Assembly: GCA_036172245.1 (NCBI GenBank)
Contig: JAYWIR010000022.1
Coordinates: 1,736,001-1,800,000, forward strand
Length of the DNA: 64,000 bases
Direction: 5' to 3'
Source of the DNA: Raillietiella orientalis
Taxonomy: Eukaryota
Shown: positions 1 through 64,000 of the stretch, one piece after another
Layout of the letters: every line of letters begins with the position of its first letter
Numbering within the stretch: the first letter of the stretch is position 1
Program-made: the position numbers and the translations under genes
The notes under the pieces: generated by a model
The model's input: the letters and a program-made list of their open reading frames with translations, nothing else
Database searches by the model: none
What the model was told of the DNA's origin: nothing

Positions 1-720
1 GTGTATGCACCCAGCGGTGGCTGCGCGCGCACGGTACGGAGAGCATTCTTTTGTGAACAGAAGTGTGAGTAGCTGGCGTAGGCAGGCTTGCGCAAAGTAC
101 ACCTGATAGCCCGTGATTTCAGCATCCACTGCTGAACGCTCTATGGGGATAGGCGAGGTCCAAGATACGCCTCAAGGACTTGACGGTTCCGCGACGGGAT
201 GTCGGCCTGGGCATTTTGACTCTGGAGTGAATGCGGCTGCAAGTGCATTTCCGAATGCTGGCACTGTGTGTTAAGCTATGGACTTCCCTGATGTATTGCC
301 TGCACGCATCCTCCTGTGGAGATGCGCCGGCAGCGAAGGACTGCCAGACGCACTACAGGATGCGGGGATTCGGTTTCCCCTTGAGGCATCTTGCCCATCT
401 GCTGGAAGCGCAGCCGTGGATCTCCTACCGCCCAATAAACTTTAACGCTTGACGGCAGGAGTCTGTTGAATCCTGGGCTTCATTTCACGAAATGGATTCG
501 TAAGATGTTTCGGCATCTGCTGCCACGACCCATGGAAGTGGTAATGCAGGACGCTGCGATGTGGTTGACCCTGGCTGCCATCTCCCTTACCGCAGCGCTG
601 TCTACCCTCACGGCAAGAGAAGATGGTAGCCTACCGGCGAGGTGAGAGCTTCCCTGCACTATCGCGGGAACTCCAAAACTCTTGGACCGCTGGAAGACGC
701 GCGAGCTGGCAGATGCTGCT
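1..720 (+). mobile_element. Degenerate L1/Tx1-like non-LTR retrotransposon fragment (APE endonuclease and start of RT), internally deleted
   Basis: Frame 1 from base 1 reads VYAPSGG...R.FF...HLIARDFS, matching the endonuclease motifs NVYAP and LxGDFN. SYRPINFN at ~422-446 matches the RT-proximal YRPISLLN motif. Stops and frameshifts throughout. Confidence 0.6.
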
Positions 721-729
721 ACTATGAGC

Positions 730-3310
730 ACAACTGCTGCGGGACTTGTTCGGTGGTGCGAACTGTTGAGTGTTGCCCTCTCTCTCGCACTTCGCCATGA
801 GGACACGGCACACGCAGCACAGCGATGCGATTGCAAATGCGGGCGAGCCGCACGAAGAGGGGCCTCAAAGAGTCTCTGGGATCGTCCACGGGGTGCGAAA
901 AGTACTCAGAGAAACATTCCCAAGAGTCCCGGAGGACAATGCACTGCACCAAGAGGTAAAGGTGTCCTTTTCCCCACAACTGGCACAGTTCGACCATGGT
1001 CTTCCCCTCATAAAGAGGTGCCGGCGCTCATTCCACTGGAGATCCCAGTGCAGTATCAAAAGCTCCGATTGCTTTCAATTGAATGAAAGCAGCTCCCTGC
1101 CAATTAACACAGGGGACACTCCCAACTCTTTGGTCTGATTGGAAAAGAGTTCGCCCCCACGTTCCAGTCCTTTGACGCGGTTCTTAGTGTTGCTGCGTCA
1201 GTTGGCTGACGCGTAGTCCAGCCACCGATAGCTTTTCTGCGGGCAGAGATCTCGCACGAAACCTCCCACTTCGCCAGTAGGCAGGTATCATTTACCCCGA
1301 AAGCGGAGGATACCGCTGCGGCGAAGAGGGTGGCTGGTGGGTAGGCCAACATAGTTCCGCCACCGATATCCTTCCGTTGTTCTTCTGAAACTCTCGGCAG
1401 CGGGTAACTTCCAGGGACCGCTCTCTTTCTCTGCTTTGCGTGCGTACTCACTTTATTCTACCTCCAGGACGTGCTGCGCCCTCGATGGCCGGTTGAAGCA
1501 CGAAGGCGACACCGCATGACTTTTTCACGCCGTAACACCACAGCAGCCGTGCTCCCGAGATCTGTTACATCTCCGGGACATGATCGATGATGCAGGTGGT
1601 GTCAGCCAACTGATTCTGGAAAATCACTTGCTGAGGAGGTAGCTGACGCACTTTATACTACCTATGAAGATTTGGTCGTTAATAAAGCCAGATTACAAGT
1701 TGTTCTTGGCGGCTTGTTTGGTAGCTTCAGTGACTCAAAGCTTCGAGAGAACCTGCAACAACTGTAGCTGTACTCGAATTCCAAATGGGAGCAGACGGTA
1801 GCGTTGCTACGGTAACGCAAGGCATTGGTCCTTGGCCTCAGGATACGAAAGGAAACACTGCAGATAAAAATTTCTGCAAATGGATCAACATCAGCTGAGG
1901 CAAGAAGTCAAGGAATTGCCAAAAGGGAACAAAATAGCACTGAAAAATTGCACTGAAAACAATAACAGATAAGAATTCCATGTTTTTTACGCGTGCAGTT
2001 GTTCGTGTGAAGAAATAAAGATACTTTAACCTTAACGAGTGAAGTCTTTGTTCCAGCTGTAACAGTTCATACTTCCGTTGACCATCGCTGCAAGGACGCA
2101 GCTATTCAGAAATATGGATACACGGAATGCGTGCATGCGGGAGAAGAGAATTTACGTGCGCTGCCATCAGCAACAGGAAAAGGGTTGCCGGTTCCAATAA
2201 GACCATGCAGCTGATGCTGCAAGGATAGAAAATGCTCATCTGATTGATGGAGTTGGTACGTTCTTCAACATAATGGGATCGCCTGAACTCAACTGGAATC
2301 AATTAGGACCGTTTCGGAATAGCGTACCACTAACAAGTGGAAAACGGCCATCCAATTTCACTGCTTGTTTATATCATATGCATAGAGTTACGTCAGTCAT
2401 TGAATGTCAACACGAGAGCAACGTTGGATGCTACGCTGACTCATCTGGTCACAACATCCCAAACAGCATCTGCCACGTCTCCACGTACCTCTTCGAGACC
2501 ATTTTCCTCTCCTGCAAGGACGGTGGAAAACAGCGCTACTCAAGCGCTTCTTTTGCGCCAGACGGGTTCCGTTCCTCCTTGCAGCATGGAAGGCGCGTCC
2601 ACCCGTAAGCACCCTGAGGCCATCCCGACGACTCTCACTCTCCGCCTTCCTGGACACCGTTCCGGAGAGGACTTCCGTGTCGCCAAGGTTCTACTGGAGG
2701 AATCCTACCAAGGAAACCTTGGATTCGCCAACGGCTCCTCCCAACGCCGATCCACACAGGCCGGTTTGGGTCCGGAAGGCAGGCCTTTCCCGCGAACACC
2801 GGGCACATACGCCTGATGTGGCCGAGCTGCTCCCGGCAGCGGCACTCGGTTTTCGGGAACCTCCCTTCGGGATGCCCAGTTCCGACGCACTTGCTGCGAC
2901 CATCACCTTCCCCGCAAACCTCAGAACTACGGTTCTTCGATCCATCTGCAGCTCGTGCGGGATTTGGGTGGTTCCGGAGCAAACGCGCCCTCGGCGAGTC
3001 CATTGCATGCTGTAGCGAAGCTCTTCATTGCGTTCGCTTTCCGCCAGAGGGCGTGCCAGCAATCAGAGCTTTTGATACTGCTGGCGCTGTAGCGACGATA
3101 CGATCGGAAACAGCCGATCGTATTCCTCCTCGGTCGAAGACGAAAGATCCATCCATCCACCTCTGAGGGGAAGACCGTTCTTCTCTTTCGATGCAGAAAC
3201 GGCGTCCAGGAAAGACTGCGGGTCTGCGAGCTCTGCAGCTTTGCAGTTGACCCACCAGCTGTCGCGCCCACCTGGAACCATGAGCAGCTCCAATTCCGCC
3301 ACGCTCCTGA
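730..3310 (-). mobile_element. Degenerate near-full-span L1/Tx1-like element (ORF1 zinc knuckles plus ORF2 relic)
   Basis: Motifs in order on the minus strand: IPHELQMDRRTVVLRFAGK; two CCHC-knuckle relics SKCVGTGHPEGR and CRCREQLGHIRRMC (~2800-2900); LRVLT (~2610) and SLQER (~2510) as the endonuclease start; LADTTCI (~1600, ADD-like); LHWDLQWNERR...CASCGEKDT/fs/LLVQC as the C-terminal zinc finger (~940-1055). Confidence 0.7.
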
Positions 3311-4559
3311 AAGCAAGGGTGGAAGCAGGGTCAAAGATACCCTATCTGATCGAATTCTCCAAAAGAGTGCAAGTCACCCACCGCGAAAAGCGGAACTTTT
3401 GCTGACGCGCCTGGATGGCGTTCGAACAGAGAACGACGGCGTGACCGGAATTGTAGGTGCAGCAGGGGGAGCGGCCGGCCCTGCCACATGGATACCGATG
3501 CTGCTGCTGCAGCAGGCTGAAAAGCTCCTACTTTCGCGAGGCGGTGGGCCACGAGCGGCTCGGTATTACCGGAACGCACTTCCGTACTCACCACCGTCCA
3601 GGTCTGCACCACGACACAACACCCCTCGGATACCCCTCGTCCGGTGATAGGGCACCATGAAGGTCGTGCCGATGCTGGGCGGGAGGTAGAATCGCATCCC
3701 TTCCGCCACCCCGTCACGAGGGGAAAAACGGACGCGACGAGCACGAACGTAGGCAAAAATGGAAGCGTTGCGACGTGCCCTCGCTTCCCTGAAGGACGTG
3801 GCCTGGAAGAAGGAGAGAGCTGCAGCAGACACCGCCGCCCTCCCTCATCGAGAAGGTGCCGCATCAACCCGTTCCGGACGCCGCGACTCGCAGCATCGAG
3901 ACGTCCCGAACGGAAGCCCCGTCCCTCTGCGACCGCACGCAACAGAAGCGAGCGCAGGATTCATTCTGCCCGCTCATTCCCTGCAGACCCCGCCCAGCCC
4001 GCACACAAGCAACGGCCCATGCGCGAGAGCACCTGCGCGAAGGCGCGCTCCGGTGCTGCCCTCGAGTGCAAGTGGCAGTGGCAAGCGCGCGCACGATGCG
4101 CCTTCGTTCCTGGGGGTTCCAGCATCCCTGTACTTGTTGTTCCAAGAGTGCCGGACCTGTCGCTCGGCCCCGGTTCGCAACCCTTTCTCCCGGCGACCAG
4201 CAGACGGTCGAATCTTCTTGAAAGGCGCGAACTTCGGAAAGGGCTGTTTGCCTTCGTCTTTGAACTTTGTGCCCCGAAAAACGGACTGAAACGGCAAGCC
4301 GTTGAAAACGGGGTGCACGGCATCCTGGAAGCATGACCGACCCCTGTAGTTTTCTCGGAACTGCAGATAGCCGTCAGCATCATGAAGTTGTGAGCGAACA
4401 GAGCAGAGTGTGCAATGAACATGCGGTCCAGGCCCGCGCGCTGGAAAGCTCTCTGGAAGGTGTGCATCCAGATGAGGGCGAGACGCCTCCTTGATCATTC
4501 ATTTGATACTTCATAATTGGGCATCTGTCATTTGCCGCATTCCTCGGTTCCAACGAACG

Positions 4560-5360
4560 GGAGGAGCAGATGTGTGAAGGTTCCTCGTTTCTAACGAGGA
4601 AAAACGTAACATCATGCGTCGCAGGTTCGAATACTCGGAAGTGAATGGACGCAGTGCGTCGTGGGTTTCGACTGCACCCCGCTACAAGATGACGCTGCTT
4701 GACCTACATTCATCCAGGTGCGGCACTGGTAGCGGTTGAAGCCGGGAGCCCCCGATGAGGGCCAGGTCAAATGGGAGTCGAGCTCCGGGTCCTTCCAGGA
4801 ACCACGGACAGGGAGTTTCGTTGAAGTGAAGTTGCGAAGGAGAGGACCCCCCCTTTACGGGGGACCCCTTAAGTCGTACTCATGGAGTAGGGGTGTACCC
4901 ATCACCTCTCCGGAGAGTGCAGGGAAGCGAGCCGATCCCTTCGGGGAAGCTGCGCCCCTCTGCATTCCGGAACCGTCCCGTCGAGGTGCTCTTGAGAGGA
5001 GTAAAAACAGCTGCGGAACCTTTGCGGAGGATCCCTTCGGAGAGGAAATTCCAGGATCGGATACTTTCCGGGTTCCCCACGGAGAGGAAAACATGAAGCG
5101 GACCGCCACGGGGGTCTTCCGGAAAGAATGTAGAAAGAGATTCCCTTCTGGATTCCCGTTCGGAGACAACCAGGGTGGAGGTGATCTCTATTTCCGGGGA
5201 TCCCTCCCCAGTCGTGAGAGGTACGAAATCCTGTCCTTGCTGGATTCAGAGGGCAGATCCCAGCCGGGGAACCCCCTATCTTGAAAAATACCCACCCTCG
5301 GGTGGCGTGGAAGAACCGTGTCGAAGAACTGCAAACAGAGAATAGAAAGGATTTCGATCC
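4560..5360 (+). mobile_element. SINE-like hairpin-array element, copy 1
   Basis: B-box-like GGTTCGAATAC at 4624-4634, AAGATGACGCTG at 4686-4697, CTCCGGGTCCTTCCAGGA, then repeated hairpin + GGAGAG units up to TTCGGAGACAAC (~5170). Colinear with the reverse complements of 42637-43328 and 62605-63385. Confidence 0.7.
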
Positions 5361-6005
5361 TCTTCGGAGGAATGGTTATTTTTCGTGACAACATCGCTAC
5401 GGGTGGCGGCGGCGCTTGCTTGCGTGGCAACCACGTTCGCTCGCAACGCTTTCGGGCTGGCGACAGTCGACCCGTGAGTTGAGAGAGCGAGTGGATCCGA
5501 TCGACGAGAGTGCGAGCAGCGGGTACCCAGGCTGGAAGTACTCTCCCCCTGCTCGTGGGCATCCCGAAGCACGAATCGAGGATGGTACACCGCCGACTCA
5601 CCGCACATACAGCGACGGCGGGTGGGCAAGGTGGATGAGGAAGAGCCCAAGAGGAGCGATGAGCGCGATCGGAAAAATTCTCCGCCCACCCGAAGCGGCA
5701 GCAGGTTGTCGTTATGACGACCCACGCCGCGAACAAATTCCGTGCGAACTGCCAGCTGCGTTCGTCGTCCTCCCCTCCCCCTGAGCACGGAAGGGTGAGG
5801 CGGCACGGGCAGCAGCTCCGTTGGCTTGCCCGCAAGGGCTGAGGGCATGAAACGGGGACGGAGTTTGCTCGGCTGGCTGCGAGGGGTCGGGCGACGGTCA
5901 TGCTGTTGGCCGGGTTAGTGCCCTCCGGAGAAACTGCGGCGACCGCGTTTGCGCGCTTGCGTGTCTCCGCCGGACCGCGGACTGCTCGCGTCTGCTCTTG
6001 CAGTC

Positions 6006-7253
6006 ATGCTCGTGGCGCGCGTGCGGAAGGCGTTCTTTCCTGCTGCTTTCGTGGCGTTGGTGCTGCTCTGCTACGTTTGCTTGGTGGCGCTGCCGGCGAC
6101 AATTTGGAGGAGTGACGCACCCCCTTCCACGCGGACGTCCCGCCGGACGAAAGGGACCTATGAGCGCGTGTCGTTCCTCCTGCCCGCCCCCTCCTTTTCG
6201 AACTCGACTGCCCCTGCCCCTCCTGCTTCTGGCCCCTCCCCGCGTCGGCGGGCGAGGAACCTCTGCCTCGAAGAGAGGGCACGCCCGCCGTCGCTCGCAG
6301 CCTCCGCCGCCGAGAGAGAGCGCAACGGCGGCTCTTGCAGCTCGTGTTCCTGCCACCTGAGAATGGAGTGCGTGCAAGACCGAAACGCAGACCCGGAAAC
6401 ACCGCGGGCCCTGGATGCCTTCCGCGACCTGAAGGACTGGACCCTGGACGGTGCTGTGCGCGAGCCGCGGTCGGGACGGCGTCCCCTCAGTCTGCTCATC
6501 GTCGGGGACTCGAGGGTGAGGCAGTACGCAGAGGCGTTCACGGATTTCTTCCCCGGGGTCCGCGCCTCCGCCGGAGACCTCTTCTTCGAGGTCGAGCTGA
6601 AGAGCGACACTCTGGAGCCGCGCGTGTACGACCGCAGCGGATTCTCCGTACTCGTTGGAGGACGCGTCAACGTGACGTTTCGTTGGAGCCGCCACCCGGA
6701 CGGGCGCATGCTCGAGCTGCTGGGTGCGGTGCGCGCGTCCTGCGAGCAAGGACGCTGCGTCGACTACATCCTGCTGGGTACGGGGTTCCACCACCAAGTC
6801 GATGCGAACGGGAGCCGGGACGCGGTGCCCCGCTTCGCCCGAGACCTGTCTCTCGTGTCGGCTCGCCTCCGCACCCTCTATCGAAGGCACCGCGTGAGAA
6901 CCCTCTTCCACGTCAACCTACCCCTCCTGGAAGAACTGCTGGACGCGACGGCCGTAAGGAAACGGCCCGACTCTTTCAGCAACTCCGTACTCGCTGCGTA
7001 CAACGCTGCCGCCAGAAGAGTTCTTTGCGAGCCTCCGCTGGACCACGTCACCTGCTTTGACAGCGCGTTGCGCCCCTTCCGCGAGCTGCGTTCCAGCTGC
7101 GGGTTCCGCTCCGCGGGCACGCGCGCACGCCACAGGCAAGGAGCTTGCGGAGATGGCGTCCACATGCCGCAATGGACCATGCAGAAGAACCTGCACCTGC
7201 TGCTGCACTACCTCCGCTGCAGCCGCCGCTTCGACGAGCGGACTGCCGCCTGA
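6006..7253 (+). CDS. SGNH-hydrolase / PC-esterase (CASD1 N-terminal-like) family protein, probable type II membrane protein, single exon
   Basis: Uninterrupted ORF with first ATG at 6006. N-terminal hydrophobic segment AFFPAAFVALVLLCYVCLVALP. Block I motif IVGDSRVR (GDS at 6504-6512), DYILLGTGFHH, YNAAARRVL, and a C-terminal DGVH (7152-7163) completing a Ser-Asp-His triad. Confidence 0.85.
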   Translation: MLVARVRKAFFPAAFVALVLLCYVCLVALPATIWRSDAPPSTRTSRRTKGTYERVSFLLPAPSFSNSTAPAPPASGPSPRRRARNLCLEERARPPSLAASAAERERNGGSCSSCSCHLRMECVQDRNADPETPRALDAFRDLKDWTLDGAVREPRSGRRPLSLLIVGDSRVRQYAEAFTDFFPGVRASAGDLFFEVELKSDTLEPRVYDRSGFSVLVGGRVNVTFRWSRHPDGRMLELLGAVRASCEQGRCVDYILLGTGFHHQVDANGSRDAVPRFARDLSLVSARLRTLYRRHRVRTLFHVNLPLLEELLDATAVRKRPDSFSNSVLAAYNAAARRVLCEPPLDHVTCFDSALRPFRELRSSCGFRSAGTRARHRQGACGDGVHMPQWTMQKNLHLLLHYLRCSRRFDERTAA

Positions 7254-10200
7254 CCCCGTTTCCGTCGCCTATCCTTCCCATCGAGCGGCTGTCGGAAGTG
7301 TCCAGCGCCCTCGCTCCGCCTCGGGCGCAAAGCGGACTTTCAGCCGCCAAGTGGTAGGTCGAGCGCGCCCGAATCGAGAGGTAAGGTCTACCCACATGGC
7401 TTCCCTCTATTATGTCACCTCTGCGCCGTAGGAAGCAGCGGGGAGGCACGCGACCGAGCGAGCTATGAGAAGTGTCCCTCTCCTCCCTAGCGACAGCAGC
7501 TTGCAGCGGTGGCAACGGCGGGGGGAAAGCAAACACGAAAGGGTAGAGGAAGAGAAAGAAACACCTCCGCTGCACCCTCGCCTCTCTTTCCATTTTCGCG
7601 CCGCACAGGGGCGGTCATTCTCGGCGAAGTCACGGAAATGCAGGTCAAACCACCCCTGCGGCCTTCGAAGCCGCGAGAAGGCGCACCGTGCAGAGCGCGT
7701 GCGTCAGGACGGCGGTCAACACGTGAGCATGAGAGCGATATGCACGCAAGAAGTGCGGTTGTTTCGGTAGCAGCGGGAGCTGGATGGGACGGACGGAAGC
7801 GGACGAGTTGCCGCCTTGCTTCCTCCCTCGCCTTTCTGCGGGACCGTTGCTAGCGGGTGATGATGTCCACGACGGCGGCATCCGCGCTCTCTCCTCGCCT
7901 GCACATCTTCCTCCTGCTCTTGCGGATCCGGAAAGCAGCCTGTGCATCGCTACTGCGCGTGCGTGCTCCCGCCGTCGCCGCAGCTCCTTTCGCGCTGCGA
8001 GGAAGCAGCAAGGACAGGAACATCGTGCAGGGAAGAAATTCGTCAGTCGAAGGGTCGACGACCGTCGCGAGCAGCAAAAGCAGCAGACGCGCGCTCTCTC
8101 GCTCTCGGCTATCGACGCAAGGATGATTCGTCTCCCACCGCGAATGGACCGACCGGGCAGTCTCGTAGGAAGGAAGCTTCCAGAGATGCAGGAACGCGGA
8201 TCGGGAACCTGCAAACTGACCACATGCAGCAACTGCCTCTTGCGGCAACACCCGGGAAGCGGGAAGACGAGCGCCAAGGAATGCGTCTCCAGAAGAAACC
8301 TTTCCGGCTGCAGCGAGCGCTCCATGGAAAGATAGCCTCGAGCATCAAGATCGAGCAATGGATGGAGGAGAACGGAGCGAGCTGCTTCATTTTCTCCTCT
8401 GCTTTCTGTCGTGTCGCGTTTCCAGCATGGGCAGCCTGCGGATGCGGGAATAGCAGGAAGGTGCCTTGCGTATGTCGGTGCCTTTCTCGGGTGCTCCGCT
8501 CGTGTCCTTAAGGAACCCTGCAGATGGATAGCCTGCACGTCCCTGAGGAGAGAAAAGCTTGACAGAGGACCGCACTTGCACGGGAGGGAAAGGCAGCGGA
8601 GTGCTGCTACCGCGGAGTGTCGGAACTCCCTCACTCACGCGGGGAGAAGCGCAGGTGAATTTCCCACATTCCTCTCCTCTTCTCCGGCAAGTGTGCTTTT
8701 TGCGTCCCTGGTGCCCTCAGTAACGAACTGGATGCGGGACGGTCGCTGTTTCAGAAGATCGCAGCCGCAGGGAGCGAAAGCGCAGTTGTTTCTCAACGGA
8801 GGCTTGCGAGGCGGCTGCTGCTAGGCCGCTCAACTGCGAAGCATTCGATGCTTCGGATGCGCAGTCCATTCCTCCGCTGCCACCGGAACCATCGCTCACC
8901 TCTGCGCGGTTCCACGAACCCACCAGGTCGCTCTCGTTTGAAGGAAAGGTGGAGGGCTCGCACGGGGGACGCTTCCGGCACGATCGCAGCCGAACGTCAC
9001 GTCTGCCTTCCTTCGGCGTTCCAACAACATCCTTCTCCCCGGTCCAGCCCTGTCCCTTCATCGGCTTGCCGATGACTAAACCCATCGGAGAAAGGCAGCC
9101 TGGGAACCTGGAATCTCTGTTAGATTGTTCTCCTCCTCCAATCGCAGCCGTCGCTTTCCCTGAGATCTTGACCACGATCGTCGGCTTCATCTTCGCGATA
9201 ATCGTCAGCACCAGCGCTCCCACTGCTATCGCTCACACGCCACTCAAAGGACGCTCTTGTGGGACCGTTCTTAGCTGGACCAAGAGCCGGAGGTCATGTG
9301 CTTCTCGACCCAGAGGTACTTCTCATCCTTTCTACCCGAGGATCGTGAGGCACGTCTTCCTGACCTGCAGAAACTCCAGTCGCACGACTACTTCGCCCTC
9401 GGCTAGTTCATCGGCGCTCTCTCCCTGAGGACACGGTGATGAAGATCCTCTCCCCGAGATTTTTCACCATGCAGATGTGACAGCAAATGCCTTCGCCTTC
9501 GCCCCTTTCCGCCCTCCAGCAGACTGCATCACGATTCCCGTTCCCTATTTTCTCAGCTCTCCATGTGCGCCCCTCGCTCGGCGACTGCTTCCTCAAGGCG
9601 CAGGCTTTTCTTCTCCGTTTGCCAGTAGTGAATCGAAGCGATGGCCGGCAAGATAGCAGGCCGAGAGCGATGGCGTCGTGAAGCTGGTCGGGGAAGGTTG
9701 AACGAAAAGGAGGAAAAGCAGACCGCCTTCGAGACGCAGAGCATGGGTAAAACTCTTGGAAGGTGTGCACAGTCGATCGCCTGCCTCCGAATTCCGAGAA
9801 GAGCAATGCCGTGGATCCGCAAACCCTTCCAATACGAATCCCAGCAACCACCACAGGCAGAAGTACGAGCAAGAATGTTCCTATTGTCTCGTCCTGACAC
9901 AGCTTGCCGCAGCAACCGAAGGGGACCTGTCCATTGCCAGTTGAGCCACTCTTTCCCCTCCGCAAGCTGTCCGCAGTAGTAAAAGCGAAGAGCTCGTTGC
10001 TGTCCTGATCTTCTGCTGTGAGGGGAGAGCTGCGGATGACAGGCAGATCGACTTTTCGCCGATTTGCCTGCGGCCAGGTGCCTTCGGTGTGTCCACCGAC
10101 TTCATCGATCCCGCGAAACTTTTTCGTTCTTAAAATGATCACTTTGGGGGTTCGTAGGGTCGGTACATTGATTTGATCGCCTTTTGCTTGCTTCCGAACA

Positions 10201-13200
10201 CCACTCCCGCTGCGGGAAGGCCTTCTCGTCGGATCGGACCTCGGGAAGGAATGAAGCTCGCAGGCGTATGGAAGGTATGCGACCTCTTTCGTTTGCATTC
10301 CTTTGGGCCGCCCTCTTCCGCTGGTTACCCTGGACTCGGTTGGCTAGCACAAGGAAGGACAAAAGCTGTGGATTCCTCGTGCAGCCTCTAGGATGAGGCA
10401 GACAGCCACTCGGTTCTCCTGGATAGTTACGCCGTCCCTCCAGCGCGCGGCTGCACCCTTCTCGCCCTGAAGCGTCAGCGCATCGATCAATGTCGGCACA
10501 GCATTAAGAGAAACGCAACAGGAGCGGAGTCGAGATGAGCTTGCTGTGACTGCACTTGGTCTGCGAGGTCTCCGCTTCGGTTGCCACGGAGCGGCTTGGC
10601 TGCACTCTTGGACCATCTCCGGAGCGCTGTTTTGGGTGCCTCTCCTTTGCCATGCACGCATCTTCGTCCGCCCGGCCTTGGACGCGTCGCAGAGCTTCCG
10701 AGCAGAAATCGCGCCGCGGTGCGCCAGCGGCAGGTTCTTAGCACGGCCCTAGGTTTCCTCCGCAGCACGATGAGCACGGAACATGAATGAGAAATCAGGC
10801 ACCGTCTGGTCTGCATCCCTCCTGACAGACCACGAGAAGGACGCTGTCTTCCACTCCTCACGCGTTGGATGCCCAAGTCAGGCGAGGACGAGCGTTTTTT
10901 GCTTCCGCTGCGAATCCGATCCGTTCAGGCTGTGTCTTTTTGCTCGTCCGAACGGCTGTTGCGCACCCCAATTCCCGTTCTTCACTCATCGGAACAGGCG
11001 CGCATCCCTGTCCAGACGGCTGAAGAGCACCTTGACCGGAGCGTTGCCTCTTACCTTTGCTCAAGGGGAGATGATCTGAATTTTCCTTATTTGACAGCGG
11101 ATGCACTTGCGAATGTATGCAGATCAACTTTGGCTTACCGCTCCTCTCTTGCTCTTTCTCTCTGGGACTTTGCACTGAACTGAAGGGAGAGCACGCCCCT
11201 TTGCATCACGCTGTCGTCATCATCGAATCGGAATATGGTAATTTCGGACAGCTGCATCCACGGAACGCAAAGTAATGAAGAAGAAATCCCTGGCCCCAAT
11301 AAACTTGCTCTACTTATCCATTTGCATCGGGAGATGCAAGAATGCGCCGTGGTGCCCGCTGAATTTCTTGTCGATGCCGAAATCTAGAACTCCGGGATGT
11401 GAAACGATTACGTGCGAGAGCGCACGCGGTTACATTGTGCGCATACCGTCCAACGGCTCGCCACTTCCGCACGCCGTCGGAAACTGCCGAGTCCACGCCG
11501 CTTCTCAACCACATAACTGCTCTTCATCTGCCAGGAGAGGAACAAATTCCCCGCGCTTCCACGGCTGAAACTTCCATCTCACCTTGAGCTCGGTCTTCGT
11601 GACCTTCGCTGGAAGGAAGCTGCGCATTGAGGAGCGTCCGTGGGAAATTCTTCCGCCCGGATGCAGGCTTTTCTGTTCAAGCTTCGAGGATGCACGCTTT
11701 TCCCCATCCGGCGCTCGGATATCGCCGAACGATGCATGGGGGTGCTCCTGCACGTCTTGGTCGGCTTCCAGGAGGCGTGCAGGAGATTTCCGAGCCATAC
11801 GAGCGTCCTGCTTCCTGCTTTCCGCCATGACTACCGTTGCTCTTTCGAAGTTGTCGGCTCCTCGCCGATTTCGCCTGCCTCCTGCACTCACAAGAAGGAG
11901 CTGGCAAACGCAGCGGCGTACCTCTTCGCAGCTCGTTTCCAGGGGCGCCATCCAGTGGGGCAGTTCGATTCGAGTGGCTCTTGAGGTCGGCTCATGGGAA
12001 GCTCACGCACCTGACAACCGGACGCGGCCTTCACAACCACGGGGAACACGGCGGCATCACGAATCGGAGCGGGTCGTCGGTGAAGTGTTTGCTTCCCGAT
12101 CAGCTGGACGTCAACCATGCATGCATCGGTCACACCTACATTTCCAGTATTCGATGCTGAATTCCCCATCAAATAGGTCTTGCAAAATCGTCTTCCTGTC
12201 CCTCGAGGCGAATCTGTTACCTGGAAACATTCCATCCGAGAGTTGTTGCTTCCCGCGCCCCATTCGCTGTGCGAGGAAGCAAGCAAGCTGATGGGGAAAT
12301 TTCCAGTCTCCCTGTGTCCTCTCTCCCTGGAGCACCTTCGCGGCTCCGTTGGCGCGGCAGCCTCAAAGCACGGTTCGCAGAGCGTACTACTGGTGGTGGG
12401 CGTGGCAAGCGATCCTTGGCGTGGGAGGAACACCGCAACGGACGCTCTGTCAGCCCCGAATACTCTCCGAGGCGCCCACGAAACCGCTGCGCCAGGAAGA
12501 GAAAGTCGCGCCGCTTTCTGGAGCTGCGGAGCTGAAGCCCAGAATTTCCATCGGTCCTACGAATCCTGCAGACGGCGACCGAGGAAACAGCACTCGGATT
12601 CGCGCTCGACAGGCACTGACGATCTCCCGCCTCACGTTGTGCTTTCGCACCAATGACTGCGATGGAGCCCCTGTAAGCAGAAAGGTTTCGGGAGAATCAG
12701 CTCCCCACGGAGCCACCGTGCGCAGCAGGTGCTCGCGCTGGCTGTCTCCTTTGGAGCAGTCGCTCCCTGTCATCGGCAGGGTTGCTGCCAAACCACGGAG
12801 ACCACGGAAGGGAAGGGCGGTTTGGAGACGGGTGAAGCGTGTCAAAGGTTCGCTAAGCATTTGGCGAGTGCTGTCTGTGCGTGTGCTCGTTTTCAGGGGA
12901 TATGTGGCTCGTCCGAGCGAAGCGAAGCTTGCAAACTGCATGTCGGAAGACGATGTGGGATGGAAGCAGAGGTGTACGGAAATTTCTTGAGTCAGGAACG
13001 ATAGCTTTTTCATCCCGTCGGGACGTTCAATATAACGGGAAATAAACGGACGGATGGTGGGAGAGCAGCCTCTACTAATATCATCGAGTGTTGCCTCGAC
13101 AGTTCTCCTTTTGTCTTTTCCCTCGGAGAAAGAGGTTAGGCCAAAAAAAAAAGCGTAAAATATCTGGAGGGATTGGGAAAGGATTGAAAACCTTGGTTTG

Positions 13201-16109
13201 CATCCTTTCAAGAATGCGTGCTACAGAGATGTTTCATGATTATTCAAGTGAGATTGCCTCTACCTGGTGACGATCTTCGTGTCGATTTTCTTTCCCTCTG
13301 GATAATGCCTCCGTCTTGCTGGTGAATTTTCGCAGCGATGCAGTTCTCTTCCGTCCCGCGCAGGCAGCAAACACTTGCCATGTACTCAGCAGATCCCAGG
13401 GTTAGTCCTCGCGAAGGCAACCACTTGCCGATCATACCCGCAACGGGCCAGTCTTCAGTGGCTGTCGACGAGCCACGGCGTCGTTTCCTTGCAGACGAGT
13501 GATCTCTCGGCAAGAAGGCGTGCAGCAACACCCTGATTCTTCTTCCCAGCGGTAATTGAAGCTTCCACCTCCATTCGGGCGTCAGAACGTCGAGTCCACC
13601 ATCTCCCCGGGACTCGATTTGGTTTCTCACGCGAACGCGGAACCACCCTTTGCCTCACAGGGAGCGTTCCTCTGAAGATCCTCTGTCTGTTTCTTTAGGG
13701 ACAGGGAAAACGATAAGAAGGAGGCGGAGAGGATGCGCGGTCGGCCGGCCTGCAAAACCCTGAGATGGCTCTGAGATGCTCCTGGTGCCGTTGATCTCCT
13801 GGAACCGCGTTTTTCCGGAAGGGATCACCATTTGGATCGGGTCTTCATTCCGGTCGCCTCCGCTTTCTGCCTTTCGTTCGCACGCCTCTCCATTCGGCCA
13901 AGCTACGTGCGCAATGCCTGTTGCGAAAAGTCTGTTTGAATGCTGGCTGCAGGATTCCCTTCTGATACTTGGTGGTTCCACTCTGTCGTGACGGCTTTGG
14001 GATCCTCGCTATGGAGGGAAGACTGCCGCAGGTAAACTTCCGAATGGACGACTTGTCTCCTTGTGCGCCGGTGGCAGCCAAGGACTTGTTATCTCGTTGC
14101 TGCAGCGCACCCGGAATGGGAAAGGGAGCATGGGACTTTTCTTTGGTGCAAGGGGCGTCACTTCTGGAATCCCTCCATCGTTGTAAGGACTGGAGTGCCT
14201 GGAGGAGGAAAGCGGTTGAAAACGTGGACATCACTTTGGAAGTGCGCTCGCAAATACTTCGTCTCCTGCGACGGCTGACATCCCTTCAGGGCTTATACCT
14301 CGCAGAATTCGGCAAAGGCGTCCATGCTGGCCGTCGCATCGCTCTCCGCGATTTTGTCTGCCGGGAAAGCAAGAAACCCCGGTTACTTCCCGTCGGAATA
14401 CGATTTCTTCTGCTCCTTCACCGTTGCAGAGAAGACCCAACTCCTGCGAAGCCGGAAGACGGGCGAGATGGTGGACGCACACGCCACACCTCGTTCCCGA
14501 CAGAAGGGAGCATTTCGGCAAGGTGAACTTCGGAGTGTGCCTCCCAGAAGACATCCCTCTCTTTGCCTTGCGTCAGGACATTTCAGTGCTGCCCTCTAGG
14601 CGGAAGCAGGTCGTGCTGCTTGTCTTCCAGTGCAATCGGCGTTCGCATTTCAGTTCCGGGAAATCCGCATCCGCGAACTGTTCCGAGCAGGAGGATCAGG
14701 AAAGTTCGGATCGTCCCTGCTGCTGCTTCCGAGATGCGGTACCGTCCAAGGACTGCGACGAACGCCGTCTCCGGCGATCCTGTTTGCAGGGGTCACTGCC
14801 AGGGACTTGCTGCGCGATTTTCTACGCGCGGCACACTTTTGGCAGGCGCCGTGATTGCACCGTTCTCAAGACTGGTATACCCGCTCCCTCTTCGCGACGC
14901 TTGGCGTGCAGGGGTCCGGGGATTCACCCGCATGGCAGCCTTCTACATGGAGAACGCTGCTCCTAGACTGGCATGTCCTGAAGGAAGACACCAGGATGAA
15001 GTTATGAAAGTCATGGTGCGCCTGCTTCGGCTGCAGATCGGAAGGTGAGGCAAGAATCCCTTCTCACTGCGTCCCCCCATTCCCTTTATTTGTCTACGGA
15101 ATGTCCCCTTCACTTCCGCTCCAGAGCGCTTGGAAACTTCCCTGCACTGAGTGTCGGCGACTCCTATCCTTGAACTTGCGATTTTTCTGCTTTTGTTTCG
15201 GGAACTGCGCTGCCCTACGGGTGCTCGCTGGTTTCCTTTGCATGAAGACCTCGACGCCAACGGGTGATCCTGAGCTTCCTCTGCCGAGATCGTTTCGATC
15301 TGCTGCAGGATCTATGAGCGAAGACCCGTAGGTCGGTGCTACGTCTCGCCTCCTCCCGCAATCGCGCAGACCGTCGTCGTATCGTGAGGAGGCTACGCGA
15401 TGTCGAAGAGAAAAAGCGATCCCGCGTATAACTGCTGCAAAGATGATGACCAGGTGGCTTTTGAGTCCAGTCGGGATGGTGGGTAGTTTGCAAGAAGATC
15501 GCGAAGCTGGAGCGCGACCTTTTCTTTCCCACAATGTCAGAGGCTTTCTCCAGCGAGGACTGTCGCGTTCCTTCCCCCCGCCCTTCCGAAGGTCGTCTCT
15601 CACCAGGGGAAGGAAGGAAGAACAGCTAGGGTGGAGCCCAGTGTTTTACCCAGATCTCGTTTCCGTGGATGGATCTCCGCAAAGCCGTCTCCTTCGAGCT
15701 TCCATAAAACGATCTTCCCTCTCTAGCGTGTGGAAGCAATGGGCGTCGTCTTGTCCTACGGAGCATCGCAATGTGTCCAGGAGTTGCCTGCCCGTACATA
15801 AAGGGAAAGGAAAGGCGTGTGGCGTTGCCAGCCCAATTCGCTTCCCTGTCACGTGTGAGTTGGTTGGTTTCGACGCGATCCGATTCAGCATGGGACCGTT
15901 CTTGACAACGGTTCTGGCACTCGCCACCGGAGGGGAGGACACTTTCAAGTGAGCAGCGCTGGATGCCACGCTTACCTGGCTGCGTTAGAAGGAAAGCGGT
16001 TGCTCCGAGGAACTTTCCTCTTGGTCTAGGAATACTCTGGGGAAAAATTGAATGGAAGACAGGTGCTCAGAAATGGCGCGTGCCGGTCCCTCTTCCTCCA
16101 GCTTCTTTG

Positions 16110-16490
16110 GAACGGGAGTGCGTTCGACATGCTGTCGTATGGTTGCTTCTCAGTTGCTCTGCTCGTTTGATTGACAAACGCGAGCTCCTTCCTCATTTCC
16201 ATGGTTTCGAATTACTAGCTGGTGTCGACGATGACTCTTTCTTCGTCAATTTAAATGGATTTCTGGCTAGATTGGCGCACTTGATCTCGTCAGAGAGCAT
16301 GTGCACTTTCCTTAAAATCCTGAATTAACTTCAACGGCCAACACTCGCGTTTGGTACCACCGGCGAGCGCGAGAGGTTCGGACGGAGCCTTCGTGTGCAT
16401 TGGGAGAGATCCGACTTTGAGAGGTCGCCGTCTACGCAAAATGAATGGCTGGCGGCCTATCGAACGCGCGAACCGAAGTACTGGTTCCTT
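16110..16490 (+). pseudogene. Possible decayed GT31 (beta-1,3-galactosyltransferase-like) fragment
   Basis: W....C.A followed by FELLAGVDDDSFFVNL..FL..L resembles the KxDDDxFVNxxxL motif. No further convincing motifs were found. Confidence 0.25.
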
Positions 16491-16826
16491 TTCCTAAAAT
16501 TGGTCCGTGACTCAGGAACGAATCGTGGTCTTCGACCTAGCGGGAACGCTTCTTCGATAGAGTGAGTCTTTGCAACGCTGCAAAGGTGCGATGGTGAGCG
16601 CAATGAGCACCTTTGCCACTTCCGTGAGTGGGTAACGCGTCGTCACGTCGTGTGCACGTCGAAGAACTCGCTCGCGTTGAGCCGGCAACGCACCCGCGTT
16701 CCCGATCCCCCCGATCGATTTCCACTCTCCGAGATGAAAAGGGGAATCCCGGAACGTGGTGTTTGCTTCCACTCACAGGTCTTTTTCAGATCGGAGCACT
16801 CCAGTGATCGATTCGAAGACACGCCC

Positions 16827-18459
16827 ATGGGTCAATTGTGGATGCTCGCCCGCTGCGTCCAAGTGTTGCTGTGCGCCGCAAACGTGGCTGCAACTTGCTG
16901 GAAACCGGAAGACTTGGGGCAACTGGCAGAGTACTCGGGCACCAGGACCTTGTACAAATACATCAGAGGGAACGATTTACAGAACACGCCACCAGGTACC
17001 CTCCAACACCTCTTTCTTGGGCGCGCCATTTCTCCGTGGATTCTCGTAGGCTGCGAGGCGGTTGGGGTGTGGCTGTACGCTCGGCATGGAGCTCGGCTTC
17101 CCAGCAAACCGGACGTGGATAATACCAAGCGAAGTTTGGCTGCCATTGCAACTACTCTTGCAGAACACGTGATGAACAAAAAAGGTTGACGAGTTGGAGC
17201 ATTCGAGCTTTGCTCTGACCTTCAGTTCAGTCGCGCTCTGCCAAGGCGACAAGAAGTTTCCTCAACATCTGCGTGAGTGGAATTGGAACCAGATTGGGGA
17301 GAGCAACTACGGACACCTTGTGCAGAACGGCAGAGTGGAGATGAAGGAACTGGGTCAAAGATTTCGAAAGCATTTCAAGTTTCTGCAAAATTCGAAACAT
17401 GCAATCCACGTGAGTTTGCTTGCTCTTCTGGCTGTGCCTGGAGGTTTCTTTCAGTACGGCTACGGGGAGGAGGAAAGAACGGTGTCGAGCGCAACGTCTT
17501 TTTTGGAGGGCCTCGGCAGATCCGCAGATGCTAAAGCTGCCAATCCGAAGAGCACGGAGATGAAAGGGATGATAAGGGTGAGCACCTTTTATCTGCAGGA
17601 AGCGTACGAACTTGCGGATTGCCTTCCACAGCCGCATCGCTACTGCGAAAAGTGGAAGAAAGAGGTCTGCAAGAGTGAAGCCACTCTAAAGGAATTCAAC
17701 ACGTTCATGAAGGGACCATATATGAAAATCGTTCTCAAAAATGTTTCGAATAAGACCCGGATGGACAGATTGACAGCAGGTAGAGGAACGCATTCGAGAC
17801 GTTTGGGAGAAAAAGAATCGATTTTCAGAGGATGCGTTCCTGATGTACCAGGCATGCAACTATGAGAACGCGTGGGATAACACAAAAGTCTCCCCTTGGT
17901 GCCAACTGTTCGATGCGAGTGATATGCAGGTTCTTCAGTACTTGATAGATTTAAGAAATTACTACAAGTACGGCCGCGGGACGCCGTTGAATGCCAAGCT
18001 GGCCTGCTACGCGTTCGACGACATGGTGAAATATCTCACGTGAGCAGCCGGCAACTCCAGACGGCAGCTTTTGCTCACTTTCCTCTCTTCAGGTCCCACG
18101 GGCACAGTTCATTCTATTTTACGCACGAGGGATCCATTTTGAAACTGGATACCCTGTTGGGTTTCTTTCAAGATGACTTGCCTCTGGAAGCGCGCATTTA
18201 TGAGCAAATGGCGAACAGGAAGCAGAAGGCGAGCACAGTGTGTCCTTACGTTTCGAATCACCTCATGGTGGTCTACAAGTGCGGGTCAACCAAACTCATG
18301 GCTATCTACAGGAACGAAAAGCTCATGAAGCTTCCCTTTTGCGAGAACCGCACCACCTGCTCTGTTGAAAAAGCGCTGCAGGTGTTCCAGAAATTGCAAC
18401 ACGACTTCTGCCGGGACGTCGATGAAATTTGCTCGCTTCAAAGAGTCACCAAAGCGTAG
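16827..18459 (+). CDS. MINPP1: Multiple inositol polyphosphate phosphatase (histidine acid phosphatase clade 2); exons 16827-16995, 17050-17184, 17231-17409, 17455-17577, 17632-17779, 17829-18039, 18093-18459
   Basis: Signal-peptide-like start, YSGTRTLY, catalytic RHGARLP, GHLVQNG..EM..LGQRF, ERT..SA.SFLEGL, MYQAC.YE.AW...SPWC.LF, DLRNYYKYG.G and YFTHEG. All six introns are GT-AG (54, 46, 45, 54, 49, 53 nt) and splicing keeps the frame through to TAG at 18459. Confidence 0.93.
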
Positions 18460-18614
18460 GAACACCTCGGACACATTCCGCAATGCGATAGCATGGAAAT
18501 TGTCCTTCCCGCTACGCGTCTTCGTTTCTTAGAACCGTGCTTCCTTTTCTCCGCGGGCGTTCCGGACACGCGCTGCCTCTCGCAATGTTGAGCAAGACGA
18601 ACGCCCTTCTCCAG

Positions 18615-18620
18615 AATAAA
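18615..18620 (+). promoter_or_regulatory. Candidate polyadenylation signal of the MINPP gene
   Basis: AATAAA about 155 nt after the stop codon, followed by a T-rich tract at ~18650-18667. Confidence 0.55.
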
Positions 18621-21540
18621 ACACCCGGAGCAGTCGGACTTTCGAGTTGGTTTTCTTTTCTCTTTTTCACAACGTCTTTTCCTTCTTCCGGCAGTTAGGT
18701 GAGCGACAGTAGTGGACAGAGGTCGTGACGAGGCATAGGCAACTACGGAGAACCCGTCGGTGCACGCCGACAGAGCCCGAGATCGCTCGTAGGGTAAGCC
18801 ACTGCCTCTGCAGCGGAAGAGGAAGAGGACGCGTGCGAGCTTTTTCAGGTTCGCTTAGCAGTCGCATGCGCTGCGAAGTGCCAGAGCACAGTCCTGCGGC
18901 CGTCGAGGCGGTTCCAGTCGTCGGGCGGGGGAGGAAGCCGAAGAAGCTTCGATGGCAGTGCGAGACGCTGCTGGTCTTCGAGACGAGACGGGACCTCCTT
19001 CTCTTTTTAGGGAAGTGTCGACTTCTTCGTGTCGCAAAGTACAAGGGCAGTCGCGCAGCCCCCACGAGCAAGGAAATAGGAGAGTCCTCCCAGAGGCTCG
19101 CCTGTCCTCTATGCCAGGTACTCTGCAGGATGAGGACTCGTGCAACGCCCGAGGGAGCAGCGCCATCTCTTCCAGTGCGTCCAGGAGGTCTTAAAACCTC
19201 TCCCTGTCATTCGCTGACTATTTCCTTCCTTGCACCGCGTGGCAACGGTGTTCCAACGGGAGACAGTCCAGTCCTTGGAAAGTTTCTTACAAGTCTTCGT
19301 GGAATCAGAACGAGCGGTCCGCCTCCACCTCGGCGTCACCGATGGACACGCCGTCAGGAACTTCCACTACCTCGTGTCCCGAAAAGTTTCCAAGAGGCAC
19401 GCGAGGAGGCGCTTGCGTGCTCCGTTTCACGTGGAACAGAAAAACAAAGAGAAAAGTCTCGAAGGAAGATGCGAGTTGGCTGCCTCGCATCGGAAAAATC
19501 TCGGACGGCACTTCGGAAGCCATGGAACGTTTTTCCCGGCACTCTCTTCGACTGCCGGGAAAAACTCCCGACCTACACGCCGAGGCAAGCAAACTGTTTT
19601 CTGCTTTCCGGATTCGCTATGCGGGCTCTTCCTCCTGATGGAGCACTCGACTCTAGTTCGTAATGACGAGTCATTATCACTCCTCAGAGGTGGGATCGTC
19701 CCCAAAGGGTGCAGCCGCTACGTCATAACGGGGACACTTACGCACGTGCGGTAAGAACGTCGGAGGGCTTCCTTCGGGATGGAAGCACATCTCTGGGGCA
19801 GTTTTACTTCCAGACGCTGTCTCGCAAGACTTCCTTCGAGCCGGGTTCCTTTATCCTGGCTCACTGGTTGCCTCCTGTCTAGATATTCGCCGACAAGTGG
19901 CAGTACCGGTGGCCGCCCCATCGCAAGGCAAGAGTTGCCGTCATGTTATGGGGCCACTTGAGATCGCCATCGGCCACACGCAGATTGCGACCGAGGAATG
20001 GAGGAATCTGGAAGGTGAGGTTTCAGGGAACCTTAGGTCGACCGTGGGCTGATCCACGCGACGCCGATGAAGTGAAACGCTCCCGTCTTGCCCTTCCTGG
20101 GGAGAGGCCTACGAGGATCTTCGAGATGCATTCGCTTTGCACCGCCGAACAAGTACATCCTTCCACTCCTCGATTCGTTTCTTGTCCTTCCTTCCTCTCT
20201 CTTCATTGCTTCCTGGTTGCGTTTCTTTGTCTCCAGTTAGAGTCGTCCCACCGGGTAAGCACCCACAGCTGTCGCTCTTGAACTGTACGTATTTCGGATC
20301 CCTTGTTCATTCAACATAGAAGTTGTTGCTTTCCGTGATGGAGGACACGTCGGGACCTTTCTTTCAAGAAAGAAAAAAAGGCACGCCGCGGGGGCTGGGC
20401 GTTGCGTTCCACCGGACCTTATGTTCAGAGGAATGGACCCAGCAATCATTTTGAATACGGCTTGTCTCTTCGAGAAGGCGCAAGATGTATTCCGGCCGAC
20501 TCGGCTGAACAAACAGGAGGAGGATAGTATCCCCACGGCTCTTCGAATGCCCCCGTGGGAAGAGAAGTTTCAAGTCGCAACACCCTCAGAGGATGTCCTT
20601 GCATGACTTCCGGCTCTGCAACCAGTCGAAGAAGCTTGTGGAGTCATCAAACGTTAGCTACAGGATGGACATCGAGAAAATGAGTTCAGTCTTTGTCGTT
20701 CAGTGAGGCTACGGAGAAAGACCAGGCAAATTGTGGACATTGAAAATAGGGTCCCCTTAATTGGTCAAAGACGCACGAGGAACTCAAACTCATGCCTTGG
20801 GGCTTCTTAGATTGGGCTCCATTGTATCCTCGGGAACCAGGGTCACGCCATTGGCCCCAGCCCCTCGGAATTGTCAATGCTAGCTGCAAATTTGGTGCCT
20901 GGAGAAGAATGTTTAAGGAACAAGAATGCGAAGACGCTCTTTGACCACCATACCGGCCTTGGCAGAAACCCACTAGTGCAACCTTCTAAGCCAAGCACGA
21001 TCGGAGTCACCGTCAGCGGCACTTGTGGCTTTGCAGCATTCACGTGGTGAGTCTTTCACTAATCGTTTCGCGCTCCCTTCATATTTAGGTTTCTGAATTT
21101 GTGAGAAGACCATGGGATCCCCCTGCCTCTTTCTACTTTCAGCCTTGAAGTTCTCTTCCGTCTTTCGTTGATGTTGCTGAATCTCATTGAAACCTTCGAC
21201 CGCAGTGTCTTCCGGATTGGCTCCATTCTCGAATGCTTTTCCCGCATTCGGCAGGTGGGCCAGAAATCTTTCGTTCGAAGTCGTCTATCTCACCATTTCA
21301 ACTCTGTACTGTCCTTCCGCGATGATCGGCAGACTCCACTGCCACCTGAATTTGCCTCAATCCCCTGCTGGTTTTCCGAATTCCAGCATTCCGTGTTTCA
21401 TCCGCGCAGTTTGGTTGTTCGCCACTCTGATGCAACCATCAGATGTTGCCGTTTCTTCGCTGCCAACGCGACATTCCTTGGGCACATGAAATGGTGTCCA
21501 AGTTTTCATGTGTCTGAGAAGTGAATTGCAGATTCCATTT

Positions 21541-24500
21541 TCAAATCAACTCGTCCAGGATCCGAATTACATTGCTGTGAATCCGCACCACGACCTTGCG
21601 CCTACTGGTCAGCGGCGAACGGGTCCTCTCAACGATCCTGCTGATGACATCGAAATTCACTCTTGACACTGGTCGCAAGTCCACCGGGAGAGAAGCCCAC
21701 GAAAAGACCGCTTGTCGGCGTGCACTCGCGTGGAAGCGGCATGGCGATCCGGTTTCAGAGGAAAGACCCCGGTTCGCCATCCGACGAGAAAACTTATCAG
21801 CAAAGTCCGTAAACCTGGTATCCCGCTGGATGCAAGGGTTCGACAGAGCGTGCTGGCGGACCGTGGGTTCAGGCATCCCTCCAGGAAGGTTGGCTTGATG
21901 CTTCAGCGACATGAGGTTCCGTTGTGGACGAGGAAACGTGGTCCAGTCTGCATCGTCCACTCCAATCCGAGCGAGCAGAATCTCCCGAATACCTAACACG
22001 GCTTTTAACCCAAGAGAGAGGCTGAACACAGGGGAGCGAAGGCGAGAATACTGCGAAACATCTCCGTTCTTTCCTTGCTGTCTTCCGTTTTTCGAACAGA
22101 CTGCCACCGTTCCTCGTCGACCCAGCTCGATGCCGCGACCCCAACTTAGCTTCTTGGCCACGAACTTGTCCATCTTCTGGGACCCGAAAACCCACAACCT
22201 GTCGATGTCTTGCGAAAAGGCGAGGTCGAAAATGGCGCCGGCAACGTCTCTCCCCTCGTGGTCGTCGCGCAGCCCGACGCCGTTGCAGCAGGACACGCAG
22301 AACGGACGGCTGCTGAAGAAGTTTCCTGTTTTCTGCTCAAGCGGGCTGCTGAAAAGAAGGGTGTGAATCTGAGAAAACGAACATCACCCTTTCCCTTCCT
22401 TGCGGTCGAAGGATCGAGGTACTTTCTCAGAAATGCAGCCCGCCTTGCCACATCCGGTTTTTTTTTCTCAGCCTTCTGGTCCGAGTCGGAAATTGGCTCC
22501 CTACATTCCTTCGCCGATCCCCTGAAAGCCATCCTGTCGTCCTTAGCGGGGTCATGGAAGCGCCTGTGAGCGATTCGCAGCTTCGTTCGTCCGGTTCCAG
22601 CGAAAGCTGGATCGCCACCTCCGCTGCTGCTGTCGGCAGGCGCGTCTCGCACTCATACCACCGATTCGGTCGCCAGTTCCATCGCCCGGTGGGTGGCCGT
22701 GCAGCCTGCGACCTCCTCGTGCCGCAACGATTTCTTCCACGCAAACGGCAGAACTATTTATATTTCCTCTTTCTTTTATTTTCCAATTTTTTCCCGTTTG
22801 TCTTTGCTCGCCAGAGCACCTTGCAGTCGGCCTCGTCGCAGGCCATCTCTAGGACGCCGCACGGCTTTCTCTCTATTGGCCGTGTGATCTCCACAGATTG
22901 CAAGGATGCTTTTGTCCCTCGATTCTTCTGTGTGATCCTTCGCTTGTGTTTCTGCGTTTGCGGCACCTCCGGTGTTTCCCATGAATTTCTGCACGTTGGT
23001 CGGAGTCTCCCGTTTGCAATCGTAGCCGTGGCGAACCTATCTTGGCTTCTTTTTCCGAGAGGTCACGGCCTGCCATCCTTCCTATTACAAGGCACGTACC
23101 TGCGCTTCCGCGCCGTTCTCCTGCCTCTTGAAACACCTCCCTTCATCTTTGACAAAGTTATCGGTACCTCTCTTCAGTGGGCCTCCTACGAATCTCTTCT
23201 TGGTTCTTATCTTGCTGGTCGCTCGAGAGCACATCCACCGAATTCACCGTTGCGACGTCATGCGATTTGGGAGCGCAGTTGCTTCGGGTGTCGCTCGGAA
23301 CAACGAGCTCCAGATATCCCGATGTACAATAGGCAGCTCCTTTGGTTCTCTCGCCTGCATCACGTGGGGAAATTCTCACCGATCAAGCATACCGCCGCAT
23401 GCGTTCCAAAGTCCACCGTGAGTTGGCAGAATATGGGAAATTCCTTTTTTTGCGCAGAGTCGCCCGCTTGGTCATCACAAAGCGATGACCCATTCTCGAA
23501 GGAATCGAACTCACCTCGACAGGAAACGAGCGGTCCGCGACCGCAGTGAATACTTTATTTCCACCATGGACGCTCGGGGTGAGCAAGAGCTCTTGTCGAA
23601 GGTGAACTCTTTGCAGACCACGTTCTGTGCACGACCACGCTCGATCGCGAAATCGAGTCCTTCCCTCTCATCCTTACGCGTCAGAGCTCTTTTCCGCACT
23701 ATTCAACCGCCTGTTTTTCCTCAACTGATATGCTAGCGATGGCAGACTTTCTAACCGTTGCCTGCGTGAGCCTGAATCTATGCGGGGAAAGAGTCCGATC
23801 CGCATGCGGCTGCCTCGCACCCACCGTTTTCCAAGGGACAGGGCGGAGCAGGCTTTCCCGCAGAGCAGCGTCCGCAGTCTGGCAAATGCGACAAGGGCGC
23901 GTGAGGTCGCGTTCCTGTGCCCAGGCTGGAGAGAGGACCGCGCCGCCCTCTCATGCATCGATGACGTCATGGGCGTTCCGCGGACTCACCCTCTCTTCCC
24001 GAAGAAGTGCGCTTCACAGCAGACTCCCAGCCGCCCTACTCCTGCCGATGCCGATGCCGGTCGACCGCAAGGACCAATTTGTCTCGCGGACGCCTTTCGA
24101 GCAGACGGGCTCGCTGGTGACCCGAGCAACCAGCCTCGCCTCTCTTCGATGTAGCGTTTGCGCATCGCATGCCGGAACGCTGACCGCTCGCACTCCGACA
24201 CGAACCTCCAAAGGTAGGCGAGCCGTATTCTCACGTTTGACCTCTCTCTTCTGAGGGGAGTTCCATACACAAGAGAGCGGGAGGCATGGGAGCTCAATCT
24301 GTTGACAGATGCGGTCATGCGTTGGCATGTGACGAGACGTGGACGCGCAGAGTGCCGTACTTGCTGCAGCCACTCTTGCACGGGAATGCTCGCGTGCGTA
24401 GACCAAGCGATCACGGCACACTCTCTACCATGCAGTTGCGGAATCCGCAGACGATCTCGCTGCTCCGAAAGAGCACTCGGACTTTTGGGAAGCTCGAGAA

Positions 24501-27500
24501 AATCGGGACTGGTTCGTTATCCAGACCGCCATGGAGACACGGTCAGAATGGTTCCACGCCGAGATTCTGTATGCCAGCGCTAAGGCCGCGAGGGCATCAT
24601 CCACGTGATGCCAGGCGCACGGCACGGAATCACTAGCTCATGAGCCATCCTCGCTTGCCGCACCTGAGCGGATACTCGTCCGCTGACCTTGTCTAGGAAG
24701 GATGTGGAGTGCCGATTTGGCGGGGCTGCTCGCGCGCGACAAGGTCATGCAGGTCGTGGTCCAGACGAAAGGCAGTGAAGTCTTGCCAAAGAACGAATTG
24801 CACAAAGCAAACCCCACAAGGGTTCCTCCAACTAGTGCCTGCTTTTGGTACTTGCATTGTTCCGAAAAATCTCAAAGCTACTTGTCTGCAGCGAGTCTTC
24901 ACAGCGAGGCTTCTCCCTGCACAACTGGAAGATGTCCTCTGTCAAATTACAGGCTGACGACCGATGTCCGTCGCGAACGCGGTCGTCGGGTCGCTTCCAA
25001 TTTCTGGACGGTGAGCCGACGAAGGATGACGAGGTCGCTATTCGTGCAGGAGCAGAGACATGCTGTTCTCGTCAGCAGCGTGAGCGTCATCCCGTTCCTT
25101 ATGAAAATTGGTTTTTGTCTCCAGGAACGTGTAGGACACGCCAATCCTACCTATGGTTCAGCGCGAACCGCATAGGCGGCGGTGGGCTCAACAAGGTCGA
25201 CGGGTGGCGCTGGAGCCACGGTTTCCGTTGGAAGCAAACGCAGTACGCAGCACGCGGCCGACGACGTATGGAAGACGTTCGACAGCGTTTACTGAGAACT
25301 TGCACTGGAGCTGCTGGCAGGTGTCTCGCCCACAGGGAACCAATCCACGTATCTAGGATCGATTCGAAACAGGTGCTCGTCAGCATCTACTTCGCCGAGT
25401 GCTCAGTGTGGGCGGCACCGGCACGCGGCTGAATCCGGCTTGCACACATCATCCTTCGCCCGATTCTCTTCAGCATATACTTCGGAGTGCTGCTGCAAAA
25501 ATGCAAGCGAAGGTTGGTGGACTTTTGCTTAAGCATCCCCGTTTCTCTTGGCCGTGCGCACCCACGCTGACGAGCAATGCACCCTTACGGAATCCGTCGA
25601 GGCCTTGTGCTGCTGGACGGTACCGGTGGCACATACGGCAGTGAACAGGCACAAGTCGGTGGTCGTCTTATCAGGAACGACCTGCGAGGGCGCAGAAGTC
25701 CTAGGAATTTTTTCGGTATGCCGACAGGCACCTCGCTGGAGGTCCCGAGAGAGCATCGGTGAACTCGCCCGCACAAGGGAGCCCACCTAAAATGAGGCGT
25801 GCAAGAGGCACTTCCCTTCTCAGCTGGGCATCCCCGTACCCTGATACGGACAACCGCTTGAATGGCCTTGAATGGCCTTTTCCCCTTCCTTGCCTCCCGC
25901 TTGTGTCTTTTCTTCCCTGAAGCGTCGGGTCATCCTTTGGACGTCCTCGCGGAAAGCGCACTTCCTGGTTAAAGAGCTTTGTCGCCCTGCCGAGATGAGG
26001 GTCTCGACTTTCTCACTATACCGTTAGCGTGGCGCCAGCTGCTGCTCGCCACACTGAAAAAAGAACTTCTCGAGAGACCTGGAGAGCTGCTGAAGCGCGT
26101 GGTGGATGGTGAAAGCCTCAGTTTCATCGTGCCCAGGAGTCCGGCTCTTCGGACGCCGTTGGGGTTTCTTCTGCGTAAACACGCCGATGTCCTGGTGGGC
26201 CACGTATGAATCTCCCACATGCCTGTCAACTCCAGCACCTGACTCCTGGAAACGCTGTCCACGCAGTCCCACCTGAAGCGCACCTCTCGCGATGTTCTGC
26301 ACACCGTCCTACACCTGGCTTGCTCGGGGTCTCCCGGTACGTGTCTGCTGCGGAGCTTGGCTTACTCACGCCTATCGAGAGGTTCACTGCCGTGGCGATC
26401 CCGAGCGATGGCAGTCCTTTGGCTCCATCCAGGAAGTGGAAAGAGCTCGGGATGCTCTGAAAGGACAGCAGCTACTGAACCGCAATCTTCCGTGTGAACT
26501 CGATCTGCTGCGTGTGCCGATGAGGAAAGGTCGTTGCTTGGTTTTGCATGAAATCATCGTGTCCGAAATGCTCCTGCAGGCAAGAACCCTGCCTCTGCGC
26601 TGGCAGCACAATTGCAGGGCCGCTGTTCCCCGTGGTGATTTCATGCAGTCTGAAGTACCTTGAAACGTCGGGAGAGCGGGTGGCCTCAGGCTGCATGCGA
26701 TGCCACATGCACAAATCCACCCTGCAGCTTGCTTTGCCACGCGTTTCCATGCGCAGAGCGTGGAGTCACACCTTCAGCTGTCACGTTGACCAGGCACGCC
26801 AGCCAGGCTATGGATCTGCGGAAGTGTTCTTCAAACAGGTAGGCTTCCGACAGCCTCAACGAAATGCCGCCGTCCATCCACTGTGGATTGAGAACGGCCA
26901 CGCTGCGTTGTCGTGCGCTGACGAGGAGCGTCAGAGCCCAGCAAGTCCGGTTGCAGCGTTTCTGCAGAGGGTGATGGATTGCTTTTCTCTCTGACCTCAC
27001 CCGATTCCAGCCGCGAGTTGCGACCTGACTCTGAAGTCTCTGGCGCAACGCCAATGTCCGTCCTCCAGGGGAAATCTTTCCTTCCTCTCTTCTTTGTTTT
27101 CCTTCTTCGCCGTCCACTCTGCCTGCTCGTCCCAACTCGAGAAAGTGGCGAATTCCCTTGGATTATTTCGGTCACAAGGGCTCGCATGCGTGATTCCCGA
27201 GTGATCGCTCTCTTCACCCCGTTACCAACAAGGAGATGCCATCTCTGCAAACCATCGCTTCCCTCAATACCCTTGAGGAATGCGAGACTTTCCATCCCCT
27301 TCTCGCTCACCTCCGTGCCCGCTCACTTCGCAAGCGAGAGAGCACGCTCCTCCGCCTACTCATGCGAAGGGATCTCAACTTTTGCAGCTGGCCGGTTGAT
27401 TGGCCCGAGGGCAGCACCGTACTCGAGGAAGGAAACCCAGTCGCCTCTTTGCTCGTTGAGGTCCTCGATGCCTCGCGCAGGCCGCGTGAAACGTCGCAAA

Positions 27501-27950
27501 GTAGCCCCGTGCGATGTACCTTTCTCGATGCGAGTGAACCGCCAGCAGCGGAAACCGAGTCACCATTCGAAATCCGAGAGTGCAATCGGGATGCAAGTCA
27601 TCTTAACAACTAAGGGAGAAAGGCCGGTAGCGTCACAACAGCAACTGCAGAGGAGGCAATCGAGCATTCGTTCGCAGAGGAGGCTGCCATCTTTTCGATA
27701 GGAGAGTCCGTGAAAGCCACGGAACAGGATGGAACCGGAGGACCTTGGATGGAACACGAAAGCGTGATGCAGGAGAAATTCAATCCCAAAATGACCATCG
27801 TCACTTTCTCCACGGTAACCTCAAGCTCAACGCGGTGAGTGACTGTGCGATCCACCGGCAAAAGATCAACTTTCATCTCATCAATGCGATCGTAGGGATC
27901 CCTCAGCCGTGCGAACAGCCTTCGATATTCCTCGCCTGAGCGGTAGGATC
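21541..27950 (-). pseudogene. Decayed, intron-containing Cys-loop ligand-gated chloride channel subunit (GlyR/GluCl-like)
   Basis: Motifs in canonical order on the minus strand: RLFARLRDPYDR..LLPV..VELEV (~27800-27930); GIEDLNEQ (~27460); WMD (~26875); LHEITTGN (26625-26648, cf. GlyR FHEITTDN); GRVL...S.T.ISC then TFP..TQQIEF (frameshifted Cys-loop); EVRFRW...V....LEL (~26230-26290); LSR...FFFQ; WIGSLW...PA (TM1, ~25330); GMTLTLLT (TM2); VPK...GVCFVQFV..DF (TM3, ~24800); DVISRIV (TM4 entry, 21631-21651). Confidence 0.62.
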
Positions 27951-28479
27951 CTACACGAAATGCTTGGCAAAATGGCGGCTTCCGTCCTGCTCTGCGTTGA
28001 ATTCGCTACTAACAAACCCGCCATCGGGTGGAAGTTTCAGCCATCCGGGAGAAACTGTTCTTCCCGTAAAAAAAGTAGTGCATCGATGTGTGATTCTGGT
28101 AAGAGGCGTCGTGACAGTGCGAGTGGAAGGAGTCTCCAAGACACTCAGTCGTATCCAGCTGAACGAACACTTGAAAGTGCCTTCGGAGCGAAATCATCCC
28201 ATCGTGCTCGTCACGGCCGGCGCCGGAGCGAAGGAAAATCGGCACGAGTGCGTTTGGTCCCGTGGCCGCCGAGAAGTGCATTCAAAAACAAACATCCATC
28301 CATGCAACTGGAAACTTCGTTACCCGTAAACAAAGACCACAACAAAATAAGTTCAACGGAACAAACGCCGGCACGGAGTGCGGGTTTTCATGCAAGCGCA
28401 GAGTAGGAGGGAGGGAGCCATAACTAAAGAAGAGCTATGAAAAGTCTTTGGTTCCAGAAACCGCTTCATGAGGAGCGTT

Positions 28480-30882
28480 GGCTCTGCTTAGCGGTAGAGT
28501 ACTCGGGAGACATCCTGCTAGACACCAGGCAGCTTGCAACCGTCGTGTGACCACCCTTAACTACGTTCGAAGCTCCAGCACGTAACGGCTGGTCACGACG
28601 ACTTGGATGCAAGAGGCGCCTGCGGAAAGTCCTCCTTGAATGGAGGAACCCCGCGGCAAGTTCATTGCGGTGTTCTCCGGCTAGTGGAGGACGACGATGG
28701 AGAGTTGTTTAATTTAGGTCTTCTAACGGAATCCCTCGAGGACAGCGCAGTGAACGGCGGACCGTGAACAGATGGAGGATGCAACACTCCCAGAAGCCAG
28801 GTGTCTGAGCCCATTACTCGCCAAACCTAAGTGCAGCTTTGCTGTTTCTACCGGAAAAGGAAGCACCGCAGTGTTTGCACTCAAGGGAGAGACATCCCTG
28901 CTCCCTCGAGGGACAAGCAAAGCAGGACGCTCCATCGAAAGGAGTTCCTCGTCCCACGAACGAGTGACCGCATTCGAATACTCGCCCGCCTTTCAGACTT
29001 CGAGGAGTTTCTTCACTCATGCAATTTTGCTGCTCACCTCTCACGCAACCGGCTGGCTGCATTCAAATTTTTCAATTTGGATTGAACAGCGCCGGGACTG
29101 AGCATGTACGGATATCCGGGACCGCTGCGTCCACACCTGCCGGACATCTCGCATGGGTCCGAACACGAATTTCCGCACTTCAAGGGTTCCCTCCGGCAGC
29201 AGCTAGAGAGTAGCAACCCAGCATGTCCACGCTTCCTGCCGCCAGACGTTCCGGTTTCTAGTGCAATGAAATATCCAAGAGTGGTTTTCTCGGAGAAAAG
29301 GCAATCAGTTTCCTCAGGAGAAGAGAGAATCCTTGCATCCAGTGTCGACCGCGCGAAATCGACGTGAAAAATCCTTCTTAACCGCCGCATCTCGTGGGGG
29401 AGGCGTGCTGGCACACACAGAAGGGAGATCCGCCATCTGACAGAATACCAGTGAGGGGAAACGCGCTTGAAGTCGGCTTTTCGGGATAGTCAGGACGCAC
29501 AAGATGGCGCACTGGTCGTTGGCTGCCTCTCGGAAACGGAAACGATTTTTCCTACTGTAGAACGCAGAATCTGGAAGATCTCGAGCCTTTCCTCCCGAGT
29601 GGATTTAACCATCAGGAGCCTCAAGTTGCCCAAAGAGAGTACCAGCGCAGACGTTCACGGGCAGGAGCTCGTCAGTTGGGCTAGCTTCCTCCCATGCGTC
29701 CTCAGCACCAACTCCTAGAAGATGCTGAACGGCAGGGAGTTGGAACTGCCGCCCGGCCTGATGCTTGAGCGCAAGTAACCGCTCACGCTGCGACTGCTCG
29801 AAACCTCAATTTATGCTTGCGTTGCTCCGGCAGGGATGCTAGTTGACGAAGAGAACGTAAGTCCACTGAGACGTGCACAGTTCTCAAGAAGGAGTTCGTG
29901 GGTAGCCGCAGCGGTCTGCTGTGTGCAGGTCCACCGCGACCACCAAGGCTTCCGAAGTTTGCTCATGCTCGGTTGCAGTGGACATTGGATCATTCCTATC
30001 CGCAAGGTAACGCGATTTTGCAGAGTAAACTAGGACCTTTTAGAAGGAAGGTTTGCAGCCATGCACCGTTTTGGGCGAGCACAAGTCCAATGCGGGCATA
30101 TCGAGGACACTCTTGGATCCTTCATAGCAGCTTCAGCGTGCAAGTTCTCCTGGTGCACAAACGTGGGAACGATGCGCTCATCTCCTGCCTTTCTCTTCAG
30201 TGTCCCTTTTCGTTCTTACTATTCTGGAAACAGGATGTTCTGCTGTTTCTGCACTGGGAGTTCCAGCGCAATCGACTCAAACACCTGGTTTCAGGGGGAG
30301 CTGCCTCCCCGAGGTGTCTACAGTGCGGGGCGATTCCATCGCCCCGCAACTTTTCTTGAACTCCAGATCCGTGCAGAACCTGTGGCTAAGGTTCTCTTCG
30401 GCCCTCCGTCAGCCGCAGGACACCACCACGGCCCTGCTGCGGAGCATCTTCTGGTGACTGGTGACGCACTGGAGAAGGGCACTGGATCCCGACAATTTAT
30501 TTCATTTGTGCCATGGTGACAGCTCGCCGTGTCTTCGTAGCAACTTCGCGGCGAAGAGAGACCACCAGCATGTCAGGAGTCCTCACGAGCGCAGCGGTGA
30601 GGTGACATCATTTGCCAGAAGTCTCAAGGGAAATTGCCAGCATCCACAGCTGCTTCCAAAAATCAAGGAATGTTACATACCAAAGACCTTTTTCTCCTCC
30701 CATGCATCTTTTTTTATATGTTTTCTCCTTCCGTTCTCTACTTTCCGTAAGCCGCGTGATCATTCCCGATGAACTTCTTTTTTGTTGGCTTTTCTTGTTG
30801 ATTGGGAGAAGTACATTTTCTCTCAAGCTTGTGGTTTGTTTTGGTTTTTCAAAATAAACATCCCAGCGTGGCAGGGTTAAAA
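28480..30882 (+). mobile_element. Degenerate Tx1-like element (ORF2 relic, 3' UTR and terminal stem-loop)
   Basis: RGKFIAV...RVV endonuclease relic (~28650-28725); IRSLKLP....SADV (~29610-29655); LHWEFQRN...SPRCLQCG zinc-finger region (~30250-30330); T-rich UTR; AATAAACATCCCAGCGTGGCAGGGTTAAAA at 30853-30882. Confidence 0.65.
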
Positions 30883-30889
30883 CCTCAGT

Positions 30890-31455
30890 GTCGCGGCAAT
30901 ACCTTCTCGCGAACCGCTGGTAGATCTTCTGCTGGATTGGACGAATGGTCCCGGATAGTCGTCACAACCTTTTCTGCAGCGCTGTCTGCCCTCCGGGCAC
31001 TACATGATAGCATCCGACCGGCAGTGTGCGACTTCTCGTGCTGCATTGAAAGTGTCGAGAACTCCTCAACCGCTGCAAGACGAGCGTGTTGGTAGACGAC
31101 GCCATTCCTCGTTTCCGGGCAAAGTCCTTCGGAGGAGTGATTTGCTCGGAGTGCCTCCGAAGAACTCGTGGTCCGTTCCCTGTGTGTGGACACCTCTGTG
31201 TTTCCGCTTCAGTGGAAGAGGATGTTCTGCTGTTCTCCACTGGGGGTTCCAGTGCAATCAACGAAGACAGCTACTTTACGAGAAAATTGCCTCCCCGAAC
31301 TGTCTTGGGTGCGAGGCGATGGAATCGTTTCCGCACCTCCTGTTGGACTTCCGTGTACAGGAGGACTTATTGCAAAGACTCCCTCCGGCACTCCGTCAGC
31401 GGAAGGAAACCGATTTCAACGACGCTTCTGCACCGACGGCTGGATGAAGACGGTT
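30890..31455 (+). mobile_element. Tx1-like ORF2 C-terminal fragment
   Basis: VLHWGFQCNQRR...SPNCLGCEAMESFPHLLLD. The DNA is visibly similar to 30233-30360 and 32940-33125. Confidence 0.7.
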
Positions 31456-31459
31456 GCTG

Positions 31460-31860
31460 TTTCTCCCCCGGGTGCGTCGGGGCGTTTATTGCTAAACTAT
31501 CTAGGAACAGAGTTCCCGGACAAAGGATACAGTGGAAACGAAGGGGCGAATCCCGACACGCAGGCCGGTAAACCGAAGGTCTGTAACTGGAGGGAGGGGA
31601 CCACAAACACACATATAAAAAATAGGAATAAAGATACGGGGGGGAGAGGGGACAGTAATCGTTGGTTTGGGCGGTTTCTTTCCTTCAGAACCGGTTTTGG
31701 ATGCCGGTGATCTGGCTCCTCACGTTCTCTGGAACATGGGCCACTCGGCAGCCGACGTCCTGTTCTCGTCGGCTATTCCGGTGGTCTTTTTTTGTGGAGA
31801 AGGCATCTCTTGTAACGAAGGGTCACTACGCCCTTGGAACTTATAGCTCATTTTTTTTCT
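31460..31860 (-). mobile_element. 3' end (UTR and terminal stem-loop) of a Tx1-like element in opposite orientation
   Basis: The reverse complement of 31460-31490 is AATAAACGCCCCGACGCACCCGGGGGAGAAA. It is preceded by a pyrimidine/T-rich UTR like those at 40180-40260 and 61835-61935. Confidence 0.6.
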
Positions 31861-31874
31861 AATTAACGTTGCAG

Positions 31875-33763
31875 CATGAGCTGGTGCAAATCTCCTCAGC
31901 ACCGAGATGACGAGCACCAGACTAGCGAGGTCTGCCTCCAAGCCCTGAAGGGACTCCTCGCAAAGGCCATCCTCAATCAGTTCTTTCGTCTTTCGATACC
32001 GGTGATGCCAGAGGAAACTTCACCCCACGTGAGGAACTCGTCGAGGCGTAAGCATTTCTCCTCGTCGACGGCGATGGCAACCTCCGGCATGATCAGCTCC
32101 GCAAGGCTGCTTTCAGTCGGTACGTCTGCGAGGAGTAGTGGGACATTACAACGCTACTTGCGTCGGATGGATCGTACCTCGTTGACCCGCGATCTTTCCC
32201 ACAGAGAGCAGCTCTCGTTTGAAAGCAGGCGGTCATTGAAATCTTTCAAGGAGATGCACCGCTCTGGAGCTGGGTATGCGAGCCATTGGCTATCGAAGGC
32301 GTTGGAGAATTTCATTCTTCCGACATGTCGATGAAGGTGTCTCGACCGGCCGGATGGATCGATCGAATTAGAGCAAGCCGTCCGATCGAATGATTGCAGG
32401 ATGGCCGACATGTGCCTCCTCGTCGAAGGCTAGACCGTGCAGCGCTCTCACCTTCCTGCGATGGACCAGGAACGCGACTCTGAACGCGAATTTGTTCAGA
32501 GAATCGCCGTCATCGTAGCGTTCCTCGTGTTTGTTTCTCGATTTCGCCGACCTTCTGAAGCAATCCGCCTCCTTTCCCGAAGTACATCTGTGGATCTGCT
32601 GTCGGCCTCTGCGGTTCGCTGCTGGGCGACACAGACCATGGTTTCCTGGGTTACGTTCCCAGGAATGAATGCAGAGGAACATCGCCTCCTGCGACTCCTC
32701 CTGAGTCACCCTTTGGTGGACTTTCCGATGGACGCTGACCGCATCGCTTGCCGTTGCGCCTTCCGCCCTCAGGGCAAACGATGAAAGTAGCCCACCGGCG
32801 TGGTGGGAGTTTTCCTGCACCATCGCTGGAAAAACAAAACCCCTCCATGCCTGGAAGACTCCTTAGTTGGTAGATGCTGTAACTCTCCGTTATGTGACGA
32901 CGGGACTGCTTCGGTGGGTCGAACTTTTCAATGTTGTCCCTCAAGAACTCGTGGTCCCTTTCCATCCTTTAAATGGTTCGGTGTTTCCACTCGTACTGCT
33001 CTGTCTTCATTGGAAATTTCAATGTAACGAGCCACGGAACCAAGTTCCGCAGTTGATGCATCCGCGATCTGTGCAAGTGAGCGTCGATGGAATCGATTCT
33101 GCGCCTGCTCTTGGACTGCTGTCAGCTCCATGAACTGTGGTGGAGGCTAGCAATGGCACTCTTTCACCAGGAGGACGCCGCCCGAGTCGTGATGCGGCCG
33201 ATGTTCGCGCCCAGAGGACTGTCGACTGGAGCGGTGATGGCAACCATGTGTTGCATCCGCTCCATCATCAAGGCCCGACTGTGGTGGAGACTATCGCGTA
33301 GAGAAAAGAGGTCACCACGATGACAGCTGCCTACATGAGAGCGGGTGCAAGGTTGCCTTACCTGGAAAAGGATGCGAAGGAGATCACCGTCATCTTTTCC
33401 TCTTTGATGTACAGTTATCAGCGACGGACCCGGAGACCTCTATTCCCATCCTTCCATTATTATTTTTTTCTCATTCCTCATCCCCATTCGCTTCTTAAGT
33501 TTCCCGGTACTTTTTGTATTCATACCGTTGCGCACGCAGCGAACACAAGGATCTCTGCTCCCAACCATCCAATGTTATCGATTTTCAGTTTTTCTTTGTT
33601 TTTTTTTGTCTTCTTGGCCCACACCTGTTCTGGACATTCTGCTGTCTCGACCTACCTGTCGGTGGATGCGTCCCTTGAACTTCTGTTTTCCACGGTGGGG
33701 AACTGGATTCCCAACCGGTTTATTTTTCATAAAATAAACGCCCAGGCGTGAACGGATGAGAAA
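31875..33763 (+). mobile_element. Degenerate Tx1-like element (RT relic, zinc finger, 3' UTR, terminal motif)
   Basis: LVDGDGNL (~32060); AMDQERDSER (~32460, cf. LDQEKAFDRV); LHWKFQCNE...MESILRLLLDC.QL.ELWW (~33005-33145); AATAAACGCCCAGGCGTGAACGGATGAGAAA at 33733-33763. Confidence 0.72.
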
Positions 33764-33999
33764 TTTCCTTCAAGGATTGCTCCAGGATCTATAGTTACAG
33801 CAAGCGCTCGTTCAGCCAGCTCCCGGTTTCCCGTAGCAATACCGATCGTATCGGCTTCCTGTGGAGCACCACAGCAATGCGAATTTGGGGACAGTCATCC
33901 GAGGGCAGTGCCAAGAAAGAGCATCGATTTGTCCTGGTAGCTCTGCCTGTTGTCCGGTGCTCCCTTTACTTTGCTTATTCGCCTCCACCGCGAGCAGAC

Positions 34000-35690
34000 G
34001 AGGGAACACTTGGTGCAAACTTTCCCTTGTCGCTCTTGGATGCGGCAAGTGCAACAACCGACGTGGACAGAAGCAACCAAAGGTGGTTGTTATCCTCGAA
34101 TCGCAAATGGACGCTCTTTCAACTTGCCGTTCGCTGCTTTGGCTGTCGAATCTATAAGCGCAGCAGCGCCCACGCTTTCTCAACGAACTTTCTCCGAAGA
34201 TAGACTTTCCGTAATCTCGAAGTACAGCAGTTGACCTGATGAATCGATTTTCTCGTCTCGTGAGTGGTGCCCTCCAGACGGCCAGTTCGGGATACAGCGC
34301 TGTCTCATTCACAGACTAAAATGAGAAAGAGTAAATCTATCTGTTCCAAAGCACTCGTTGTTGCCGAATGTTCTTGCAGACGCAACCTCGTCCTCGAAGA
34401 AAGGCACATCCAGGTTCTTCGGGCTCACGGAAAAGATCGCGTCATCTTCAAACGTTGCTCATGGGTGATGATGTATCTGCCATCGTGTCGTCGTAAGTTC
34501 GGCTGCAGGCGAATAAGCTTTCTATTGCTGGTGACTGAAGGGGAAGTCGGTGACCATCGACTACGCTGCAGTGGGCTAAACGAAACGTCGATGCGTCAGC
34601 GACAGAACCCCGATAAACGAGTCCACAGCTTGCGAGCAGTGTGGCTGCCGCTTCGTGTCCGCGGATTTGCTTGAAAACTTCGTTCCCTTGGAGTTCACGA
34701 TTGACCTGGGCAACAGAAAGTGCAGTGAGCACTTGCTGTTGCTCTCCTCATGAAGCGCTTCGAGGAGTCTTTTCTTCGACTCTTCAACGTGAGATGCGAA
34801 TTGCCTGATTCTCCTGAATGAAAGATCACGGTCACGATACCAATTCACCTGTGTACATCTCTGTCTTTTCCAAAGTGCGGAGCTCTTTGGTAAAAATGAG
34901 GGATAGCCGTCCTCTCCGTCCGCAAAAATTCTGCTCCTAGTCCATTCTTGCAAGCCACGCAGACCATTTCTCGGTTATCCTCTTCACCTCCTTGAGATGG
35001 ATCAAGATTATGATACAATTTAACCGATACTTTTTAAGTAAGACGTCATAGTTGTCCAGAAAGCAAGTTCTCTCTCATCCATTTATGTTATCCCTTTCGT
35101 TTTTGTCGAAGGGATTTTATTGCGTGGCTGCTCCACTCGCATTCCACAGTGTGCACTTCTCTACCCTAATCTATCTCCGTCTAAGGACTTGCAAAATCCG
35201 TGTTTCAGGAATTCCATCGTAAGAGATCGGAAAACTCGAGGATGCAACTACGATCTTTTTCCATAGCAACTGTTGGTCTTCAAGGCATGATTACCAAATG
35301 CAGTTCCACTTTGCAGCGATCACTGGACAAATGGGCGGCGAAGGACCACGCGAAAGCATAGAACAATAGGCCACGCAATCTATGGATCCGTCATTTTTGA
35401 ATGATCAAAGTGACTGCCAGAATGAATGAAAAGTTGGCTCCGCAAAGTGTGGCGAAATCAAAACGAAATAATTCTCGACAGTGCCGGTAGAGGACACGGT
35501 GTTGATAAGATGGAAAGCTAAAACGTTCCATGGAACTGCGCAAACCTGAAAATTGCTGATGCACTTTTCTTCCTGAAATGCTTGCAACCTTTTCTATGAA
35601 ACGTTTGGCTCTTTGAAACTTCGATGTTCTCTTTAAAGAGGTGATGTACACGACCGTAATTCGGAAACCTTCCGATTCCACCACCGCGTG
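34000..35690 (-). pseudogene. Possible decayed glutaredoxin-domain cysteine-rich protein (GRXCR-like)
   Basis: Motifs in order: ESEG...VVYITSL (35634-35654), ER....YQ, RIFADGE (~34925), LEALHEES, REL...FKQI, C...DGHRLP (~34540-34570) and CTC...E.QG..CTKC (34006-34053). Each match is weak but the order fits the family. Confidence 0.42.
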
Positions 35691-37240
35691 AAGCTTGCTG
35701 GGAAGTCACTTTCGGAAAAGCTCTTTCACTCTGTTTTAGGAAAGAGCACCTTTGTCGTTGGAGTCCCTTCAGCACCCTCGAGAAGCACTGCCGAACATCG
35801 GAGGAACATCGGAAGAATGAATACTTCTGAAACCCCACCTGCTCATCAGGCATGTCCGGACATCTATCGTTGCCATGGAAGATCATTGTGCTGAGACGAA
35901 GCTTCCATTATTCTACACGAGATGCTGAATAGGAAAATTTCTGCGAATTCATTTATCCAGTCAAACTTCACCTCGTTCCTTCCACATCCCTCAAACAGAG
36001 TCACAACTCTTCGAGATGCAAATTGACGGCTCGAAGACGGATGGCTGGAACTTTTATCGAATCTACTCCGGAGCTCCGTGGCTCAACACAAATAGTTGTG
36101 AAAGTAATTTCGAAGAGGTAGGCAATACGTGCTTTCATCTCCAGGCATGCTAAACCCTAAAAATCTCCCATCACTAATGATATACTCTTAAGGAAACACT
36201 CATGGGATTCGGATGTACCTCGCATAGAGCCGGTAAGGATTGATCTCAAAGTATGGAAACTCCCTAAAAGTTGGAATGAGTATGCAAAGAAACCAGATAA
36301 TCACGCAATAGCCATTGGTTACTCGATTCGCTCTTTGCCTTCGAACCGTGAATGATCTTTCGGAACACACTGTCATGGGTGGCATGGAGCACTCGAGAGT
36401 GTCGATATTTTCCGTTTCGTCGCATGCATCCCGCAGCCACCACCTATTAATTCTTCCCGCTTTTTCCGGAAGCGGAAACCCTTCGTTGGCGTCCATTGGA
36501 ACCTGAACTGCGAAGCCCCACTGACTTCCCTGAAAGCGAGAAGCTTGCATGCCTGCATGCTGAAGAGCGGAATGCTGTCGTTATCAGCTTTGAGCTCGTC
36601 TTGCGAGACTCGTAGTTGTTTACCAGAGCCGAACGAAGATCCGCTGCAAGTGGTCGTCGCCCAAGAAAGGGTATCCTAGGATTGAATCATCGATGTGTTC
36701 TCTCAACAGCATAGCGCGTGTGGAAGCTGAAGTCACTGAGCCGTCCTCCCTGACGACTCTCGGTAGGCAAAAGTGTCCAGAGTCTGTTCTCTCTCTCCCT
36801 GACACTTTCTTACTGTGAACTCTGATTGGAATTTCCCGGTAGAGTCCATCATTCTTCCAATCGTTTTTCGAACGTTCCCGGATGTTGCCATCAACTACTC
36901 TGCAATCGGAAGTGGTGAAAATGCCGGATGCTCGCAGATGTGCGTTTTTCTCTGATCACCCGTACACCAAGTTTAACAGCATTGCCTTTCTGCCCTTCCC
37001 TTTGATCCCAAAACGATCCCAATTTTCACATGCTGCGCTGTGTGAATTACGTTTCTTAATGCAAGGATGCTAATCGACACTCCTACCACGAATTCCCCAT
37101 TCCATTTGGAGACTCAGGGAATACCTGGATGGTTTCTTGTTATCCCCACAGAAAAACTATCCAATTCTTCCATACGTGGAAGAAGAAATTTGTTTCCTCG
37201 GCTCCTCGACGTGTCTTCCGGAAGAAATTCCGCGAAAACC

Positions 37241-37310
37241 AAAGGGAGGAGGAAGGAGGAGGAAGGAATGGGGCGGAAAGGAGGAAGGAAGGGGAAAATG
37301 GAGGGGAAAG
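37241..37310. repeat. Purine-rich (GGA/GAA) low-complexity tract
   Basis: About 70 nt composed almost entirely of G and A on the + strand. Confidence 0.7.
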
Positions 37311-39594
37311 CTATGAGCGTTCCGGGATGGCAAGAACAAGGAGAAGGCTAGGAAACCTCGAGCAGGATTGCAGACTTCAGTCTCCAATAAGTGGTTCCAA
37401 ATCGTTTGTGTCCTGGACTTGTTTCCATGGTTCTTTTGGACAGATGTCTGTTCTGCTTCGAAACCCGACTAGTCCACTTTTGTTCTCGTCTTCGTTGACT
37501 TTGCACGTGAGCTTCTTCTGTTGAAGAAGTCAGGTGAAGAATCCCTATGCATCTGTAGATTCGTCCTCGTTCTCTTTTAACCTGTTTAATGTGTGCCTCC
37601 GTTGCTTCGTTTCCATCTTTTCACCGTCGACTTCAGGCAACTTTGGCACGCAGGTCGTTTGCAACGCGAGAAAGGTCTCCATTCTAACTCATAACTCTTT
37701 CTCGTTTTAATAAAGTATTCCGTTCGCCTTTTACTAAACAATTCCGTAGACGGGGACGTCTAAATGGGTCTTTAGACACAGGGAGCAGGTAGAGAGCACG
37801 CGCGCAACCACAGCAGGGCCGGTCCTTTTTCTGTTTCCTTTTTTTTTCATGCGTCCTCCACTTTTGGCAACGAAGGAACTCAAGTTTCGGATTTGGAAAC
37901 CCAGAAAACCACTTTGTGGCAAACGGTATTTTGCAACAAACCACGTCCCCGCCGGCAGTGGCACCGACGGCTTCTGGGACGTCCACTCCGTGTGGAAATG
38001 GAAGACCTCAACGCAAACTGCTCTTTTTCATGTTTGTAGCTTTTCCTGAAAACGACCAAATTTCTGACGGTTCGAAATAGACAGGCTGAGTCGCTGAAGC
38101 CTGCCCATCTCGTCAAAACAAAGATGCATGAAAACCCCGAATGACCTGTGACAGCTGCAATGGAACAAGAAAAGATAATTTGATGGATGAATACATAAAA
38201 TGCATTGATACATGAAATCATCATCGCTACATGAGGATGTCGACACCTACGACCTGTTTGCTAAATCGAGCTTCCTGAATTGGTATCCCTAGGAGAAGAA
38301 TCTTTAGTAGGGCCACATGTAACATCTTGAGCTTTTTTTTTTCACCAGTGACACGTCTCAGCCTGCTGTCAAACGCTGGAATTTCCCGCCTAACCGTTTC
38401 CGTGCCTCCATTGGCAAGGAGATGAACTCTGTCCCTGCGCCATCCCTATGCCTGCGTGGATGCTGAAACCAAACTTTCCTTTCTATCCTTGCTTTCCATC
38501 TGAAACGAGATCTGTGTTTTCAACAGTGCTGATCGCCGCCTGAGACGCCTGGCAGGTTGGCAGGCGAAACCAAGTAGCTTTTGTCAATATAAATGCACCT
38601 TTAGACTCTGCTCGCTGCTAGACATGGAGTCAGCAGCTGTTCCCCAGAAACAGGTTGAATTGCATGCATCCAACTTTTCTTCGCCCTGCATTTCGGTGGA
38701 TGTGATTGTTTGAGCTCTCCTAGTTTGAGGAAACGGGAAGAATCACCCTTTCTTGGCCTGCTCCTCACAACGTCTTCCTTCCACGGATGTCTTTGCGTTC
38801 GGTCAGCTGCAAGGAGAGACGACGGTTTACGTTCGCTCTGACGTTCTGGCAGATGACAGGGCCCATTCGCTCCTCCTCAGCTGCGCTAAGTGCCCTCAAC
38901 GCGCTGTAAGTGCAGAGTTCTGTCAGTGTGGAAAACTGTTGCTCCCTCTTTCACTCGAGTACGAGGGCGGTGCTGCAGTACTGGAGCAAAGATCATTTCT
39001 TGAGGTATTACGTCAAAGCACTTATCGGAAAGTGCGAAAATTCAATGATCTGTATGAGGATGCAGCGACAAGCAATCCGTCATGCGTGTTATGCCAATAC
39101 ATCTCCTTTTATTGATGTGTTTCGTAGAAAGACTGTTTTCATTTCGGAGGGTTTCGTGTTTACCGGACGTAAACACGCGCGTTCTTTATCCGTTGCCTTC
39201 ACTCGCCTAAACGTCGTGTGCAAATAGCAAAGTTTTCAAGAGTTGATGCAGCGGAAGCTGATTTCCAGCTTCGGCATCTTCCGAAAGCCATTTCCAAGTG
39301 AGTGCGTGGCGTTTTTGCGACTTCCTTGCAGAGCTGATGAAAAAGCAAAGATCTCATTTCTTTTGAGGACTATCGCAACGCGAAGCAAATTCCACAAAAT
39401 AGCTTTGTTTCCATAGAGCCTCACCAGCCTGTTGGATGGGGAACGATTCTCACGGAAATCCTCCAATTGAACGCTCGACAGCTTCTCAGGGAGCCCATCT
39501 TGCAAGGGAATGTCGGTAATTCTCAGGAAGCTAAGGAAGAAAACGGAGGACAGAACAATCCCTCGGGGTTTCATCCACGCGCGATGCTTCAGTT

Positions 39595-39830
39595 CGTGCC
39601 TTCCGCTTAAGCGCTCTGCCGTTGTTGGGCGCCAATCTCTATTGCTACGAGATCTGAAGCTCGTTCGAGATTTCAAGGCAGAGGCTTTGTTTTGATTCAT
39701 CACATCACATAAGACGGCGGTGAGTTTTTCCTGCAGCTTTTTCAAGGTTCGTGTATATAAGATGCACGTTATCGCACGATCTGCCTTTAGAATGGTACGG
39801 TAACTGGCTAGAGGCCAGTGTCCACTCTGA
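39595..39830 (-). mobile_element. Possible piggyBac-like transposase C-terminal fragment
   Basis: HWPLASYRTIL..A...CILY (cf. RWP..F..IL..A..N..ILY) followed in frame by L...L and RLSGRH. No TIRs or TTAA duplication identified. Confidence 0.4.
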
Positions 39831-40038
39831 AAATGAAAAGACCACCGGTGGAATCATCATCCACGATGAGGATCAAAGCGCAAAGTCAGTTTCAGCGATC
39901 CTCGTGAGCTGCGGTCGATTTGAGCGTCGGGTCGAGTACTCTCGAGTTTTTTCCTACTTCTTCGATGCCATCTCGTCAAAACATCTGATGAAGGGCGTGG
40001 AAATTTATTTGTCTTCTTTCGATGTGCGCGTCTCGACG

Positions 40039-40600
40039 ATGCCACCCGGATACGCCGGGACGTTTATCAAAACTTCCGTATGGTCAACAACATACGTGGT
40101 ATCAGGCCCCACTAACGGCCATGCAGCAACGGACCTGTCGGGACGCCGGGACGCAGCCCGGTGTGACTCTCCTCGGCAGTGGAGGGAGATGGGGGTGAAA
40201 ACAAAAATAAAAAATAAAGTAAGAAACAAAAACAAAAAGAGTTTAAAGGGACGGGAAGGGATCACATTCCACTACGTAGAGGGCCCATCCTCTGCAGGAT
40301 GCCCTCAAGGTCCTCCTTCAATCCACCCAACAGGGGCCATCCGGGAGCTCTCTGCAGGAAGCGAGCAGCATACGGGATGACATTCGTCACGATGGAATCT
40401 CCATCTTCGGCTTCACTCCAGGCCGCCACAATACCTCGGACGCAGCAAAGGGGGCTACCAGGGCTGCGGCTGGTCTCAGGGCGTCCCACACTAAGAGAAG
40501 ATTGTAAAGGTCTCTGGGGTTGCCGCCAACCGGTATCTCGAGGTTTGTTCCGAGACGCTCTTACAGGATCCGGAGGGCAGGGCAGTCGACTATAAGGTGG
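40039..40600 (-). mobile_element. 3' portion of a Tx1-like element with terminal stem-loop
   Basis: ORF tail ending at 40262, T-rich UTR, and GATAAACGTCCCGGCGTATCCGGGTG (reverse complement of ~40043-40068). Confidence 0.6.
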
Positions 40601-40639
40601 GGGAGGCATTCCCGCTCCTCACACCTGGCACATTCAGGA

Positions 40640-41400
40640 CTCACTCCCCCCAGGCTTCGGCAGTCGAAGATTTCTGCGATTTGCTGAGCCGTGGGACAGG
40701 ACTACGCGTGAGCAGAACGAAGTCGTCGCTGTTTGCGGTTGGTGCAAAGTGGGCAGGACGACCTGATTGGATCCGCCTGGGGATCCCCACGGAGAGGTAC
40801 TTGAAGTACCTCGACGTTCCGTTGGGGGACTTCTGCCAGTCAGAAGCCTGGTCAGGTCGTCTCCAAAAAGTGGAGTCAGCCCACTTTGCCATCTCGGCTT
40901 CCGGCTGTTTTGAAGCGCCCTTCGTAGGAAGGGCAGCGCCGTGGCCAGTGGGGTCGTCTCCGCCCAAGTGCCTCTGGCGGGACACAAGATCATGTTCCGC
41001 AGCGTGCAGCGGGTGTAGATGCGGGTGCGCAGGCGGTTGCAGGATTCTCCACTGATGTCTTTCAACTTTGCCCACGTTCCAACTGTTTCTTCCAGCCATG
41101 CGGAGGAGTTGGCGGGGCTGCAGACCATCCACCCGTTTTCCTTTGCCAGGGTGGCCATGCGTCCTAGGAGGAGTCCGCATCTTCGTATCTTCCGGCCGGA
41201 GCACAGAGGATAAGACGCTAGTCCTTGCGTCCTGGAGACTCGGCTGTCAAGAAGGTGGGCTGGAACGCACCAAGGGGTGCTCCACATCTTCGCTGAGATG
41301 GCCATGGTGCGCCATCGTAGCTGAATTTCCAAGCGCTCCAGCGTCAGGAGACCAGGACCGCCGTCCCGACGCGGAGCGCGTCTCGACGTGGTAGGATTGA
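40640..41400 (+). mobile_element. L1/Tx1-like RT thumb-region fragment, inverted relative to the adjacent 3' portion
   Basis: TGLRVSRTKS...YLKYLDVPLG (cf. SGLKVNxxKS...KYLGVPL), W..RL.KV, and later QEGGL. Confidence 0.7.
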
Positions 41401-42636
41401 GGCGAAATGAGAGTGGCCAACTGACTCGAAGAAGTCAATCTTGCCGACGGAACAAAGTGTGGACAAGCGGATTACCATCCATCTTTGATGTGGGTACACA
41501 AGTCTTCCTCGGCAACAGGGATACATTCTTTTTACTCTCCCTGTCTGGACTCTCCGCTGTTAAAGTCTCAGTATTTTTCACTTTCCAAGTGGAGGCTGTA
41601 CGGAACACTCTTGCTGGGCAACAAATTGTGTTCCATTCTCGGTGCGTGTAAATCTCCGAAGAATTCCAAGATGAGTTTACAGGATGAAGAACCCTCATTC
41701 TGAAAAAGTCCTTTGCTGCTGCAGCACCCGCCGCTACCACCGAATTTCATATCTTGACGTCTCCAAAGATGCGGATGCGATGTGAGAAAATTATCCTTCG
41801 GGAACCATCCATTTGGCGTCTGCATTTCCAAAGTCGGTTTTGGTGCACCGCGTGTGTGTGCATCAGTCGTGCTCGAAGCTCGCAGCAGGGGAAGGAGGGA
41901 ATCGTCTCTCCACCACCCAGTCCAAGACATTCCTGGCTTCGCACGCGCGAGTCCCCAAATATGAGCATCGCATGCAGGTTGTTGTGGAGCTGTTCCGTCT
42001 CTTTCGGCGTCCCCGCGTCTTGCCAAGCATCGCAGGTGCGGATAACAAAGTGAGACCCACGAGGAAGCCGCTGATTCGTAGCTCACGTAGAGAGAAGAGC
42101 TGCACGACTGATGTGATGTTTACGGTTGAGAGTTTCCTTGGCCTCCGGTGCAAACAACTACGAAACTACGAAAGTTGGGGAGGGATTTTCTCCGTTCGGC
42201 GTTTCCTCTGCGTAAGGTGAAGTTCCCGTGCTGCTTTCAGCGACTTCGTAGCCCGGCGACGGAGACGGAAATCTTTTCCTGACCTTTGCTAGAATGAAAT
42301 TATTTTCTTTTCCTCTTTTTTCTTCACCACAGATGCACACTTGGGTGTGGTGGCATGCACTTCGTTTCCCCGTGCCTACAGAAAGACTTGTGGGAAGATT
42401 CCGTTTCTTCGAGGCCGGATTCTCTTCAGATGGTGCGGATGACCGGTAACAGTCCTCGCACACAATCCGAGTTTTTGATCCTTCGTGGTCTTCGTGCCAA
42501 TTACTTGTGCTTCCCTTTGGTAAACGGCGGTGAAAACGATTTTCTTAACAAGGTCGTACTTTCACGAGCTCTGCATATTACACTCCGTCAGCAGAGATGT
42601 GCCATCTCAATGCCATCTCACCAGCTTTTCTTTTCT

Positions 42637-43328
42637 TTTTTTTTTTTTGTTGTCTCCGAAGGGGAACCCCGAAGGGAATCTCCTTTCTCATTCTCTCCGG
42701 AGGGACACCCCCCGTAATGAGGGGTGGTTCTCTCCATTTCAACTTCTCCGAAGCGAACCCGGAAAGGATTCGCTTCTAGGAATTTCTTCTCCGGAGGGAA
42801 CCCGCAAGGGAACCGCTCCTGTTCACTCCTCTGAAGAGAACCCCGAATGGGCGCTTCCGAAACTCAGAAGGGGCACTGCAGCTTCCCGCAGGGAATCGCT
42901 CTCGCTTGCTTCCTTGTGCACACTCTGTGAAGAGGCGACGACTCGGAGGGACCCCCCAACAAGGGGGGGTCTGCTTTGAACAGCTGGAGAGGTGCCCGTG
43001 AGGGCTCCTGCTCCATCTTGAAACCGGAGGCGGTCCCCCGGTGACGGGGGTCCACTCTCCGTTGCACACCGGAGATGGAACTCCCCACTCCTTTATTCCT
43101 GGGAGGACCTGAAGGTCGACTGCCATTGTTCCGGCCTTCACCGGGAGGCCGCCGGCTTTTTCCACCGCCGGTGCCACGCCCGAATGTCTCGGCCCACCAG
43201 CGCCATCTTGCAGGAGAAACTCGGAACCCAACGGCGCACTGGCGTCAATTTATCTGCCGAAGTATTCGAACCCGCGACGCGTGGTGCCACGCGCGGAAGC
43301 CTTAACCACAAAGCCTCCGACGCGGTCA
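42637..43328 (-). mobile_element. SINE-like hairpin-array element, copy 2, full length with poly(A) and TSD
   Basis: The minus strand starts with an A-box-like AGGCTTTGTGGTTAAGGC and a B-box-like GGTTCGAATAC (43262-43272), then AAGATGGCGCTG and the hairpin array. It ends CTTCGGAGACAAC + A-run (T-run to 42648 on +). Flanked by AGCTTTTCTTTTCT (42623-42636) and AGCTTTTCTATTCT (43329-43342), 13/14 identical. Confidence 0.85.
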
Positions 43329-46300
43329 AGCTTTTCTATTCTGTCTATTCCGCTCTTGTCCTGCATCCGACGGCAATATTTCATCCCGTTCCACATTCAC
43401 TGCAACCTCACACTCAAATTCTGAATATTTTAGGCAAGATTCCCTCAAGGCCGTGGGAGAAACGCTTCTCTTCGAGTCATTTCTAATGATGAGGGGAAAA
43501 TTTAGCAGGTTTCCGATCGCGTCCCTTCCTTGTATCCAGAATTATCGAAGAGCCAGCAGCCTCACCTTGAATTTTATCTCCTTCGTAACGAAAGCATACA
43601 CTTGCCATTCCCTTCGCTTGATGATGCTGCAGTTTTCTACGATGCGACCGCAGTACGCTTCAGGCACAGGAACATGGCAAGACTATCCGTGACGACGTCC
43701 TCCGAACCTTTCCTGTCAAGAGCTGCTCATCCCGATCCCTGTCAGGATTTTGGGGGAGAATATGCTTCCAGAACGGAGGCATGTCGAAGGGAGTCCGGAT
43801 TCCCAGAAATGCGGATGCAGGTGGTCCACTGATTCTTTCTTGCCAAGTCCATTTGAGGCTGTCTCTGATGCTGAATCCACCTGAAAGCACCAGAAGCATC
43901 TGCTTCTTCGACAGACAGAAGGCGCAGCTATTTTGAAGGAAGAGCTTGGGAATCTCGTGTTTGTTTTTTTCTGCTCCCTGAACAGATTGCCGTAGGCGTC
44001 TTTAATGGTTGACCAGCACCCAATTTCATCTCGGTGCTTGCCCACGTCGATCTTTCTTCAGAAACAGCGGAAGTAGCAGCTGGACTTGCACTCGGTGCTG
44101 ATACGGGCAAGAGACTTGCAATCGCCTGCTGTCCCTACATCCGTTTTTCTCTAGCACTGTTCACAGTTTTCGCGGTAGCCACTGTCCATCCAGCTGTCGT
44201 GTTCTCCTTCGGAATGGCATTCTCGAAGAATTTCTTTCCGATGGTGTCGGTGGGTTCTTCACAAAAGATGGAGATGCAAACGACGAGATGTATTACTCGG
44301 ATCTGTCATGAGTTCTCCCAAGGGATACTTCTTTGGGTTTGTGTGCTCTCTCGGCGTCAATTTTCTCGTTGCTCGAATAAGGGAAAGGCTAGGGGAATGC
44401 GACTGCTTCCCCTTGATCGCCATCCCTCCAGCGAATGCGTGCGTGCAACCGCGTATCGGCACTCAGTTCACGTCATCCACGAGCGTCCCTTTCGTCTGCA
44501 TCCTTCGCCAGTTCCAAAACCTCCAAAGATTCCCATTCCAGAGGTAAGCGACTGGATCCTCGTGACTTTGAAGACATCGCATCCTCGCTATGGGACGGTC
44601 GGTGGCTGCCCCTCATCCACCGACTCACTCGAAGACTTTATTTTTGTGATTCCATTTGCATGGCAACCGCGGTTCCTGTGTTTGTAGCTTTATTTGGATC
44701 GTTCCGAAACTGATTACAACATGAAAGTTGCCTTACATCTTGGGAAGAGCGTTAGCATAGGGCACCTTCTTCTCCCGCACTGTATTTATGACTGCAGTAG
44801 CAGCGTAATTGGGATAGATTCTTTCTTCTTTATGGGAATTCGGAGGCGCATGTAGATCATCCGTGTGCTGCAACAAGAGTGGCTTTCCTCTGAATGATGT
44901 TGCAATGCACACACATTCCATTTATACAAAACTCAATGTATAGTAAATGCATACAACATGCCCTTTCCATGCTATAATGAATACCTGAATACAACGCAGC
45001 ATGTGCATAGTACACGCACGTATTTTACGAATAGGAACATTGCTCCGAATCCCTGCCTCGTATGCTGCCCATCTGTAGAAACACTGACATGCAAATGGAC
45101 CTCCCTATGAAGGAGCGGCTCCTCGTCGACGATTGTGCTTAAGTGGTCTCAATCCAAAGCTTCGCAAAGATGCGTTCTCGTACCAGCAGGAGGGGAGAGC
45201 AAGGTTCAAAGCTCATCTGGAAATCATGCGATGATTTCTGGCATTCTTTCTCAACGCAGAAGAGAGAAAGACGAGTTGAAAGGAATGCTGCACCAATAAG
45301 ACGATCCTCACCTTTTGCGTTTTGATCTGAAACCAACACCAAAAGGATAAAAGATAAACACTGAAGATCGCACTTGTGCTGGAGAGGTGGGAAGTTTCCG
45401 AGGATTGAATGAAAAGAGGCGGAAGATGGGTATGTCTGCAAAACAAAACCGATGTTGTGTCGGAAACAGAAAGTAAGTGGGAAACGATTCCATCCACTGA
45501 TTCCATTCAGTGTGAAGGGATCAGACAATTTGCGGAGATAGTAGCCTGAGTGCGCATGCACCGTGTCTTTCGAAGCCGGGTTTTCATAGTCACACATCGG
45601 ATTCACACCGAAAGAGTTTTGGTTGCTCATACTGATGATATGTTTCCAAGTTCGTTGCTGTTGCCCACAAGGCAATAAGGACGTATGACACGAAGGGTTG
45701 TCAGTGTGTGTGGCACGACGAAGCTTGCAGTATGCTTCATCAACGCTTGTGCCCATTTCAGACGTTTTCCGTTCTGCGGTTTCCTGTTTCTAGTGGATGC
45801 CCGTGCTTTCTAGTAGAGTTGCCGGATCTCTATTTGATTTGTGGCTATTTATATCCCTTGACGGAAATTTATGTACTCAGTCGAGTGCTTCCGTTTTCTT
45901 CGGCTTGTTAAGCGCAGCATGTGAGGACACCTAAAAATATGGCGAAGCAGACCCTCCTCGAAATTTGCTTCCCAAGGGAAAGTGGGTCGGATTCCTCTCA
46001 CAGGTAGTGAATACCGAAAGTACATGGGCTGACAATGAGGATAACTTCCAAAAGAATGGTTTCGGCTCCATTTGTGGTAGTTGGATTCATTTCTCCTTTT
46101 GGTTCCGCTTTCCAGCCAGCTCGTTATAAGGGAAAGGCGATGGCACTCTTCCACTGGTGGCGCATGGAGCAAATCGCGCCCCGCTTCAGGGTCCGCACTT
46201 TTAGAGGTTTCGTTCAGAGTTCTCCTTGGGGCAGCACGGAGTAGCAGGAATGTCTTTGAGGGAGTGGTCCATTGGTTTGTTCACCGATAGAAATCTTCCC

Positions 46301-49300
46301 GCTCTTCGATCCAGACGATGTCTGACGCGACGCTCACCAAGATGATCGTCTTTCACGAAAAGACGGAAGAAGGAACTGTCCCTCGATTCAACGCTTCCGT
46401 TTTTGACTTTTTCCGAACTGTTTTTTTTCGATTCCTCCGATGCTTCTCCGTGGGGTTGCTCGCGATCACCGCGCGCCCGTATGAGGGTGGGGGAGCAGAT
46501 GGCGGATGCAAGCACTGTGATCCCGAGTCATCGCTTACGGGGTGAAGCGAGAGGCAGGTTTCGGGATGCTTGGTCGGTTCGGAATTAGCGAGGGATGATC
46601 CAACTTCCTGAGGGAGGAAGGCTGGAATCCCTTCGCGTGCCGTTCCGCCAACTACCAGACCCGTCCTGGTCATTCGCTTTCAAGCCACCGCGCTTCTTCA
46701 TTTCCGACTGCTGAGAGGAGTCCCAGGCTCACCCTGAGAGCAGCCGAACAATCGCGACGGTCCACTGCTTCTCTGGAACGACGAGCACCCAGAACCAGGA
46801 ACAGCACTCACCTCAAGTGGATTCATCAGGGTTCCTGCTTTTGGATCCTGAAGGAACCACTCGGTGGATTGTGGAAGACTTCTCTTCTCCAGCCTGAGAT
46901 GTTTGGAACTTCATCTTCAGAAGGATCTTTAATGGTTTCGTAGATGGACTAGGGAAAGCTGTAAATTTTTCACGGTCAGCCATCTTGTTATTCGCCATTC
47001 CCTCTTTCATTCACAGGAGCGCGGAATCCTCGACCCCTAGCAGCTATACATCTTTTGTGGATCCTCAGCGAGCAGGGTTCAACGCTGCCGTTCAAAACGC
47101 TCGGAGCTATTTTCTTTCCCTTGAAAGGCAAGTCGAAAAACGGGTCCCTGGTGCGCACCCTCTGTTCTTTCGTCATTCCTTTCCCTGTGGGTATTTTGCT
47201 CCTTCCGTGGAGGCATCTTCACATTTGGTAGAGTTCACGAAACGCTTCGCCCGACTGTAAATCAGTTCGAGAGGGAACACCTTCAGGGATTCACTTCCCC
47301 GCGAACTTCCGGGAAAGCTTCTTATTAGCTCCTGCTTTTCCTTCTTTCTTCCCTTTTTTCCATTTTTTTCCCCTTCTTCTTCCCTCCTAGCAACTGTGGG
47401 TACGGATTTCCCCATCGCATGCCAGAATGCCAAGGCATGAGCGTCGGAGGATCATCTTCAGGAATCGCCACTCTCATGTGCAAGAGGTTTTTTGGCCCGA
47501 ACGGCTTCGAGAACGGCTGCAGGCTAAACTGCTACATGCAGCGAGAGCAATCCTGTCTCCAAAGCCCACGTAGGAAGCAGGGATGGTCCTCCGTCGCTCT
47601 CGAAGCGACCGATGAACCACTGATTTCGATCACACTTTGGCACACTTGGTCGATAAACTGCGAGCCGTCGTCTCGGGTGTCAAATAAATCATGGAAACAA
47701 AAGACCGTTTCGCGGATGAGGAGATGTTCTCTTTCTTCGGAGGAATCGCTGAGGCTTCAAGTTTTCGTTCAGCACACAACGGTGATTTTGGAAGCTGTGG
47801 ATGATCATGGAGTCCACGCTGGTGTTCCAAATAAAAAGAACGACCTCCATGTTGCTGCATCCCCGTGCGTCCGACAAAGACGATTTTTCAGTCAGCTGCT
47901 ATTCGTTTCGTTTCATGATGATTTCGTTCAAAGATAAGGTCTCCTCCGGATCCAGAGAAGAAGAAGGAAAAAAAAGGTTGCGTGAAGCGTACGCTCGGAG
48001 CACGGCATCAGCTGAGGGAGTATCTTCCCCGATTGCCTGATCCCCTACAAGTCCTGTTAAGTTCGAAGCTGGATGCCTTGCGGACCAGAAACGATAAATT
48101 CATCACGTGCTCGGAATGCTAAGGCGAGAGACAGCCTTCGCAGAGGTTTCACAACCCATTTCCGAGGCAGATCCAAGCTGCAAGTAGTTGAACGACATTT
48201 TCGCTGAGCCGTCGCCGTTCAGACCGCACCTTACGAGGTCGGTCCTTTCTGAAGCTTCTTCCTGCGTTCCTCGGCAACCGCCCCTCTACGCAGCTGCTAT
48301 CCAACGATCGAGGAAGCCAACACCGACGATTCTCGTTGCCTGGAGGAAGTATCGCCAAGAGGAAGCAGCAATTTTCAAGCAAGAAAATATTCGAGCAAGA
48401 AATGGCAATCCTTTGCTACCCCATCTTTTCGATTCCTGGAAGCAAAGAAAAAAAAAAACTGTGCTTAAGTATATTCGCCCAGAGCTGTCGCATCTAAGGT
48501 TCTCTTTCGGATCTTGCATGCGATCACTTTTTTGTTACTCTCTCTCATTGCGTGTAACATTCGTTCTTGTCATGTAATGCACATCTGACTAGCATGAAGA
48601 AATGCATGCAACTGGAATTCAGAACACCCTGTGCCTAAGAGGTGTTGGTCGGTGAAGCTTCGTGTCTAGGATTCTTGTGTTCATCTTAGCCCAGTCCCTT
48701 CCACATTCTAGGAACCACACAGAAATTTGAGAAATTTCTTTGTTCTCTTCGTCAGAGTTCACATTGATTTATTCGGTCAGTGAGATGATGGATTCGACAC
48801 AAATAGCTACGTCTTCCTCACTGACAGAAATATCTCTGTGCTTTAGGAAGCTCCATCTTTTCAGTTGCTCTCTTACTCATTAAACTGGACAACTTGAGAG
48901 TCGCCCTTTTGTGGTTTCATATATGGCGGCTGCATTTTCGGTCTTTAGGGGCATTTCTTCTTTTTGTGGTGAAACACGGTTCAACTGATCTGCTAAACTC
49001 AAAGAGCAGTCATTTTAGTCTGTCTTCTGAACGGCTTCGGCTTGAAAGAAAGTACTGAATCCCTCACTCAAACGAAAAGAGCAAAGCTCACGAAAAGATG
49101 GTCAAGCGTGTTTTGCTGGCGTTTCTTCCGCACCACCCATTAGCATCTGCTTCCAGTTGCAAATGCGTGACTTTATCCCAGCCACTAACGGAAGCTGTAG
49201 GATCCGTGCAAGTTCAGCTGAAGGTTCGAAACCTGCAAGAACCTGCTGCATACATCTGTAGTAAATTCTGCTTACATTGCGAGTCTTGTGTTTTGTACCA

Positions 49301-52300
49301 CGGCCAAACGTTCGTCTCTTGCAAGAACAGTTCCTGTTTTCTCTCATTCCTTGAAGGATACCTCTCTTTGTCTACTGCTTCTTTCAGACTCCGTGAGATG
49401 CCTACCTCACGTGGAAAAAAGTGGCGGCCGCTGTTGTCATGGTCTGCTTGCGACGGAGCTAAGAACATGCACTGCTGCCATCGATTTCAGAATAACATTG
49501 CAGTAATGGTCGTATGTGGTTTACGAAGGAAAAAAAAAAACAATTCCAGGACATCTAGACTCCAGCCAGACGGAAAGAGGAGATGCCAAGCAGCTTAGGT
49601 ACCCAGACTTCCGACAGCTCAGTTTTGTTGCTGGAACATACACAGAAAGAAACACATGGTTCCACCACTGCAGTGGCAAGGATGAACCTTTTTCACAGCT
49701 AAACAGCGAAAGATTTCCAAGATTCCTCAGGTCGAGAATAGGCATCAGACGGAGAATGTGAGGTAGGCTCCCTTTTTGCGTCGAGATCCAGTTCACATGG
49801 AACAGTCAGTCAAGTGCACTCTGGTACCAAGAAAAACATGCTGCACGAGGATTCTGCAGCGACCCCAACCTCGTCCACTAACGCGTTGGCAGCTCACTCG
49901 AACTCACGTAGCAAAGAGTAAGGAAAACCTGGAGACCTTCCATTCCACGCACTGGAAATGGACGCCCACGCATTAAGGGAAGTTTTGAGGTGTCTGAGAC
50001 ATATTTCAGTGGAGTGGGAATAAACTTGTCTTGTTTATGCAGCCAGGACGCCGCCTGTCTGCATCTCCTGATTGGCGATTTCATGTGCGCAAGACACGTT
50101 GAGAGCTCCTCGCCGTCCCTTTTAGTCTCAGATGTGGAAGCGATTGAGAAACTTCTGGATGGAGAAGCAAAAAAAGGCATAGAATGGCACTTGATATTCG
50201 GTAGGAACGATAGCCCCAAACATAATTTTGGGACGGGAGCGATCCAAAATTTGGCTTCTTTCCTGACAGCGATTTCTAGGAGAAGCGCTGCTTGGGCGGT
50301 CGAGAGCAATGGAGAACATGTGTTAATGAATGCAGGCAGAAGATCTGAATTCTGAAGATCCTATAAAGAATGCGTACATGACTGTTCTTTCATCATGCAT
50401 CTGGAGAATGCTGGTGCTCAGCATGAAAATGACGTCTGTGATTTGTTTACACTGGAAGCGAAGCGAAAGGTGGAGGAAAAAAACGTATCGAGAATGCTGG
50501 ATGCCTGAAGGAAGAATTTGGATCGCTAGTCTCCGTCTTCATGCTAGGGCACTGTCCTTCTTAACAAGAACAAAGCTGCAAATTCGGAGCCAATTTTTTC
50601 TTTTTTTTTCGCGTTCTTTGCTGCACGCTTCAGGCGCACTGTTTCTTCAGGTGGAATTTCAGCGCGGTTCCAACCTCGTCTTACTCCATCTTCTCTTTGC
50701 ATTTCGTAGCGATAGGAGTTTCCTTCTCTGTTCGCCAAGACAAAGGTCCTTTAGACACTATTTGCTTTGGTTTCGCTCTTGGAGGCTGCCTCAGGTAAAG
50801 TCCCAACGTGCAGCCTTTTGCCCCTGCGGAGACTTCCACTTTGAGAACACCTCCGCAAAGAGCTGCAAAAAAGAATATCTATGGAATATTCGTAAACAGT
50901 CCCACATTTGGGTGCTTTAAACCTCGAGCCCGACGAGTGATTTTTCCCATTGCAGTCCGTTCTTGGAAGTTCCGAGAGCGATCTAAGAAAGGACTACTCG
51001 GTATGCGTTTCCCCACAAAATCCATTTGCTGTCATCCTCTTGGATTTTTTCGCCAGCGTATTTGACGGGAATTGCAACAACCATGATGGCAACTCCTTTC
51101 TGTATCTCCAGCTTATAAATCTCCGAGCATTCGTGAAGTGATCCGTAACCTTCCCATCTTTCACAACAGCGACAGCAGAATTTAGAAAAAATAGGGGCTG
51201 TTGATGTCCTGAGCTTATAAATGCCCGCTCTGCAGATCTCATTACTCCACTATCCAAACAGCCCTTTATTTTGAAATTTTCCCTTTGCATCCGGAAGCAG
51301 TGAATGGTTTTTCGCAAGATGAAGCTTTCGTTTATCTGAAAGCATTGACTTGAGTTTCGTTTCTTCTTCGATCTTCGCACTACCGCTCTTGAAAACGGGC
51401 ATTTCCCTCCTTCGACTTCACTTTCTGGTTTCAGTCGCAGCATCATGCAGCAGATAAAGGCAAGGGTACCACTTGGAAATCGATGTCCATTGCTTAAACC
51501 GTTCCAGGGACAGTTGACCGTTTCAGGGATGGATGACATTTTCGGGTCAAAGCTTGGTGGGTTTGGGTTTGGTGCACGAAGGCTTCCACTCAGGATACCA
51601 GGGCAACGCTGGAAAGAGTCCACCGTTTCTTCCGTTGAGGAACTCGAATCAGTTCATGAGAATTATACAATAAAGTGATTTCAGTGGTGTTTTCTGATGC
51701 AAGCATGCAGATCAAAATGAGGAACAGAGCTATCATTGATCATGTTCTTCAGCATAACTGTCACGTGAAATGACCACTGCCACCCCTTTTGCCAATCCAG
51801 TTGTCGGTTGACAGTGATCTCAACAGCTTACTTTAGATTGAAAAGGCAAAGTCCCAAAGTGCGAACTGAGCAGCCAGATTTGTGGATGCGAAAAAAAGAT
51901 ATCTGAAGCCATAGCCGAGATATGAAACCTTTCGCAACTGAGGAAACATGCGTTCCGCAGAGAGCAGTGGTAACCTCCGCTGCTTCTTAAACAGTGCAGC
52001 GGTAAAGAGAGCAGCATCGCAGAAATCGTACTACAAAGATCGCGTTTATCAGCAGCCCAGGGAAATCAGGTGGTAGTCGTTTTGAGGTTTTGTTTCTTTC
52101 TTTCTTTGCTTCAAGTCTTTTTCTTCTGCACGCAGAACTCACGGCGTCCCCTTTCTATTTGTGTGAACTGCTTCTCCTCTTTTTTTCCTTTTTCATGTCT
52201 ACTTGCGATCTTAGTGTGCAAAGGGAGAGAAAATTTGCAACGTTGTTCTCGGTCTTCCAGTACTCCAAAGTAGCGAACCAGCTGGACGGCTGATTCTACT

Positions 52301-54848
52301 ACCATGAGGGCATGGACACACCAACAGCAACTTTGCCCTTTCGTTGACGTGGATCAAATTTCCTTTCTTCCTCATTCCCAAGCATTCCAAGGACGCTTTA
52401 GGAACCATTTCCGTGTGGCTGTCTGCAGTCTTAGGAAGACTTCCCAAAGGCGCGGAGGTAGCTGTGCACGGAAGCACTCCCGAAGAGGATCTGCTTCAAA
52501 GTTAAAGTGGGCTGAAGAGTGCTTTTCTGAGTTATTTGCATCCAACCACAGACTTAGTTGTACTCAGAGAAGCAAAGAATCGCATCTGAGCTTCGTTAAT
52601 TTCAGGTGGAATGGACTCTCATACTCTGGGACTACGCACTCATTTTGCCTTCAGGATTGTATCTGGTAAAACACACGTATCTGAATGTTTCTAAACGGAC
52701 CTTCTATCGCATATCCATTTGAAAGATTGCTTTTCGGGTTATAGCGCTGGTAAGTTCGTCTGATTCGTTTCAGGAATTGCATGAAGTTCTTCAATCCGGG
52801 TGCCAGGCAATGAGGAGGAGGAAGCCTTCACTTCTGTTGAGGAAGTGAGGTCAATTCTCACGAGGTCATGTTTCCTCTCGTCAGCTTACTTCTCCCTTCA
52901 TGCGATGTGACTTTCCTGAATTCGAAAATGCTTTACACAAAAGACTCCGAGTGAAGAACAAGACAAGGATATAAAGGTCAAATGACCGAATACTTACCCG
53001 CATTTGAATTACTGAACAGCTGGATCGAAATTTGACCACATACCATCGCAAGAGGTCCGGTTCGCAGCATGCGTGGGGCTATGCATTCTGATGAAAAAAA
53101 CTTCTTTTAGTATGAAGATTTTCCTGCTTCTGTGTAGCATAATGCGGAAGACCGTTAATGACAAAGGAGCTTAGCATCCCCTTCGTTGATCTGCTGCTGC
53201 AGACACAACGGCTGGCAAATCATCTCAGATTCTGAGCTTGAAATTCCTCCTAGCTAAAGCTGCTGGATTGGCAATTCAGCACCGAGGGATGGCTTTAGCG
53301 CTTTACTCTCTTTTCCTTTTTTTAAATTTTAGCTGGTTCCCTCTATTTCCTTTTTCTTAAGTGTGTGTTTTCTTCCCATACGTGCCACTAGCCTCCATTT
53401 GTTGTCGAATGTGCTGCTCCTGAAATCCTAGATGAACGGAATTCGAAGGACAAAACAGGAGGCAAGGCGAGAAACGGAAGTCTCTTCAACTTCAGCGTGT
53501 ATCTGTGGTGGAAAAGTAATCCTCCTTCAGCTGCCTGGCAATTCAAACCAGAGATAACCTCCTGCTTGTTAGGAAATCTGGGGTGAGGAGGGTAGGTTTC
53601 AGAGGATGCTAGAGAATCAGGGGCAGAGATGAGCTGATAAGTCGTTTCATCATTCCACCTCTTCTCGAGGTTCGCCTCATGAATGACAGGAACGGATTTT
53701 CAGCGATATGCGCCAGCTGATGACAATCTGGATTCCGCGGCCGTTCGTCGGCACAAACAGAGCTCTTTCCCGAACGACGTCCTTCAGGTGCCAGTTAGAC
53801 GAGACTCCTCCATTTGATGTTTTGAGCATCACGAGACGGAGTGAGATCATGCCGTGCAAAGCGCAATTCCGTGGGACCGAGAAAACATCTCCGTTCGGAA
53901 TCCTTGGTTCTTTTCTCTCCCGCTTCTTTGACCATCGGATAGTCTTTCTCATTTTACAAGGGAAGAGATCATCTGCTGCTTCCCACTGATTTTCGATCTT
54001 CTCCTCCAGATAATTCCTTTTCTTCAGGTTTTTCACTGACAAACTTTTTCTCTCTGGGAAAGACAGAGGCGAGTGAGGAGGCAATGTATCCTTCATTAAC
54101 TGCTGATGCATCTCTGCGTGTTTCCTGTAAAAAAGCTCTTAGGACTGCTACAGGAGTCTGATTTTCGGGGAGTCCAGTTAATCCAATCACATGAGGCATT
54201 CCTGGGTTTCCAGTTGCGCTCCTGCCATCCACACAGAGAGAACTGATTAAAAGTGTTGTTTGTCAGCTCGAGGTTCACGGAGGAAAATTTATCCAGCCCC
54301 GTTGCATCTCCAAGAGCTGAAGAGAGACCAGATCGCGCAACCGTTAAAACCCATGAACAGTGGAGATGCCGAATGAGTGAGATCTTCGGATTGTTTCCCT
54401 ATGGCTAATCAGATTCCGCTTCTGTGTTCTTGGTTATTTTCATTAAAAGCATGTTCCTTCCGGCATGATGATTACAGTAGTTCTCTCTTTGGGCTCTCTC
54501 TCTGAAGCTTGAATTGCTCTTTGCTGCTCGGCTGTGCTCATGTTTCCGGGTAACGTAGGAACGATTCGAAAAATTTTCTGCCTGTGAATTCGCTGTAGCT
54601 GCACTGCCACCAATGAGGCAGAGTTCTCATCTTTGTCTCTCAAGAAAACAGCAGAGCATTCCACACTCTGAAAGTATAAAAACTGGAGCAGCTGATTCTC
54701 AACGGATCCTTCTCAATTGCGGCAACAGTGATAAACGCTCATCCTTCAGCTTACATATCTTACGAAAAAATAGAAAAGCGTTTCTTTGTCAGCCCTGCTT
54801 TTTCAGCACGTGCCACACCATGAATTGAATAACTGCCACTCGAAATTT

Positions 54849-57500
54849 TCAGTGGCTATAAATATCTTTCTTCGCAAGTAGAAAAAGGAAAGACGAAGAA
54901 AGAAAAGAGCATCCTAGCAAGCTTTTCGACAAAGACAACACTTCGGATCCATCTGTTTCTTCCTGGATGTCTTTTCGACGCACCAGAGCGGTTTCATCCA
55001 ATGCTTCGAGGAGTCCACCCTCCCAATTCTTCACCATTCAAGTACAGAACTTGGTGGAAGTTGAAACCTTGTCCCGAGCTCTAAAACTCAACTAACTGGA
55101 CCATCTGTATCAGAGAGCATGGCATGCCTTTCAGCGGGTGCTCCTCTTTCTTTTCCATGGCAGGTGCGTTTCTTGAGATGTTATTCGATCATTTTTCCTC
55201 GGATGCATGACTTGATGATGTCACTGAGCTCCTCCATCTTTGCTGTACAACAGAATTAAAGGCTTCAGAGCAGGAATGAATATGCAGAAGGACATTGCTT
55301 AAGGACAACTGTCCATTCTGAAGAAACAGGGAAATCTAGCAGCAGAAGTTAACCCAGGTCTTCTCCAGTCAGGTTACCGAGCGCGATCATTTGCTCTAAT
55401 GGATCGAAGTTTTTTTTATGAAACGTATCTTCTTTCCTCTCAGAATGCGAGTCCAAAGTGGTCAAGTTAATCCCTGGGAAAGCAATGAGTACTTGAAATT
55501 ACGAAACCTGCACTTTGCAAGTACACATTTGGAAGGCAGAGGGGGACCAAAACAAAATCAAGTCGGCCGTGCTCACAGAATGTACGTAGGGGCAGCCTGC
55601 AGGTGGCAAAGCGAAAATTTATAACGACTCCGTTGCGAATGGCTGTACATTCCACACTGGGGGAGGTATACGAGAAGAGGGATTCAAATGCTTCGGAAAA
55701 GCCATGTTGGCAATCCGGAAACTCGAAGCCGGAAGCACTAAGAGAAGAACGCAGGGAGTCGAGAATTCTAATCATAGCAGCACTACCTGTCTTCACCTAA
55801 ACTCTTCCACAGTCTATACGGCAATGAGTGACTTCCACTGTTTGCTGCCGAAATCTGGGTAGCTACGAAGATGGATAGGAAAGGCAAAACTGCTCAACTA
55901 AATGCTTCTGAGATTCCGGAGGAATAATGACGGACGTAAAGGTCTTTCCCCACCGGTTTCCTGAGGCAAAAAAACTCGAAGACAAAGAAAAAAAAAGGTT
56001 TTAAAGTGAGTTCAGTTAATTAGAAAGGAGGCAAGCAAAAAATTTCGAAAATTCTGTTGATGAAGAGATTAGAGGAAAAAAAAAGTCATGTGGAAAGCAA
56101 AAGAATAGAAAAGACCTCTTTTGCCCGCCAAGAATTTCTTTTGTAAAAGACTCCCTTCTCGAAGGCACCTTAACACCCAGTTTCGCTGGTGTTTCTGATG
56201 AGTTTTTCTTCACCTGCTTCCCTAAGAAAGAAGAAAGCTGGTTTAGCCGATTTCGTAAGACCTCACTTCCCCGTCCATAGAAGAACACGCAGTCTGAGGT
56301 ATTGACCCATCCAAGAATTCTTCCCGAACGCAAAGGAAAACCGTTCCAAAGCGAAATCACACTCCGAAATGCCAGTCGATGTCGAATCGCTGTTCCTTCA
56401 TCCCAGGAGCATAAAGGAGAGGAATAAAGGATACTTCTGGTTTCCAATGCCTGCTTCCTGGGCTGTCGGAAACTGTAGGTTGCCAGTTCCTCTACCCAAC
56501 AGCAAGAGAGGCAATAGGAGGAAGAGGATGATGAGAAAGTTATTATGCGCGGCCATGCTTTTGCAGATTTTCGGGTCTCAACACCAGACTTTGGCGGGCT
56601 GTAACATCACTACCAGAGAGGAGCAACGTAATCGGATTAAAAACTGCCGCTTTCCTTGCCTCTTCACCATCGAAAAGCCGATCAGGAGTTTTCGATTTCC
56701 ATAAACGAGAAGAGATCTCTGGAGACAAAGAAGGCTGTTGGGGAAAATCACTTTCAAGATTCAAACTTTGTGTAGAAAGGAAGCGTTCTGATGCAACCGC
56801 GAATTATGTCGACCCAGTTTCCATGCAACCCATCGAGCCGACAAGAAGCCTCTTTCGACAGCACTGGAATTCGATCTTTGGGGAATTCAATTATCATTCC
56901 TGGCAACCGAGAGCAGTGGGATCGTAATTATGTGAGAATAGTAAGATATATTTAGGAAAAGAAAAGTGATACAGAACCATCATCACTGGACGCCATAAAT
57001 CATGTGAAACTAATTTTGCTGCTTATCTTCGGGTTCGGCGGTGATTTTTAGGAACGGCATAGGTAATACCAAACGGAACCAAACGGTTGGGATTCACTGA
57101 CCAATTATACGTGGACTGGTGGACAAAGCGGGCAGACAGCTTAGAAAACCTCATACTGATGGAGATCTTGATTTACAACTGTTGGTTTTTGAAGGAACAG
57201 CTGTCAGCTAGCCTACGATCCACAATGTAAGTCGTGAGAGAAGAAAAGCACATCGTGAACTATGAAATCAGTGCTCCTCATAAGGATGTGCTGTAGAGGA
57301 CAAAAGCTCTTAGGTCTGAAAATGACCCAGTTGATGTACCACGAAGTCTGCTTAGAATACACGAGCTGTAGGTCGAGTGCTCCCGATGCATCATGCATCA
57401 TTATTTGAAACTGTAACATTTCCATATTATATTCGGTTTGTGGAGTCTTATCTTCCAAGGGCAAAGACAAATGGAAATCCACTTCCACTACAACAGCTGC
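54849..57500 (-). pseudogene. Possible decayed ionotropic receptor (IR / iGluR-like)
   Basis: Motifs in order: I..DAS.ALDL..VY....W and TDF.V.DV (S1-like, ~57250-57410); GITYAVPK...DLW (~56990-57070); RLLVGS (~56840); FQLPPSS..EGGLL and VLSL...LLG...FLFLL (S2 end and last TM, 54870-55065). Many stops. Confidence 0.38.
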
Positions 57501-59489
57501 TTGGTCCAATTCTAATTACGCTTCTTCACACACTCACCCTGTAGAAATGGCTCTGCGCACATTTAAGGAGAGGCATCAATTGCTGATTCTTCAAAGTAGC
57601 CTAAAAAAGTCGCTTCGTTTCTTCCTAACCTAAAAAAGTCTCTTCATCCAAAGGATCTTCAAATGAACTCAGTGTCCGCATGTTCTCATCCTTGTAACAG
57701 GCTATGACTTCATCCCCCGTTAGAGTTACATTCTTTTTGCGAGAATGTGATCCGAGACAGAAGCCATCCGACTGTCTTGAGCACACATTCCTGAGTCGCC
57801 TCGGTAACGCAAGCGCCCGAGCACTTGTGTCTCCACCTGCTACATACGAAAAGACAATTCGAGGAGTTTACCCATCATTCGGATGAATTCCTCACGATTC
57901 TTATTCATGAGATGGAAATAGCTTAAAGTTCTTGAAAGTCGTCCTCACTGCTCCTTCATACGCAGTCTTTTCCTACTCAAAAGCATCGTCCAGTGAGGGC
58001 ATCATCGCCATCATCATTGCTGTCCTCGAAAAGGCCACTTGATCTGAGAGCAGCTAAGCGAACACAGACAGGCAGCTCAGCCGCACGGTGATCTATGAAA
58101 GACTCGTAATCTGACCTCTCTTTGAATGAAAGATACACGCGTGACTTCTGGAAAGTATTAGCAAGCTTTCTTTGCTTCAGCAGATCATTGGAACCTCCAA
58201 TGTACCTGTCGTAACTTTTTTCTAAAAGAGCAAACCAAAAGGAAAAAATGATGTTTTTTATTTTTGTTTAAAAAAAGTGTGTACTTGGGTGCAGGCGTTT
58301 CCCCCCACACAAACCGTTGATGGTTCGAGGCAAGATGGCATCATATTGCCACATGGTTCAGTTTCTTTGATTCAACACGAGTCTTTGGAGGAATCTGCGA
58401 TCAGCAGGGGTGTATCTGATAATAGTGTGATGCGAATGCTTGTTCGCTTCAGTGGTAATCGAGGACTCCAGGAAAGCAACAGCGGGGGAGTGGAAAGTTT
58501 TCTTAAGCTAAGCGCCCCTTGTTCCTCTTCCGCCCACAGAGTCTCTGGTTCTCCGAGTGCACCTTATCGAAAATTTCAGCTGGAAATTTTGCAGCTCTCG
58601 AAATGCTTCCTTGTCTGAGTGGTTCGATCTCTCCACTCGGATAAACGACGCAGATCTGTGCCAGTTGCGAAATTCAAATCGCCGCCACGTTGACTTACGT
58701 CATTCTGATCAAAATTCAAGTCTTTTCTCTCGATGGTCCCTCATGCGCCGTACCTCAGAGGTTAACGTTGGGGAACTTTCCCCGTAAAAATTCTCATCCG
58801 TCTGTGGCCAGGATTCGTTGCACGGGGAAATCGGCATGGTGAAAAGGGGCAGTGAACGGACAGAGACAGCAGTCAAAGACTCAAACCCACCATGTTAACA
58901 CGGAGACAAAAACAAGATCCATGCAGAGAACCAGGGACTGAGCTCTGGACTGAGTGCAAGGGAAGAAGGATAATCCGAGGATGGTAGACGGGAGATGTGC
59001 CTGCTCTTTCCGAAGACAAAGTGAAGCGCTTTTCCGCGCCTGCGCATCCTTCTTTTCTTTTTTTCTCTCTTTTTTCTTCCAATCTGCTGCACTGGTCTCT
59101 CAAAGGTGAGTTATTTTTGGAGACAGACTCTCCGACACTGGCAACTGCGATGAAGAAAGTCATGAATTGTTCTCGGGCCGATCTCTCGCATGCGGTATTG
59201 CACGGGGTCAAAGGACTTTTCTTCCGAGTACCTACCCAAGAGTTATTCTGATTTGCAGCACGACGGAAGAAAGGAAGGAGGAGGAAAAGATGAAGCAAAT
59301 CCAGATCAAAGCTTACTCGGGGATGGGATTTGAACCCTCCTCCGCCTTCCCCGGAGACATGCTCACCGATTTCGGAACGGAAGGGAAAAAGCAACCGATC
59401 ATCATTGCCAATAAGTTTGCGGCCTACCCAAAACATGGACACCCCTATGAAATCGGGAACTGCTGAAACGAGGCTCTGTGGTTCAAATG

Positions 59490-61660
59490 ATGGTCGGACG
59501 CGTGTCTTCCCTTTGCAAGGATGCAGCTGCTCGATCAGAACTTCTCGTTCCTCCCACGGAGAAGGTGCGTTCGGAGGGATGTGGGGTGGAAGCGTAGAAA
59601 ATACCTGATCAGCATCCTGAACCACCCCCAAGATATGGCTGGACTTTCCAAAAATCGCTAGCCGCCATCATGAACGAACATGACCAGCTGGATGATGAAC
59701 CAAGCTGCTTGCCGAAACGGTTAGTCCCGGGGACGCAGGAACATGAAGCAATCGACAAGAAAAAAGAATGAGGCACCAGGGAAACAGTTTAGGGAGAGGC
59801 GAACCCGGATGAATGTGCCATCCCTTTCCGAAAGGGAGCTTGTGAAGGTAAGTACGACCTGCTTTTTTTTCCGATTCGAAAACCTGAAAAGCTTCTGGAC
59901 GCGGAAGGACAGAGCCCGAGGAAGAATGAATAAGATCTCTGAGGGTAAGACTAGAGGCGAGAGGAAGGGAATTTGCGTTATCTTGGAGCGGTCCTGTGAG
60001 CAGTGTACTGGGAACAGGAAGGCAACGCAGAAGAAAGACAAAAATCAGGCCGAAGACAAGGAGGAAGATGGCACGAAATTCTATGCCGAACACTTGGCCA
60101 CTAACGGCGGGAGAGGAAAGACTCGAGAGACTGCGGAAGGCATCGCAGCTTCCTTCAGGACCTTCATCCTTTTGTTTCAGAGCAGGCAGATTCAACACGT
60201 CACACTGAAGTTGGCTGGCTAGCTGTGACGATTTTTCGGGAACTTTTTCAAAGGATACAAGATTTAATGAACACGGTAAGGATTTCTTGGCTGTGTGAGA
60301 GACAGAAGCATGAAGAAGGCTCAAGAGGAACCTCTCAAGCCTTCCTGGAGCCTCTCCTCCAGAGGAACAGTCTACAAAGAGGAAAGTGAACCTTAGTCCG
60401 AGCCTATGATAATTCTGCGCCACCCATTCTGCACCGTGCTTCAAGGAAGAGCACTTCAAGACACGGCGGAAATTTCGAAGGAGCCTGCTATCCCGCAGGG
60501 TGAAACGTGATCACGAGTACAAAGAGGGTCTCGAGATGTTTCCGAACAGCGACGGGGATGAAGGGGAAAAGCGAACCCATCAACACGCGGGATCGGAAGA
60601 TGCCGAAACCCGCGCGCGAAAGCAAGAGCCTCACGCCCACGAGATGCATGCGCATCCATTTCCTCGATAGCACTCGTGATTACTCCACGTGTGCTTCCAG
60701 AGGTCTTTTTTTTTTTTTTTTTAAGAGTTTTGCTTTAGGGCTTCGACTGCCTCCTCTTTTCCAAGAAAGAGAGAAGCATCTCCTGGCATTACTCTGACCC
60801 GCTGAGCAAGATGCGAATGCTCACAGGAGTGCTCACGGATCTGGGAAATCTCCAACACTTCTAGGGTTGGTGAATCGAGCAAAGCTGTTGGCAGAGTGGG
60901 GTTGTGGAGCTTTTTTTTTTGTGTGAAGGATTGGCACGTGCCAGTATTTGTTGAAAGACCATCTCGAGTTTGCATCTTTGAAATAAACGCATTCCCGAAC
61001 CTGGAATCTCAGAAGCTTTACCTATTTCTCAGTGTGGAAAGCCTGTCTTTCCTTTCTTTCTTTTTTTCCGCTTCCTCTGAACAATTGGGAAACTTTTCTT
61101 CAGTTTTGATGACCGTTGCGATGGTCACCATTGGATCCGGGCAGCGGGCTGTCTTCTTGAGTGCTGCTGCTCAGCCACACGTGCTGCGGCTGCAACGATA
61201 GCCTTGTCTTTGCAATCGTTGCTTTTCTTATCATCATTGTTCATGGTATATCTGAGTTCGGCATTCAACTTTTCCTTGAAGATGTCAGTTGCCCACGCAG
61301 CATCATTTGAGTTTCTCTCTTAAAGCAATCCGCAGTTTTCCATTTCCTTTCGATACTTGCCGGTTTCCGAAGGGAGTCACTAAGGTCACACCACCCTGCC
61401 CACGCCGCGTGAATGGAGCCATTCTGCTAGCGCTTTCATCAAGCTGACGGAGGCTGAATCTGGTAAGACAATTCGAGAACCTCAAGTCTCATCCAATTGC
61501 AAGTAGTTTTCTTCGTCTTCGGAGAAATCCAGTATCCGATCCTGGAAGGCACCAATCAACCATCAACAATGGAGCTCATGGCCATGGAATACGACCACTT
61601 CCTTTCCTGTCCGTGCATCTTGGCCACCTAGATCTCTTTCCTAAAGATAAGCTTCGCCTC
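59490..61660 (-). mobile_element. Degenerate I-clade-like non-LTR retrotransposon relic
   Basis: WL..F.DR (~61550), GV/fs/QGGVTLVTPF (~61370-61410, cf. GVPQGSVLSVTLF), NDAAWAT (~61300), HRLGLRF...GEAP (~60350-60410) and PSPWEE..V...L...K.T (~59500-59565). Confidence 0.55.
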
Positions 61661-61695
61661 AGGCTGCCATCATATTGTGATCACTGGACTGGATG

Positions 61696-62600
61696 ATTCT
61701 CACCCGGTTATGCCGGGGCATTTAGTACATAAAGCAATAAAAATACATTGGTGTGATAGAACCGTTGGTTCCACCACGTGCAATAAACCTGCCGAAGAGC
61801 GGTACGCAGATCGGCAAGGACCGCTTCGGAAGCACGGGGAAAGGGGAAACCAAAACACAAAACACACACACACACACACAAAACAAGGGAGGGAAATTTC
61901 ACACGGAGAGGGGGGAGGGGATCGAGGAAAGAATCACAGTACGCTGCCAGGCATCCTCTTCATCTCGTTCAGGATGCTGGCAAGTTCCGCCCGTGTATCG
62001 CCCAGGTGGGGCATCACGAGGCGGTCTTCAGGAAGATCCACGCCCAATGTATGGAGTCTTTACCATTTCGGCATCTTCTTCTGGCGTTCCAGGCCCCCAC
62101 CGTCCTGCGATGACAACTGCGAGGGACACGGTTGTTGGCAGAGCGGCTCCACGCTTGAAGAGGCGCCCGAAAATGTCCCCAGGGCCACCGCCCGCCGTGG
62201 ATCCTAGGGTCGCCGCGAAACGATCCCAAAGGGGTCGGAAGGCAGCACAGTCCAACAACAGGTGTGAGAGGGTTTCCTTCGCACACCTGCCGCACTGAGC
62301 GTCTACCCTTCCAAGTGTACAGTGGTGAAGGCGAGCTTTGCACGGGATTCCCCCATGCAACACCAGCAACTCCAACTCCTGCCGCTTGAGCCGGAAGGCG
62401 CTGTTGTTCCAGTACTCTGGAGGCCACTTCACCCCCACTGGAGGGATATCGAGTAGCTCTCCCCCTGCGTACACTGAGGTTGGACACTTGGGTTCGCAGC
62501 TATCCATCACCTTCCGAGTTGTCCAAGCCCCCATAAGTTTCTTCTATGCTGCTATGCAGCTGGTCACATCTCACCTTGCCGGGATTACGCGGTCACTGGA
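61696..62600 (-). mobile_element. Tx1-like ORF2 C-terminus, 3' UTR and terminal stem-loop
   Basis: LHGGIPCKARL...CGRCAKETLSHLLLDC..F..LW (intact CX2C..H..C finger) and AWNAR. Terminal CTAAATGCCCCGGCATAACCGGGTGAGAAT is the reverse complement of 61696-61725. Confidence 0.8.
61863..61880. repeat. (CA)9 microsatellite inside the retroelement 3' UTR
   Basis: Directly visible. Confidence 0.9.
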
Positions 62601-62604
62601 CTGA

Positions 62605-63385
62605 ATGATGGAAATCCTTCTGGGTTCTTTGCTGTTTCTCTGCTTCCCTTTGGAATTTTTTTTCGGGATTTCTTTTTTTTGGTTCGCTAAGTACTGAAGA
62701 ACTGTTTATCTCCTTAGGGAAAGGGGAGGAAGGGGGCTTACAAAGCTCTTTAAGCACTGTACCTATGTAACTTCAGGTAGAAGGCAACCCTGGAAACCAA
62801 CTAAAAGAATTCAAAGGAACGGGTCCGTTCCCCTTACGCTTGGTAGGTAGGAAACCCTGAAGGGAACCCTCGCCCTGGTTGTCTCCGAAGGGAAACCACC
62901 TCTTCCTTATTCACTCCGGAGGAGTCGGTTCCCCAAAGAAGCTTCCACCTCATTTCTTTTCCAAAGGGAACTCGGAAAGGATATTCTCCTGAATTTCTTC
63001 TCCGGAGAGACCATCAGAAAGAATCCTCTCCTTGTTTCATCCTTTGAAGAGAACCACGAACAGACGCTTCTCAACTTCTCTGGAGGGCACTCCGCGAAGG
63101 GAGCGGCACGCTTCTTACACTCTGGAGGGACAACCCTCAAGCTGGTTGATATCGCCGAGAGGAATATCAACCAGCTCCGTGACACGGTTTCCTTTTTACA
63201 ACCGGAGGGGAACGCCGCAGGGAACCGGCTCACTGATGTCCTGGAAGGAACCCGGAGGGCCAACTTTCAATTCTGGCCAGTCAAAGGGGGCATCCGGTTT
63301 CCGAATTTCACCAGTCCCGAAACCTACCGGCCGACCAGCGTCATCTTATCAGAGGGAGACTTGAAAGCCAGGATGCACTCCCATT
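62605..63385 (-). mobile_element. SINE-like hairpin-array element, copy 3 (tRNA-like head missing)
   Basis: AAGATGACGCTG (reverse complement of 63336-63347), CTCCGGGTTCCTTCCAGGA, hairpin units, TTCGGAGACAACCAGGG shared with copy 1, and an A-rich 3' end at ~62655-62680. Confidence 0.72.
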
Positions 63386-63409
63386 CTTTGCATTGGTCCC
63401 TTACGGAAA

Positions 63410-63700
63410 CCGTCAACTCTTAGTATCACGAGCAGAGACAATGGTCATACGGCCGCCAACGCGGACTTCCTGTGTTCAAAGATAATGGGGAGCAGGAAGA
63501 GAGGAAAGGAAAGGGGGAAGAGCACCTTTTTACTCTATGAAGAAGTCCTTGGGCAATTCAGACTAAGAGTCACTGCCATTGAACTTCACCTCCGTTCGCT
63601 CGTCTGTAGGAATCCATCCTCCTGGTTCCTGCAAGAGCAATCCAGTGACATCCCATCCCGAGATCCTCAGTAAGGGCCACCCCCCAAGATCCGGGAAAGC
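63410..63700 (-). mobile_element. Upstream remnant of the Tx1-like ORF2 (endonuclease start and WRP motif)
   Basis: LRISGWDVTGL-LLQE (cf. I.SWNVRGL...LLQE) at ~63625-63670 and RWRP/fs/PLSLL at ~63430-63462. Confidence 0.55.
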
Positions 63701-64000
63701 TACCTCACTGAGGAGAGCCTCCCGCAAACCTGTGCTCGGGATACTTCCCATGTGAGCGTCCCCGGTGCTGGAACAGGAGCCCTTTCTCCCACTCGCCTCG
63801 AGGCGAGCGCATGGTGGAAACCGCCAGTTGCCAGGATTGCCAGGCAAAAGAGGTAGGGGTGCAGAGGGTTGTTGCTAGGGTCCGTTGGACGAAGTTGCGA
63901 GCTGCAACCACGAGGACACCTGAAGGCATCAGCCACCGACCTTTCCCTATGAGCAGTTCTCTCGTCGCCCTCTCAGGAGACAGTGTGGAAGCGAAGACGC

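Follow-up and report, generated by a model that had tools for sequence, protein, structure and literature searches.

Copies of the element in the window

Within the window, by which we mean the whole 64-kb stretch of DNA that was analysed, three copies of a repeated element are found near the remains of an L1/Tx1-type LINE. The copies (A, B and C), their parts and the LINE fragment are located as follows.

4553-5399, plus strand: copy A, older (BLASTN, nhmmer and MAFFT alignment)
4555-4830, plus strand: head of copy A, with a B-box-like motif at 4624
4839-5370, plus strand: units of copy A
5379-5383, plus strand: T5 run near the 3' end of copy A
42623-42631, minus strand: 3' target-site duplication of copy B, AGAAAAGCT, a 9-mer at the exact boundary
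42632-43328, minus strand: copy B, the youngest of the three and the best preserved, 697 nt with its tail
42649-43070, minus strand: unit array of copy B, with some 10 units that are 40-56 nt long
42653-42698, 42694-42749, 42745-42792 and 42788-42829, minus strand: canonical units of copy B
43019-43066, 42990-43009 and 42950-42971, minus strand: stronger variant hairpins of copy B
43091-43328, minus strand: head and middle of copy B, with the B-box-like GGTTCGAATAC and no formal tRNA call
43329-43337, minus strand: 5' target-site duplication of copy B, AGAAAAGCT, a 9-mer at the exact boundary
61698-62592, minus strand: L1/Tx1-type LINE fragment, 5'-truncated, with a zf-RVT-like C-terminus; not part of the element
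62656-62680, minus strand: A-rich tail of copy C
about 62659-63468, minus strand: copy C, older (nhmmer, alignment)
about 62808-63203, minus strand: units of copy C

That the three copies are homologous, as a preliminary description of this DNA had stated, is borne out by BLASTN identities of 68.9-75.2% (73.9% over 264 nt and 72.6% over 197 nt between A and B, 75.2% over 117 nt between B and C, and 68.9% over 177 nt between A and C), by nhmmer and by the MAFFT alignment, in which the mean column identity of the three copies is 62%. When an nhmmer profile built from the three copies was run against the 64-kb window, copies A, B and C were the sole matches at E<=1. The three places given for the copies in that description stand and the ends do not, as copy A reaches about position 5399 and the tail of copy C lies at 62656-62680. 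Without its tail copy B is 680 nt long, and the nhmmer spans of copies A and C are 847 and 810 nt. In the MAFFT alignment, A and C extend about 200 nt past the point at which B is polyadenylated, and positions 42940-42985 of B form one internal unit that is a gap in A and C; the number of units thus varies between copies, with one extra internal unit in B and a 3' extension in A and C.

Copy B runs along the minus strand from 43328 to a terminal A13 G AAA at 42648-42632. The sole 9-mer common to both of its flanks is AGAAAAGCT, which abuts both ends of the element exactly. With this duplicated target site and its A tail, copy B has the hallmarks of target-primed reverse transcription; no target-site duplication was recognisable in the flanks of copies A and C. 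A coding hypothesis for the element was rejected. The sense ORFs of the copies show no protein homology to one another (best E 0.15 and 0.24), and because they are not related as proteins we regard the element as non-coding. Pfam matched no family in the ORFs that overlap the copies, and a protein search with an ORF inside the element gave no match.

Relatives of copy B were also found in two sequencing runs, X1 and X2, for which the data are contigs and which are not on record as RNA; no run of RNA is listed as containing this DNA. In X1, 75 contigs fell on 42629-43333, that is, on the element alone, with none in the other flanking bins, and 2, 10, 25 and 38 of them belonged to the classes of 99+, 95-99, 90-95 and under 90 in their likeness to B. 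An X1 contig from the flank (42392-42546) differs from the window by one letter, which indicates that X1 comes from the same or a very close organism. A second organism, X2, contributed a contig of 955 nt; it aligns to 42659-43312 with 37 substitutions and 22 gaps and then continues 283 nt beyond the poly(A) point of B. Two pattern scans of metagenomes were made for further copies: one gave 0 matches, and the other gave 120 loci that are not relatives by nhmmer, with two short matches only (E about 0.0004-0.0009). The comparison of the family was made on three full-length copies. The earlier proposal of a non-autonomous retroposon on the poly(A) strand is supported by the duplication and A tail of B, the 75 diverged contigs and the lack of a conserved ORF, and we conclude with high confidence that these copies are members of one retroposon family, which is non-coding, non-autonomous and poly(A)-tailed.

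The poly(A) strand is the sense strand of the element, as is seen from CGGAGA, from CTTCGG and from the avoidance of T runs. CGGAGA occurs on this strand four times in A, five times in B and twice in C, where 0.56, 0.45 and 0.25 occurrences are expected, and of 1000 dinucleotide shuffles 2, 1 and 20, respectively, had as many; the reverse complement is found once per copy, which matches expectation. CTTCGG occurs 3, 3 and 1 times in the sense orientation of A, B and C and 0 times in the antisense orientation of each. Runs of at least four T are reduced to one in 2284 nt of sense sequence against 9.4 expected, a value as low as which was found in 0 of 1000 shuffles, although this is closer to one observation than to three because the copies share ancestry. 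Sense runs of at least four A show no depletion (7 against 9.8 expected).

In copy B the B-box-like GGTTCGAATAC lies at 43262-43272, about 57 nt from the start of the copy. The same motif is present at the matching place in copy A (4624) and absent from copy C, the head of which is diverged or truncated. The avoidance of T runs and the position of GGTTCGAATAC form the pattern that a Pol III transcript would show, and these two features of the sequence make Pol III the probable polymerase of the element. The tRNA-like head of the preliminary description could not be confirmed, and of it the B-box-like motif alone is present: ARAGORN reported 0 tRNAs, and the comparison with Rfam gave no tRNA, 7SL or 5S match at the gathering score or at E<=10, and no family. 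With relaxed ARAGORN settings a tRNA was called in the first 81 nt of copy B (43251-43331), and this candidate was rejected, the same setting giving 52 hits in the 64-kb window. GTGGTTAAGGC of copy B presumably resembles the D-loop of a class II tRNA.

The unit array and its hairpins

Over its 3' two-thirds the element is built as a degenerate tandem repeat that recurs about every 42 nt. In each of the three copies autocorrelation peaks at lags of 42-43, 83-86 and 127 (z 2.5-4.3); Tandem Repeats Finder did not report the array. When cut at the junction motif, a unit consists of GGAGA(R), a purine-rich linker, G(G/A)AG..CCC, a loop and GGG..CUYC, after which the next GGAGA follows directly. It follows from this order that the junction between units, CUCC-GGAG or CUUC-GGAG, is self-complementary. 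GGAG is found in two places, forming the bottom of the 5' arm and also following the stem. The array of copy B ends in GGAGACAAC (42649-42657) immediately before the A tail; GGAGACAAC is invariant, and where B is polyadenylated right after it, A and C carry further units. The longest invariant block of the array in the alignment is TTCGGAGACAAC.

A covariance model of the unit, built from 24 units of the three copies, gave 13 hits at E<=0.05, all within the three copies (10 sense and 3 antisense), and its best hit outside them had E=0.13. Because the training sequences were themselves scored, these hits show that the unit is confined to the family and that units are heterogeneous, and are not an independent detection. 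The 6-9 hairpin units per copy, each followed by GGAGA, that had been described earlier hold as to their periodicity and hold less well as to their form, since canonical units at E<=0.05 number just 3-4 per copy and the others are variant or eroded.

Whole arrays were folded and compared with dinucleotide shuffles, giving z values of -2.6, -4.9 and -3.2 in sense and -2.2, -4.2 and -2.3 in antisense for A, B and C, respectively, with the sense fold energies below the antisense ones in all three arrays. The region of B upstream of its canonical units (42906-43090) has a folding z of -4.9, and 63113-63240 of copy C has z -3.0 to -3.9, which is due to a 13-bp palindrome. For the canonical GGAGA part the sense z against dinucleotide shuffles is -2.0 in B, -0.5 in A and -1.1 in C, and the antisense values are similar for B and C. 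Strong single stems are seen at 42750-42776 (11 bp), 42950-42971, 43019-43066 and 63140-63176, most of them in copy B. Two stems named in the preliminary description are indeed present, the one at 42750-42776, in which one G.U pairs on the minus strand only, and a perfect stem of 13 bp inside 63140-63176. Since copy C is otherwise eroded, this palindrome suggests a recent DNA-level event; it looks like a late addition of that kind and not like a conserved hairpin. The palindrome (63140-63176, minus strand) is AT-richer than the other stems, and A and B have a C-run/G-run stem at that place.

The further claim that pairing persists while the stem sequences differ did not hold. Local pairs of B are kept in 45 of the 67 aligned cells of copy A and in 38 of 59 of copy C; in controls slid by 1-3 columns, 0.32-0.57 of the pairs were kept. 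One-sided changes break pairs about twice as often as they keep them (17 broken and 7 kept in A, 19 broken and 10 kept in C), two-sided changes keep the pair in 0 of 5 cases in A and 5 of 7 in C, and paired columns are conserved to the same degree as unpaired ones (0.73 versus 0.76 for A and 0.62 versus 0.66 for C). Among the 24 aligned units RNAalifold predicted 0 pairs. An imposed structure of 11 pairs was paired in 66.7% of their cells as compared with 66.8% in shuffles, 300 of 500 shuffles being as high, and the covariation score was reached by 127 of 500 shuffles. Covariation relative to shuffled controls, which had been set beforehand as the test, is thus absent from this small sample of units aligned by sequence; a single pair of columns (18/54; GC 7, AU 6, GU 4) looks compensatory. 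With the three whole copies as input, RNAalifold returned an unfavourable covariation term of +2.79 and chose long-range pairs between CUCCGGAG junctions. As pairing is not kept by compensation, we regard the complementarity as a property of the conserved unit sequence that is lost in inserted copies.

Two variants that form the majority in the reads, 42725 T>C and 42770 T>C (plus strand), turn an A-U pair into G.U on the sense strand only, and a third, at 42754, breaks a pair. The two G.U-preserving variants are small points in favour of an RNA-level constraint in the source lineage. G.T and A.C mismatches in stems number 24 and 21 over 30 hairpins (ungapped), with no strand bias. The majority sequence of the last 250 nt equals B in stability per nt and exceeds A and C (z -0.2 to -1.4). 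The stems may have a role in cis in the element RNA, although we would sooner doubt this than assert it, and the weak folding of the canonical part, the lack of covariation and the lack of a G.T/A.C strand bias fit functionless stems equally well.

On balance we consider the element to be, rather probably, an ordinary SINE-like retroposon family of about 0.7-0.85 kb with a quasi-oligomeric body of dyad-symmetric units. We are somewhat more certain that the array itself arose by duplication of such a unit. A single module with dyad symmetry would have been duplicated internally to give the array, its hairpin potential being inherited from the founding module and not upheld by compensatory change, and inserted copies would decay neutrally, leaving B intact and A and C eroded. 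A different origin for the same body would be a neutral minisatellite, that is, a tandem repeat that expanded at the DNA level inside a retroposon and whose dyad symmetry, seen in CTCCGGAG-type junctions and in C-run/G-run arms, plays no part in the RNA. The absence of covariation among units, the sense z of just -0.5 to -2.0 for canonical units with similar antisense values in B and C, the even numbers of G.T and A.C mismatches, the variable unit number and the occurrence of the sole perfect 13-bp palindrome in the otherwise eroded copy C would all be expected of such a repeat. However, CTTCGG is strand-specific (7 versus 0), the sense fold energies are lower than the antisense ones in 3 of 3 arrays and in two majority variants of the reads pairing survives solely as a sense-strand G.U, and a minisatellite is in our view unlikely compared with the SINE-like family.

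The GGAGA motif and the neighbouring LINE

The LINE fragment at 61698-62592 lies between the halves of a 17-bp target-site duplication (62593-62609 and 61681-61697; one mismatch). The fragment lacks poly(A), its 3' UTR contains a (TG)n run (61863-61880), and its 3'-terminal hairpin at 61701-61717 is followed by AGA. Its ORF at 62031-62543 (minus strand) shows a weak zf-RVT match (E 4.7e-5, under the Pfam cut-off), which we take to be the CCHC C-terminus typical of L1/Tx1-type ORF2. A second copy of the LINE (40043-40059 and 40471-41434, minus strand) is decayed and frameshifted; it has the same orientation as copy B, from which it lies some 2 kb downstream, and its C-terminus is at 40471-40677 (38% identity, E 1e-8). 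ORF 40637-41434 resembles 186-497 on the plus strand (30% identity, E 5e-10). A protein search with the LINE C-terminus gave no match.

The LINE hairpin, CCCGGCRTAWCCGGGTG, occurs in the window at 61701-61717 and 40043-40059 only, which are both LINE 3' ends. Because both copies end in the same hairpin without poly(A), the LINE looks to be of the stringent, hairpin-tailed type, and for that reason it does not suggest itself as the partner of an element that ends in poly(A). BLASTN and nhmmer found no similarity between the LINE and the element, CCCGGCRTAWCCGGGTG is absent from the element, and the window yielded no poly(A)-tailed LINE that could serve as its partner. The neighbouring Tx1-like family had been put forward as a source of an ORF1 protein that binds the array. 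An L1/Tx1-type LINE is indeed present, but no ORF1 of it was found in the window, and it shares neither tail nor sequence with the element.

That proposal formed part of a reading in which the units of hairpin plus GGAGA bind, multivalently, a protein with CCHC zinc knuckles, for example a LINE ORF1p, and the element RNA either recruits this protein to its own retroposition or titrates it. In partition-function folds 2 of 12 YGGAGA motifs, those at 42792 and 42749 in copy B, are predicted to be mostly unpaired (mean 0.77-0.79), and the other 10 have a predicted mean unpaired probability of 0.01-0.37. Most YGGAGA are predicted to be paired because GGAG complements the CUYC that closes each unit. 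The motif lies after the stems and not in loops. No CX2CX4HX4C zinc knuckle was found in any frame of the window. A binding site would account for CGGAGA being present on one strand at 8-11 times its expectation and recurring at a spacing of about 42 nt, for TTCGGAGACAAC being the longest invariant block of the array and for the two exposed GGAGA of copy B, and the zinc-knuckle domain of Lin28 binds a GGAG-like element (excerpt of bioRxiv 10.1101/202036). With 10 of 12 motifs predicted to be paired, however, the motif can be explained as stem sequence, and there is no covariation among the 24 units, no zinc-knuckle ORF in the window and no LINE tail in common with the element. The claim that the array recruits or sequesters such a protein is therefore unsupported, and we think it improbable.

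The element resembles the CsrB/RsmZ sponges and the Lin28/GGAG system in that a short G-rich motif is repeated beside hairpins. In CsrB the GGA sits in hairpin loops, whereas the GGAGA of the element comes after the stem and is complementary to its 3' end, and the analogies with CsrB and Lin28 are ones of functional resemblance only. We would also give little credence to a related model in which the modules of about 42 nt in active master copies, each with a stem-loop and an exposed GGAGA/purine-rich linker, would be selected docking sites for one RNA-binding protein, which could be a LINE ORF1p with a zinc knuckle or a host protein that binds purine motifs. If this model were true, the element would hijack the retrotransposition/export machinery multivalently, and the number of units would tune its success. 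For the SINE-like family favoured here, any function of the module would be likeliest in cis, in compaction, in stability or as a handle for the retrotransposition machinery, and the element RNA, as a probable product of Pol III, would be copied by a LINE that recognises poly(A) and not by the neighbouring hairpin-tailed LINE.

Comparison with known SINEs and other features of the window

In the excerpted text of PMC3531059, SINEs are defined as non-autonomous elements of <700 bp with an internal Pol III promoter and a head derived from tRNA, 7SL or 5S RNA that are reverse transcribed by LINEs, and the 175 families listed there range from 75 to 662 nt. The element described here is non-autonomous, retroposed and multicopy, as that definition has it; formal detectors did not trace its head to tRNA, 7SL or 5S, and of the lengths given above that of copy B without its tail falls below 700 bp and those of A and C exceed it. 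With the tRNA-head poly(A) SINEs that are moved by relaxed L1-type LINEs it has in common, as far as the same excerpts describe them, that it is non-coding with an A tail and a target-site duplication, that it is laid out as head, body and tail, that it is multicopy with a B-box-like motif and that it shuns sense runs of at least four T (here 1 run in 2284 nt). It differs from them in that its head is recognised by neither ARAGORN nor Rfam and in the greater length of copies A and C (810-850 nt).

A parallel for the body is CHRS/CHR-2, a 'quasi-oligomer' SINE in which a degenerate motif of about 20 nt is tandemly repeated >10 times (excerpt of PMC3531059). CHRS and the element both have a body made of a degenerate internal tandem repeat of varying copy number, although the unit of the element is about 42 nt long with dyad symmetry and the likeness to CHRS is one of description only. 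As CHRS is such a case, at least as excerpted, a SINE body built from an internal degenerate array has precedent. Stringent pairs of LINE and SINE offer a different comparison. In the excerpts of PMC4176376, ZfL2 is a stringent-type LINE whose ORF2p recognises a stem-loop in the 3' tail, and the neighbouring LINE likewise has a conserved hairpin at its 3' end. The element also has stem-loops in the 3' region of its RNA, but it carries neither the hairpin nor any sequence of the LINE and ends in poly(A). No element of this kind was found in the partial texts of the literature on similar SINEs or on ORF1p knuckles together with SINE stem-loops, which is weak evidence of absence, and the family may already be catalogued.

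It is very improbable that the copies are retro-pseudogenes of a host gene for a structured non-coding RNA whose cellular function the hairpin array serves: despite a head that matches no known SINE head type, a length above the usual SINE range and a related contig in a second organism, the three copies in 64 kb, the 75 diverged contigs and the variable unit number point to a long-lived amplifying family, and no Rfam family matches. A SINE-like retroposon family is of value mainly for annotation, as a lineage-specific, non-autonomous element to be masked and catalogued, and the analysis has established where its copies begin and end, which strand is sense and how the units are built. The family further illustrates neatly how the body of a retroposon can be made of a tandemly duplicated dyad-symmetric module, with a young copy next to decayed ones, and it would be of greater importance only if young subfamilies had selected stems or if a protein bound the GGAGA modules.

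Self-BLAST and translated comparisons revealed another diverged repeat family in the window, with members on the plus strand at 583-780, 30229-30424, 31216-31411 and 32744-32942 (about 70% identity), which may be further LINE-related debris. Pfam matches among the ORFs of the window are zf-RVT and His_Phos_2 only, both outside the copies of the element. The His_Phos_2 match (histidine phosphatase, branch 2; 17923-18456, plus strand, E 9e-6) is a C-terminal piece and the sole signal of a cellular gene; a protein search with this exon gave no match, and the long open frames that surround it on the plus strand (about 14200-19700) have no Pfam match. Directly downstream of copy A, the region 5400-8600 has 59-65% G+C, the lowest fold energy per nt of the window and overlapping long open frames on both strands, of up to 444 aa, with no Pfam match. 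A dinoflagellate spliced-leader motif gave 0 matches in the window. The window as a whole has 52% G+C, with TpA strongly depleted (observed/expected 0.44) and CpG not (0.95).
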